From the NCBI GenBank assembly GCA_965287045.1, contig OZ336870.1, positions 116,746,001 through 116,810,000 on the forward strand: 64,000 nucleotides of DNA, read 5' to 3'. A program made the position numbers and the translations under genes. This document shows, one piece after another, positions 1-64,000 of the stretch. The notes under the pieces are model-generated. The model was not told the DNA's origin, did no database searches, and was given only the letters and a program-made list of their open reading frames with translations. This DNA is from Carcharhinus amblyrhynchos. Its lineage: Eukaryota. The stretch's first letter is position 1. Each line of letters begins with the position of its first letter.

Positions 1-339
1 AAAATTAATAATTGCTAGATTATTCTCTAAGCCCGCTAACATACTGAAATAGCAAAAATAAGATCAGAGATTTGAACGTATGGTTCAAAGACTAGTGTAA
101 AGAAACGGATTTCAATTTGTGGGACACTAACACTAGGAAAGTTCCATTGGTGCTTCACTTCAACTGTGCTGAAGCCATTATTCTGGTGAATTGAATAACT
201 AGTGCTTTGCACTAAATAAATGGAAGGAAGGGTTTAAGTTTGGGGCAATTTAGAAAGTTCAAAAAGAACAAGGGTCAGAGATTACAGGATAGCAACATGG
301 GCAATGATAACCAGAGGAGACAAAATGTACAAATATAAG

Positions 340-1025
340 ATTGAGTAACAAACAGGGTCTGAGTAGGGAAAAGCAATAAAACAAAATTAAAGGGTCCTTA
401 TCTGAATGCACAGTGTTCGAAACAAATAGCTGAGATGAAGACACAAAAAGAAATGAATAGCTATGATCGGACAATTATTATAGAAACATGGTCAAGGTGA
501 CCAAGACCGCAAACATTCAGAGGTACTTGGCTTTCGGAAGAATCCATAGAAAATAAAAAGTTGGGGTGGATCTGCTAATAAAGGATGAGACCAATAGAGT
601 AGCGAGAAGCGATCTCAGCTCAATCAGAATGTAGAACCAGTTTAGGTGGAGATAAGAAATAGCAATGGAAAGGCATCACTGATGGTAGTAATCTACATGC
701 CCCCCAATGCTAGCTACACTAGCGTATACATCAATAATTAATGGGGATTTGTAAGGTGTTGCAGTAATCCTGGGTGAAATTTTCATATACATTGGACAAA
801 TCAAATTAGCAAAGGTAGTTTTGAAAACAAATTCAGAGTATATTTGGGACAGTTACTTTGAAAAATATGTTGTGAAACCAACCTGCGAGCTAGTTTAGAT
901 CTGGTATGTGTAACTTGAAAGAATTACTCAACTCACAGTAAAGGATCCTTGGAAGAATGGCCATAACATGATGAATTTAACATTCAATTTAATAGTGCAA
1001 AACTGTTTGAAACTAGGGTCTTAAC
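340..1025 (+). mobile_element. Old degraded CR1 LINE fragment (endonuclease region)
   Basis: Decayed similarity to the CR1 ORF2 5' region (TATCTGAATGCAC, GAAACATGG, TGGAGATAAGAAAT, GATCTGGTATG). No intact ORF. Boundaries approximate. Confidence 0.6.
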
Positions 1026-1993
1026 TGAATGCAGAGGTTGCTGTGCACCCAGCAAAATGTCCATCTTGATGCTCCAGTAGTTGCATTGAGGTTTAAAAAA
1101 ACACAATGGGCCATAACTTCCGAGCTCCAGGGCATCGTATCTGGGGGTATCTAAAAGATGTGCTACGAAACTCTGTCCCCCCAGAAAATCCCAGGTAAAG
1201 TTTGCAAAGCAATTGCCCAGGAAGTGTAAATTTCACTCGATAATCACCCCGCACTGGGAAACATATGAAAGCCATGATTTAAATTGCATATTGCAGATGG
1301 TTCTGACTGTTTTACACCAAGTTACCCCAGAAACACAAGAATTAAGACCACTTCTAACTTCTTGAAACTACTGTACAGATCCGCATTGACCCCCTCACTG
1401 AATTCCCCTCAAACCCAAATCTCCACAGGACTCTTTCAACTTCCCTTCCCAACTACCCCACTCTCCCAAAGGCCTGGTTAGACACAGCCATTTCCCCAAT
1501 CCAAAACCCAACTCCCATCCTCTCACACTCCTGATGCCATTGGATGCACTATACTGCTGAGATCTTACTCAGCACGAGTCGGAACATTGGATGTGATAGA
1601 ATCACTTGAAAACAATAGAATTACCTGGATTTCGAGTTCACAACTTTCAAACAGTTACAATTTGACTTAACTAACAGTCTATCAGAAGTTATGGTGCAAT
1701 AAAATAGCCTTCCTGCCTTACCCTTTCATAAACATGCACCATTCATGCCAACTCATGTTACCTCATGACCCCCACCCACCCCTCCCATAGCCCCTCAGTC
1801 TCCATGTCAACCTACGTCCCCATGGCATTTTGGAGCTCCAATGCCAACCTTAGTGCCAACTTATGCAAACTCATACCTCTGACCCACCACCTTTTTCCCC
1901 TCCACCCATGCTAACTCACGCAGTATCCAACATGAGCAGATCTCAGGGCCTACATTGAGGTTAATTTGTTTCTTAAAAAACTCTCAGTCATAG

Positions 1994-2850
1994 ACTGAGT
2001 AAGTCCTGCCTTGGTTCAGTCAACCAAAATGCATTACCACGCATTTGTCTAAATTAAACTCCATCTGCCATTTGTCAGCCCACTGGCCTAATTGATCAAG
2101 CCTTATTCCTGACTTACTCAGTTAATGGTAGGGTGTTGGGGACAAAGAGATCTAGGGGTACATATTCATAGCTCCTTGAAAGTGGAGTCATAGATGGACA
2201 GAGTGGTGAAGAAGACATTTGGCAAGCTTGGTTTCATTGGTCAGAACATTGAATACAGGAGTTGGAATGTCTTGCTGAAGCTGTACAAGACATTGGTAAG
2301 GCCACATTTGGAATACTGTGTGCAATTCTGATCACTATTATAGAAAGGATATTATTAAACTAGAAAGAGTGCAGAAAATATTTACTAGGATGGTACTGTG
2401 ATTTGATGGATTGAGTTATAAGGAGAGGCTGGGTAACTGGAACTTTTTCCTCTGGAGCACAGGAGGATGAGGGGTGATCTCAGAGAAGTCTGTAAAATAA
2501 TGAAGGACACAAATCGGCTAGATAGTCAATATCTTTCCCCAATGGTAGAGGAGTCTAAAACTAGAAGGCGTAGGTTTAAGGTGAGAGGGGAGAGATACAA
2601 AAGTGTCCAGAGGAGCAATTTTATCACAGAGGGTGGTGAGTGTCTGGCACAAACTGCCAGAAGTGATAGTAGAGACCAGTACAATTTTGTCCTTTAAAAA
2701 GCATTGAGATAATTACATGGGTATAATGGGTATAGAGGGATATGGGATTAACAGTCAACTGGGATTAGTTTAGGGGATTAAAAAAAAGGCGGCATTGACA
2801 AGTTGGGCTGAAGGGCCTGTTTCCATGCTGTAAACCTCTACAACTCTAAA
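1994..2850 (+). mobile_element. 5'-truncated CR1 3' fragment with an inverted 5' piece (1994-2100)
   Basis: LEYCVQF-type coding remnant, ORF 2467-2697 (RGDL..), CR1 3' UTR. The left segment is CR1 in reverse orientation. Confidence 0.8.
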
Positions 2851-3280
2851 AGTTGAGTTGATGTCTCGTTCAGATCAGCCATAATCTTATTGAATGGTGA
2901 AAAAGTTCCTATTTCTTATGCTCTTAACTAAATTTGAATATTTCCTATTTAAACTTTTGACTTACATGTACAAATTTTGAAATTAATCAATTACTGTTAC
3001 TCCCTCCTGTTATGCTTTAGTTTTGTTCACGTAAATTACTTCAGTAACATTTACCTTTTAAGTAACCTTTAAGTAATGATATTTGATAAACATACACATT
3101 CAAATTTACTGATGAACAAATCCTCATCTGTATCAAAACAATTTCATCTCCAATTAATAGACTGCAAGTTAACTGAAAATGCACAACCTTGAAAAAGTAA
3201 AATTTATAGACAAAATATAACCTTTTGTAGAATGTTCATAAAATAAAATGAAGTGTTGTCAGCAAATGTACACAACTCAC

Positions 3281-3422
3281 ATCATCCCATGTCCAGCACT
3301 TCTCAACAGCTGTTACCCCAGTCTCCCTGTAGTATTCTTCCAAAGGTGGCTCCACCAAAATAACATCAAACTTGCAATTCAAGTCTCTAATATCAAATGT
3401 CTCTAAATCAGCTGGTAAATAC
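3281..3422 (-). CDS. METTL14: METTL14 exon 7 (142 nt, [47 protein letters not shown]); gene continues leftward, probably beyond the window
   Basis: MT-A70 domain start with the degenerate EPPL motif typical of METTL14 (METTL3 has DPPW). Acceptor TTTTGTAAACAG|G, donor GAT|GTGAGT. Confidence 0.97.
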
Positions 3423-3711
3423 CTGTTTACAAAAGAAAATTCTGAAGTTAATTTTAAGTAAATTTTATACATATCTGCTGCTGCTTCTGTATTCTCAGTT
3501 GTTAACTTAATACAAGTAAATAGGGAGGAACTTGGTCCCGAGTACCACAATGCACAAGATGTTCTTTGCAAATGTGCTGCCAGAAGTACATATTTGTAAA
3601 GTCTACCTTTTAATCTCAAACCTTCAGTTCAATTATGAATGAAAGGACAAATGTGCGTTATCAAAACCATACCTATTGCAATGAACAATTAAAATAAAAA
3701 AAGGAACACAG

Positions 3712-4808
3712 CTGGATTTTGTGGTTAACAGCCAGGGGCTTAAGGGAGCAGCTAAAGTCTGCAAACTCTGCTTGAACTGGAATAACCTGAAATTTGAAAC
3801 TGGCTTGAACTGGTCGACAGCAAAGCACTGGTATCAGTTTGAATACGATGTCAAGTCAAGGAGGCTTTAAGGCATTCAGCAGTAGCAAGCAGGGTAAGCA
3901 CCCAATCACGCTGAAGTATTCTTGCAGACAGCAAACCAGGAAGTAAAGTGCACGGATTATCCCTCATTTTAAAATTTTATATGCAGTAAAACAAATTATC
4001 AGAACATACACATAGGATTAAGATGGAGACTAAAGTATCAAATAAACCTTGCTAAAAATATTTTTAAATATGTGGAATTCATCACAACTAAAAAAAATGA
4101 CATTCAGCAAATATAACTTTTTTATTCATTTGTGGGACATGGGCATTGCTGACTGGCCAGTACTTATTGTGCATCCTTAGTTGCTCTTGAACCGATCGTT
4201 TGCTCAGCTATTTCAAAGGGCAGTTGAGAGTCAACCACATTGCTGTGACTTTGGAGTCACATGTAGGCCAGACCGGGTAAGGAAGGCACATTCTTTCCCT
4301 AAAGGACATTAGTGAACCAGATGGGTTTTTCTGATAATTGACAATGATTTCAGTCATCAGTAGATCCTTAATTCCAGACCTTTTTACTGAATTCAAATTC
4401 CACCGTGTGCTGTGGTGGGGTTTGAACCTAGGTCCCTAGAACATTAGCTGAGTTTTTGGATCAATAGTCTGGTGATAATACTACTGGACCATCGCCTCCC
4501 CTCTTACAGCAGCCCGGGATTTGAAAGAACTTGGAACATAGCTAAAAATGTTCAATTCATTACAACGTGTAGATATTTTCAAGGATTTTATAGCGAGACT
4601 AATAACACCCTTAGCTCAATGATTTCTCATTGATTCTTTGGACGGGGGTGGGTTAGGGGTAATGCACTCTAAAGAAACAGAATCACTGACACCAACATCT
4701 GGATTGCACATTTAACTGTGCATGTGTTAACATCAGATGTTGCTGTCATTTTCAAAGGACTAATGTGAATGCTGACAGGTTTACTGTCATACCTATCACA
4801 AAATCCAG
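3712..4808. mobile_element. TIR-bounded non-autonomous element carrying a nested SINE
   Basis: CTGGATTTTGTGGT (3712-3725) and ATCACAAAATCCAG (4795-4808) are a 13/14 inverted repeat. Confidence 0.5.
4118..4500 (-). mobile_element. tRNA-derived SINE (Deu-type family)
   Basis: Close similarity to copies at 52150-52475 (+) and 63760-64000 (-); tRNA-like head and poly-A tail on the minus strand. Confidence 0.75.
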
Positions 4809-5758
4809 AACATTTATAGATTATATAAAACGCATTTATCTGCCCATGTAAGCATCAGTTTTAACTTAGTTTTTGCACTGTGCCCTCAATCAGAAGATAG
4901 TGCATTAAAGCCTCAATCTCTGATTTAACACACATAATCTATGTTGATGTGTCAGTGCTAAGATAGTGTTGCAGTATCAAATCGTCATCTTTCAGGTGAC
5001 CTGTTAAACCAAGGCTCTGTCTGCCTGCTCAGGTGGATGTAAAAATGCTGATGCACTCTCTCAGAAAGAGCAAGGGTGATCTTGAGTTCCAGGCAACATT
5101 TAGCTTTCAACTAGAAACAGATTAACTGATCTTATTGTTGCTCATGGGATCTTGCTGTACACAACTAGATTGCAATAAATGTTTACAGAACAAGAGAACC
5201 CATTTAATTGTTCACACTTTGTGACATCCTGGAAATATCAAAAGAGGCTTATAAAAGTAATTTCCTTGAATAACCCAAACCTAAACTGAAGTAACAAATA
5301 TAGTCGAAAAGCAGTAGTCTGAAGGAAGTTCTTCATATACAAACTATGCCCACTCCCCCAAAATATTTCAACTTGCTTTTATTCTTGAATTGCAAAAACA
5401 AAATCACATGGATTTCCCATCAAATAGCATTTAAACCTAGAGGACACAAAAAAGAGAACAAGTAAAAAAAAACTTCCATTTCAAAAATCTACTCTACAAC
5501 AATAGCCCCAGTAAGTTTTCTTCTTGAGTGATTTCTTTTAAGAACTTAAACTGTGCTGCGCAACTACACACGTGGTAACTGAAGAGTACATCAGGACTTA
5601 CAGATTACTGTGTAGCTCTGCAGCTTAGATGAAACATTTCTTCGCAATAACATTTGTATTTAAATCTAAATTGGTAACACTTCACATTTAATAAATGTAT
5701 TTTTCTGCATCTGTATTTTACATGAAACAGTCTCACAAGAATATATAGAAGCACTCAC

Positions 5759-5849
5759 ATGGGGGGAGTGTTAGTTTGGGAAATTAGATCGTCCTTCAGT
5801 CTGATCAGTTCACGGAGTTTAGGATATTCTTCAAATCTGTCAGCCAGAC
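5759..5849 (-). CDS. METTL14: METTL14 exon 6 (91 nt, [30 protein letters not shown])
   Basis: Acceptor AAAACAG|GT, donor AT|GTGAGT. Conserved [19 protein letters not shown]. Confidence 0.97.
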
Positions 5850-7816
5850 CTGTTTTTTTTAAATAAATCAAACTTTAATTTTGAAATTAGATTCAGATCG
5901 GACTAGAATTTATGCCAATCAATTGAGATTGTTGACATTCTAAAAATCTAGAAAAATGCACACCTCAAATACAATATAAAGTTAATTTCATAAAACAGTG
6001 AAAGCTTGTTCGAAATATGCATTTCCTGTTGAGTCAGCAGCAACTAAATGCTGATGGGCTTCTTGGCTAATCCCTGTTCCTAACAGGAACATGCATCATG
6101 TTTTCCAGTTGGTGTTATTCCATTACCCAACACACTCAAAAAGTCCTGCATTTCACAGATTAAATTTTCAGAAATTGGAGTGTTCAGCTCAGCATGTTCA
6201 GTCCACATAATTAGAAGGGAAGATCACAGCTGAGCATTTATGCTAAACTCCCCATTCGTGCTATCTACTTAGAACACTAAATTTATGAATCGTCCTTTCT
6301 ATCATTGCGTCATCCTGATACCTGCACTATAGCATCAACTTATGCAAATCCAAACTTACGAGGAAAACACCGTTTTCAAAAATTGCAGACTTTAGTTGGA
6401 AAATCTACTTAATCAGAGAGTCCCAAACTAAATGCCTTTTTAAACTGCTGCAAAGATTTAAGATTTTTTTCACAATTGTGTCAGCTGATTACAACATGTT
6501 CGCATTTCTCATCTAGACCTCCAGAACATTCGAAGTTTGTGTACTTTGAGGCACACATTGCCAAATTCTCATTTTATTGCAATTCAGAAATTTGAACTGC
6601 AGACTAAATAATTTCTAAGTAATAACTTTTAACATTTTACAAAAAACATTACTGTGAGTTTTACGAAAAGCAATATCTGCAAAATCCAGGTGGACCACAG
6701 TTTAGAATCACTCAAATATTCCATCGAATACAACAAAATCTAAGGATATTCTTTCCTAGCAACATGGTGACACAATTCATACTTAAAATATCTGAATTCT
6801 CCATGACCAACTTTATCCAGAAGAACATGCAGTGCCAGATTTTGACTGCACAGGTGGATAGCTGGACATAGATCAACCCTAGTTTAAAGGGCCCAATAGA
6901 CAACTGGTGCTCTGGGGAGGCAGAGGTAGGATTGAGTCAAGCACATTGACCCAGGAAACAGATCCTAGGTGGTCATGGGATTGCATGAGAAATGAAGTAG
7001 GCTGGTTACAAGGCCCAATTTGGTTACTTGGGACCTGGTCTCACTTGTTTTAGATGTTGTTTGGCCCTCTGACTTCTAACAATCAAATGCAGAACCCAAT
7101 CCTATACCTCCAATAATGGAAAATAACTCCGATTCACGAAACCCACTTAAAAAACTTTTAAATCGAGTGATTAATCTCTCGTGAAAAAAACTTCTATTCA
7201 GACACCACATCAAAGTCAGCGAATCAATTATTTAAACTGTCAAACTGTGAACTCTGAACCCCCCCCCCCGAAACAATAGTAGTTTTGAAATTCAACTGGA
7301 CAATCATAATTACATAATATCCTTTGAGGAAATGTCAAAGAACTCTATTTGAACTGCATGCTCAGATAAGGATGCAGTTTCTAACCTACACCACATGGAC
7401 TGTCAATCAAAGCAGTCCTGCCAAGGTTTCTCTTAAACTCTCATTGGCAGGCTCAGCCTTTTTTAATGTTTAGAAGAGCATGGAATTTAAAAAGTTTCAG
7501 TTAATGACACTTAAATGTTATCTGCCCTTCAAGAGTTTTTACATCCAATGAAAAATGTGTGACTGCCAAATCACAAGGGTCTATTTGAACTCAGCATAAA
7601 GTTTAAAAGGCCCTGCTAAGTTTGATGTTTGCTCCTCAGAGTCACATCCTTCCCCATCCCTGGCAAAAACAGGATCTGTTGGAAATATGGATTTCCACAT
7701 CCAGGTCCTACCCACAATTATTAAAGGTTTGCAGAATCTTCCTGACTCAGCACAAAATCTGGCCTGTTATTTTCATTTGCAATCATGCAAACACTCTGGT
7801 TATTGCTTTAGCTTAC

Positions 7817-7904
7817 CAACATCACGAATAAAGTTTTGGGGCCGATGCCCTGTGTCCACAAAATGTTGGCAGTAGTCATTATGTGGGTTGAGGCTTTGTG
7901 TGCC
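7817..7904 (-). CDS. METTL14: METTL14 exon 5 (88 nt, [30 protein letters not shown])
   Basis: Acceptor TTTTTCTACCAG|G, donor TTG|GTAAGC. Highly conserved METTL14 peptide. Confidence 0.98.
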
Positions 7905-8820
7905 CTGGTAGAAAAATGAACAGATTCAGTTACAGAAAAAAAGATAATGCAGAAGAATAATAAAAGCGCAAGGATATTTTTTGTGCTACCTGAACCGAAG
8001 TCTTAGAGCAAAACAAATAAATTTTAGTAGCGTTAAGGGTTTAAGAGATCAAGGCTAAATTTGGAAATATTACAATCGTTTTGTAAAAGTATGAAGATAT
8101 GAAAAGGGTGTTTGGGTCAAAACTCAACATTTTATTCTCAAGTCCATAATATACAAGTTAGCCTTTGGTTTCATAATTCAGCATAAAAATACTGTAGATT
8201 GTATTCTCTACTGTGAGTCTACACAGTGGTCTGTCTAGTTCTATTTAATTAAAATACACAATCAGAGATAGTGTGGGTGTGGATTACTGATCTTCTGAAT
8301 GATGCATTTTCAAGCAAATACTCATATCTTTAACATTTCCTCAAAGTGCTTCTTACAAAATATCAGCAATTAGCCTAACATCATGAAGCATCTTGTAAGA
8401 ATTACATAATATAAAGACTACAGATTTACCATATGTAAAAATTATACAAATCAAACTGATCTACCAAATAGATAAACAAAATAGAAGAAAATTCTGAAGG
8501 ATAGCATCTATCTCAACTAGGAGAGGCAAAGCATGATCAAGGATAGTCAGCATGGCTTCGTCAGAGGGAAGTCATGCTTAACAAATTTGAATTTTTTGAG
8601 GTTGTGACCAGGTGTGATTAGGTTTGTGCAGTTGATGTAGTTTATATGGATTTCAGCAAAGCCTTTGATAAGGTCCAGGCAATTGCAAATAATCACAAAT
8701 TGGGAGATTGCAAATAAGGCAAATGCACATGGGATACAGGATTTGATAAAGTGGATTCAAAATTGGCTCACTTTCAGGAGGCAAAAGGCGATGATAGAAA
8801 ACTGTTTTAGTGACTGGATG

Positions 8821-11631
8821 ATGTGGAGATGCCAGCATTGGACTGGGGTAAAAACAGAAAGAAGTCTCACAACACCAGCTTGAAGTCCAACAGGTTTACT
8901 TGTAGCAAACGCCACAAGCTTTCGGAACAGGCTGTCCCTTTGGCAGGTAGGTGGGAGTTCTGATCACAATTAGGGCACAAAGACACAAACTCAATTTAAA
9001 CGAATAATGATTGGAATGTGAATCTTTACAGCTAATCGAGTCTTAAAGGTACAGACAATGTGAGTGCATTAAGCACAGGTTAGAAGGATGTGTATTAGAA
9101 CATAGAACATAGAACATTACAGCGCAGAACAGGCCCTTCGGCCCACGATGTTGCGCCGACCAGTTTTTTATTGTTTCCAGACAGGAAAGTTAATGAGATT
9201 TTACAAGACCAGGCAAGTTGTGGGGGTATAGATTCACACCGCAATATGCCAACATCTTCATGCACAGGTTCAAACAAGACTTCTTCACTGCACAGAACCT
9301 TCAACCGATGCTATATACTGGATACATCGATGACATTTTCTTCCTTTGGACTCATGGTGAACAATCACTGAAACAATTATATGGTGACATCAACAAGTTC
9401 CATTCTACTCACCATGGGCTACTCTCTGGAATTGGTTACATTCTTGGACACACGCACCTTCAAGAATAGCCACCTCAGCACCTCACTGTACTGCAAACCC
9501 ACGGATAACCTCGCGATGCTTCACTCAACCCTAAACATGTTAAAGAAACCATCTCCCATGGACAAGTCCTCTGTATACACAGGATCTGCTCAGATGAGGT
9601 GCATTGCAACATACACTTCCAGATGCTGAAAGATGCCCTCATAAGAGCAGGATATGACGCACAACTCATTGATCGACAGTTCCGACGCGCCACAGCCAAA
9701 AACTGCACCGACCTCCTCAGAAAACAAACACGAGACACAGTGGACAGAGTACCCTTCGTCGTCCAGTACTTCCCCGGAGCAGAGAGGTTATGACATCTTC
9801 TCCGGAGCCTTCAACATGTCATTGATGAAGATGAACATCTCGAAGACGAACATTTGAGGACGGCCTCAACTGGGATCTTGGGTTCATGTCACACTATCTG
9901 TAACCCCCACAACTTGCCTGCACTTGTAAAATCTCACTAACTTTCCTGTCTGGAAACAATACACATCCTTTTAACTGTGCTTAATACTCTCTCCACTCAC
10001 ATTGTCTGTAATGTGACTTGATTAGCTGTAAAAGACTCACATTCCAATCATCATTCATGTAAATTGGCCAGGCAAAAGGCGGGGAATTATAGGCCGGTTA
10101 GTTTAACGTCTGTGGTAGGTAAAATGTTAGAATCCGTCATTAAGGAGGAAATTGCGAGGCATCTTGAAGGGAATTGCTTGATAGGGCGGACGCAACACGG
10201 TTTCATTAAAGGGAAGTCGTGTCTGACAAATTTACTGGAGTTCTATGAGGATGTGTCTAGGGCAGTGGATAGAGGAGAGCCGGTGGATGTGGTCTTTCTG
10301 GATTTTCAGAAGGCGTTTGACAAGGTACCTCACAAGAGGTTATTGCAGAAGGTCAGGGGACATGGAGTTGGGGGTAGGGTGTTAGCGTGGATAGAGGATT
10401 GGTTGTCAAATAGGAGGCAGAGAGTGGGGGTCAATGGGTGCTATTCGGATTGGCGGTTGGTGACTAGTGGGGTGCCCCAGGGGTCGGTGCTGGGGCCTCA
10501 GCTATTTACCATTTATATAGATGATCTGGAGGAGGGAACCGAGTGCAGGGTGTCGAAATTTGCTGATGACACCAAGATTGGGGGAAAGGCAAATTGTGCG
10601 GAGGGTGTGGAGAGTCTGCAGAAGGATCTAGATAGGCTGGGCGAATGGGCCAGGAAATGGCAAATGGAATTTAATGTTGGCAAGTGTGAGGTGGTCCACT
10701 TTGGTAGGAAGAATGGTAGGAAGGACTATTACTTACGTGGCGAAAAACTGCATCAGGCGACGGTGCAGAGGGACCTCGGGGTCCTTGTGCATGAGTCGCA
10801 AAAACCCAGCTTGCAGGTGCAGCAGGTGGTCAGGAAGGCGAATGGGATGCTGGCCTTCATAGCGAGGGGGATTGAATATAAAAGTAGGGAGGTCTTGCTG
10901 CAGCTGTATAGGGCATTGGTGAGGCCGCAGCTGGAGTACTGTGTGCAGTTTTGGGCGCCGCACCTGCGCAAGGATATTTTGGCCCTGGAGGGAGTGCAGA
11001 GGAGGTTTACTAGGCTGATACCGGAGTTGAGGGGATTGAGCTATGAGGAGAGGCTGAATAAACTAGGCTTGTACTCGTTAGAGTTTAGAAGAATGAGGGG
11101 AGATCTCATTGAGACATATAAGATGATGAATGAGATGGATAGGATAGAGGTGGAGAGACTCTTCCCGCTCAAAAAAGACAGTAGGACTAGGGGGCACAGC
11201 CTCAAGATAAAGGGGAGGCGGTTTAGAACGGAGTTGAGGAGGAACTTCTTCACTCAAAGGGTGGTGAATCTCTGGAATTCTCTGCCCGTTGAAGTGGTGG
11301 AGGCTGCCTCGCTAAATATTTTTAAGAAGCGGGTTGATGGGTTCTTGATAAGAGAGGGGATTAAGGGTTATGGGGAGAGGGCCAGAAAGTGGAACTGAGC
11401 CACAACAGATCAGCCATGATCTTATTGAATGGCGGGGCAGGCTCGAAGGGCTGGATGGCCTACTCCTGCTCCTATTTCTTATGTTCTTATGTTCTTAAAT
11501 TGAGTTTGTGTCTTTGAGCCTTGTTTGCGATCAGAACTCCCACCCACCTGATAAAAGGACAGCCTGTTCCGAAAGCTTTACTACAAATAAACCTGTTGGA
11601 CTTTCAGCTGGTGTTGTGAGACTTCTTTCTG
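8821..11631 (+). mobile_element. Penelope-like retroelement: RT remnant at about 9220-9840, 3' pseudo-LTR and an inverted 5' copy of it
   Basis: FTPQYANIFM...YIDDIFFLWTHG, a PLE-type RT motif. 8855-9218 is the reverse complement of 9902-10066 plus 11503-11631. 14-bp target duplication TTAG(T/G)GACTGGATG at 8807-8820 and 11632-11645. Confidence 0.8.
10067..11495 (+). mobile_element. Young 5'-truncated CR1 LINE with an uninterrupted RT reading frame (444 codons)
   Basis: ORF 10064-11398 with [23 protein letters not shown]; (TTCTTATG)n tail; TSD TAAATTG at 10060-10066 and 11496-11502. Confidence 0.95.
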
Positions 11632-13499
11632 TTAGGGACTGGATGTCACTGTCCAGTGGTAAATCACATGGATATGCGCTGGGTCCTGAATTATTTGTCA
11701 TTTATATAAATTACATGGATGACTATGTGGGGGATAGGATTCGTAAGTTTGTTGATGACACAAAGATTGGCCAGGTGGTTAACAGTGAGGTCGAGTGTCT
11801 TAGTCAAATGGGCAGATAAGTAGTATTCAACACTGAGAAGTGAGGGGTGATACACTTTGGAAGGAACAATTTGACATGGAAATATTCAATAAACAGCATG
11901 ACACGAGGAAGCTCTGTGCAACAAAGGGACCTTGGTGTGTTTGTCCATAGATCTCTGAAGGCGGAAGAGCATGTTAATGGACTGGAGAAAAAGGCATATG
12001 GGACACCTGCTTTCATCATCGAAGCATAGAACACAAAAGCAGGGAGTCACGTTGGGGTTGTATAAAACCTTGGTGAGGCCACAGCTGGAATACTGTGTGC
12101 AGTTCTGGTCGCCACATTATAGGAAGGATGTGATTGCACTGGAGGGGCTGCAGAGAACGTTCATCAGGATGTTGCCTGGTGACGCACGCCATGCCCCCCC
12201 CAACCATGACGTTCGTTGCTCTCTCTCTCTCTCTCCCCGTTTCTCTCTCTCTCCTTTCTTGAATAGCATTATTACATTTGCTAACTTCCAATCCACTGAG
12301 ACCCTTTCTTTTGGGATCTTATGATGTGGGCCATCAGGTCCTGGGAATTTTTCCGATCTTAAGCTTCAAGTTTCTCCAGTACTTGTTTCGGTTGGTATTA
12401 ATTACCCGAATTTCCTTTCTTATTAGCCTCGATGTTACCCTTGATTCCTGGTAGGACATATTTGTTTGACATCTGTCATTTCTTCATTCCCCATGATAAT
12501 TTATTCTGTCTTTAAGAAACCAACATTTACTTTCATTGTTCTTTTCACGCTTGTAAATGCCGCTTCAGTCCATTATTTTGTTCGTGGCAAGTTTGACTCC
12601 CACATTCTACATTTTCCTTTTTTAATCAACTTTTTGGTGGCTCTCTGGTGATTTCTAAAGCATTCCTAATTTACAGACCTATTACTACTATTCTTTGCAA
12701 CATTCTGTTAACCCAAAGTGATCACTGACCTCCTTAGCAAGCTATGAATGGATCTACCTTGAAGTTTTGTTTTTAATGAAATGTATGTTGATCTAATTCA
12801 GCCCACTTGCATAGTAAAGCCAAATACACTTGCAGCTGAAATACTTCCAGTTAACAATTGAGTTAACTACTGTTAACTCTAATTCCTTGTCTGCTGCAGT
12901 TAGTAAATCATCTGTCACTTTTCAGGCCTGTAGAATACCTGGTGAAAGTTAGATTTGTGGTTTTTCCACATTCATGAAAATCTTGACACACAAATATTAC
13001 TCATCATCGCCGTGGAAGAAAAACACCCAAGCAGTACTTCTAACAATTTCACACATTGTCCAAGTGACCCTGAAACAACACGTATTATTCTTCATACAAA
13101 GTTTCTAAAGGATTTCTGAAGCTTCAAGACTCCGATAAGCACAGCTGTCAAAATCACATCTTTTCAAATAGTTCTACTGAATAGCCATGCAGGGAAAAAT
13201 ATTGAAAGCCTGAAAATATTGTTCTGTTGACATACCCACCAAGTGTATAAATGCTAAATGCTTTGACAACCAAATCACTAGTGGACAACAATATAAAAAC
13301 TTTCAAAAGGAAATTCAAATTTAACAATCATGAATTAGCTTGAAATTAGCTCCCCCATTTATTGAGGCTCTGGATGAAATGATTACGCAGTTTTAGAGAT
13401 GAACATCCAGAACTTCACAGAAATAAAACCACTGGTGTGAACATGATAAACCTATAGCCCTTGGTGTAGGTAAGCTGCTTGCCATCACAAGCTTCGGTC

Positions 13500-13808
13500 A
13501 TAGAATCATAGAAACCCTACAGTGCAGAAAGAGCCATTTGGCCTATCAAGTCTGCACCGACTACAATCCCACCCAGATCCTACCCTCATATCCCTACATA
13601 TTTTACCCGCTAATCCCTCCAATTTACACATCTCAGGACACTAAGGGGCAATTTTAGCATGGTCAATCAACCCAACCCACACATCTTTGGACTGTGGAAG
13701 GAAACCGGAGCACCAGGGGGAAACCCAGACACAAGGAGAATGTGCAGGAATTGAACCCAGGCCCCTGGAGCTGTGAAGCAACAGTGCTAACCACTGTGCT
13801 ACTGTGTC
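13500..13808 (-). mobile_element. tRNA-derived SINE (V-SINE/HE1-like)
   Basis: A-box CAGTGGTTAGCAC and B-box GGTTCAATTCC on the minus strand; CR1-like tail. Related copies occur elsewhere in the window. Confidence 0.8.
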
Positions 13809-14639
13809 ATTGAACTGCAGTAACTGAAAACAGCTGGTGACTTTCTCAGGTTCAGGAAACACTCGAGTATCACTGGGTGGGTTACGTTTACATTTGTAAA
13901 ATACATTTGCATTTAACTGTCCCTGTGGTAGGGAGAATTAATTCTTCTTACCACATTTCATTGTTATCAATGGACACTGGGATCTGGCCAGGATTGATTC
14001 ATTTAATTAATGTCGATGTTTGCACTGGTAGGATAGTAATATCACAATATTAGGTGGAGATCTACCTGTTTTGTTTGTGTGCTCCAAGGCAAAAAAAACT
14101 TGGCCTAATTATAGAATCTTAAAAGTTTTGACAAAAGGTCATCTGAACTCGAAACATCAACTCTTTTCTCTCCTTACAGATGCTGCCAGACCTGCTGAGA
14201 CTTTCCAGCATTTTGTCTTTTGGTTATAAAATCTTAATTATGCGACATTGAAAACATGGGAATGTACAATTATTGTTACAGAATATACTACAACTTTTAA
14301 AGAAATGCCATGACTTCATAATTTCAAATTCACATCCCACAGAAATAAAACCTCCACAGAAAAGGAGAATCATCTGTGGCTAAAACAAGAGATTAAAGAT
14401 AGAATCAGATTGAAAGAGGTAATTTTCAGTTGTCTGAAGACAGGTTCAACTCACAGCATCATAACCTCTACCATGGGTAGGACAAAAAGGCAGGTCCCAA
14501 ATCCACTCTAGGTGGAATGGACATTGATTAAACCACATGCTGTTGGCATGCAGTTTAAATTCTAGATTTTATTAATTGAATTTAAATTTCGCTAGCAATT
14601 TGAATCCACGTCCCCAGAGCATGAAGAGATATTCTATAA

Positions 14640-15330
14640 TTTTTTAAATTCATTTATGGGATGTGGGAGTCACTGGCAAGGCCAGCATTTATTGCCCATT
14701 CCCAATTGCCCTTGAGAACGTGGTGATGAGCTACCTTCTTCAATTGCTGTAGTACTAGTGTTGTTGATACATCCAGAGGAGTTCCAGGATTTTGACCCAG
14801 CAACAGTGAAGGAACACTGATATGTTTCCAGGTCAGGATGGTGAGTGGCTTGGAGGAGTATCTCCAAGTGATGGTGTTCCCATGTGTCTACTGCCGTTGA
14901 CCTTCTAGATGGTAGCAGTCTGGTTTAGCAAGTGCTGTCTAAGGAACCTTGGTATGTTCCTACAGTGCATCTTGTATATGATACACACTGCTGTCATTGT
15001 TCATCAGTGATAGAGGGAGTGAATGTCTACAGAAGTGGTGCCAATGGAATGGACTGCATTGTCCTGGATGGTGTCGGGTGTTGACTGTTGTTGAAACTAC
15101 ACTCACCCAGGCAAGTGGAGACTATTCCATCACACTCCTGACTTGTGATAATGGGCAGGATTTTGGGAGTCAGGAGATGAGATACTCATCACAGAATTCC
15201 TAGCTTCTGACCTGCTCTTGTAGCCACAGTATTTTTATGGCTATTCCAGCTTCGTGTCTGGTCAATGGTAACCCCAGGAAGTTGATAGAGTATCCAGCGA
15301 CGGGGATGCCATTGAATGTCAAGGGGCATA
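14640..15330 (-). mobile_element. Old LINE 3' fragment
   Basis: 3' end resembles the SINE tails at 4118 and 63760; a related copy lies at about 20150-21100 on the opposite strand. Confidence 0.55.
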
Positions 15331-17081
15331 AATACCATGGTGGTTTGTTTATGAATGCAAGACTTCATATGATGGTTATGTCTTCCTTAATTCAGGATAC
15401 AATGGAGCATGTTGGAGGGAGCGATGTGACAACATACTAAATCTTTCCAAGACAAATCCACGTGACCTCAAAGTTATGAAGGCAGAAACTCAAATCGGAA
15501 TCCATCAATAACAAGGTACAAGTTTTAACCTCTAAACACAAAGGAGGAGGCAGCTGGTCTTGTTGTGCACAGACTCAGTCATGCGAAGATTTGGAGAAGA
15601 CAACTACTAATGTGTCATGTAGAGGAAAAGGACTGCTTTTGTGTCATCCTATAGAAAGAGTGCTTGTTTGAAGAGAATTGTGGAGAGGTAAAGGCAAGGA
15701 GTGAAAGGGTGCCTTGCTACTGGAAGTCGATTTTATTATGCCATGATTGAGTGATAGGACTTCCTTTTAAAAAGGCCAAATTCGCCCATGTATGGCAGGA
15801 ACAGGAGATTTACTTGAGGCTCGGAAAAGCTTGAGACTTATGTACAAGACTACATCTTGGCTGAGAATGTGGTGTAGCGTAATGTATAATTGTGGCACTG
15901 GGTTAATGCAGACTATCTTTTCTGTAGTTTAGAGTATGAATGGACTATTAAGTTTAGCAAATGTAGATTTTAATTTGGTCAGTAAATGTCTTAAAATGCA
16001 AAATCTTGTTAAATGGTTATTTATGTTCACTGGGAAGTGAGTTTCACTTTCTAAAAGGAGATTGTTTTCTACAGGGTTCATACTGGGTCAAACATTCGAT
16101 AACATCTCTGGCAAATATTGCAAACATTGCACTAAGTTTTGTAACTAATGTGCATTGTTAGCTGTGTAAAATGACACCTTGTCCTTAGTCTCCCAATTAT
16201 TTTTAAGAACTTGCTGAATTTGCATGTTAGTTGTCCATTAAACTCGTCATATTGTGGTAAATTAGGCAATGAATAGCACAATTACTTTAACATCAATCAA
16301 CCTCAGTAACCCATATATTCAACAAATTAAACTGTGGAGTCTCATTTCTTCAAACAGTGAATTGTTCTTAGAGATTTTGAATCTAACATATTTTAAACTT
16401 TATATTTTTGTCTTACTTTTCTTATTTTTCCTCCTTCAATCCAATCTTTCTTTCCTTCTCTTTTTCTACTCTGCAACTCTAATTCATCCTTCTTCACAAT
16501 ATTCCCTATTTCTTTCTCAATTCTGAAATCTCATTGATTAGCAAGACAGATTGTTATAACTACTGTTTACCAAGCTTCCAGATGGCACGTTGCTCTCAGC
16601 TTGTTAATATTGGCTCATGCTTCCAAATTACATGAAAATTTCTATTATTAATTTTTGCCAATATTGCCTGATCAGAATTCTGTCAATATAAAATATTTCT
16701 TGTACATTAAAAGCATTATTTTTATGCCTGAATAATGATGTGGCTAGAGACATTTACTTTTATGTATTATTAACTAAAAATTCTCATTGTCTCAAAGCTT
16801 TGAATCCAAGCAGTTCTCACCATTCTGATTGAAAGAAACATTACTTCGTGCACCCTGCAGGGAAATCAGGTCACCGATTAATATCACAACCCATAAGCTC
16901 TCCATTCTTGCAATTTTGGCCTTCTGTGCACTCTCCCCACATCCTTCACTTGCCAATGGTTCCTTTAGCATTCTAGGCCATAAACATCTTTGTTTCTCTC
17001 TTACACTCTACTTGGAAGCTTGTAGCTTACTCTACTTTAGCAATATCCAATAGCGAAAAAAAAGACCCAAGATGCATTCAC

Positions 17082-17159
17082 CTTTAAGAATGTGCTGGAA
17101 TCCTTATAGATTTCTTCATTATATTGCATTTCTGTTTCTTCTTCTTCCACCACTTCATC
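17082..17159 (-). CDS. METTL14: METTL14 exon 4 (78 nt, DEVVEEEETEMQYNEEIYKDSSTFLK)
   Basis: Acceptor TTTTGTTGGCAG|GAT, donor AAG|GTGAAT. EEIYKDSSTFLK is conserved in METTL14. Confidence 0.95.
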
Positions 17160-18729
17160 CTGCCAACAAAATAAATAACTTTTATTTGTGAACATTAAAA
17201 TAGATTCAATATTCTAGAGGCATATTTCACTTAGAGGATTGATTGCGTTCACTCCTGCACAGTTAGCAGTCTTTAGAATATCACATTTGTATAGACTGCA
17301 TTGAATAATTTGGTGAAGATATAATGCACCCTTCAGCTTTGCAATGAAAAATTAATATTCCTTAGGTTTTGTTTTAAAATATCAAAATTCCTACCCTAAA
17401 AGCCGTTTCACATCTTCTCTCCATGTACTTCTGGTCATGTCACTGATGAGGCAGAGACACATGTATTCCAGAGCAACTCTACACATTTTAACAGCAAAAC
17501 CACAACCACAGACCAATGCCAGGAAGTACCTCCAGCTAAGTACACTGTATAAAATGTAACTGTTATCACATGACTTTGAGAGCTTCCTGACATTTGACAA
17601 GAATTTTGATTTTTCTTAAAGCAGGCCCAATTTAATATTCCGTTCAATTTTATTTAGGTCAATGTTTTACAACAGAACCTTGCTGACTAACCACAGATGT
17701 GAATAATATTCCACAGTTTTGGCCACAAGTATAAAATATCAATAAAAAAAACCTCTCACACACTTGCACAATGAAGGTGTGTGCGCTCCAAACATCTACC
17801 ACTTATCACTAAACAAGTAAAATGCTCATTAGTAAAAGTTTTCATACACTCTACTTGTAATCTTGTCCTTTAGCAACAAATGGAAAGAAGTGTTAAAGCA
17901 CGTACCCAACACTGCCTATTGACTAATTATTTACTAATCAAATACAACTAGCTACACCCAGATTCAATATTAGCAGCATGTGGAAGTGGGTCATTTATTA
18001 GATAGGACTGATTTAACATTCTTAAACTCAGTATATATTTAAATCTGAAATTTAGTTTTAAATTTTCTTCTTGCTATTTTTCTCCAAGTGAATAAGTATA
18101 TTTAATGGCTGGTTGACTCAATAATAAATTTCAATAGTTAATTCAGAAACAAAGCCTTCTTGAGTTGATTCATGCATTAAGTGCAGATAATTTAAGAACA
18201 TTCCTTTATTTGTCCCATTACAAGAGAAATGCAATTTCTTCAACTGCCATACAGTATGAATACCACAAATTTGACATAAATAACTGTCCACTTAAATAGG
18301 TCAATTGATTGAATAGATTTACAATCAATAGAAACTTAACTGAGAATTGAGGTAATGCATCTTGAAATGAAATGCTAAGAAGGCAAGAGCAGAAATAGAT
18401 CTTGAAAAAGGGTTAGAATAAGTTGAAAAAGCTTCAGGTAAAAATAACAACATGCAATGTTAGGTTTTATAAGTAAAGACACTGAATTTAAATATTGTAC
18501 CCATGAAAACTATTATTTAGGTTCTTGATGAAATAACATGCTAGCGTCCGATTATATGAAGGATTTTGTATCTATGCAGCAGGTGTGGAAAAGATTCACA
18601 GATGGTGCAAGAACAAGAGATGTTTGTTATAAAGCAGGAATAGGAAAACAGACTTTTCTGAAGCAAAATATCAAGGGCAGAGCTAGTATTCAAAATTTCA
18701 ACAACTTAAATTTATAGATCACAGTTAGC

Positions 18730-19830
18730 TTAATAAAATGCTCCATAGCATTTCATAGAAGTAATATGAAACAAAATACGACAGAACTACATAATAAGAT
18801 ATCAGGTCAACTGACCTAAAGCTTGGTCAAAGAGGCAAGTTTTCAAAAGTGCTTGAAAGAAGAAAACATAGTAAAGAAGCAAAGGGAGAGGGAACTCCAT
18901 AGCTTAGATTCTGGGCAACTGAAAGCACAGTCACCAATGAAGGAGCAATTTAAAGTGAGATGCTCAAGAGGCCAGAATGAGTGGAATGTATATGTCCAAA
19001 GAGTTTGGGGCTGAAGGAAATTGCAAAGATAGAAAAGGGTGAGGTCATGGAAGAATTTGAAACAAGGATAAGAGCTTTAAAATCAAGACATTGCTTGGCC
19101 AGATGTCAACATAAGTCAGTGAGCAAAACAGTGATGTGTGAACAGGATTTGCTGTGAGTTAAGACACAGGTGGCAGTTTTAAGTTTCCAGAGGTTAGAAC
19201 GTAGGAGAGCAGCCAAGCGTGTATTGCAATAGTGGATTCTAAAAGTAACAAAGGTACTTATGAAGGTTTTAGCAACAAATGAGCTGAAACAGGGGCAAAG
19301 TGAAGCAATATTATGGGGGTAGGAACAGGCGGTCTTATTGATGGCATGAATACAAGATTAGTAGTTCAGCTTGGGCTCAAATTTGAAACCAAGGCTGTGA
19401 ACAAATTGACTTAATTTCAAGAATGTTGCCAGAGAGAAGGATGGAGTCAGTATCTAGGAAATGATGTTTGGAGTGCAGACTGAAAAGAATAGCTTCAGTC
19501 TTTCCAATATTGATTGGAAGAAATTCCTGTTCATCCAGTACTGGATATTGGATAAACTGTCTACTAATTTAGCAACAGTGGAGGAGTCAAGGGAGGTGGC
19601 GGGGAGATAAAGCTGGATGTCTTCAGAGTATAAATGAAAACTAATGCACTTTCAGGTGATGTAACTGGAGAGCAGCATGTAGGTGAGAAATAGGAGAGGT
19701 CAAGTATGGATCTCTGGGGGACACCAGAGGTAATGGTGCCGGAGCAGGAAGAAAAGCAGTTGCAAATTATTCTCTGGCTACAATTAAATAGATAAGAATG
19801 AGACCAGCTGCACAAAAGTTCACTGAACAT
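18730..19830 (-). mobile_element. Degraded L2-type LINE RT fragment
   Basis: TSGVPQRSIL (GVPQGSIL-like) remnant in ORF 19564-19830; similar to 29480-30340. Confidence 0.6.
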
Positions 19831-21391
19831 ATTAGAGATTGTTTCTTGGAACAGTATTTTGTGTAACCAACCAGCAAGTAGGCCACTCTGGATTTAGTAT
19901 AGTGTAATGAGGAGGGATTAATTGATAGCCTCATGGTTAAGGATCCTATAGGGAGTAAGAATCATGATTAAATTTTGAATTCAGTTTTGGGGGTGAGAAA
20001 GTGGAGTCCCACAGTAGTGTTCTGGAATTAAATAAAGGAAATTACATAGACATGAGGGCAGATTTGGCCTGAGTGAGCAGGAAGGCTAAAAGATAGGATA
20101 GCGGATGAGCAGTGGGAATTGTTTAAGGAGAGTTTAAAGAGAGACAGAGAAACATAGCTCTTCAATGCCTGGAGCAACCTAACACAAAGGAACATGGTTG
20201 CAGTTGACAGAAACCACATATTCCATCCTCAGGACATCCCTGTAAGAATTCCTCAGAATACTGTCCCAGACTATCTTAATTTGCTTCATCAATGGCCTCC
20301 CCACCCTCATTGCAAAGTTGGGGATGCTCATAATGGTTGTGGCTCAGTTCCATCTGCAAGTCCTCCAATAGCAAAGCAGTTTGCGACTGCATTCACCAAG
20401 TCATGGACATTTAGGCTTGACCATCTCCAGCAAGAGAGTGTAATCCTAATGCCTGACATTCAATACCACTATCATCACTGAAATACCCAAAACCAACATG
20501 ATGGCCAGAAGTCACAGGGATAAGAATCACCTTTAAATTGATTGAAACTTTACTAGACTGATCATAAGTAGTAAATTCTCTGGTTACAAGAGCAAGTCAG
20601 ACGCTGGGAATTCTGTAGCAAGTAACTCACTTCCAACTCCACAAAGCCTGTCCATCATCTGCAACAAACAAGTCAGTAGTACAATGGCGGACTCTCCTTT
20701 TGCTTGGAAGAATGCAGCTCCAATAGTACTAAAGAAGCTTTGCATCATCCAGGAAAATGCACTCTCCAACAGCTTAAACACTTTCTGTATCATCAGTGCA
20801 CTGCAGAAACTCACAAATGCTCCTTTGACAGCACCTTACAAATCCAATGCCTCTATTGGCTAGAAGAAAAAGGACAGCAAACACATCGGAGCAGCATCAG
20901 CTGTCGGTTCCCCTCCAAGTCATGTATCATTATGACTCAGTTATACCACTGTTCCTTCACCATCTCTGGGTCAGAATACTGAAGTCTCTAACAAATCCAG
21001 TATCTATTGGTTCTGTTCTGAAAAGATGGCAGCATGCTGATGCAGTCGGTGTTGTAGCGACCACCCAAGTCATCAGGAACAAACAGTAAATACAAATTTA
21101 GGCTAGTTTTGTCAATTTCAAAAGAATACAAATCTAAAAACAATGAACAGGATTCTTATCCCAGTTCTGGCAAAATTTAAAGTTTACAGTGGATGTTTTT
21201 AATCAGATACGCATTTTATGATGAGTTTCATAAGCCAAACTATAAATTAAGTTCTGCTGGAAATATTTTACAGCTTTTATTCAAATGTTTCCATCATGTG
21301 GATTGGGCCAGATAAAAGAAATTGGATAGCATGTGTCACTTTTAGTTTGAAGGATGAAACAGAATAGTAGACATTGCAGTGATATAATTAC

Positions 21392-21479
21392 TTTATACTC
21401 TTCAAATTCTTCTTCACTAGCTTCCCTTTCTTCAGGAAATTTACGCTTGGCAGTTGGTGCAGATGTGTCATATGATGCC
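21392..21479 (-). CDS. METTL14: METTL14 exon 3 (88 nt, ASYDTSAPTAKRKFPEEREASEEEFEEYK)
   Basis: Acceptor TTTCTAG|G, donor AAA|GTAATT. ASYDTSAP..KRK motif of METTL14; phase 2 to 0. Confidence 0.95.
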
Positions 21480-22638
21480 CTAGAAATATCAAACAAAACA
21501 TTTTCTTGTTTAAAAAGGCATCCATTAAAAACAATTATTACAGATGTAAGAATATTTCACTTACATGCACATGCAAAGTGTACTATAGAAATAGTGTACA
21601 ATGTAAATAATGTACAAGCAACCCAAATAGGTCTGCTAAGGCTCTAAATGAAGCATCTGAATCATCTTTCTTATCCCTCCCCTATGAATTATTTACACAA
21701 GTGTGTTATGTTGTCAAATATATATTGCATTTTGTAAGTTAACAAGCCCGGCAGAGTAAAATAATTTTGCTACAGTAAATTATGGAGCTTAAACAATTGG
21801 GGACAAATGGAGCTTTAATATGGGATCAAAAACTTTAATGCAAAATAAAGTACATTTAAAGAGAGGGTTCTCAACAATGCTCCATTTTAATTAAAATTTA
21901 TAAACGCCGACAATTTTCAGAATGCTGTCACAATCCAAAAGTGCACGTGCAATTTGTTTAATCAAAAGTTCAATCTTAAATTGATCATGTTTTGTTTTTA
22001 AATGGATGATTCCGACACAGGACGAGTTCCCCAATATTAAAGCTGCAGTCTCCATCAATCCATTGGAGAAATAAATTTTTCTTAAAGTACTCACCAAAAT
22101 AGTCTGCTCCTTTAAAAAAAGGAAACAAAGACGTATCATGATCTAATATTGTTGACTAAATTGGAATTCTCACTACAAAAATGCAACTTTCAACCAGAAG
22201 ATTCATCAACAAGTATCTGCACACCAAATGGCCCCATCCGCTGGTGCATATTCTTGATGCACAGAGACTACAACGTAGGGAAACAGGAAACAAAGCTTAA
22301 TCCCAAATCTTTAGTGAAGTGATTAAGCATTTTTGTACTCATTCAAAAAGCTGATGGTGACAGAACTGTACTGAATTATACCAAAGACTCTCAATCTGAT
22401 AACTTACTACAGATTCTTTTTTAACTGCTTATGGTTAAACATGAGACACTCCATGTCAAATGTTACATTATTCTTAAATATGGCAGGAAAGAAAACCATA
22501 ATTTGTTCTTCCAAATACAACTGAAACAAAATATATTGGCTTACAAAATCAGAAAAAAATCCTCTCCGCAACGAATTGAAATATAATTGATGCACATTGT
22601 TAACTTTCTTTTCCTAAAAAACTACCAGATTCAATGAA

Positions 22639-24125
22639 CATAAGAACATAAGAAATAGGAGCAGGAGTAGGCCAACTAGCCCTTCGAGCCTGCCCTGCCA
22701 TTCAATAAGATCATGGCTGATCTGTCGTGGCTCAGTTCCACATTCCCGCCCTCTCCCCATAACCCTTAATCCCCTCTCTCATCAAAGACCCATCAACCCG
22801 TGTCTTAAAAATATTTAGCGAGGCAGCCTCCACCACTTCAACGGGCAGAGAATTCCAGAGATTCACCACCCTTTGAGTGAAGAAGTTCCTCCTCAACTCT
22901 GTTCTAAACCACGCCCCCCTTTATCTTGAGGCTATGCCCCCTAGTCCTACTGTCCTTTCTGAGCGGGAAGAGTCTCTCCACCTCTATCCTATCCATCCCA
23001 TTCATCATCTTATACGTCTCAATGAGATCTCCCCTCATTCTTCTAAATTCTAACGAGTACAAGCCTAATCTATTCAGCCTCTCCTCATAGCTCAACCCCC
23101 TCAACTCCGGCATCAGCCTAGTAAACCTCCTCTGCACTCCCTCCAAGGCTAAAATATCCTTGCGTAAGTACGGCGCCCAAAACTGCACACAGTACTCCAG
23201 CTGCGGCCTCACCAATGCCCTATACAGCTGCAGCAAGACCTCCCTACTTTTATATTCAATCCCCCTCGCGATGAAGGCCAGCATCCCATTCGCCTTCCTG
23301 ACCACCTGCTGCACCTGCAAGCTGGGTTTTTGCGACTCATGTACAAGGGCCCCGAGGTCCCTCTGCACCGTCGCCTGCTGCAGTTTTTCTCCACGTAAGT
23401 AATAATCCTTCCTACCATTATTCCTACCAAAGTGGACCACCTCGCACTTACCAACATTAAATTCCATTTGCCATTTCCTGGTCCATTCGCCCAGCCTATC
23501 TAGATCCTTCTGTAGACTCTCCACACCCTCCGCACAATTTGCCTTTCCACCAATTTTGGTGTCATCAGCAAATTTCGACACCCTACACTCGGTTCCCTCC
23601 TCCAGATCATCTATATAAATGGTAAATAGCTGAGGCCCCAGCACCGACCCCTAGAGCACTCCACTAGTCACCATCCGCCAATCCGAATAGCACCCATTGA
23701 CCCCCACTCTCTGCCTCCTATTTGACAACCAGTCCTCTATCCACGCTAATACCCTACCCCAACTCCATGCCCCTGACCTTCTGTAATAACCTCTTGTGAA
23801 GTACCTTGTCAAACGCCTTCTGAAAATCCAGGAAGACCACATCCACCGGCTCTCCTCTATCCACCGCCCTAGACACATCCTCATAGAACTCCAGTAAATT
23901 TGTCAGACACGACTTCCCTTTAAGGAAACCATGCTGCGTCCGCTCTATCAAGCAGTTCCCCTCAAGATGCCTCACTATTTCCTCCTTGATGACGGATTCT
24001 AACATTTTACCTACAACAGACGTTAAACTAACAGGCCTATAATTCCCCGCCTTTTGCCTGGCACCCTTCTTAAACAACGGCGTAACATTAGCTGTTTTCC
24101 AATCTTCCGGCACTTCCCCTGAATC
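22639..24125 (-). mobile_element. Young CR1 LINE (same subfamily as 10067), 5'-truncated, RT disrupted
   Basis: ORFs 23754-24128, 23651-23884 and 22904-23644 are nearly identical to the 10064 ORF; (CATAAGAA)n tail; TSD CAATGAA/CAACGAA at 22632-22638 and 24126-24132. Confidence 0.95.
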
Positions 24126-27100
24126 CAACGAAAATTATGCAGCAAAGCTGCTTTAATTCAAGTTGAAGGAAATAAAAATTAAAACATCATATTAGGTAAA
24201 GCAATAGATATTTTTCACCCCAAGTTATTTTAGTAATCAGAGTCAACTAATAATATTGTTAGAAAATGAAACATTTTCCATTATTTTTACACTGTTTGCA
24301 TCAACCAAGAACAGTACAGATACAGCCTCAGAAAAGGTACTAACACTGCACCAATCTGATATTTCCATTCCATTTACCTCAGTAGACAATCTATATTAGT
24401 ATATCTGAAACCTATTACAAAAATAATGGGATTGTCTGGTTTTATGCCAATTAAAGACTAGGTTAAGATGAGCTTACATCACATGGAACCCATATAAACA
24501 GCACAACATCATCCACCTTCCACCAGTCCCAATGAAAACAAGGACGTTATAATCCATCATGAAATCCATTCTCTTTAAACAGCATCTTTAATCCAATGTC
24601 AATCACACTGTAAAGCAGTGGACCCCTGCTACATACAACCAAGAATCTCCCTTCATAACTTAAGCTGACATTTGCTTTAGTAGTCATTTACACTAGCTGC
24701 TCTCTACAACCCAACCCAATGATAGAACAACGAATGCTTAGGTAGTCTGCACCATGAGATGTTGCTTCATTATGCTATTTTGACACAAGATGCACCAAGG
24801 CTATACTCAAACTTATTTAATTTCATCATTTAATACCTGCACACAATCTTGCAGTTGGGAATCAGAGTGTAGTGACCAAAAGCAGAATATTGTGCTAAAA
24901 TGATCCCCCTCTCAAGATCACAAAGCAACCCTAATACCCTCCACGGACAGTTGGTAAGCACAAACTCCGAATCGCATTGGACTAAGCACCTGTTGTTAAC
25001 AAGATTTGTTTACAACTCCACTGAAAACAAAAACTTCAAAACAGGAAATAACTATACGCATAGGGATAAACTTCACAAGAGAACATGATGCAATAGATAT
25101 TCTCTAAGACCTTCTCAACCATGTTACTGGTGATTAAAGCCAGATATGTCCAACTTTAATATAACAAAATAAGTGGATTCAACAACCATTCAGTTGATTT
25201 CATCTCTGTTCAATGTAAAAACGCAACGTGTGCCAACTATTTATGATGTTATCCCCTGGGCTACCCAAGTAATTTATATTCATTTTGGAGACTGGCACAA
25301 AAGTCATTATGCTCCACTGGTGCTGCCTGAGTCTGGAAATTACCTGCAGATTAAACAACAACTTGTGTTTATAATGCACTTTGGCTTAAGAAAACCAATT
25401 CACCTCAGCTAGATTGCTCCGAGAAAACTAAAAAATGTTCAGACATTTTAGTGCATTGTAGCAAGATGCCTCCTGCTTAATTGAAAACCAAAAAGGCAAA
25501 TAATAAAACCCACGAGTTGCATTTTAATGTTGATATAGCAGCACAATAATATGCAACAATACATAACATCCCTGCAGCCTCAAAAGTACAAAATCTGCAT
25601 TAACATACTAAACTATCAATATACACCAGACAATTGTATTAGGCTTGGTGCTATTATTTCATAGCCACTGAAGGACAAAATGGCATATTTTAGATAGTTA
25701 CAGAATAAGTTTTAATAAAGGAATCTAAACCTAATATTAGGTTAAGCATCAAATAGAATTTCAACCCTTCCCAAAGTAGAGAATCTGGTCATAATTACTC
25801 AGAAGTACAATTCTAAGATATTATTTTAGCACTGACAGGAATTGGTGTAACAAACTGTCATTGTTTCAGTGCAGCTTATCCTCCATCAGCTCTTTACATC
25901 AAACACAGTGCTTACCAGCTTCATGATAAATGCAATTTTGATCTATACCTTTTCTTCACTCTGTTCAATCTCTATGCATCTAAAAACAGACAGTTTGCAG
26001 TTATAAAAATACTCATCTATACTATTTCAAATGAGTATAAATTCTGAAACTATTGCGTGATTTCAAGAATAGAATTCTGACTGTCAGGCCAGTCCGACCA
26101 TGCAAAGATAATAAGTAACACTTCCCATTCCAACTTCATTTTATGCTGGATAGGAAGATAATTTGTCAATCCAGTTACTGATGAAATAAAATTTAACTAA
26201 TTCTGTTAGTACAAAAGGTAAACGGATGACGAACTGTACAAGTCCTTTTTCAAAGAACAGCAAAAAAACAATTTATCACCTGTGGAATTTTGTGTAAAAT
26301 CAGTTCCCAAAATATCTGGACAAAAATCTTTTGTTGGCATAAGGACTCCAAGCAATATTGGGTTGGGCCAACCTCAACCCCATGTTTCGATAAGGGGAGT
26401 CATAGGCACAATACTGCACATAATTTGATGTCAGATTGTTACTAACTCTAGAGCTATGCTACCTTAAAACGTTACAAACGAGATGCGTTCACTAATGTTC
26501 GCGTATGTGTTAAACGCCTAAGCATGTGCAGTTGTGCTCCGAATCATCATGCACTATAGAGCACTATATTTTGTCCATATGTAGCTTAGCTGCACGCTTT
26601 ACAAATCAATGTGCCGATAGGACTGGGATTTGCTTTGATAGCCATTATGTGGTTTTAATGTGTCATCCTGTAACACTGGAATTGCGGATGTTACATTAGC
26701 TCCAACTATTATACGAATGCCGACAATGTTATTAAACAACCATATCATCACCAGAGTAGAACTTAATGGAAACAATGTAGCCAAACCAGAATGTCAGCAA
26801 ATTTATACCACAATGTTTATTTTAATTTGCATCACCATGGCTGTGAATCCATTGGAAAAATAGCTATGTAGCACAGGGATCACAGAAGCCACAGGCCCGG
26901 CCAGTGCAGAAAATAAATGTGACACAAGATACATTGTTGGGTCAAAGCAAGAAGATGTACCAATTTTCTCAAAATGTGGACAAATAAAGTTAAAATATTT
27001 AAGGGAAAATACAAAAACTTCAATTTCATACAATTAAGTATTTCACATGTTGTCAGCTATAGGAAGATTGTGATAAAGTACAGAGGTGTAATGGATCAAT

Positions 27101-28839
27101 TCCTTTACTTATTTAAAATAGAGTTTGGAGTTATAAAAACAGTTAAACAAAGTTGACTTGATAAATATATGAGCCAGTTTATTACAAGAAATTTTCATCT
27201 CAGCTTTAAAATCCTACGCTTGTCACCATAAAAACAAAATCCTGTTTAGAAGCAATCCTCTAAAGATGTGGCTTGGATAGTCATCTCTGCAGACCAAGAA
27301 ATATTAAAACAGGCTTTAGTTATAAAAATAGAAGCAAGGTACCAGAGACCACTGCATATTAGAAAGGGGCACAGTCATTATAACAGTTTCTCTCATAGAA
27401 TGGCTCTTGGAAATGGTTCTGTCACAAGTGCCATGAGATGCTTTGAATTTTACTTTACTTTAAAGGCTAGAATCTATCATTCTTACACAAAAGAGATACT
27501 GACTGCTGAATATTCAAGATTCTAACAGCTTTAAGCTGCTCAGCTGGCAGTGCCTCTTTAGGGTCAATAAAGAAATTATAAATTTGCCTCAGGTTTAGAC
27601 AGCTGTAAAATATTATTTGTTTGGATCTTATATTTAGAAAAGTGCAATCCAGAGCAGTTAACACCTCATCCTGTAAGCTTCACAAACTTACATGGGTTAC
27701 AGAACATCTATAGTGTGAACTGAAAATAATAGTTAAAGTGCATAACATGCATTTGTCATAATAAATTTACATCGGCCAAACACAAACAATTATTTTGTAA
27801 GTGTTACCTGAGCAAGTGATATATAAGCTTCAAAAATCAACTTGGAAATGCATTGCACACTGTTTTTAATCCACAAACATTGCATCCAAACCAATACTGC
27901 AAGATTAGGATGTGCAGCCAGAGTTAAAAAGTCAATTGTGCCTCAGTGACAAAAAAGCTTCAAACATATGTACTTGTCCATATTCAGTTTTACTTCTTAT
28001 TCTACTATTAGAATTATTTTAAATGGCAGAAAGATATCCTTCAGTATCATAAAATTGAAAAAATTCCCAAGAAACCCTGCACGGTAGGGGTTCTATGATT
28101 CCATGAAACTCAATGTGTCAGCAAAGAATGCGGCTTTGGACTAGGTTGAAAATATGCTACATATGGTAAATTCTACCTGACTTGAGTTACAAAGCCAGCC
28201 TTGGGCAATCGTGCACACAAAATCACTTTGCCCAGGCCTAAAACTGACAGGTCTATAATCTTGACAATGCAAGATAACAATTTTACGTCTTGGGCAGCAT
28301 TTTGGGTCTCCTAAAACTAGCATCGTAGGGCTGATTCAATTATACTGAATATAGTAGGTATGAATAAGATACTAGAGAGCATGAATTAAAGCTGCAATCC
28401 TTCACTTATAAAGATTGTTCCTAGCTCGGAACTTTCCACAGAAGGGAGGGAATATAGAATAATGAAAGAGGAGCAAAGGAAAGGGGAGCAGTACACTATT
28501 TTTGTTGTTTGCCTCCTGTGCTTAAAACACAGGTCCCAACTGAGATGGACAAAAAATAGAAAATAAGGGACTATCAGTGTACAAAAAAGAAAGTATTCAC
28601 ATGCATCCCTCTTACTGGATCATATGGTATTTATGCAAGATGGTACTGTATGAAGAATTCAGTTTTTTTCAGGAATTAATTTTTAAATATCGCTTTGCAT
28701 AAAGATGGGGAACGGCGAGTCTCTGGCTTTACAAACCAATGTTATTGATATTTCAAACCTGTTGAACACGCTACTGCAATCTTCTGTACTACCTAAGATA
28801 CAAAAAAAAGGTTTACGGTGCAGTTGCTTTCATACTAAC

Positions 28840-28928
28840 CTGCAGGTTTCCCTTGTTTCAGCAATCTCCCTCTGCTCTTCCTTGCTGTTCAGAATTGCTC
28901 CAATATTGTCTGCACTTTCAGCTCCTAG
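28840..28928 (-). CDS. METTL14: METTL14 exon 2 (89 nt, [30 protein letters not shown])
   Basis: Acceptor TTCCTTAG|CTA, donor CAG|GTTAGT. Peptide matches METTL14; phase 0 to 2. Confidence 0.96.
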
Positions 28929-29479
28929 CTAAGGAATAGAAATCTCCGTGAAATTTCGCATTAAATAAAGTTACGCAAAAAACTCAAGTTGGCAATATAT
29001 ATTTTATGAAAGGGTAGTGTACAGTAAAATTGCAGTGTGTTAATTTCTTCTTTGGAACAATAGCATAGTTTTTTGGTAACTGTACCAGTACCCCAGAGAT
29101 GTGCGCTAATGATATTTTCAGGATGTGGGCAATGCTGGCTAGGTCATCATTTATTGCCCATTACTAACTGTCCTTGAGAAGGTGATGGTGAACTGCTTTC
29201 TTGAACCACTGGAACCCCTGATCCAGGGAAACAACTTGAAATGTTAATACGGCAACTGGGAAATTTAACACTTAATCGGAAAAGAAACAGTTCAGACCAG
29301 TCTGCTTATTTCCCTGTTTTACTGGTGCTCCATTTTAAGGTATACAAGACCAGTTCAGACCAGTATTCTTATTTCCCCATTTTTACTGTTTCTTCACACA
29401 CTTGTGTGTGTTAAACTGCCTTAAGGACTTCACAGGCACCTGTTAAAAGCAAAGTACGACAATGATCCACAGAATGAGT

Positions 29480-30340
29480 GTAGTTCAATGCATAGGGTTT
29501 AAGAAACATCTTAAAGGAGAAAAAGGGTAGGGAAGCAGAGATTAGGATAAAAAGTTCCTTAGGACCTTTAGGGTTTTGGTAACTGAAAATATGACCATCA
29601 ATGATGAAGTGATTAAAATCAGGATGTGCAAAAGATCAGGATTAGAGGAGCACTGATACAGAATCATCTCAGAGGAGGAGGTTACAGAAGTCGAAGGCAC
29701 CAAAGCCAATGATGTTTTTGAAACAAAGATGCAAATTAAATGGAAAAAACCTTGGATTGCTAACCAGTCTGTGAGGGCAAGGGTAATGGGCAAATGGGAT
29801 TTGGTACAAGGTGGAACACTGAATGCAGAGTTTTGGAAAGCATCAAATTTACAGAAATAGAACGTACAAGGCTGGCAAAGAGAGACAGTCAAGTCTAGAG
29901 ATAAGAAAGGTACAATGATGATTGCAGCAGTTTACAAGCTGAGGCAGGGCGGCGACAGACAATGTTATGGGGGTAGAAAGACAGTTGAGATGTGTGGTTA
30001 GAAGCTCATCTCAAAATCAATTATATCATAGCTCAGAACAGTCAGGTTCAGCCTCAGAGTTGCCAGAGAGATAGGGGTGGGTCAGTGGTTCGGGAATGTG
30101 GTTTGAAGTGGGGATCCAAAACGTTAGCTTAAATCATTCAAATATTTAATTGGGGAAGATTTCTCACTCAGGACAAGCAGTTAACATTTTAGAAAAAGTG
30201 CAGGAATCAAAAGGGATTATGGTGAGGTAAAGCTGGGTGTCATCAGAGCACACGTGGAAATTCATGCTGTGTTTTCCAGATGATATCACCGGTGATAGCA
30301 GATAGTTGATGAATAGGAGTACATCAAGGATAGATCAAAT
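29480..30340 (-). mobile_element. Degraded L2-type LINE fragment
   Basis: Similar by eye to 18730-19830. Boundaries approximate. Confidence 0.5.
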
Positions 30341-31310
30341 TGGCAGGCAGTAGCTAGGGATCGGTGCTAGGACCCCAGCTTTTCACAATATATATTGATT
30401 TGGATGAGGGAACAAAATGTTTGCAGATGATAGCAAGCTGGGTGGGAAGGTGAACTATGACAAGGATGTAGAGATCCTTCAGAATGATCTGCACAGGTTG
30501 GGTGAGTGGGCAAGTCAATGGCAGATGCAGTATAATTTGGAAGCAAAAAACAAGGCGACAGATTACTACTACCTGAATGGCTGTAAATTGGGAGAGGGGA
30601 GTGTGCAGCAGGACCTGGGTATCCTTGTACACCTGTCACTGAAGGTAAGCATGCAGGTGCAGCAGATGTAAAGAAGGAAAATGGTATGTTGGCCTTCATT
30701 GTGAAGGGTTGAATACAGGAGCAGGGATGAGCAGGGTCTTGGTGAGGCCCCACCTAGAGTACTGTGTACAGTTTTGGTCTCCTTTTATGAGGAAGAATGT
30801 TCTTGCTCTCAAGAGAGTGCACCAAAGGTTTACCAGGCTGATTCCGGGACAGGCAGAACCGATGCATGAGGAGAGATTGACTCGGTTAGGATTGTTTTCG
30901 CTGGAGTTCAGACGAACGAGGGGAGATCTCATAGAGACTTATAAAATTCTAACAGGACTTGACAGGGTAGATGCAGGGAGGATGTTCCCAGTGGTGGGGG
31001 AGTGTAGAACCAGGGTTACAGTCTGAGGATTCAGGGTAGAACATTTAAGACAGAGGTGAGGAGATATTTCTTCACCCAAAGAGTGATGAGCCTGTGGAAT
31101 TCATTGCCACAGGAAGCAATTGATGCCAAAACACTGAATGTATTCAAGAGGTGGCTTGATATAGCACTTGGGGCGAATGGGATCAAAGGTTATGGGGAAA
31201 AAGCAAGATTAGGCTATTGAGTTGAACAATCAGCCATGATCATAATGAATGGAGGGTTAGACTCAAAGGGCCAAATGGCCTCCATTTTGCTGCAATGTTC
31301 TAAGTTTCTA
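30340..31310 (+). mobile_element. Old CR1 3' fragment
   Basis: FADDSKLGG, LEYCVQFWSP and RGDLIETYK remnants; CR1 3' UTR. Confidence 0.85.
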
Positions 31311-32489
31311 TATTAGGGATACGGGGTAGTAGGGGAATAGTTGAGCTAAAAGATCAGCGTGATTTACTTGAACGGTGGAATAGATACAAGTGGACAAATG
31401 GCCTACTCCTATTTCCTATACTCACAATCAACCAGTAACTTAACCGTAAGTACTATGGCTACAAGAACAGGTCAGAGGCCAGAAACTCTAATAACAAGTA
31501 ACTCATCTCCTGACTCCCCAAAGTCTGTCCATCACTTACAAGGCACAAAACTAGGGTGAAAAACACCACAGCTGTATCTATATCAGATAGAGTGCAGTGA
31601 TTCAAGGCATCAGCTCATCACCACCTTTGCAAGGCAATCATTAATGGCCAGAATAAATGGGAGTTTTATTAAGCAATGTTCACATCCAATGAATAAATTT
31701 TAAAAATAACATTTCATGAAACAAGCACTTTTTTAAAAACTTCAAACACAAATTACAATACGTCTCACCCAGAAACTATGTCAGTTTGCAAATAACAAAA
31801 ATACAATGTCCTTGACAATTCAGATTTTCCCAATTATAATAATTTCAATCAGATGCAGTGCTTTAAATGTTGCTAGTTTCTGTACACCACAAACAAATGT
31901 TATTTTTTTCAACAATTTTGTTTATAATTAATTACAGATAAAACATACAATGGCAGAGCAGTTTAACTTAACTAGTGGCTTAAAATCATTAGAGCTGAAG
32001 ACTCAATTCTCTAGCAAGATCATTTTATCAGTCACTTTTATTGAAGGAACTGAAGTTGTACCCTTAACTATCAGACAAGCCATGTTGGAGTTCACTTCTA
32101 AAGTGAATGTGAAGGATCTACTTAGCTCCTCAGCCATTTTTTTCCCTGTATACCTAACCTCCTCAAAAGATCATTGCAATCTTTAATTATTTCCTGGCTT
32201 CTAACAGTTCTTTTTAAATAAACATTCCATTACTCCTACAGTTTTCCTCTATCCTTTTTTCTAAAGCATTCCTATGTTTTTGTGTAGTGACATTTGGTGC
32301 CCCCAAAATAAAATTCCTACTAAGTTCATTTTACCATGAGCCCTCAGCCTACCAACCAGTCTGGATTAAATAAATGATTCTGTTCCTCTGTAGTGCAATT
32401 ATTTTTACTTACCACACTCCAATGTACTCTTCCCAAAACCTCCTAATACATAAGAATTCAAACTTATTGTACTTCAATATACATAATTT

Positions 32490-33410
32490 GAAGAACAACA
32501 TAACTGGATTGATTAGTAAGTTTGCAGACAACACAAAGGTTGGTGGATTTGTGGATAGTGATGAGGACCATCTGAGGATATAGCAGGATACAGATCAGTT
32601 GGAGACTTGGCGGAGAGATGGCAGATGGAGTTTAATCTGAACAAATGTGAGGTAATGCATTTTGGAAGGTCTAATACAGATAGGAAATATCCAGTAACTG
32701 GCAGAATCCCTAGGAATATTGATTTGCAAAAGGATCTGAGTGTACAGGTACACAGGTCACTGGAAGTGGCAACGCAGGTAGAAAAGATAGTCAGGAAGGT
32801 ATACGGCATGCCTGCCTTCATCGGCCAGGGTACTGAGTTTAAAAACTGGCAAGCCATGTTGACGTTTTATAGAATCTTACTGAGGCCACACTTGGAATAT
32901 AGTGTTCAATTCTGGTCACCACACTACCAGAAGGATGTGGAGGCTTTGGAGAGGGTACAGAAAAAATTTACCAGGATGTTGCCTGGTATAGAGGGCATTA
33001 GCTATGAGGAGAGGTTGGAGAAACTTGGTTTGTTTTCACTGGAGCAAAGGAAGTTGAAGGAAGACCTGATAGAAGTCTACAAGATTATGAGAAGCATGGA
33101 CAGAGTGCATAGGCAGAAGCTTTTGTCCAGGGTGTAAGAGTCAATTATTAGGGTTTAAGGTGCGAGGGGCAAGTTTTAAAAGAGATATAAAAGATAGATT
33201 TTTTACAGAGTGTGGCGGGTGCCTGGAGAGGTAATGGAAGCAGATACAGTAGGGAGTTTTAAAGGGCGTCTTGACAAGTACATGAATGAGATGGGAATAG
33301 AGGGATATGGTCTCCGGAAGCGTAGGGGGTTTTAGTTAAGTTGGGCAGCATGGTTGGTGCAGCCTTGGAGGGCCGATGGGCCTGTTCCTATGCTGTAATT
33401 TTCTTTGTTC
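32490..33410 (+). mobile_element. CR1 3' fragment
   Basis: ORF 32607-33137 (WQMEFN..KCEVMHFG..LEYSVQFWSP). Confidence 0.85.
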
Positions 33411-33690
33411 GGTGGCACAGTGGTTAGCACTGCTGCCTCACAGCACCAGGGACCTGGGTTTGATTCCTGGCTTGGGTCCTTGTGTGGAGTTTGCACATTC
33501 TCCCTATGTCTGCATAGGTTTCCTCCCACAGTCCAAAGATGTGCAGGTTAGGTTGATTGGCTATGCTAAATTGTCCGTTAGTACCAGGGAGGCTAGCTAG
33601 GTAAATGGGAATTGGGCCTGGTGGGATTGTGGTTGGTGCAGACTTGATGGGCTGAATGGCCTCCTTCTGCACTATAGAATTCTATAAAAA
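33411..33690 (+). mobile_element. tRNA-derived SINE
   Basis: GGTGGCACAGTGGTTAGCAC head, B box and V-domain-like core. Confidence 0.8.
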
Positions 33691-33834
33691 ATCCTATGAA
33701 AACTAGTTTTATTCCTCCAGAATCTCAATGCAGAAGAGGCCCTATAACTCGAGTCTGCACCAACACAGAGAGAGAAGCCTGACCTACTAACCTAATCCCA
33801 TTTCCAGCACTTGACTTGATCTTGAATGATGTCA

Positions 33835-34140
33835 TACAATCTTGTAGTGCAGAAGGAGGCTATTTGGCCTATCGTGTCCGCACTGACCACAATCCCACCC
33901 AGGTCCTATCCCCATAACCCCATGCATTTCCCTAGCTAGTTCCTCTGATACTATGGGGCAATTTGTCATGGTCAATCCATCTGCCCTGCATATCTTTGGA
34001 CGGTGGGAGGAAACCGGAGCACCCGGAAGAAACCCATACAGACACAGGCCGAATGTGCAAACTCCACACAAATGGTACCCAGTCTGGGAATTGAACCTAG
34101 GTCCCTGGCGCAGTGAGGCAACAGTGCTAACCACTGTGTT
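33835..34140 (-). mobile_element. tRNA-derived SINE (inverted relative to the 33411 copy)
   Basis: Reverse complement of the same family. Confidence 0.8.
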
Positions 34141-34499
34141 GTCCTGACATGCCAAGTGCTCATCCAGGTACTTTTTAAAGGATGTGTGGCAACCCGCATC
34201 CACTATCCTCCCAGGCAGCGCATTCCAGGCCATCACCATCTTCTGAACAAAACTTCACATACCCCTCCTAAACCTCTTGCCTCTCACCTTGACCTTGTTG
34301 CAAAGGCTGATGTGTTAGCAACCCTTTTAACCACATTTTGATTTAAAGCTTTAAGCTTCATTTGTTATTTTAGTTTTGGGCAGTTCAACAGGCTGCCCCT
34401 TTAATTTTGTCCCTCAGTTTATTTCATTTAGTTTTCTTGGTTTAACACAAAAGAGGTAGACGTTGGCTTCCAGTTACTAAAGTAGCCTTCCATCATCAG

Positions 34500-35220
34500 T
34501 TAATTTTGAATCCACTTTCCCAAATTCTACATGTATTGCCTTCTTTATAAGTCTCCCACATGGGGCTTTGTCAAAGGCTTTGCTGAAATCCATACAGACT
34601 ACATCAACTCACAACCTTCACCACCTGGACACCACTTTAAAAAATTCAATCAAATTTGTTAGGCATGACCTCCCTCTGACCAAGCCATGCTGACTATCCC
34701 TGACCAAACCTTGCCTCTTTAAGTGGAGAATTTTCTCCAATAGTTTCCCTGCTACTGACATGAGACTCAATGGTCTGTAAGTTCCCTGGCTTATCTCTAC
34801 AGTCCCTCTTAAATAGTGGAACCACATTTGCTTCTCTACAGTAGTCTGGCACCTTTTAAAGGCCAGAGAGGAATTAAAAATTTGAGTCAGAGTTCCTGCA
34901 ATCTCCTCTGTTGCCTATCACACAGGCCTGGGACACAATTCATCTGGACCTGGAGATTTGTTCACTTTTAAACCTGTCAACAACCCATCATACCTCCTGT
35001 CAATTTGCTTAAGAAGCTCACATTCTCTGAGTTTCATACCTTCATTCTCATTCTCTTGGGTGAAGCTGGATGTGAAATATTTGTTCAATGCTCTACTGAT
35101 GTCCTCTGGCTCCACCCACAGATTGCCCCCATAGTCCTTAATGGGCCATACTCTTTCCCTGGTTATCTTCCGATTGACATACTTGTAGAATATTTTGGGA
35201 TTTTCCCTACTTTTACCTGC
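34500..35220 (-). mobile_element. Old CR1 fragment
   Basis: YRPLSLMSV..QHGLVRGRSCLTNL and KSPGPD remnants. Confidence 0.8.
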
Positions 35221-36197
35221 CAGTACCTGCATCCAAAGCCCAGAACAACAGTAAAACTTGCTGTGATCCTTACAATCCAAACCTTTACCACCTTCTAGAA
35301 AACCAATAAAATGAAAAATAAAAAATCTGAGCTGTCAGTTTGACAAGCTCAGAGTTTAAAACATCAAATCTTGTCTTCACAGTTTTGGATTGATACATAA
35401 ACTTGACCTCAATTTTGCACCATTCAAATAATATGCATCACATTTTTATAGAATCTGTTTCTTTAATCAATTTGTACTAGATAGCCAGTTGTACCAAAGG
35501 ATAGAAATTCACAAATGTGGAAAATATAAGGGTTAAGTGGATAGAGCAGGGGAATGGGACTGACCAGAATGCTTTTCAGACAGCCAGCACGTACTTGACG
35601 GATTGAATAGTCTCCTTTGACGCTATAATGACTAATTATGGCCAGGTTCAATATCAACTAAATGCAAGTTTGCTAAATATGTATAGGCTTTGCTAGGCTT
35701 TCTCCCAGTTAAGTACCTCAAGCAAGTGCTTAAATACATTTTTCCACAATACGATCAATGACTGGCTACTATTCCTAATGCCCATACAGTACTGAGCAGA
35801 CTACTCCATTTATCATTCAAGGCAATATATCCTGAGTGTATTACCACTAACAGGTAATTTACTTGAGGTTAAAGTTTAAATCTGTCCTGTAGAGCTTGTA
35901 AGAACTTGTCCACAGAGATAAAGCAAGAGTGAGTGGTGAATAGATCATGCAGTCCTTTGAGCTTGCTCTTCCAATCAAGAAGATCATGGCAGATCTTCAA
36001 CGTCAATGCCATCTTTCTGGATTCCCTTGGTATCCAAAAACTATCAGCATCTTGAATTTACTCAAAACTACTCAAGCTGTTAATTGCAACCAAGAAAAGA
36101 AACTATACTTTATAACAGAATGATGTATGATTCAAAAGAAAAATAATGACTTTTATTAATATGGCACTTCATGACCTGACAGCTCAAAGCGCTTTCT

Positions 36198-36495
36198 AGG
36201 GTGGCACAGTGGTTAGCACTGTTGCTGCACAACACCAGGGACCCGGGTTCGATTCCTGGCTTGCATAACTGTGTGTGTGGAGTCTGCACATTCTCCCTGT
36301 GTCTGCATGGGTTTTCTCAGGATGCTCCAGTTTCTTCCCACAGTCTGAAAGACGTGCTGACTAGGTACCTTGGCCATGCTAAATTCTCCCTAACTGTACC
36401 CAAACAGGCGCCACAGTGTGACAACTGGGGGATTTTCACAGTAACTTCATCACAGTGTTAATATAAGCCTACTTGTGACAATAAATAAACTTAAA
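36198..36495 (+). mobile_element. tRNA-derived SINE
   Basis: A and B boxes (GGTGGCACAGTGGTTAG, GGTTCGATTCC). Same tail type as 53815-54095 (-). Confidence 0.8.
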
Positions 36496-37594
36496 ATTCA
36501 ATGGAGTACATTTTAAACTGTCATCACTGTTATACTATAGGTAATGTGACAGCCAATTTCTGCACAAGTTCCCACAAGCAATGCGATAATCACCATATAA
36601 TGAGACAATGAGAGATAAAATTCTGCCAGGTCATTGGGTATTATACTTCTGCTCTTCTTCAAAATAGTGCCATGGGATCTTTTATGTCCATGAGAGGCGA
36701 GAAGGAGCACCTCAGTTTAACATCTTATCCAAAAAATACCAAACTTCTGAAAGCACAGCACTCCCCCAGGACTAAACTAAAAGCAAAATACTACAGATGC
36801 TGGAAATCTGAAATGAAAACACAAAATGCTAGAAAGACTTAGGAGGTTTGGCAGCATCAGTGGGGCGAGACATAGAACTCTGATGAAGAGTAATACAGAC
36901 TCCAAACACTAAGACTTGAAACGTTAACTTTGTTTCTCTCCCCATAGTTGCTGCCAGGCCTGCTGAGCCTAACCAACATTTTCTCTTTTTACTCTCCCAG
37001 TACCCTTTGCAGAGCCAGTCTTGATTTTTGTACCTGGGGTGAAATGGAACCACAAGTTTTTGACTCTGGCAAGCATTCTACCAACTCACCACAGCTTGCT
37101 TATGTTAAAATAAAGTAGTTTCTACACATTTAGAGTGCTAACATCAGCTGAAGAAGCATGCATCTTTGGCCCCCATCTATTTCTCATCTACATGCTACCC
37201 TCAGCAACATCATCTGAAGGCACAGTGTTAGTTTTCATTTACACTGAGACACATCCAGGTCTCACAGCTCCTCCACTGTTGTAAATTATCAGACTGCTTA
37301 TCTGACATCTAGTACAAGCTGAGCAGAAATGTTTTCTGACTAAATATTGAGGAGACTGAAGTCATTGTTTTCCAGCCCCTCTACATACCCTTGCTACTGA
37401 CTCCATCCCTCCCCCTGTCCGAGACTAAACCAGCCTGTTCACAGTCTTGATATCACATTTGGCTCCAAGATAACTTCCCAATCTCACACACATGCCACCC
37501 CAAAGACCACTTTCACTCCTGCCTCAGCTCAGCTGCTGCCAAAACGTTCACTAATTCCTCACTAGCCTCGACTACTCCAGACCACTCTGTTTGG

Positions 37595-39042
37595 TGTAAA
37601 GAACTAGAGTTTTAAGTAATTTTTGGGTATGTTTAATTTATATATCTCTCTATTTAGGTGTTGAGAAGTGAGGGTGGAAGAGAAGCTGAGTTTTGGTTTC
37701 ACCTCAAGAGTTGGTTGCACGTCCATGGGTTTGTTAACGTACCTGCATTGGGGGGTGGGGGGAGCTGCTGCTGCCAACAGGGGATCCGCAGGGACAGGGA
37801 AACAGAAAGCGTTTTACTTAATTTGAAAGAAGGTGCCAGGAGAGCACAGAAAGCAAACTTCCCAAAAGAGGAGAATATCCACGCACTCCAGACATACTCA
37901 CTTCCACCTTCTTCCATTAGGAAAAAGATATAAAAGTCTGAGATCATATACCAACTGACTCCAGATCAGTTTCTTCCCTGCTGCCATTGAACGGATGTAC
38001 CTAGCACTAAATGGATCTTTCTCTACACCGAGCTATAACTGTAACATTACATTCTGCACGCTCTTCTTTCCTACTCTATGAATGCTTCACTTGTGTATTG
38101 TACAAGAAACAATACTTTTCACTGTAAACTAATACATGTGGTAAATATAAATTAAATCAAATTTTCCCAGAAACAGCAATTGGGTGAAAAAAAGCCCCAG
38201 AAAGATACTTGAGTCAAGGAACAAGGACAGGAGTCTGAACAAGGTTCTGTTCAATGAAGTTAAAGTGAGGAGCAGAAGAAAAGACTGCAAATTAAAGAGA
38301 GAAAGATGTAAGAAACAGAATCAAGCTAAAGTGGGCTTGTGAAAAGCCAGACGATCCAAGGATACAGTCAAGGGTGTTTGTGAAACAGCGGTGTTCCATT
38401 GGCACAGCTGAGCATTTGGGAAAATGCGTGGAAAGAAAGCTTGAGTGCAAACAGCACTCCAGAGAAGAGGAATACCAGGAGGAGAGATCAAAGATCCAGC
38501 TTGAACTGGATTCTTGTGGAAAACATCCTAGAGAAAGTGTGCTAGGGACAAAATTCCAAAGCAAGTTCTTTGAGCATTGAGATTGGAAACCTCCCAGACA
38601 AAGATGGAATTCTGTGAAACCACTTGGGTCATGGTGTGACAAGCACCTTTGGGAGAGGGGGAAAGGGAACACTGATGAAAGATCCATAAAACTTGCACTG
38701 AGGCAGCATCTGTCGCTTGGTTTCAGAGTATGGTGTCTAACCATAGGTCACCTATTAGTTTACATTAGACCATAAGCTAAATTTAGTAACTTGTGTTATC
38801 CTTTTGAATCTGTACACATCTGTAAAAGGTATACATGTAGGGGAAGAGTAAGGGTAATATAGTTTAGCATTTCTTGTTCAAATAAATGTTTATTCTCTAG
38901 TTAAGAGACCAGCAGACTCCTGCAACTGTTCCGTAGGCACCCTCCACATTTGTAAACATATTTGTAAAGTTAGGATCTACCAGATCAGGTTCCACCCTGG
39001 AATCTGACTTGCCCAGTAGTATTATCAGCTGTGATCATAACA
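37595..39042 (+). mobile_element. Probable solo LTR inserted into an old L2 fragment (37170-39480)
   Basis: Begins TGTAA, ends ATAACA, AATAAA at 38881. L2-like sequence resumes on both sides; TSD degenerate. Confidence 0.5.
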
Positions 39043-39699
39043 CTAGTCTCCCACATTCTACCCCCTGTAAACTTGAGGTCATCCAAATCTCTGCTGCTCA
39101 TCTTTACACACAAGTCTTGTTCTCCTGTTGCCACCCCTATGCTCACTGACTATACTGATTCCCAGTAAAGATGTAGCTTGACTTTAAAATTCTGATTCCT
39201 GCTTTCAAACCCCTCCAAGGCCTCACTCCTTCCCATCTCTATAATCTTCTACAGCTCTACAACCCTCGGCACCCTAATTCAGCCTCTTGAACATCCCCAA
39301 TTTTAAATTCTCCACCCTTGGTGGTTGTTCCCTTTGGTTGCCTAGACCTCAAATTCTGGAATACCATCCTTGTACCTCTCCACCTCACTTCTGACCTAAT
39401 ATCTCACGTGACTCGGTGTCATACCTTGTTCTATGTTGAAGCACCTCAGGATATTTCACTGTGTTGAAGAACTACATGAACAAAAATATTAGCAACAAAA
39501 GGTGCTGCAAAAAAATCAGCAGGTCTGGCAGCATCCGTGAAGAGGAACAGAGTTACTGTTTTGAATCTATAACTCTTCATCAGAGCCTAGATCTTCAGCA
39601 TCTACAGTATTTTGCTTTTACAGAAATACAAGTGTTTAGTATTTAGCAATACTCGGGAGAGGTGGGGGCCAGCTGAATTGGTTTTCCTAAAGCATTGCT

Positions 39700-40380
39700 G
39701 ACATTCCAGGATTGGGGTAGCACTAGGGCAATTATTTGAACAAGTTGAGTGAGTGAACAAATACACGACAGATGCAGTATAATGTGGATAAATGTCAGAA
39801 TATTCATTTCAGTGGCAAAAACAGGATGGCAGATTATTACCTGAATGTGCAAAGCGATCTGGGTGTCCTTGTGTACCAGTCGCTGAAAGTAAGCACTTAG
39901 GTGAAGGCAGCAAATGGTATGTTGGCCTTCATAGCGAGAGATTCAAGTACAGGAACAGCAATGTCAGCTGCATTTACACAGGGCCTTGGTGAGGCCACAC
40001 CCGGAATAGTGTACAGTTTTGGTCTCCGTAGTTGAGGAAGGACTTTCTTGCTATGCTGTGAATGCAGCAAAGGTTTGCCAGATTGATAACTAGGATGGCA
40101 GGACTGACATACAAGGAGAGAATAAGTCAAGATTAAATTATATTTGCTGGAGTTTAGAACAGTGAGGGGGATCTAATAGAAATCTATAAAATTCTAGTAG
40201 GACTTCAGAGTACATGCAAAAAAGGGTGTTCCCGATGACAAGGGAATCCAGAACCAGGGGATCATTCATGGACTTAGATGAGGGAAATTTCTTCATCCAG
40301 AGTGTGGTGAGCCTGTGGAACACTACCACAAAAAGCAGTTGAGGCCAAAATATTATATGTTTTCAAGAAGGAGTTAGTTA
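39700..40380 (+). mobile_element. Old CR1 3' fragment
   Basis: Decayed CR1 RT C-terminal motifs. Confidence 0.7.
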
Positions 40381-42066
40381 GTTCTGAGGTGTCTGGGGTA
40401 ACTTGATTAGGCATTCCTTTAATGTCGAGGGGGTTAGCAGGATAAATACGTGAAATTATGGGAATAGGGCCTGGGTAAAGATTGTTGTCGATGCAAGTTC
40501 GATGGGTTGAATGGCATCTTTCTGAACTACAGGGATCCTATGATATATTGCTTGAGGCAAAGGAGATCAAAGGATATAGGAAGAAAGTAGGAAAGGTTAT
40601 TGTGTTCACTGATCATAATGAATTGTGGGAGTGAGGAGGCAGTCTGGGATTTGGAAGAACTGAGGGAATAAAATATGAATATTTGGTGTCTTTCAGCAGA
40701 GAGAGAAATGTGGGGCATGAGCCTGGCAGCACCATCCTGACCTGGGGATATATGGCCATTACTTCAGTCAGGCATCCAGGCACTCCCTTCCAAACAGCAT
40801 TGTGGGTATATCTACACCACAGACTGCAGCAAGGAGACAGCACATTACAACCTTCTTGAGCAACTAGGGGTGAGCAATAAAAGCTGCCCAGCCAACAGTG
40901 CTCACATCCCATGAACAAACACAAAGAAAAATAACATGGGCATGGATGAGGGTTTCATTGCACCCAGGCATGAGCAGGGATCAGTATTATAGAGGTGGAA
41001 GTGGGCAGTTTTGACATTGCAGAGGATATGGGTTTGAAGCTCAATGATTGATGTAATAGTCTGGTTCTGCCTCATACATTTGCAAGCTGGGATGGAGTAA
41101 ATGGTTGGAGAACAGCACTTGGGGCAGGTGTTGAAAACAATAGTCCTCCCCCAAAAATAATTAACCTGAGGGCATGTCTGGTCATCTAATACCATATGTC
41201 AAGAAACAAACTGACTCAACAGAGGCAGTGGACAATTAGTCTGCCAAACAAATGCTGCTGTTATACCACATGTACATGTTATTTGAAAAATCAGCAACAC
41301 TAATCTAAAGATATGCCTCAAACCTTTTCAGTGTTCACAAAGGTCCAAGTCCAGGTGTCATATACAAACTAAAATATGATATACAAGATAGATCCTTCAT
41401 CTTTCATACAAATTTCTTTGGTTACAAAACAGGCAAGAAAAGTTTCAGAGTACTGTTCCTTCATCAGGTGAGATTCCAGCTGACAAAGGGGCAGCACTCC
41501 AAACGCTCGTGGCTTTTGCTACCAAATAAACCTTTGGACTTTAACCTGGTGTTGTGAGACTTCTTACTGTGTTTACCCCAGTCCAACATTGGCACCTTCA
41601 CATGATAAACACCATGAGAGGCAGAGCTCTGAAACAACCACCATAAGGTTCACAGTTAGAACACAGAAAAGGCCCTTCAGCCCATCGAGCTGATAATAGC
41701 TTGTGGGAATTTTTGTGTAACTACCTGGGCAATCTTACAACCTGAACAGGGGAAATTAGAGCTTTACCTTTCCATTCCAGAAACTGGTTCACAAACCATT
41801 CAAAATGCGGGAATTCGCTGCTCTTTAGTGAAGGGTAGAACCAGAGGCCTCTCAGATACCAAAGACAGTGGACACTGGGCCCGTTATTGCTCAGAACCCG
41901 TTGCTGGGGAGGGGGTTAGGATAGCCCCATCGGGCCGACAGGCCGCCCTCCAAACAGGGACAAACAGGAGCTGCTGAGTGACGGGGCGGAGAAGAATGGG
42001 CCTCAGGCCCGGCGCCCTGCTCACCATGGGCCCTAGTAAAGGGCACGGCCGCTCTCCCTCTCTTAC

Positions 42067-42132
42067 CTGCTGGGCTAAGAGCTCCCGGCGCAGCTTCTGC
42101 CGCTCTCTGATTTCCTGTAAACGGCTATCCAT
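42067..42132 (-). CDS. METTL14: METTL14 coding exon 1 (66 nt, MDSRLQEIRERQKLRRELLAQQ)
   Basis: Translation matches the known vertebrate METTL14 N-terminus. ATG at 42130-42132, donor CAG|GTAAGA, CpG-rich context. Confidence 0.97.
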
Positions 42133-42420
42133 CCTCAACCGTCTCTGCCGCCGGAACTGACCCTTCACCCCCGCGCGCACAGCGCGCTGCCTCACTTCCG
42201 GCCAAGCGGGAGGCGCGGCTGAAAGGGCGGGGCCAATGCTGATGACATTGTAAGGGGCGGGGAATTGGGCGAGGGCGGGGAGGGGCGGGGCAAATGGAGA
42301 TGACATTAAATAGGGCGGGGCCTTGGGCGGGGAGGGGGCGGGGACAGTGGGGATGACACTGAATGGGGCGGGGCCGGTGGTGAAAACATTGCAGGGGGCG
42401 GAGCCGGTCTCAGCACCTTC
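42133..42420 (-). promoter_or_regulatory. METTL14 5' UTR and CpG-island, TATA-less promoter: about nine Sp/KLF GC boxes, an ETS/GABP site and a CCAAT
   Basis: Repeated GGGCGGG at 42225-42400, CCGGAAGTG (minus strand) at 42193-42201, CCAAT at 42233-42237, directly upstream of the ATG. Confidence 0.85.
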
Positions 42421-42610
42421 ACTCTTGTGTGTTTGTTGATGGAATCGTCTTTCCCCAGTGTGAACTCTCATCTGTGTGGATCTTCACTGGAAAGTAGCTG
42501 CAGGCATCCTAACGGAATGAAAGTAAAATACTGCGGATTCACGAATCTGAAACAGAACAGAAAATGCTGGAAAATCTCAGCAGGTCTGACAGCATCTGTG
42601 GAGACAGAAT

Positions 42611-42653
42611 AGAGCCAACGTTTCAAGTCTGGATGCCCCTTCGTCAGAGCTCT
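42611..42653 (-). ncRNA. Minimal type I hammerhead ribozyme motif at the end of a Penelope-derived short element (about 42520-42655)
   Basis: Minus strand reads AGAGCU-CUGACGA-AGG[GGCAUCCAGA]CUU-GAAA-CGUU-GGCUCU: intact core boxes, stem I, short stem II and palindromic stem III. Confidence 0.65.
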
Positions 42654-43930
42654 GATTATGAGTGAAACTCAGTTTTGCTCCCCCCAACTGGAAATTGACA
42701 ATTTCAATAGCACAATTTTGAAAATGTAGCTGGGCCCAGAGAACTTGATTTTCACATTCACAAATCATTAAATGTGTAGGGAAAGTTGTTAAGGTGGATA
42801 TAGCTATATTTAGGTTTACAGCTGAAGGCTCTTCTGCTTCAGGAACCATGCTGTAATATAGGGTGCTGTTCACCATGGACCTTCACGTTAATCTTGGTCT
42901 AGAGGTGTATGTTGTCTTCCTTGATGATACATTCATCCAGTTGGCAAAGCTCCTTAGAAAGATCACTCTTTGCCTACTTCAATCTTTTACCATCAATCTT
43001 TCCCATCAGCATCAAACTTACTGTGCTGTAATTTCTTACGATTCCATTACCACATTGCATTTAAGAGTCTGTTGCTTTAGCACATACCACTGTGCATAAT
43101 TTTATCTACCTTATATCTCAAATAAGTCAGGATTCATTCTATGAATTCTTAAATAGGTCCCAGTGCAACATAAATGTTAGGAGTAAGGCAACAGGAGAAT
43201 CAAGAGTTTGGATAATAATGTGAGGGGTATGCATGATGTGAGATGCCCTCTAGCTGTCTTTCGTCCACTCTGTAAGTGAATAACTGCCATCATGAAGATG
43301 CTGCTGATGGGAGTAAAGGATAGAATGCATGGGCTGTCAGTCTACATTTTCAATATATGCAGCAATGAATCACAAATCTGAATAAAAATATATTTGTATT
43401 ATTCTATGTTCTGACAAAAGATGCACTGATTCACAAGAAACTAGATCCACGGGAACAACATGATATCAGTCAAATGACTACCACAAACCAATGATGTGAG
43501 AATTGTAATAAAAGAAAGTAGCTATGTTTGCTCTTGGGTTCACTCTGGATACAATTTCCTAACTATTAAGGACATAAGAACTCGGAGCAGGAGTAGGCCA
43601 TTTGGCCCCTCAAGCCTGCTCTGCCATTCAATAAGATCATGGCTGATCTTTTTGTGGACTCAGCTCCACTTATCCGCCCGCTCACCATAACCATTAATTC
43701 CTTTGCTGTTCAAAAAGTTATTCCTGTCTTAAAAACATTCAATGAGGTAAACTCACCTGCTTCACTGGGCAATAAATTCCACAGATTCACAACCCTTTGT
43801 GTGAAGAAGTTCCTCCTAAACTCAGTCCTAAATATGCTCCCTCTGGTTCTAGTTTCATCTGCCAGTAGAAACAATTTCCCTGCTTCTATCTTATCTATTC
43901 CCTTCATAATCTTATGTGTTTCTATAAGAT

Positions 43931-44607
43931 CATAAGAACATAAGAAACATAAGAACATAAGAAATAGGAGCAGGAGTAGGCCGTCTGGCCCTTCGAGCCT
44001 GCCCCGCCATTCAATAAGATCATGGCTGATCTGTCGTGGCTCAGTTCCACATTCCCACCCTCTCCCCATAACCCTTAATCCCCTCTCTTATCAAAAACCC
44101 ATCAACCCGCGTCTTAAAAATATTTAGCGAGGTAGCCTCCACCACTTCAACGGGCAGAGAATTCCAGAGATTCACCACCCTTTGAGTGAAGAAGTTCTTC
44201 CTCAACTCCGTTCTAAACCGCCCCCCCTTTATCTTGAGGCTGTGCCCCCTAGTCCTACTGTCCTTTCTGAGCGGGAAGAGTCTCTCCACCTCTATCCTAT
44301 CCATCCCATTCATCATCTTATATGTCTCAATGAGATCTCCCCTCCTTCTTCTAAACTCTAATGAGTATAAGCCTAGCTTATTCTGCCTCTCCTCATAGCT
44401 CAACCCCCTCAACTCCGGCATCAGCCTAGTAAACCTCCTCTGCACTCCCTCCAAGGCCAAAATATCCTTGCGTAAGTACGGCGCCCAAAACTGCATACAG
44501 TACTCCAGCTGCGGCCTCACCAATGCCCTATATAGCCGCAGCAAGACCTCCCTACTTTTATATTCAATCCCCCTCGCTATGAAGGCCAGCATCCCATTCG
44601 CCTTCCT
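43931..44607 (-). mobile_element. Young CR1 3' fragment nested in the older CR1
   Basis: Near-identical to the 10067 copy; (CATAAGAA)n tail. Confidence 0.92.
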
Positions 44608-45112
44608 GTCTCCCCTCATTTTTCTGAATTTCAATGAGCATAGCCTCTGACTACTCAATCTCTCCTCATAAGCGTACCCTCTGAACTCCAGAATCAACCT
44701 AGTGAATCTCCTCTGTACCTCCTCCAGTGCCAGTATATCCTTTCTCAAGTAAGGAGACCAAAACTGTACACAGCTCTCCAAGTATGGCCTCACCAGCACC
44801 TTGTACAACTACAACATAACCTCGCTGTTTTTAAACTCCATCCCTCTAGCAATGAAGGACAAAATTCCATTTGCCTTGTTAATTACCTGTTGCACCTGCG
44901 AACCAACATTTTGTGATTCATGCACAAAGACACCCAGGTCCCTCTGCACAGCAGCATTTAAATAATAATCCATTTTGCTGTTATCCCTACCAAAGTGGAT
45001 GACCTCACATTTACCAATATTGTACTCCATCTACCAGACTGTTGCCTGCTCCACACCCCTTTGCAGATATTCAATGTCCTCTGCACACTTTGCTCTGTCA
45101 CTCATCTTAGTG

Positions 45113-46808
45113 GTGTTAGCGATGGAAAGGTGGTAGGACTGGAGGGTCTTAATGACATTACTGTTACTAGAGAGGCGGTGCTCGACAGACTGGAGGGGCT
45201 GATTGTGGACAAGTCCCCAGGACTGGATGGAATGCATCCGAGGGTTCTGAAAGAAATGGCGGAGGTGATAGTGGATGCCTTGGTGGTTATTTTCCAAACG
45301 TCGCTGGATTCCGGGGAAGTGCCGGATGATTGGAAAACGGCTAATGTTACGCCGTTGTTTAAGAAGGGTGCCAGGCAAAAGGCGGGGAATTATAGGCCGG
45401 TTAGTTTAACGTCTGTGGTAGGTAAAATGTTAGAATCTGTCATTAAGGAGGAAATTGCGAGGCATCTTGAAGGGAATTGCTTGATAGAGCAGACGCAGCA
45501 CGGTTTCATTAAAGGGAAGTCGTGTCTGACAAATTTACTGGAGTTCTATGAGGATGTGTCTAGGGCGGTGGATAGAGGAGAGCCGGTGGATGTGGTCTTT
45601 CTAGATTTTCAGAAGGCGTTTGACAAAGTACCTCACAAGAGGTTATTGCAGAAGGTCGAGGGACATGGAGTTGGGGGTAGGGTGTAGCATGGATAGAGGA
45701 TTGGTTGTCAAATAGGAGGCAGAGAGTGGGGGTCAATGGGTGCTATTCGGATTGGCGGATGGTGACTAGTGGAGTGCCCCAGGGGTCGGTGCTGGGGCCT
45801 CAGCTTTTTACCATTTATATAGATGATCTGGAGGAGGGAACCGAGTGTAGGGTGTCGAAATTTGCTGATGACACCAAGATTGGGGGAACGGCAAATTGTG
45901 CGGAGGGTGTGGAGAGTCTGTAGAAGGATCTAGATAGGCTGGGCGAATGGGCCAGGAAATAGCAAATGGAATTTAATGTTGGCAAGTGTGAGGTGGTCCA
46001 CTTTGGTAGGAAGAATGGTAGGAAGGACTATTACTTACAGGGCGAAAAACTGCGGCAGGCGACGGTGCAGAGGGACCTCGGGGTCCTTGTGCATGAGTCG
46101 CAAAAACCCAGCTTGCAGGTGCAGCAGGTGGTCAGGAAGGAGAATGGGCTGCTGGCCTTCATAGCGAGGGGGATTGAATATAAAAGTAGGGAGATCTTGC
46201 TGCAGCTGTATAGGGCATTGGTGAGGCCGCAGCTGGAGTACTGTGTGCAGTTTTGGGCGCCGCACCTGCGCAAAGATATTTTGGCCTTGGAGGGAGTACA
46301 GAGGAGGTTTACTAGGCTGATACCGGAGTTGAAGGGGTTGAGCTATGAGGAGAGGCTGAATAAACTGGGCTTGTACTCGTTAGAGTTTAGAAGAATGAGG
46401 GGAGATCTCATTGAGACGTATAAGATGATGAATGGGATGGATAGGATAGAGGTGGAGAGACTCTTCCCGCTTAAAAAAGACAGTAGGACTAGGGGGCACA
46501 GCCTCAAGATAAAGGGGGGGGCGGTTTAGAACGGAGTTGAGGAGGAACTTCTTCACTCAAAGGATGGTGAATCTCTGGAATTCTCTGCCCGTTGAAGTGG
46601 TGGAGGCTGCCTCGCTAAATATTTTTAAGATGCGGGTTGATGGGTTTTTGATAAGAGAGGGGATTAAGGGTTATGGGGAGAAAGCGGGAAAGTGGAACTG
46701 AGCAGCGACAGATCAGCCATGATCTTATTGAATGGCGGGGCAGGCTCGAAGGGCTAGTTGGCCTACTCCTGCTCCTATTTCTTATGTTCTTATGTTCTTA
46801 TGTTCTTA
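45113..46808 (+). mobile_element. Young CR1, longest copy here, with a few stops and frameshifts
   Basis: ORFs 44995-45687, 45705-45923 and 45966-46529; (TTCTTATG)n tail. Confidence 0.95.
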
Positions 46809-47400
46809 TCTGTGAATTTTGACACACTGCACTTAGTTCCCAACTCCAAATCATCAATGTAGATCGTAAACAATTGCGGTCCCAACACTGATCCCTGAGG
46901 CACACCACTAGTCACTGATTACTAGCCAGAAAAAAACACCCATTTACCCCCAATTTTTGCTTTTTGTTGATTAACCAATCCCCCCATCCATATTAATACA
47001 TTACCCATAGTACCATGCACCTTTATCTTATGCAGCAGTCTTTGATGTGGCACCTTGCCCAAATGCTTTCTGGAAATCCAGATACACCACATCCATAGGT
47101 TCCCCATTTTCCACTGCACATGTAGTGTTCTCAAAGAATTCCACCAAATTAGTCAAACATGACCTGCTTTGATGAACCCATGCTGTCTTTTCCCGATGAG
47201 ACATTTTATATCCTGATGTCTCGCTACTTCTTCCTTGAGCATTTTTCCTGCTACAGAAGTTAAACTAACCAGCCTATAGTTACCTGCCTTTTGTCTACCT
47301 CCTTTTTTAAACAGTGGCATCACATTTGCTATTTCCCCCGCCATTGCTCTTAGTATTCTGGGATGCATTCCATCAGGGCCAGCAGAGTTATCTACCTTTA

Positions 47401-47920
47401 GGCCTTGGAGGGAGTGCAGAGGAGGTTTACTAGGCTGATGCCGGAGTTGAGGGGGTTGAGCTATGAGGAGAGGCTGAATAAACTAGGCTTGTACTTGTTA
47501 GAGTTTAGAAGAAGGAGGGGAGATCTCATTGAGACGTATAAGATGATGAATGGGATGGATAGGATAGAGGTGGAGAGACTCTTCCCGCTCAGAAAGGACA
47601 GTAGGACTAGGGGGCACAGCCTCAAGATAAAGGGGGGGCGGTTTAGAACGGAGTTGAGGAAGAACTTCTTCACTCAAAGGGTGGTGAATCTCTGGAATTC
47701 TCTGCCCGTTGAAGTGGTGGAGGCTACCTCGCTAAATATTTTTAAGACGCGGGTTGATGGGTTTTTGATAAGCGACGGGATTAAGGGTTATGGGGAGAGG
47801 GTGGGAATGTGGAACTGAGCAACGACAGATCAGCCATGATCTTATTGAATGGCGGGGCAGGCTCGAAGGGCCAGATGGCCTACTCCTGCTCCTATTTCTT
47901 ATGTTCTTATGTTCTTATGT
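47401..47920 (+). mobile_element. Young CR1 3' fragment nested in the older CR1
   Basis: ORF 47405-47818; same tail. Confidence 0.92.
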
Positions 47921-49739
47921 TAGCTTGCCCAACAGCACCACTTTCGTTACAATGATAGTTTCTTGATCCTCAATTGCCATAGCCTTCCTGTCATCAATTT
48001 TTGGCATGTTATTTGTGTCTTCCACTGTGAAGATCGACACAAAATACCTGTTCAGTGCCTCAGCCATTTCCTCATTTCCAGTTATTACATCCCCCTTCTC
48101 ATCCCCCAAAGGACCAATGTTTACTTTAGCCATTCTTTTTCATTTTATGTATTTGTAGACACCTTTGTCATCTGTTTTTATATTCTGGGCTAGTTTGCTC
48201 ACATAATCCAACTTACTTTTCTTTATAGCTTTTTTATGGCTTTCTGTTACCATTAACGATTTTCCAATCCTCTAATTTCCCACTAATCTTTGCCATTTTG
48301 TCTGCATTTTCTTTCAATTTGATACTCTCCTTTATTTCCTTAGATATTCATGGCTGATTATCTATTTTTCTACAGTCCTTCCTTATCACTGGTATATACT
48401 TTTGCTGAGCACTGTGAAAAGTCACTTTGTAAGTCCTCCACTGTTCCTCAATTATCCCACCATAATGTTTTTGCTCCCAGTCTACCTTAGCCAACTCCTC
48501 CCTCATCCCATTGTAGTCTCCTTTGTTTAAGAACAAGACACTGGTATTGAATTTTACCTTCTCATGCCCCAACTATATTTTAAAATCAGCCAGTCTGTGA
48601 ACCCTTCTTCCAAGAGGATTGTTAACTATAAGATCATTAATTATTCCTGTTTCATTACACAGGACCAGATCTAGGATAGCTTGCTCCCTTGTACGTTCCA
48701 TTACATGCTGTTCAAGGAAGCTATCGCAGATACATTGTATGAACTCCTCAAAGCTGTCTTGACCGACTTGGTGTGAACAATTGACATGTAGAATAAAATC
48801 CCCCATGATAATTGCTGTACTAGTTTTACATACATCAGTTATTTCTTTGTTTAGTCCTCACCCACCATTACGTTATTATTTGGTGGCCAATAGATTATGC
48901 CGATCAGTAACTTGATCTCCTTGCTATTTCTAATTTCCACCCAAATGGATTCAACCTTTTTTTTCCATAAAACCCATATCATCTCTCACTACTGCCCTGA
49001 TGTCATTCCTAAATATCAGAGCTATACCACCTCCCTTGCCTTCCTGTCTGTCCCTCCAAACAGTCTGATACTCCTGGATATTTAACTCCCAGTCGTGATA
49101 ATGTTAATCTCAATTTTGCCTTGTTGTTTCCTGCAAGCTGTGACTACTACCAGTTGTCGCACTGCTGGGTTTTAACATGTCTGTTCTTAGTCACTGTTCT
49201 TTGCTTCACTCCAGTAACAATGAGCAAACATTGTACATAATGCACAATGACATATGATTGGGAATGAGAAATATCACTTGCATCATTGAGAGATCCCTAC
49301 CTAGTCAATCAACCTTTCCCATGTCTGGTTTGTCAGCGTAGCCCAGAGTTTGCATGCACGTTGAACACTAGACAGATCCAGAGAAAGTGAAGTCATGAGA
49401 ATGCTGTTGTACAGTCATGGCACTGAGCTTTTAGCCATGCACAAGTGAAGCCCCTTTACTCCATTACTACCAAATGAAATTCTAAATCAAAGATTAAGAT
49501 TTGTTTAAGGAAAGTTGAGAAAATTTCACACATATTAAAAGCAAACTTTCTCTATAACAAGCCAGTTGTTAACATGTACAGTTTGTTATTCCAAATATAT
49601 CATGCAACACAATTAGTCCATGAATACCACAGAACATCAACCGAAACACATAGCTAAAAAAAAGTTAAATCACAATTCATTTTGTGTATCGAAGGAAGAA
49701 AATACTTACATTCATTGTTGACATTGAAGATTAAAATAC

Positions 49740-50060
49740 TGGCACCGTGGTTAACACTGCTGCCTCAGAGCAGCAGAGACCCAGGTTCAACTCTAGCCTT
49801 GAGTGACTGTCTATGTGGAGTTTGCATGTTCTCCCCGTATCTGCATGGGTTTCCTCTGGGTGTTCCGGTTTCCTCCTACACTCCAAAGAAATGCAGGTTA
49901 GATTGATTGCCCAATCTAAATTGCCCCTTAGTGTCAGGGTGACTAGTAGGGTAAACACATGGGGCTACGGGAATTGGGCCTGGTTGGGATTGTTGCAGGT
50001 GCAGGCTTGATGGGTGGAATGGCCTCATTCTGCATTGCAGGGACTTGGTGATTTTATAAT
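49740..50060 (+). mobile_element. tRNA-derived SINE
   Basis: TGGCACCGTGGTTAACAC head and family core. Confidence 0.75.
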
Positions 50061-52149
50061 TTCCAGAGGGGTCTTAACAGCATGCATGTGGAAATGATTG
50101 AGAAAGAATCAATAACTAGGGGATCACAGTTTAAAAACAAGAGGTCACTTATTTAAGACAGAGGTGAGGAGAAAGTTTTTCTCAGAGGGTTGTGAGTTTT
50201 TGAATTCTCTTCCTCAAAAGGTAGTGAAAGCTGTATGAATATTTTTAAAGCAGAGGTTGATAGATTCTTGATAAAGAAGGGGGTAAAATGTTAATGGGGA
50301 AATTGGGAATGTGGAGTTGATGTTGCGATCAGATCAGCCATGATATTACTGAACATTCATTAAAAAAATGTATTTGCAGCATTATTTCATGTTTTCTTCC
50401 CAGAATTTTAGTCAAATTCTCCCATTGCGAATCATTGCTGTAACATGTTTTTTTAAATTGGTGGCCCAATGGATATATGTCTTAACTCCAAAGGATTTCT
50501 AAAGTGCTGTCTTGAGCGTTGAGAGTGTAATTTGTTTACAGTTAATTCACACTGGAGACCAAGCAGTTTAGGAGTGCCAGAAAAATATGATTAGTTAGGC
50601 TGTTTATTGAGAACGGTAAACGGTTTTGTTAAATTGCTGTACAATGGAACTTGCTTAGCTAACCTCAGTTTCCTGTTAAAATGCAAATAGAGCAATATTT
50701 ATGATTCTGTTATTCTTAGTGTGACTTTGTTTTGTGTTTTGACCCTTTGTAACTTCAATAAATGCTCAGATCAGTCATGATCTCATTGAATGGTGGGGTA
50801 AACTCAATGGGCCAAATGCTCCTACATCTTATTGGTCTTATGGTCTTGTGCTTTGGCTGAAAGCCTTGCAGAGAGCTCTTCATCAGCATTATCCCACTGA
50901 TCATGGTGACTAGGTTGCAACCTGTATTAAGTATTAGTTTTTGTCTTTCAGGTTTCAATATACAGCAATTCAACCTATCTTCATTGCTGATCACTAAACT
51001 TAAGAGAAACTTAAAATGTTGCTTTGTTTTCCAAAACTATAAATCAGAAATGGCAAAACATGCTGGTCCAGATGGCTGCCTCAGAAAAATGGTTTACCCA
51101 CTTACACCAACAAACAGTTTAGGTCTGCATATGTAGTACAACATTAATTTAAAACTGAGACAAATAGAAATTGACCATGTCATGACTATTTATAGATTCT
51201 GCATGGTCTACTGTGTTTTGAATGCACGCACATTCAATGGTTGGATGGTGTCTGAGTAGATGGACTTGCACACATGCATTCACCTAATAATGACCGTCAA
51301 TAGCATGCAAAGCAGGCAAGTTATAACGTCAATCAATGTACAACTCCGATTTAACTCTGTTACTGCCATTTTCCGACATTGGGATCCAGATTAAACCCTG
51401 ATCACAACATTAATGGCATGACAGACCCACTACCAGCACTAATTAAAAGTAATTTCTATTTCTAGTCTAGTTGCTGGATTAGTTTTTCTGGCTAGTGGTG
51501 GAATTGCATGAAGTTCTGCAGTTTTATATGCTTGGCTGATGTTTGAATAATATACTAAAATGATCTGATGCTGAAATTGATAAAGATTGTCAATTTAATG
51601 AATGAACGCTGCGTTAGATGAGGCTTGGAGGGAAACTGATGATGGGCTTGCTCATCTTGACAACTAATTTCAGATCATTAAATTTCTTCCTGCACAGCAA
51701 CACACTTGGCATTGATCTCCACCATTACCTGTTCCCACTGGTTCCTGAGCATATGTTTGGAGGGCTTCCAGCATCACCTATGGATACAGGATGCTTTACC
51801 TTCTTTGAAACTCCTCAAGCAAGACTTCCAGTGCATTATTCTCCGGAAATGGTGATGTACACTTCTTGTATGTTCAGTTTTTCCTCAAAGCATCAAAGCT
51901 AGCCACTCACAGTATTCCACCCTCTGTTGATGTGTGAAGCTGATGGCTATCATGGGTAGCAGTGGCTAAAAGCAGCTCTCATGTAACACAAGAAACAGCA
52001 CCAATTTAACATACTGGCTGCAATACAACGAGTGAGCACCATGTACTACGATGTCGAGGCCCATATTTAGGGTTTAACGACTTTTTCCACTGTATACTCT
52101 CCCTTCCCCCAGACTAATGCACAGCACAGTACAATGGAGAAGTGATGGC

Positions 52150-52480
52150 CAGTGGCATTATCACTAGAAACTCAATTAACGTTCTGGGGACTTGTGTTTG
52201 AATCCTGCCAAGCAGATGGTGGAATTTGAATTCAATAAGAAGATCTGGAATTAAGAATCTACTGATGATCATGAAACTATTGTCAATCATCAGAAAAACC
52301 CATCTGGTTCACTAATGTCCTTTAGGGAAGGAAATCTGTCATTCTTACCTGGTCTGGCCTACATATGACTTCAGAGCCACAACAATGTGGTTGACTCTTA
52401 GCTGCCCAAGGACAACTAAAGATAGGTAATAAATGTTGGCCAGCCAGTGATGCCATGTTCTATGAATGAATAAAAAGAAA
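52150..52480 (+). mobile_element. SINE (same family as 4118-4500)
   Basis: Reverse-complement similarity to 4118-4500; A-rich tail. Confidence 0.75.
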
Positions 52481-53814
52481 AGTTGAAAAATGCAGACACT
52501 TTTCTGAACTTTTATTCCACTTATTGAAACTAAACTATGACACAGCTGCTCGTGAGTTATTTTGAACTGTATCATTAAGTATGAAATAAACATGTGATCA
52601 AAGTTGCCTGTTGTAAATATGTTGTTTATGCCATTTGAAACACTAAATATTTCACATTCTGTCAGAATCTAATTTGGCCTGTACTTAATATCAGACCTTG
52701 GCCTGAGATCCAATCCAATTCAACTCTGATACATCAATGCCAAACAGGCATGTGGGCTGCATTGTGAATCCTGCACTCTTGTAAAAATAGCAGCTTGTCT
52801 ATTCCCCAATGTCCCCTAGCTGGCTCATAGCCTGAAGCAGTGGTTTCATTAGCTTGGCTGCTAAAGAATAGAGATTTTTTTTAAAAAAACATGCACATGT
52901 AACACTTACACCAGTGCTTTCTAAATATTTTTCCATTGTGGCCCCATCTTAATGCCTCGGACTTAGTGTGATCCCAGAGTGAAAATTTAGGGGTCAGTGC
53001 TGGGGAGTGTGAGAAAGGGGGTGTGGGGAGTCATTGAGCAGGGCAAGGGGAGTGGTTTCATTGTTGAGAGGCTGTGAGGGGGAAGCTTCAGTTGTTTTGC
53101 CAATTCTGTTTTAGCCTGGAGGGTAACCAGCAGTCACTACTGAGCAAATCATTTTCTCAGTGCACTTAAATAATTTATCTCCTAATTTTATCTTTGGCTT
53201 TGGAAATAATAAACTTTTCACTCTGTTTAAATACATGGGTGCAGCTTGGTTTAAAGCATGGTCTTATTCTGGATAATCACTAGTACAGAAGTAAACAATA
53301 TAAGCATTTACCCACAGTACCAATGGACAAATGTTTGACTTTGTTCTTTCTCTTTAAGTTGAGAGATTTAAGCACAGACATATGTTCTATGACAGTTTTG
53401 TTAAACTGTGGCAGTACTCCGTCTTTGTAGTCAGAACAGAGGATTTTCTCAGCATTTGCAAATGCCTATGCTCAAAATGATTTGTAACATCCTTGGGGGT
53501 AAAATTGGGCTCAGTAGTGCCTATTGTTTGGGTGCTACAAGATCCATTAAACTTCCAAAATGGCATCCACAGCATGTGTAATGTGTTCATTGTGACATTA
53601 GTAAAGGGATTGATGTGCATGTGCCCAACATCTGTCGAGCAAGCAGATCAAGACTCCAATCAGCGTGGAATGATAATTTACCACCAGAGCTGCCATTTTG
53701 GAGCACCATATCTTTCTGTTCACCTCACACTGCTGAACATGTACTCAACAGCATGAAGGAGCACCAACCAGCACAATTTAAGGGAATCATTATCTTACAG
53801 GTATGGTTGCTGGA

Positions 53815-54095
53815 TTCGTAAAGTATATTTATTAGTCACAAGTAAGGCTTGCATTAACACTGCCGTGAAGTTATTGTGAAATTCCCTGCGTCGCCACACT
53901 TGGTACCTGTTCTGGTCAACTCCCCCAACTAACACGTCTTTCAGACTGTGGGAGGAAATTGGAGCATTCAGAGGAAACCTACACAGCCTCGGGGAGAACT
54001 TGAAATCTCCATACAGACAGTGACCCAAGCCAGAATCGAACCCAGATCCCTGGCACTGTGAGGCAGCACTACTCACCACTGTGCCACCGTGCCGC
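53815..54095 (-). mobile_element. tRNA-derived SINE
   Basis: GGCGGCACGGTGGCACAGTGG head on the minus strand. Confidence 0.8.
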
Positions 54096-55074
54096 CTAAT
54101 TATTCCAACTGTTGCCACAATTCTCCGCATTTTGGTACATTTTACTTCTTGGGAAAAATTTCAGTCATCTAAAAGGAATGATCTCGCTGGTGATTAAGTC
54201 ATTTTTGATGAAGTAAAGATTTGTGTACAAACCAGTTGTTTCCTGGTAAAGGTGGGGCTTCCCCTTGGTGTTGAGCATTGCTGAGAAAATGAAGAGAGGC
54301 CACACAAGAACAGAATAATCTTTCAGAAGTGAGCCGAGGAGGGGAGAAAGGATTTTCAGCAGGAGCATTTCTGCAGAGGATGTTTGAAGAGTAGATCTGC
54401 TGGAGAACAGAATGCAACGATGCTGTGGTGCACACAAAGCCATTTTTTACACTAATATCCAGGGCTATGATGACAGCAATCAGAGCTTCTATGTTAGTAA
54501 TCTGAGATTATATGACACCACTAGGTGTTTTTATTGCAGCACTCAGATGCTGGGTGGATGCTACTTGTGTTGCAATGGAAGCTCAAGCATTGACCTTCAG
54601 ATGTTGCAACACAGCTGGTGCCAGAGCTGTGCTGATGGAGGTATAACTATTCATCTCATGTTGGAAAGAATGGGCTCCAAGTCTGCAAAGAACCCTGTGC
54701 CAAGTTGGCGCTGGACTCTTTCATGAGCGTTGGCATTGACTGCAGGCTTTAAGTCAGGTTATTCACTGCACCAAGCATTTGGCCCATGAAAGTCATCATC
54801 CAAGTCTTCCACAGCAGAACTAGTGAGCGATCTCACTCTTCATTGAACTGGCCATGGCGCCATCCATATTTCCCCCTCCCCAGACAGCGGCATAGTCATT
54901 GCTGGTGTCTCACCATGTGAAGATCATGCTTCTATCCTATCCTTTCAATTAAATACAGTGTCAGATACGATTTGGTGGCTGATGGCCTTGTCATCTATGT
55001 CTTTCCGCTTTTGCACCACTGACTGGGTTTCAGTTCTTGTGTATCTCAAAGGAAACAGGGACATGAGTAAAAGG

Positions 55075-55310
55075 TAAGGTAAAATAACCATAGTCCCAGA
55101 TGACCATAGGCCACTTATCCCTGAAAAGGGGGGACGGGAAGGCAGCTTATGACTGGTGGTGATTTTAATCTGAGGATCACCACACCACAGGCAAGGGGTA
55201 AGGTTGGGAAGATGAGCCTTCATGAATAACCTTAGCTGGTACAGGAACTGAGCTTGTGCTGTTGGTGTCACTCTGCACCATGAACTGATTGCCCAGCCAA
55301 CTGAGCTAAC
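55075..55310 (-). mobile_element. tRNA-derived SINE (different family)
   Basis: Minus strand begins GTTAGCTCAGTTGGCTGG (A box) and has a B-box-like GCTCAGTTCC. Confidence 0.6.
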
Positions 55311-58300
55311 TCCCCAGGAACATGAATGGAGTTATGTGGAGGGGAGTGGGGTGAGTAAGAGGCTCAGGATTACGCCATAAGTAGCTTCTCAGATAGAAGA
55401 GAAAATAGGAAGAGAGAGAAGTGGAAAAACAAAAAAAGAGGATTACGTTGGGAGATATCCTCATGTTAATGGATTTATCCCCATCAGTCCGCAACAAAAT
55501 CCATTCCCATAATGGTCAGTACCTCCTCTTCTTAAATTATGCGATCTCACTTACTTTGCTGGGCATGAAGCTGAGAACATGTAGATTGTTTCTCCTCCAA
55601 TTAGTTTCTGTTACATTTCCTTGTGCACCACCTTGTCCCACAAGGAGAGGAAAGCAAGTCAGTGAGTGCTTTGCAATGTATTGAACAGCAGTATGTTGAA
55701 TCATTGTTGAATAGCTGCCAGTATGTCCGAGCTGTGAAATCTGGATTTGAGTCTTGCAGCATTGCTAAGAGTGTGAGACTGAGGGGAATCATATGAATGT
55801 CAGGCTTGAGACCTAGTTGTTAGAGGTTGTTGGTAGCTGAGTGATGAGGTTGTGGTGAATTGAGCAGAGGCTGAGGACAGTGGTACAGTTGGGGTACATG
55901 TGTCCCCGAGGATACAAGATATCATTCCTTTCCATATCCTCCATCCAGACTTGGCCTCCCTGTTACTGATTGCAGCCCATAAATGGCATGGGCAGAGCAG
56001 AAATCATTATAATGAGTAGACAGTAAAATGTAGGCTTACAAATTTAACCCACTTAACTTTTAATGAGAATTTCCAGAATGATTACTCTTTGGACTCCTGC
56101 CTCAAACTAAGGCATACATTCCCTTTCTATAATTATCTTATTTTCTGCACAGTCTGCCCCATTTACATTGAACTGCTCTGCAGTGTCTGTTAAATAATAA
56201 CTTGCATGGGGAAAATACATCAACCTTTTTTGTTGATTTTATTTCTAGCTTTGTTTTGCCTGAACAGTTGTGCATATCATAGCACAAGAAAAAGGCTAGA
56301 GTGTTCCTAAGCAGAGGATATCTGAGTAGTGGAAACTGTTGATGTAGCAAATTTCAGAAATATCCATTTGTTTAAACTTAGACTTGAAAGTAATGCTGCT
56401 GCAACATTGAAAGGGATAGACCAGATTCTACTTCTGGAAGGATATTGATTGCCTTAAAGTAAGGTTTACACTGCCACATAATCCTGCGTTTTACCTTCCT
56501 CATAGTCAGAGTACTATTGTGCATGAACAATGCAACCTGCTGATACACACCTTCAACACTTTTTTATGTTAATCGAGAGCATCCACAGTAGTGTTGCTAA
56601 AGAATAAAGAAAAGAACAAAGAAAATTACAGCACAGGAACAGGCTCTTTAGCCTTCTAAACCTGCACTGACCATGCTGCCTGATTGAACTAAAACCCCCT
56701 ATCCTTCTATTCTTATCCTATTCATGTATTTATCAAGGTGCCCTTAGAAGTAACTTGCCATTGCTAACATTCTCTCTCGTATAAAGCTGGTACCCTCCAG
56801 AAACCTATATTTTAGTGGGTCCTGCTTTGCCATTGGTGTACAATTGATTCTTGATCATTTTCTTTTTAAAGAAGATGTGGTACCAACACATACTTGACAG
56901 CAGATAATGCTTCATGAGATCACAATTGCCTCTCTTCTGCATACACTTCCCGTCTTGGAACAGCATTCCTAACTTACCTGTCAACCATGGCTGTGTAATG
57001 TAGTGATGCATGTTAGAATATGATCAACAAATAACACTGAGCCTGGTGAATTTTACTGCTTCATAATATGTTAAGCTGAGGTTTGGTGGGTATGTGACCA
57101 AAACTGGTTTTAACATAGAAAATCCGTGATGAAATTAAATTGCCACACTTACTGCCACTGCAATTAGGAATGCAATGTGAAAATCCATTTTCTAATTTTA
57201 AATAGCTACAATTGCAGGTTTTAGATTCACATGGATGCTAGTTTTAGCATTTTTTATGATGGTCAGAGAATTTACCTCTCAATGGATTCTACGCATTTTG
57301 AAATATAACACTGATCTATTGGCATATGAATGCAGACTGAGCATCTGATGATGAGGAGCCCTGCATTATTTGAGGTGCTGGCTTTCAGATGAGGCATTAA
57401 ATGTCAACATTTCATCTGCACTGTAGAAAAGAAAGGAGATGATGGGAAAATTGAGAAATGCTGAAACGGGAGGTCAGGGTAAGTTGTGTTTGGTGAAGAA
57501 ATGACTTAATTCACCATCACTTGGACTGAAGGTTCATTAATAAGCGCTCCATCAAATTTAGATGTGCAGATACTGTTGTTCACAGAAATAAGTGGCAAGG
57601 TGCTGACTTGAGTCTGCTTTTTGTAAAGATTGGAGGTGATCTAAGTGTTTATTCTTAAGTTTTTTCCCCAGGAGGAGGGAAAAGCTGACAAAGACAACAT
57701 TTATTGCCTAGCTGACTGAGGAAGGTGATATGCCACCTTCTTGAATAGTTACAGTAGTGGATACTCCCACAATGGCTTGGAAAAAGGAAGGGAAAAATTA
57801 GAAATAGAGGCCTGTTCAATTCTGGAAAATTAATCATCCACCGTCGGAAGGCTGAATTTGCAAAGTACAACAGCTCAGTCTGGTAGCACTCTTGCCTCTG
57901 AATCAGAAGATTTTTTGGTCCAAGTCCCACTTCAGAGACTGGAGCATGAAATCTAGACACTGTCACCTTTTTGCCAGTGCAGGGCAGTAAAGTGCCCTGC
58001 ACTGAAGGAAGTGCTATCTTCGCGATGAAACATTGAGCCAAATCTTCTGAGGAGCAACAATCACAATCAGATTGTCACTCCATTCCTATTTAAGTCGGTG
58101 AGGGAGTAGTGTGTGTTGAGAGGTCGGGGAATTAGTTGGGGTCAGGGATAGTAGGGTGGTTAGCATGTAATTGTGGGGCAGGGGGGAGAGAGGTAATCAG
58201 GTGGTTTTAGGATAGTTGGGTCAAGGGATAGTCAGGGGTGGGGTTAGAGAATAATTGGATTGGGAGTACTCAGGGGACATGAATATTTGGGTTGGGGTTT

Positions 58301-58478
58301 TTGGGGTGGGGAGTAGTCAAATTGAGGAGCATTTGGAATTTGGGAGGGTAATAGGGAGTTGGCAGATTAGTCTGGTCAGGCGGTGTCGTTGTTTGTTTGA
58401 GGGGAGTTATCAGGGGGTCCTGTGGAGAGTAGGGAGTGGGGGATGGTCAGTAGCATGGTTACTCAAGAGTTAGAACTC

Positions 58479-58613
58479 TTCTAACTTCTCTTAGGTAACT
58501 ATTCTGGTAAGTAAGTTAGAACTATCGAAAGTCTCTGACTTTAACTCAGATTTCTAACTTCTTTTGGGTAACTATTCTGGTAAGTAAGTTAGAACTATAG
58601 AAAGTATCTGACT
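58479..58613. repeat. Two-copy tandem duplication with a 73-bp period, each unit internally palindromic
   Basis: TTCTAACTT..GGTAACTATTCTGGTAAGTAAGTTAGAACTAT starts at 58479 and again at 58552. Confidence 0.85.
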
Positions 58614-61600
58614 AACTTTGAGTTTCAGGGAGTTCTATATGCCAGATAATTGCCCTTCAGAGGTCCAAATGTCTGGGGCAATTACCACAAAGTCAGTGTG
58701 AAGCTGTTCTCAGAAGTGCATCAGCACATCTTGGGGGGATACCAGGAGTGTATTGCAGAGAGAACAGTCCTATCACAATGCTGTAAGAGGAGGGGAAGGA
58801 AAGATGTGTTTGGTTGCGGTGTCATACTGGAAATGGCAGAAATGGCATGCAATAATCTGTTAAATGTGGAGGCTGATAGATAAGGAGATGTGGATAAAGA
58901 CGACACTGTCATAGTTCTACAAGGGCAGGAAAAGGTGACAGCGGAGGTGTGGGAAATAGAATGGATACAGTCAAAGGCCTGGTCAACCATTGTGGTGTGT
59001 AATCCTCAATGAAGAAAAAGGAAGCGTGTCCAAGGCACTGATATGGTTTGTTTAGATTAATTTTTGGACTCAGAATAAAGTATTAAAACTGTATCCTTTG
59101 TCAATGTATTGGTTGCTTAAAAAAACCACAACTTAGTTTTGATTAGTTCTTTCTAGCACTGTGAAACTCGTAGAATAATTGAATAGAATCATAGAACCCT
59201 ACAGTGCAGAAGAGCCCATTCAGCCCATTGTGTCTGCACCTACTCTCTGACAGAGCATCTTCCTCAGGTTATCTCCTCCACCCTACTCCTGTAATCCCAC
59301 ACATTTACCGTAGCTAATCCATCTTTTGGAAAGTCTGGAACCATAAACTCATTCTAAATTTGAAGGATAATTTGGCTTTCCCAATCTTCTCGTTTTTTTT
59401 ACTGAATTTGGCTCTCTCTACTGACTCCATTTTCAGTTGGCCAGTTGAACACTGGAAAGACCAAAACCATTGTATTTGGCACTATTACAAACATCATATA
59501 GTTGCCACAAATTCATCCCATTCTCATTTCAGGTTCAACCAGACTGTTTGACCCCAAGATTAACTTCCTACTCCAGATCCTGTCCACCATATAGATTGCC
59601 TTCCACCGACTAATCGCCATCCCACTAATTGTCCAAACCCCACCCAATACCTTACCACTTTCCTATGACTATTCAAACGCTCACCTATCCGGCCTCCCAT
59701 TTTCCATCCTCTATATTATTCAGCTCATTCAAAACTCCATTGCAAGAATGCTATCCTGAACCAAATCATGTTCACCCATCATGTACTCGCTCACCTACAT
59801 TGACTAATGGTTCTCTATCACTGCAAACAAAAGTTCTCGCCCTCATTCTGAAATCGCTTCATGGTTTCATGCCTCATTATCTCTGGAATCATCAACAATC
59901 CTACCTACAACCTGACAGCACTTTGTGTTGAAACAATGTGTGGAATTTTATGAGAGTGCTTCTAAGTGTCCAGCCAGCATGACAATGGGAGAGTTCCTGA
60001 TCTGCCTTTTGGGTGAGTTTTCATACACAATCTTGTGTACTTAGTCATTGAAAATATGGGTTAGACCGTTTCTCACTGCTGCAGGTGGTGGGCTGGGCTT
60101 AATTTGGCAGCCAACCTACAGAGGGAGCTATTGCACATGTGCAGGTCTCTGAAGCTGCACACGTGCAATTTCAGCTGCAGGGTCTGACAGACTGAGAGAG
60201 GGCTGTTAGGTTCCTGCTGCTGAAGCCAGCCTGAACCAATCTTCTACCCACGATCGCTGGGCCTGCAGCCAATCACGATCCCACTCTGCGCAAGATGCCA
60301 CCACCCAGACCAATCACGTCACCCTCTCCCCCCGAACCAATCCGATCGTGTTGCAGAGCAGCAGCGGCACCCCGCCTCCCCCAGTCCGATCATGTTGCAG
60401 AGTTGGAGTGGGTCCCTCTCCCCTACACTAGCCTTCATGCGCCACCCCTTCAGGCCCTGCCTCATAGATCCCACCTCCAGCACTGCCCTAGTGGGCATTG
60501 CCCAGGCACCAGGTTGGCAGTGCCAAGGTGACCAGGTGGCATTGCCAGGCTGGCTTTGTCCAAGTGTAGCAGAAGGGGATACAGAAGTCCCTGCTTTTGA
60601 GACTATTAAAATAAGTAGATTATTTTAAAATAGGGACACAGTGTGCCTTATATATATTAAAGTTATCACAATATGCCTCACTAATATATCATATGAAGAT
60701 GTTGTCTCTATAAGCACATATATAATCATTTTTGAAGAATTATTATAGAGTTTTACTGTATTTTTGTATTTTCTCATGAGCTTTGGCCGACAGGAAATTT
60801 ACCCTTTAGCATAATGGGGAATAATTTTAATTTAACAGATCACATACTTTTGGAACAATGAAGCTTAGAGTGTATACCCTACTATCAGTGGTAAGCCAAG
60901 CAGCTACAGGCAACCAAGGTTAGTGAAATGAATAGAAGGATTCAGCTTCTAACTGTAATAAATAAAGGGACTGACCACAGACCAGAGAAGATGACTTCCT
61001 TCTAATTCTCAGGACTGCAGGTGTTAACCGACTTTGAACCTAGTAGGTTTACATCGGGAAGGTTACCAGGCAATGAGGGGAAGAACTTTTGGGTTTGATT
61101 GACCGATGAATTTCTAATTCTGCTGGAAGGTAGAATGCTATTGGTCAAAGGAAATAAAGTGCATGAATGTAATTGGACCGTTCAGCTTGAATGATAAGTT
61201 GGGTGGAAGTATCAAATCTTCAGAAATGTATATCTGTTATACCCATATTATGTATCTCTCTCCCAAAATGTTGATCAAATAAAGAACATCTTTAAATACA
61301 TACTGCCTTTCACAAGTCTTGTTGCTTAATGAGATCGGCAGAGTACAAGGCCCCCAAGGAGTGATACCCCAAAAAATTCCCCTTACACCAAGGGCACCCC
61401 CCACTTGCTCTCGGCCTCCCTGTGGTACCTCAATGGCCTCCAATTCCACTGGTGAGGCCAATGCAACAGTTCCCCATTCCCTGGGAGCAGGGGTTTTTCT
61501 CGCCAGAGAGAACCTTGCTGGCCATAAAGGCAAGTGAGCCCAGACAATTGAATGCTCAAAAAACAGATGTGCATGAAGATTAGAATGAATTTGAATAATT

Positions 61601-61773
61601 TATTCAGCCTCTCACCCACTTCCTGATTTCTCAGCGCTCTCATGATTTTACTGGCTTGTTCAGCCCCTCAATGGGCAGGCTGAGCAGTAAAATTACGCCC
61701 AATGTCCGCCACCCCTTACTTTCTTTGCCCAGCAAAAGCTTTGCCCTGCTTTCAGCTGTCTAGGTCTTATTTT

Positions 61774-62690
61774 GAATTGAATTGAATTGAATTATTGTCA
61801 CATGTATTGGGATACAGTGAAATGTATTACTTCTTGTGAACTGTTACAGACAACACATATTGGTTATAGAGTACATAGAGGAGAAGGAAAGGATAGGGTG
61901 TAGAATATAGTGCTGCAGTTACTGATAAGGTGAAGAGAAAGAACAGCTTAATATATGATGGGACCATTCAAAAATCTGATGGCAGTAGGGAAGAAGATGT
62001 TTTTGAGTTGGTTGGTACATGTTTTCAGACTTTTGTATCTTTTTCCCGATGGAAGAAGGTGGAAGAGAGTATGTCCAGGGTGCATAGGATTGTTGATTAT
62101 GATGGCTGCTTTCCCAAAGAAACAGGAAGTATAGGTGGAGTCAGTGGACAGAAGGCTGGTATGCATGATAGACTGGGCTATGTTCACAAACCTTTATAGT
62201 TTTGTGCAGTCTTAGTAGGAGCCATATACTCAGATATGTTATTTTCCATGGTACTTAGAACAAGGTACAAAGAACAAAGAAAATCACAGCACAGGAATAG
62301 GCCCTTTGACCCTCCAAGCCTGCACCGACCATACTGCCTGACTGAACTAAAACCCCCTACCCTTCCAGGGACCATATCGCTTTACTCCCATCCTATTCAT
62401 GTATTTGTCAAGATGCTCCTTAAAGGTCACTATTATATCTGCTTCCACTACCTCTCCGGACTTATGTAGAAATTAGTGGGAGTTGTAGTGGACATGCTGA
62501 ATTTCTTTAGCCTTCTGAGAAAGTAGAGGGTTGGTGGGCTTTCTTAACTACAACATTGGTGTGGGGGATCAGGTTGTTGATGATCTGAATACCTAGAAAC
62601 ATGAGGGTCCTACCATCTCCACTTCATCACCTTTGATGTAGATAGCGAAATGTCCTCCACTACGTTTCCTGAAGTCAATGGCTAGCCGTC
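61774..62690 (-). mobile_element. Rex/Babar-like LINE 3' fragment with an (ATTGA)n tail and a nested CR1 tail (about 62265-62460)
   Basis: HPGHTLFHLLPSGKRYKSLK..KNIFFPTAIR remnant (ORF 61948-62187); GAATT repeats at 61774-61793. Confidence 0.7.
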
Positions 62691-63759
62691 ATTTTGGAAG
62701 CTCCCTCCATAAATCTCTCACCTCCTATTGTTCCATTCAGATACCCCTGAAAAGCTATCTCTTGTGACAAATTTTGAGGCACCTCTCTGATGGCTACTTC
62801 TTTGACATGTCATTATTGTCTTATTGTACTTATTGCAAGGAACCAAGCTCCTTGCAATGTTTCTTTCTGTGTTAAAAGTGGTAGATAAATGTACATTAAT
62901 GTTAACTTACCAACATGGCACCATTCTCTTCCATCACTTCTTGCAGAATGTCTCCGAAACTGAGATTCCATCCCATCCAAAAAACTCTGCCCATATTGCG
63001 ATAAATTGTGCCCTCATTTAACTATTATGTGGAATCACTAAATTAGAATGATGCTTATCACATCACATTTCCTCTCCTTTATGTAATAATAGCAAAAACA
63101 TGGGCTGAATTCCCTCCCCTACCCTGACTAAAATGTTGATGGAGAGACCGACCAGGAGAAGAACGATTACCCTGCTGTCAGTTGATACTTAATTGGCTGT
63201 TAATAGGTAGGAGGCCAGATTTCTTTGCCTTATAGGCATCATGTCCCACCTCAGTGAACTGCTGACCAATCAGATGGCCATCAGCTCTGTGGTTTGAGGC
63301 AGAACTGGTCGCCACTGCTGAGACTACAGGCAGTTCCCAACGGATATCATCTTTGGAACTGGATGCCAAGACAAGCAATGGAAATTTTGCTGGCATCAGA
63401 CTGGCAGGCCTATCAAGGAGATGGGGTGCCAGGATTAAGAGGCTGGAGGGGAGGATAAAGGGGGAATTCAGGAAAGATTTGGAGAAGGGGAGTGCCTCCG
63501 ATGGGCATAGGGGACCCACAAAGAAACCAGCCCCCCAACTGCATACTCTGTTGTCATGTGATCTTACATTACTGATGATGTAGACTATCTATTTTCACTA
63601 ACTCTTTACACTAAATCCACCTTCAAACATACTGGTGGGGAAATGTAAAATTCAGCTATAGGCACAAGTAGGAAGTTGTCAGATGTCTGGAAAAACAAAT
63701 CAATTTTGGTGTTTAACATTATTCAAAGGATCTATTCCAAAAGTAGACTAAAAAACTTT

Positions 63760-64000
63760 TAATTCATTTGTGGGACATGGGCGTCACTGGCTGGTCAGCA
63801 TTTATTGCCTATCCCTAGTTGCTCTTGAACAGTTGAGGGTCAACCACATTGCTGTGGCTCTGGAGTCACATGTACGCCACTCCAGCAAGGACGGCAAATT
63901 TTCTTCTCTAAAGGATATTAGTGAACCAGCTGAGTTTTTCTGATAATTTACGATGGTTTTATGGTCATCAGTAGATTCTTAATTCCAGACATTTTTTATT
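63760..64000 (-). mobile_element. SINE (same family as 4118-4500), cut by the window edge
   Basis: Direct similarity to 4125-4390. Confidence 0.8.

Follow-up and report, generated by a model that had tools for sequence, protein, structure and literature searches.

A candidate poison cassette exon in intron 2 of METTL14 in Carcharhinus amblyrhynchos and its conservation in three close relatives

Introduction

A stop codon that lies more than 50 nt upstream of the final junction between exons directs a message to nonsense-mediated decay, and the poison exons of SR-protein genes, which Lareau is said to have described in 2007, are reportedly ultraconserved across vertebrates and self-binding. 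Human cryptic poison exons (Margasyuk 2024, PMC11632617) are, in the available portion of that paper, unannotated cassettes in conserved intronic blocks with conserved flanks, of lengths not divisible by three and with stops to which the 50-nt rule is applied, and they are backed by split reads and vertebrate-wide scores. Within the m6A machinery, m6A-dependent unproductive splicing has been reported for mouse Wtap, Ythdc1, Ythdf1, and Spen (Wei 2021, PMC8327914); as far as the accessible text of that study goes, these events mostly involve alternative 5' splice sites or last exons, the m6A peaks lying close to the 5' splice site, and the m6A genes known to be so tuned in mouse are accessory and reader genes only, with Mettl14 not among the responders. 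For METTL14 itself, skipping of exon 10 under CLK1/SRSF5 is described in a review (PMC10583157) and appears as a row in a supplement (PMC13078869), both available in part, and isoform 2 of the human and ape protein (P0179) is 64 aa long.

Here, we describe a 64-nt segment of METTL14 intron 2 in Carcharhinus amblyrhynchos that resembles several of these systems. Like the SR-protein poison exons, it would be a cassette that carries a stop, has conserved flanks, and belongs to an RNA-processing gene; like the human cryptic exons, it would be an unannotated cassette in a conserved intronic block, with a length that is not a multiple of three and a stop that obeys the 50-nt rule; and like the mouse genes, it would place a potentially non-productive exon in a gene of the m6A machinery. 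It differs from the first two in that it is known from the DNA of close relatives, of which there are three. Skipping of exon 10 affects the same gene but is a different event, while P0179 also cuts METTL14 at about residue 64, as the candidate exon would. Our best explanation, to which we assign a probability of roughly 0.55, is that the segment is a real, lineage-restricted poison cassette of low inclusion that would stop METTL14 at codon 64 and commit the message to nonsense-mediated decay. If so, a core subunit of the m6A writer would join the m6A-pathway genes tuned by unproductive splicing, and such switches would appear to have been gained or lost in particular vertebrate lineages; without a link to m6A, it would be a further poison exon among those of RNA-processing genes, which is a modest addition.

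Results and discussion

The window, by which we mean the whole 64,000-nt stretch of contig OZ336870.1 that was analyzed, contains an open reading frame with matches to PDB chains of METTL14 and a 94% match to shark METTL14, identifying the host gene as METTL14. Its exons were located by mapping the Stegostoma protein P0001 onto the window:

42132-42067, minus strand: METTL14 exon 1
28928-28840, minus strand: METTL14 exon 2, 89 nt, ending in phase 2
21479-21392, minus strand: METTL14 exon 3, 88 nt
17159-17082, minus strand: METTL14 exon 4, 78 nt, donor AAG/GTGAAT
7904-7817, 5849-5759, and 3422-3281, minus strand: METTL14 exons 5, 6, and 7

Joined together, exons 1-7 form an open frame, and exons 8-11 were located in the genome stretches adjoining the window. 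Lengthening exon 4 by GTG (17079-17082, minus strand) would preserve the frame, but no GT donor would then remain.

The candidate lies between exons 2 and 3, and the features that define it are as follows:

25916..25979, minus strand: candidate poison cassette exon, 64 nt, in METTL14 intron 2, proposed from its AG and GTAAGC flanks, composition, and conservation
25910..25915, minus strand: 5' splice site GTAAGC of the candidate exon, with a score of 7 that falls among those of the gene's real donors, and the same in three relatives
25980..26010, minus strand: 3' splice site region with AG, pyrimidine tract, and a 30-nt AG-free zone, the same in three relatives
25943..25945, minus strand: TAG at codon 64, in frame if the candidate exon follows exon 2; the exon ends 27 nt after it, and nine junctions lie downstream
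25949..25979, minus strand: 31-nt short form via an internal donor, AAG/GTATAG, which scores 5.75, less than any of the seven real donors (6-8)
26009..26038, minus strand: predicted 11-bp hairpin directly upstream of the branch region, the extended fold of which pairs the pyrimidine tract

The segment had been proposed from the DNA letters of the window, and the sequence, coordinates, 64-nt length, AG acceptor, and CTG/GTAAGC donor given in that original prediction all proved exact. Both splice sites are canonical, lie in an intron of a coding gene, and score in the same range as the gene's real exons, and a TAAC near 26003 is what we take to be a possible branch point. Joining the segment to exon 2 appends eleven new residues and then the TAG, reproducing the peptide originally read through the junction (R-C-I-E-I-E-Q-S-E-E-K-V-stop), and with exons 3-11 still to come, the last junction is more than 50 nt downstream of this TAG. 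The 31-nt form likewise shifts the frame, as had been stated, and reaches a stop early in exon 3. The description of the surroundings as non-repetitive also stands: by a copy count that ignores very common words, the surrounding 700-nt stretches have one match each in the 2.92-Gb genome, and within the window the region does not match itself elsewhere. Acceptors at 26145 and 26021, paired with the same donor, were less favored, and the former lies in variable sequence.

It is clear from our results that the splice motifs of the candidate, taken alone, are not above chance. Using a simple rule-based score (pyrimidines, AG-free zone, and match to the donor consensus) for acceptors and donors 30-250 nt apart, 22 pairs with 19 donors score at least as well as the candidate on the sense strand of 38.8 kb, or about 1 per 2 kb, compared to 12 on the antisense strand. 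Relaxed rules give 53 pairs, 45 of which would be poison-like on inclusion, and therefore the motifs and the stop together prove nothing. In composition, the candidate does resemble an exon, with a purine content of 42/64 (0.66), which ranks among the highest 0.3% for 64-nt windows across intron 2, and 6.2 GAA per 100 nt, compared to 0.63-0.70 and 5.6-10.3 per 100 nt, respectively, in the real exons 2-4; among the 51 of the 53 pairs that are non-annotated, it ranks first for GAA density and third for purine. This richness is consistent with an exon rather than independent evidence for one, because the original prediction selected on these same features.

Conservation is a different kind of evidence. 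A search with 24300-29000, a long stretch for so small an exon, gave seven sequencing runs from four studies, none of them recorded as RNA. Four were compared (X1, X2, X3, and X5), the remaining three being of X3's sample. X1, initially guessed to be RNA, consists of scattered intronic pieces covering neither exon 2, exon 3, nor the candidate and is silent on splicing. The other three, X2, X3, and X5, look like DNA from three close relatives that diverge by only 1.0-2.4%. Outside a LINE-like insertion in the same intron, there are 64 differences in 6222 nt for X2, 156 in 6397 nt for X3, and 146 in 6292 nt for X5. The insertion and the slowly evolving block that emerged from the comparison are as follows:

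22622..24125, minus strand: recent LINE-like insertion in METTL14 intron 2, with RT-like open reading frames and very high repeat depth
25560..26034: block of slow evolution that surrounds the candidate exon and continues downstream, with 4 variable sites in 475 nt versus 20 in the adjoining 326 nt (26035-26360)

Across the 801 nt from 25560 to 26360, where X2, X3, and X5 each cover the candidate exon, there are 24 variable positions, and none of these falls in the 202 nt that span the exon (25833-26034). The exon, its splice sites, and its stop are unchanged in all three relatives. For the block as a whole, 15-19 variable sites would be expected where 4 are seen (P below 0.001), with Fisher P values of 0.002 for X3, 0.0001 for X5, and 0.006 for X2, which share one branch and are not mutually independent; the limits of the block were drawn post hoc, and its downstream edge is that of the stretch examined, so that the real edge may be farther away. 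The exon extended by 40 nt on its upstream and 20 nt on its downstream side (124 nt, an interval set by convention but after the variant positions had been seen) has no changes where 3.8-6.2 would be expected (Poisson P 0.002-0.02), and with CpG transitions removed, none versus 3.9-4.8 (Poisson P 0.008-0.019), and for the 64 nt of the exon by themselves, P is 0.04-0.14. On its upstream side, conservation stops 55 nt above the acceptor, the point at which the splice signals end; on the other side, the block continues for 350 nt or more beyond the donor. Taken together, the evidence that constraint is centered on the candidate exon and extends downstream from it is moderate in strength, and this local conservation is, unlike the motifs and composition, independent support for the candidate. 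The poison-cassette part of the original interpretation thereby gains support, its exon, splice sites, and stop being the same in three of three relatives within a slow block.

It may be that the block is instead a conserved non-coding element, such as an enhancer or a splicing regulator of exon 3 or of the microexon described below, and that the exon-like motifs within it are incidental and never spliced. We regard this as unlikely, though somewhat less so than the other alternatives. The long reach of the conservation past the donor fits a non-exonic element equally well, pairs of such motifs are common, and no RNA family or structure accounts for the block: Rfam models run on 21000-29500 gave 2 sub-threshold matches, none inside the block, and the block folded as a whole showed no stable overall fold. 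However, the cleanest 202 nt are centered on the exon and both of its splice sites, the upstream limit falls at the branch region, and the purine and GAA content is that of an exon.

Distinctly unlikely, in our judgment, is a chance pseudo-exon with few substitutions through luck or a low local mutation rate. The 22 comparable pairs would allow for this, as would the lack of any CpG in the block, and the statistics soften when rates are taken to be patchy, as a negative binomial with an assumed shape of 3 gives P 0.035-0.08 for the exon with its -40/+20 flanks and overdispersed P values span 0.035-0.1, while a gap of at least 202 nt among 24 sites in 801 nt has a chance of 0.02. Against this, the deficit survives the removal of CpG transitions and is seen against each of the three relatives, and the site had been picked without use of conservation.

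Returning to the poison cassette, a further point in its favor is that intron 2 already houses an alternative exon, the microexon, and the points that weigh against it are the common quality of its motifs, the low divergence of the relatives, and the part of the block downstream of the donor. In the mechanism that we envisage, the exon would be spliced in at a low rate, placing the stop at codon 64, and under the 50-nt rule, the inclusion transcript would be expected to undergo nonsense-mediated decay. Inclusion would be set by ordinary splicing factors acting through the GAA-rich body and the conserved downstream intron, and perhaps also by the hairpin over the acceptor, and the exon would lower METTL14 output in certain tissues or states. 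The hairpin region (25980-26060) has a z of -3.4, the best of 6 windows, and ranks 9th among 214 acceptors, and variants at 26035 and 26056 within the predicted fold retain pairing (C-G to U-G and G-U to A-U, respectively); four of the six sub-windows had z above -2. The predicted pairing of the pyrimidine tract is a weak hint that the acceptor may be damped.

The segment could also be a real exon with another use, either with the 31-nt form replacing exon 3 in frame or as an alternative last exon with its end at an ATTAAA farther downstream (25716 or 25528), a decidedly doubtful reading in our view. The short form is in frame and stop-free when exon 3 is skipped, 31 and 88 both being 1 mod 3, and joining exon 2, these 31 nt, and exon 4 would replace 29 residues, including a basic patch, with 10 mostly acidic ones. 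The poly(A)-like signal at 25716 lies inside the block, and an m6A-dependent alternative last exon is known for Wtap, according to the available part of PMC8327914. On the other hand, the internal donor is weak, ATTAAA is common locally (6 in 1.7 kb), and the peptide of the exon was not found after exon 2 in any of 210 proteins among the cluster members listed, which gave two unrelated 4-mer matches.

As a special case of the poison cassette, m6A deposited by METTL3-METTL14 itself might promote inclusion, giving negative feedback, as the original prediction had suggested in calling the exon a homeostatic switch for the writer. The precedents of Wtap, Ythdc1, Ythdf1, and Spen speak for this possibility, and DRACH motifs occur in and beside the exon. 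Both GGACT sites on which the idea drew do exist:

26091..26095, minus strand: GGACT, altered in X2, X3, and X5 but still a DRACH, outside the block
26241..26245, minus strand: GGACT in the variable region, outside the block

Near the exon, DRACH motifs number 16 in 801 nt, the same density as the gene-wide average of 20 per kb, and we found no conserved or enriched DRACH near an alternative 5' splice site of the kind seen in Wtap and Ythdc1. In the accessible tables of Wei 2021 (PMC8327914), mouse Mettl14 has one splicing cluster, a skipped 210-nt exon that does not respond to METTL3 depletion (p=0.45), and its nascent level is also unchanged. Furthermore, METTL14 protein drops when METTL3 is removed, so the balance is already maintained at the protein level, through METTL3 binding, without splicing. 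The suggested feedback is thus unsupported, and it is improbable that m6A is the input controlling the exon. A broader scenario, in which cartilaginous fishes keep an m6A-sensing poison exon and a protein-altering microexon in METTL14 intron 2 while bony vertebrates lack or have lost the switch, is highly improbable.

With respect to the poison cassette in other species, a metagenome scan for METTL14 yielded at least one locus from 597 candidate stretches (L002, teleost-like, with a whole 1012-nt intron 2), and this intron has no match to the candidate exon or the microexon by a local alignment that likewise failed to detect the shark exon 3 used as a positive control. In the available part of the PMC11632617 supplement table of human poison exons, there are no METTL genes and no METTL14 intron-2 exon; the accessible table of PMC8091538 (human or mouse) also has no METTL14 intron-2 exon but is weak evidence, as SRSF3 is missing there too; and in the available supplement of PMC13078869 (human or mouse), the sole METTL14 poison-exon entry is a 211-nt exon beside the last exon. 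A literature search, outside of which most subscription papers lie, found no paper describing either a poison exon or a microexon in intron 2 of METTL14.

A search for additional shark isoforms returned 16 representatives, one of them chondrichthyan. As for the truncated product itself, none of 49 short protein matches ends in the peptide of the candidate exon, which is uninformative, as these are cluster representatives with few shark transcript-derived entries. Seven chondrichthyan METTL14 entries of 364-367 aa (P0003, P0104, P0105, P0107, P0110, P0111, and P0113) have the Met of exon 4 as their first residue. For several of them, more than one transcript accession exists, RefSeq examples being XP_041045773.1, XP_043552731.1, XP_032879373.1, and XP_042195778.1, and they span sharks, rays, and chimaera (Chiloscyllium, Amblyraja, Mobula twice, Carcharodon, Narcine, and Callorhinchus). 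Gene predictors place such internal starts when the upstream frame is broken. Inclusion of the candidate exon, with or without the microexon, would lead to this start, but skipping of exon 2 or exon 3 would do so equally, and we rejected these RefSeq isoforms as proof of inclusion because several events yield the same start. A separate observation concerns exon 3, which has an internal donor-like site at 21445 (minus strand, AGC/GTAAAT) that, joined to exon 4, gives Arg and a stop at codon 65. This ends the protein exactly as in the 64-aa isoform P0179, which we infer to fit the internal exon 3 donor and not an intron-2 cassette. The site may be an old frame-breaking event or a mere by-product of coding sequence.

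The other alternative exon of intron 2 was overlooked originally and is better supported than the 64-nt candidate:

22095..22109, minus strand: alternative in-frame microexon, 15 nt, flanked by AAG and GTGAGT, in METTL14 intron 2, adding Ser-Arg-Leu-Phe-Trp

Five extra residues of P0001 between exons 2 and 3 map to 22109-22095, which is preceded by a long pyrimidine tract. The insert is present in 6 of the 8 chondrichthyan entries that cross the exon 2/3 junction, predicted isoforms from five shark genera, and is missing from Stegostoma isoform X2 and the Callorhinchus entry; among all 210 proteins compared, 6 carry it, and the bony-vertebrate entries among them do not. Microexons range from 3 to 27 nt, and neural ones of the SRRM4 type have a UGC motif just upstream of the acceptor. 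At 15 nt, in frame, and with predicted isoforms both with and without it in Stegostoma, the segment fits a frame-preserving microexon; it does not have the neural SRRM4 pattern, as no TGC occurs within the 45 nt upstream of its acceptor. Given its recurrence in gene predictions and its intact splice sites, this is very likely a real alternative microexon, and it would put five residues, two of them aromatic, into the N-terminal region of METTL14 in sharks. The GAG-CAG that follows its acceptor may possibly provide in-frame alternative acceptors, and the microexon contains one DRACH (AGACT).

Several minor features of the locus were also observed. The LINE-like insertion of intron 2 is missing in X3 and X5, the contigs of which join across the site, and is probably present in X2 too, where contigs run into both of its ends, making it a possible phylogenetic marker. 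Further LINE- or SINE-like copies lie in the introns and upstream, at 10000-12000, 43500-48600, and 30300-33700, as indicated by self-matches and RT-like open reading frames. Finally, the sequence at 42133-42330 (minus strand) is GC-box-rich and promoter-like, and an in-frame upstream ATG near 42306 would add 58 residues, but this ATG probably sits upstream of the METTL14 transcription start.
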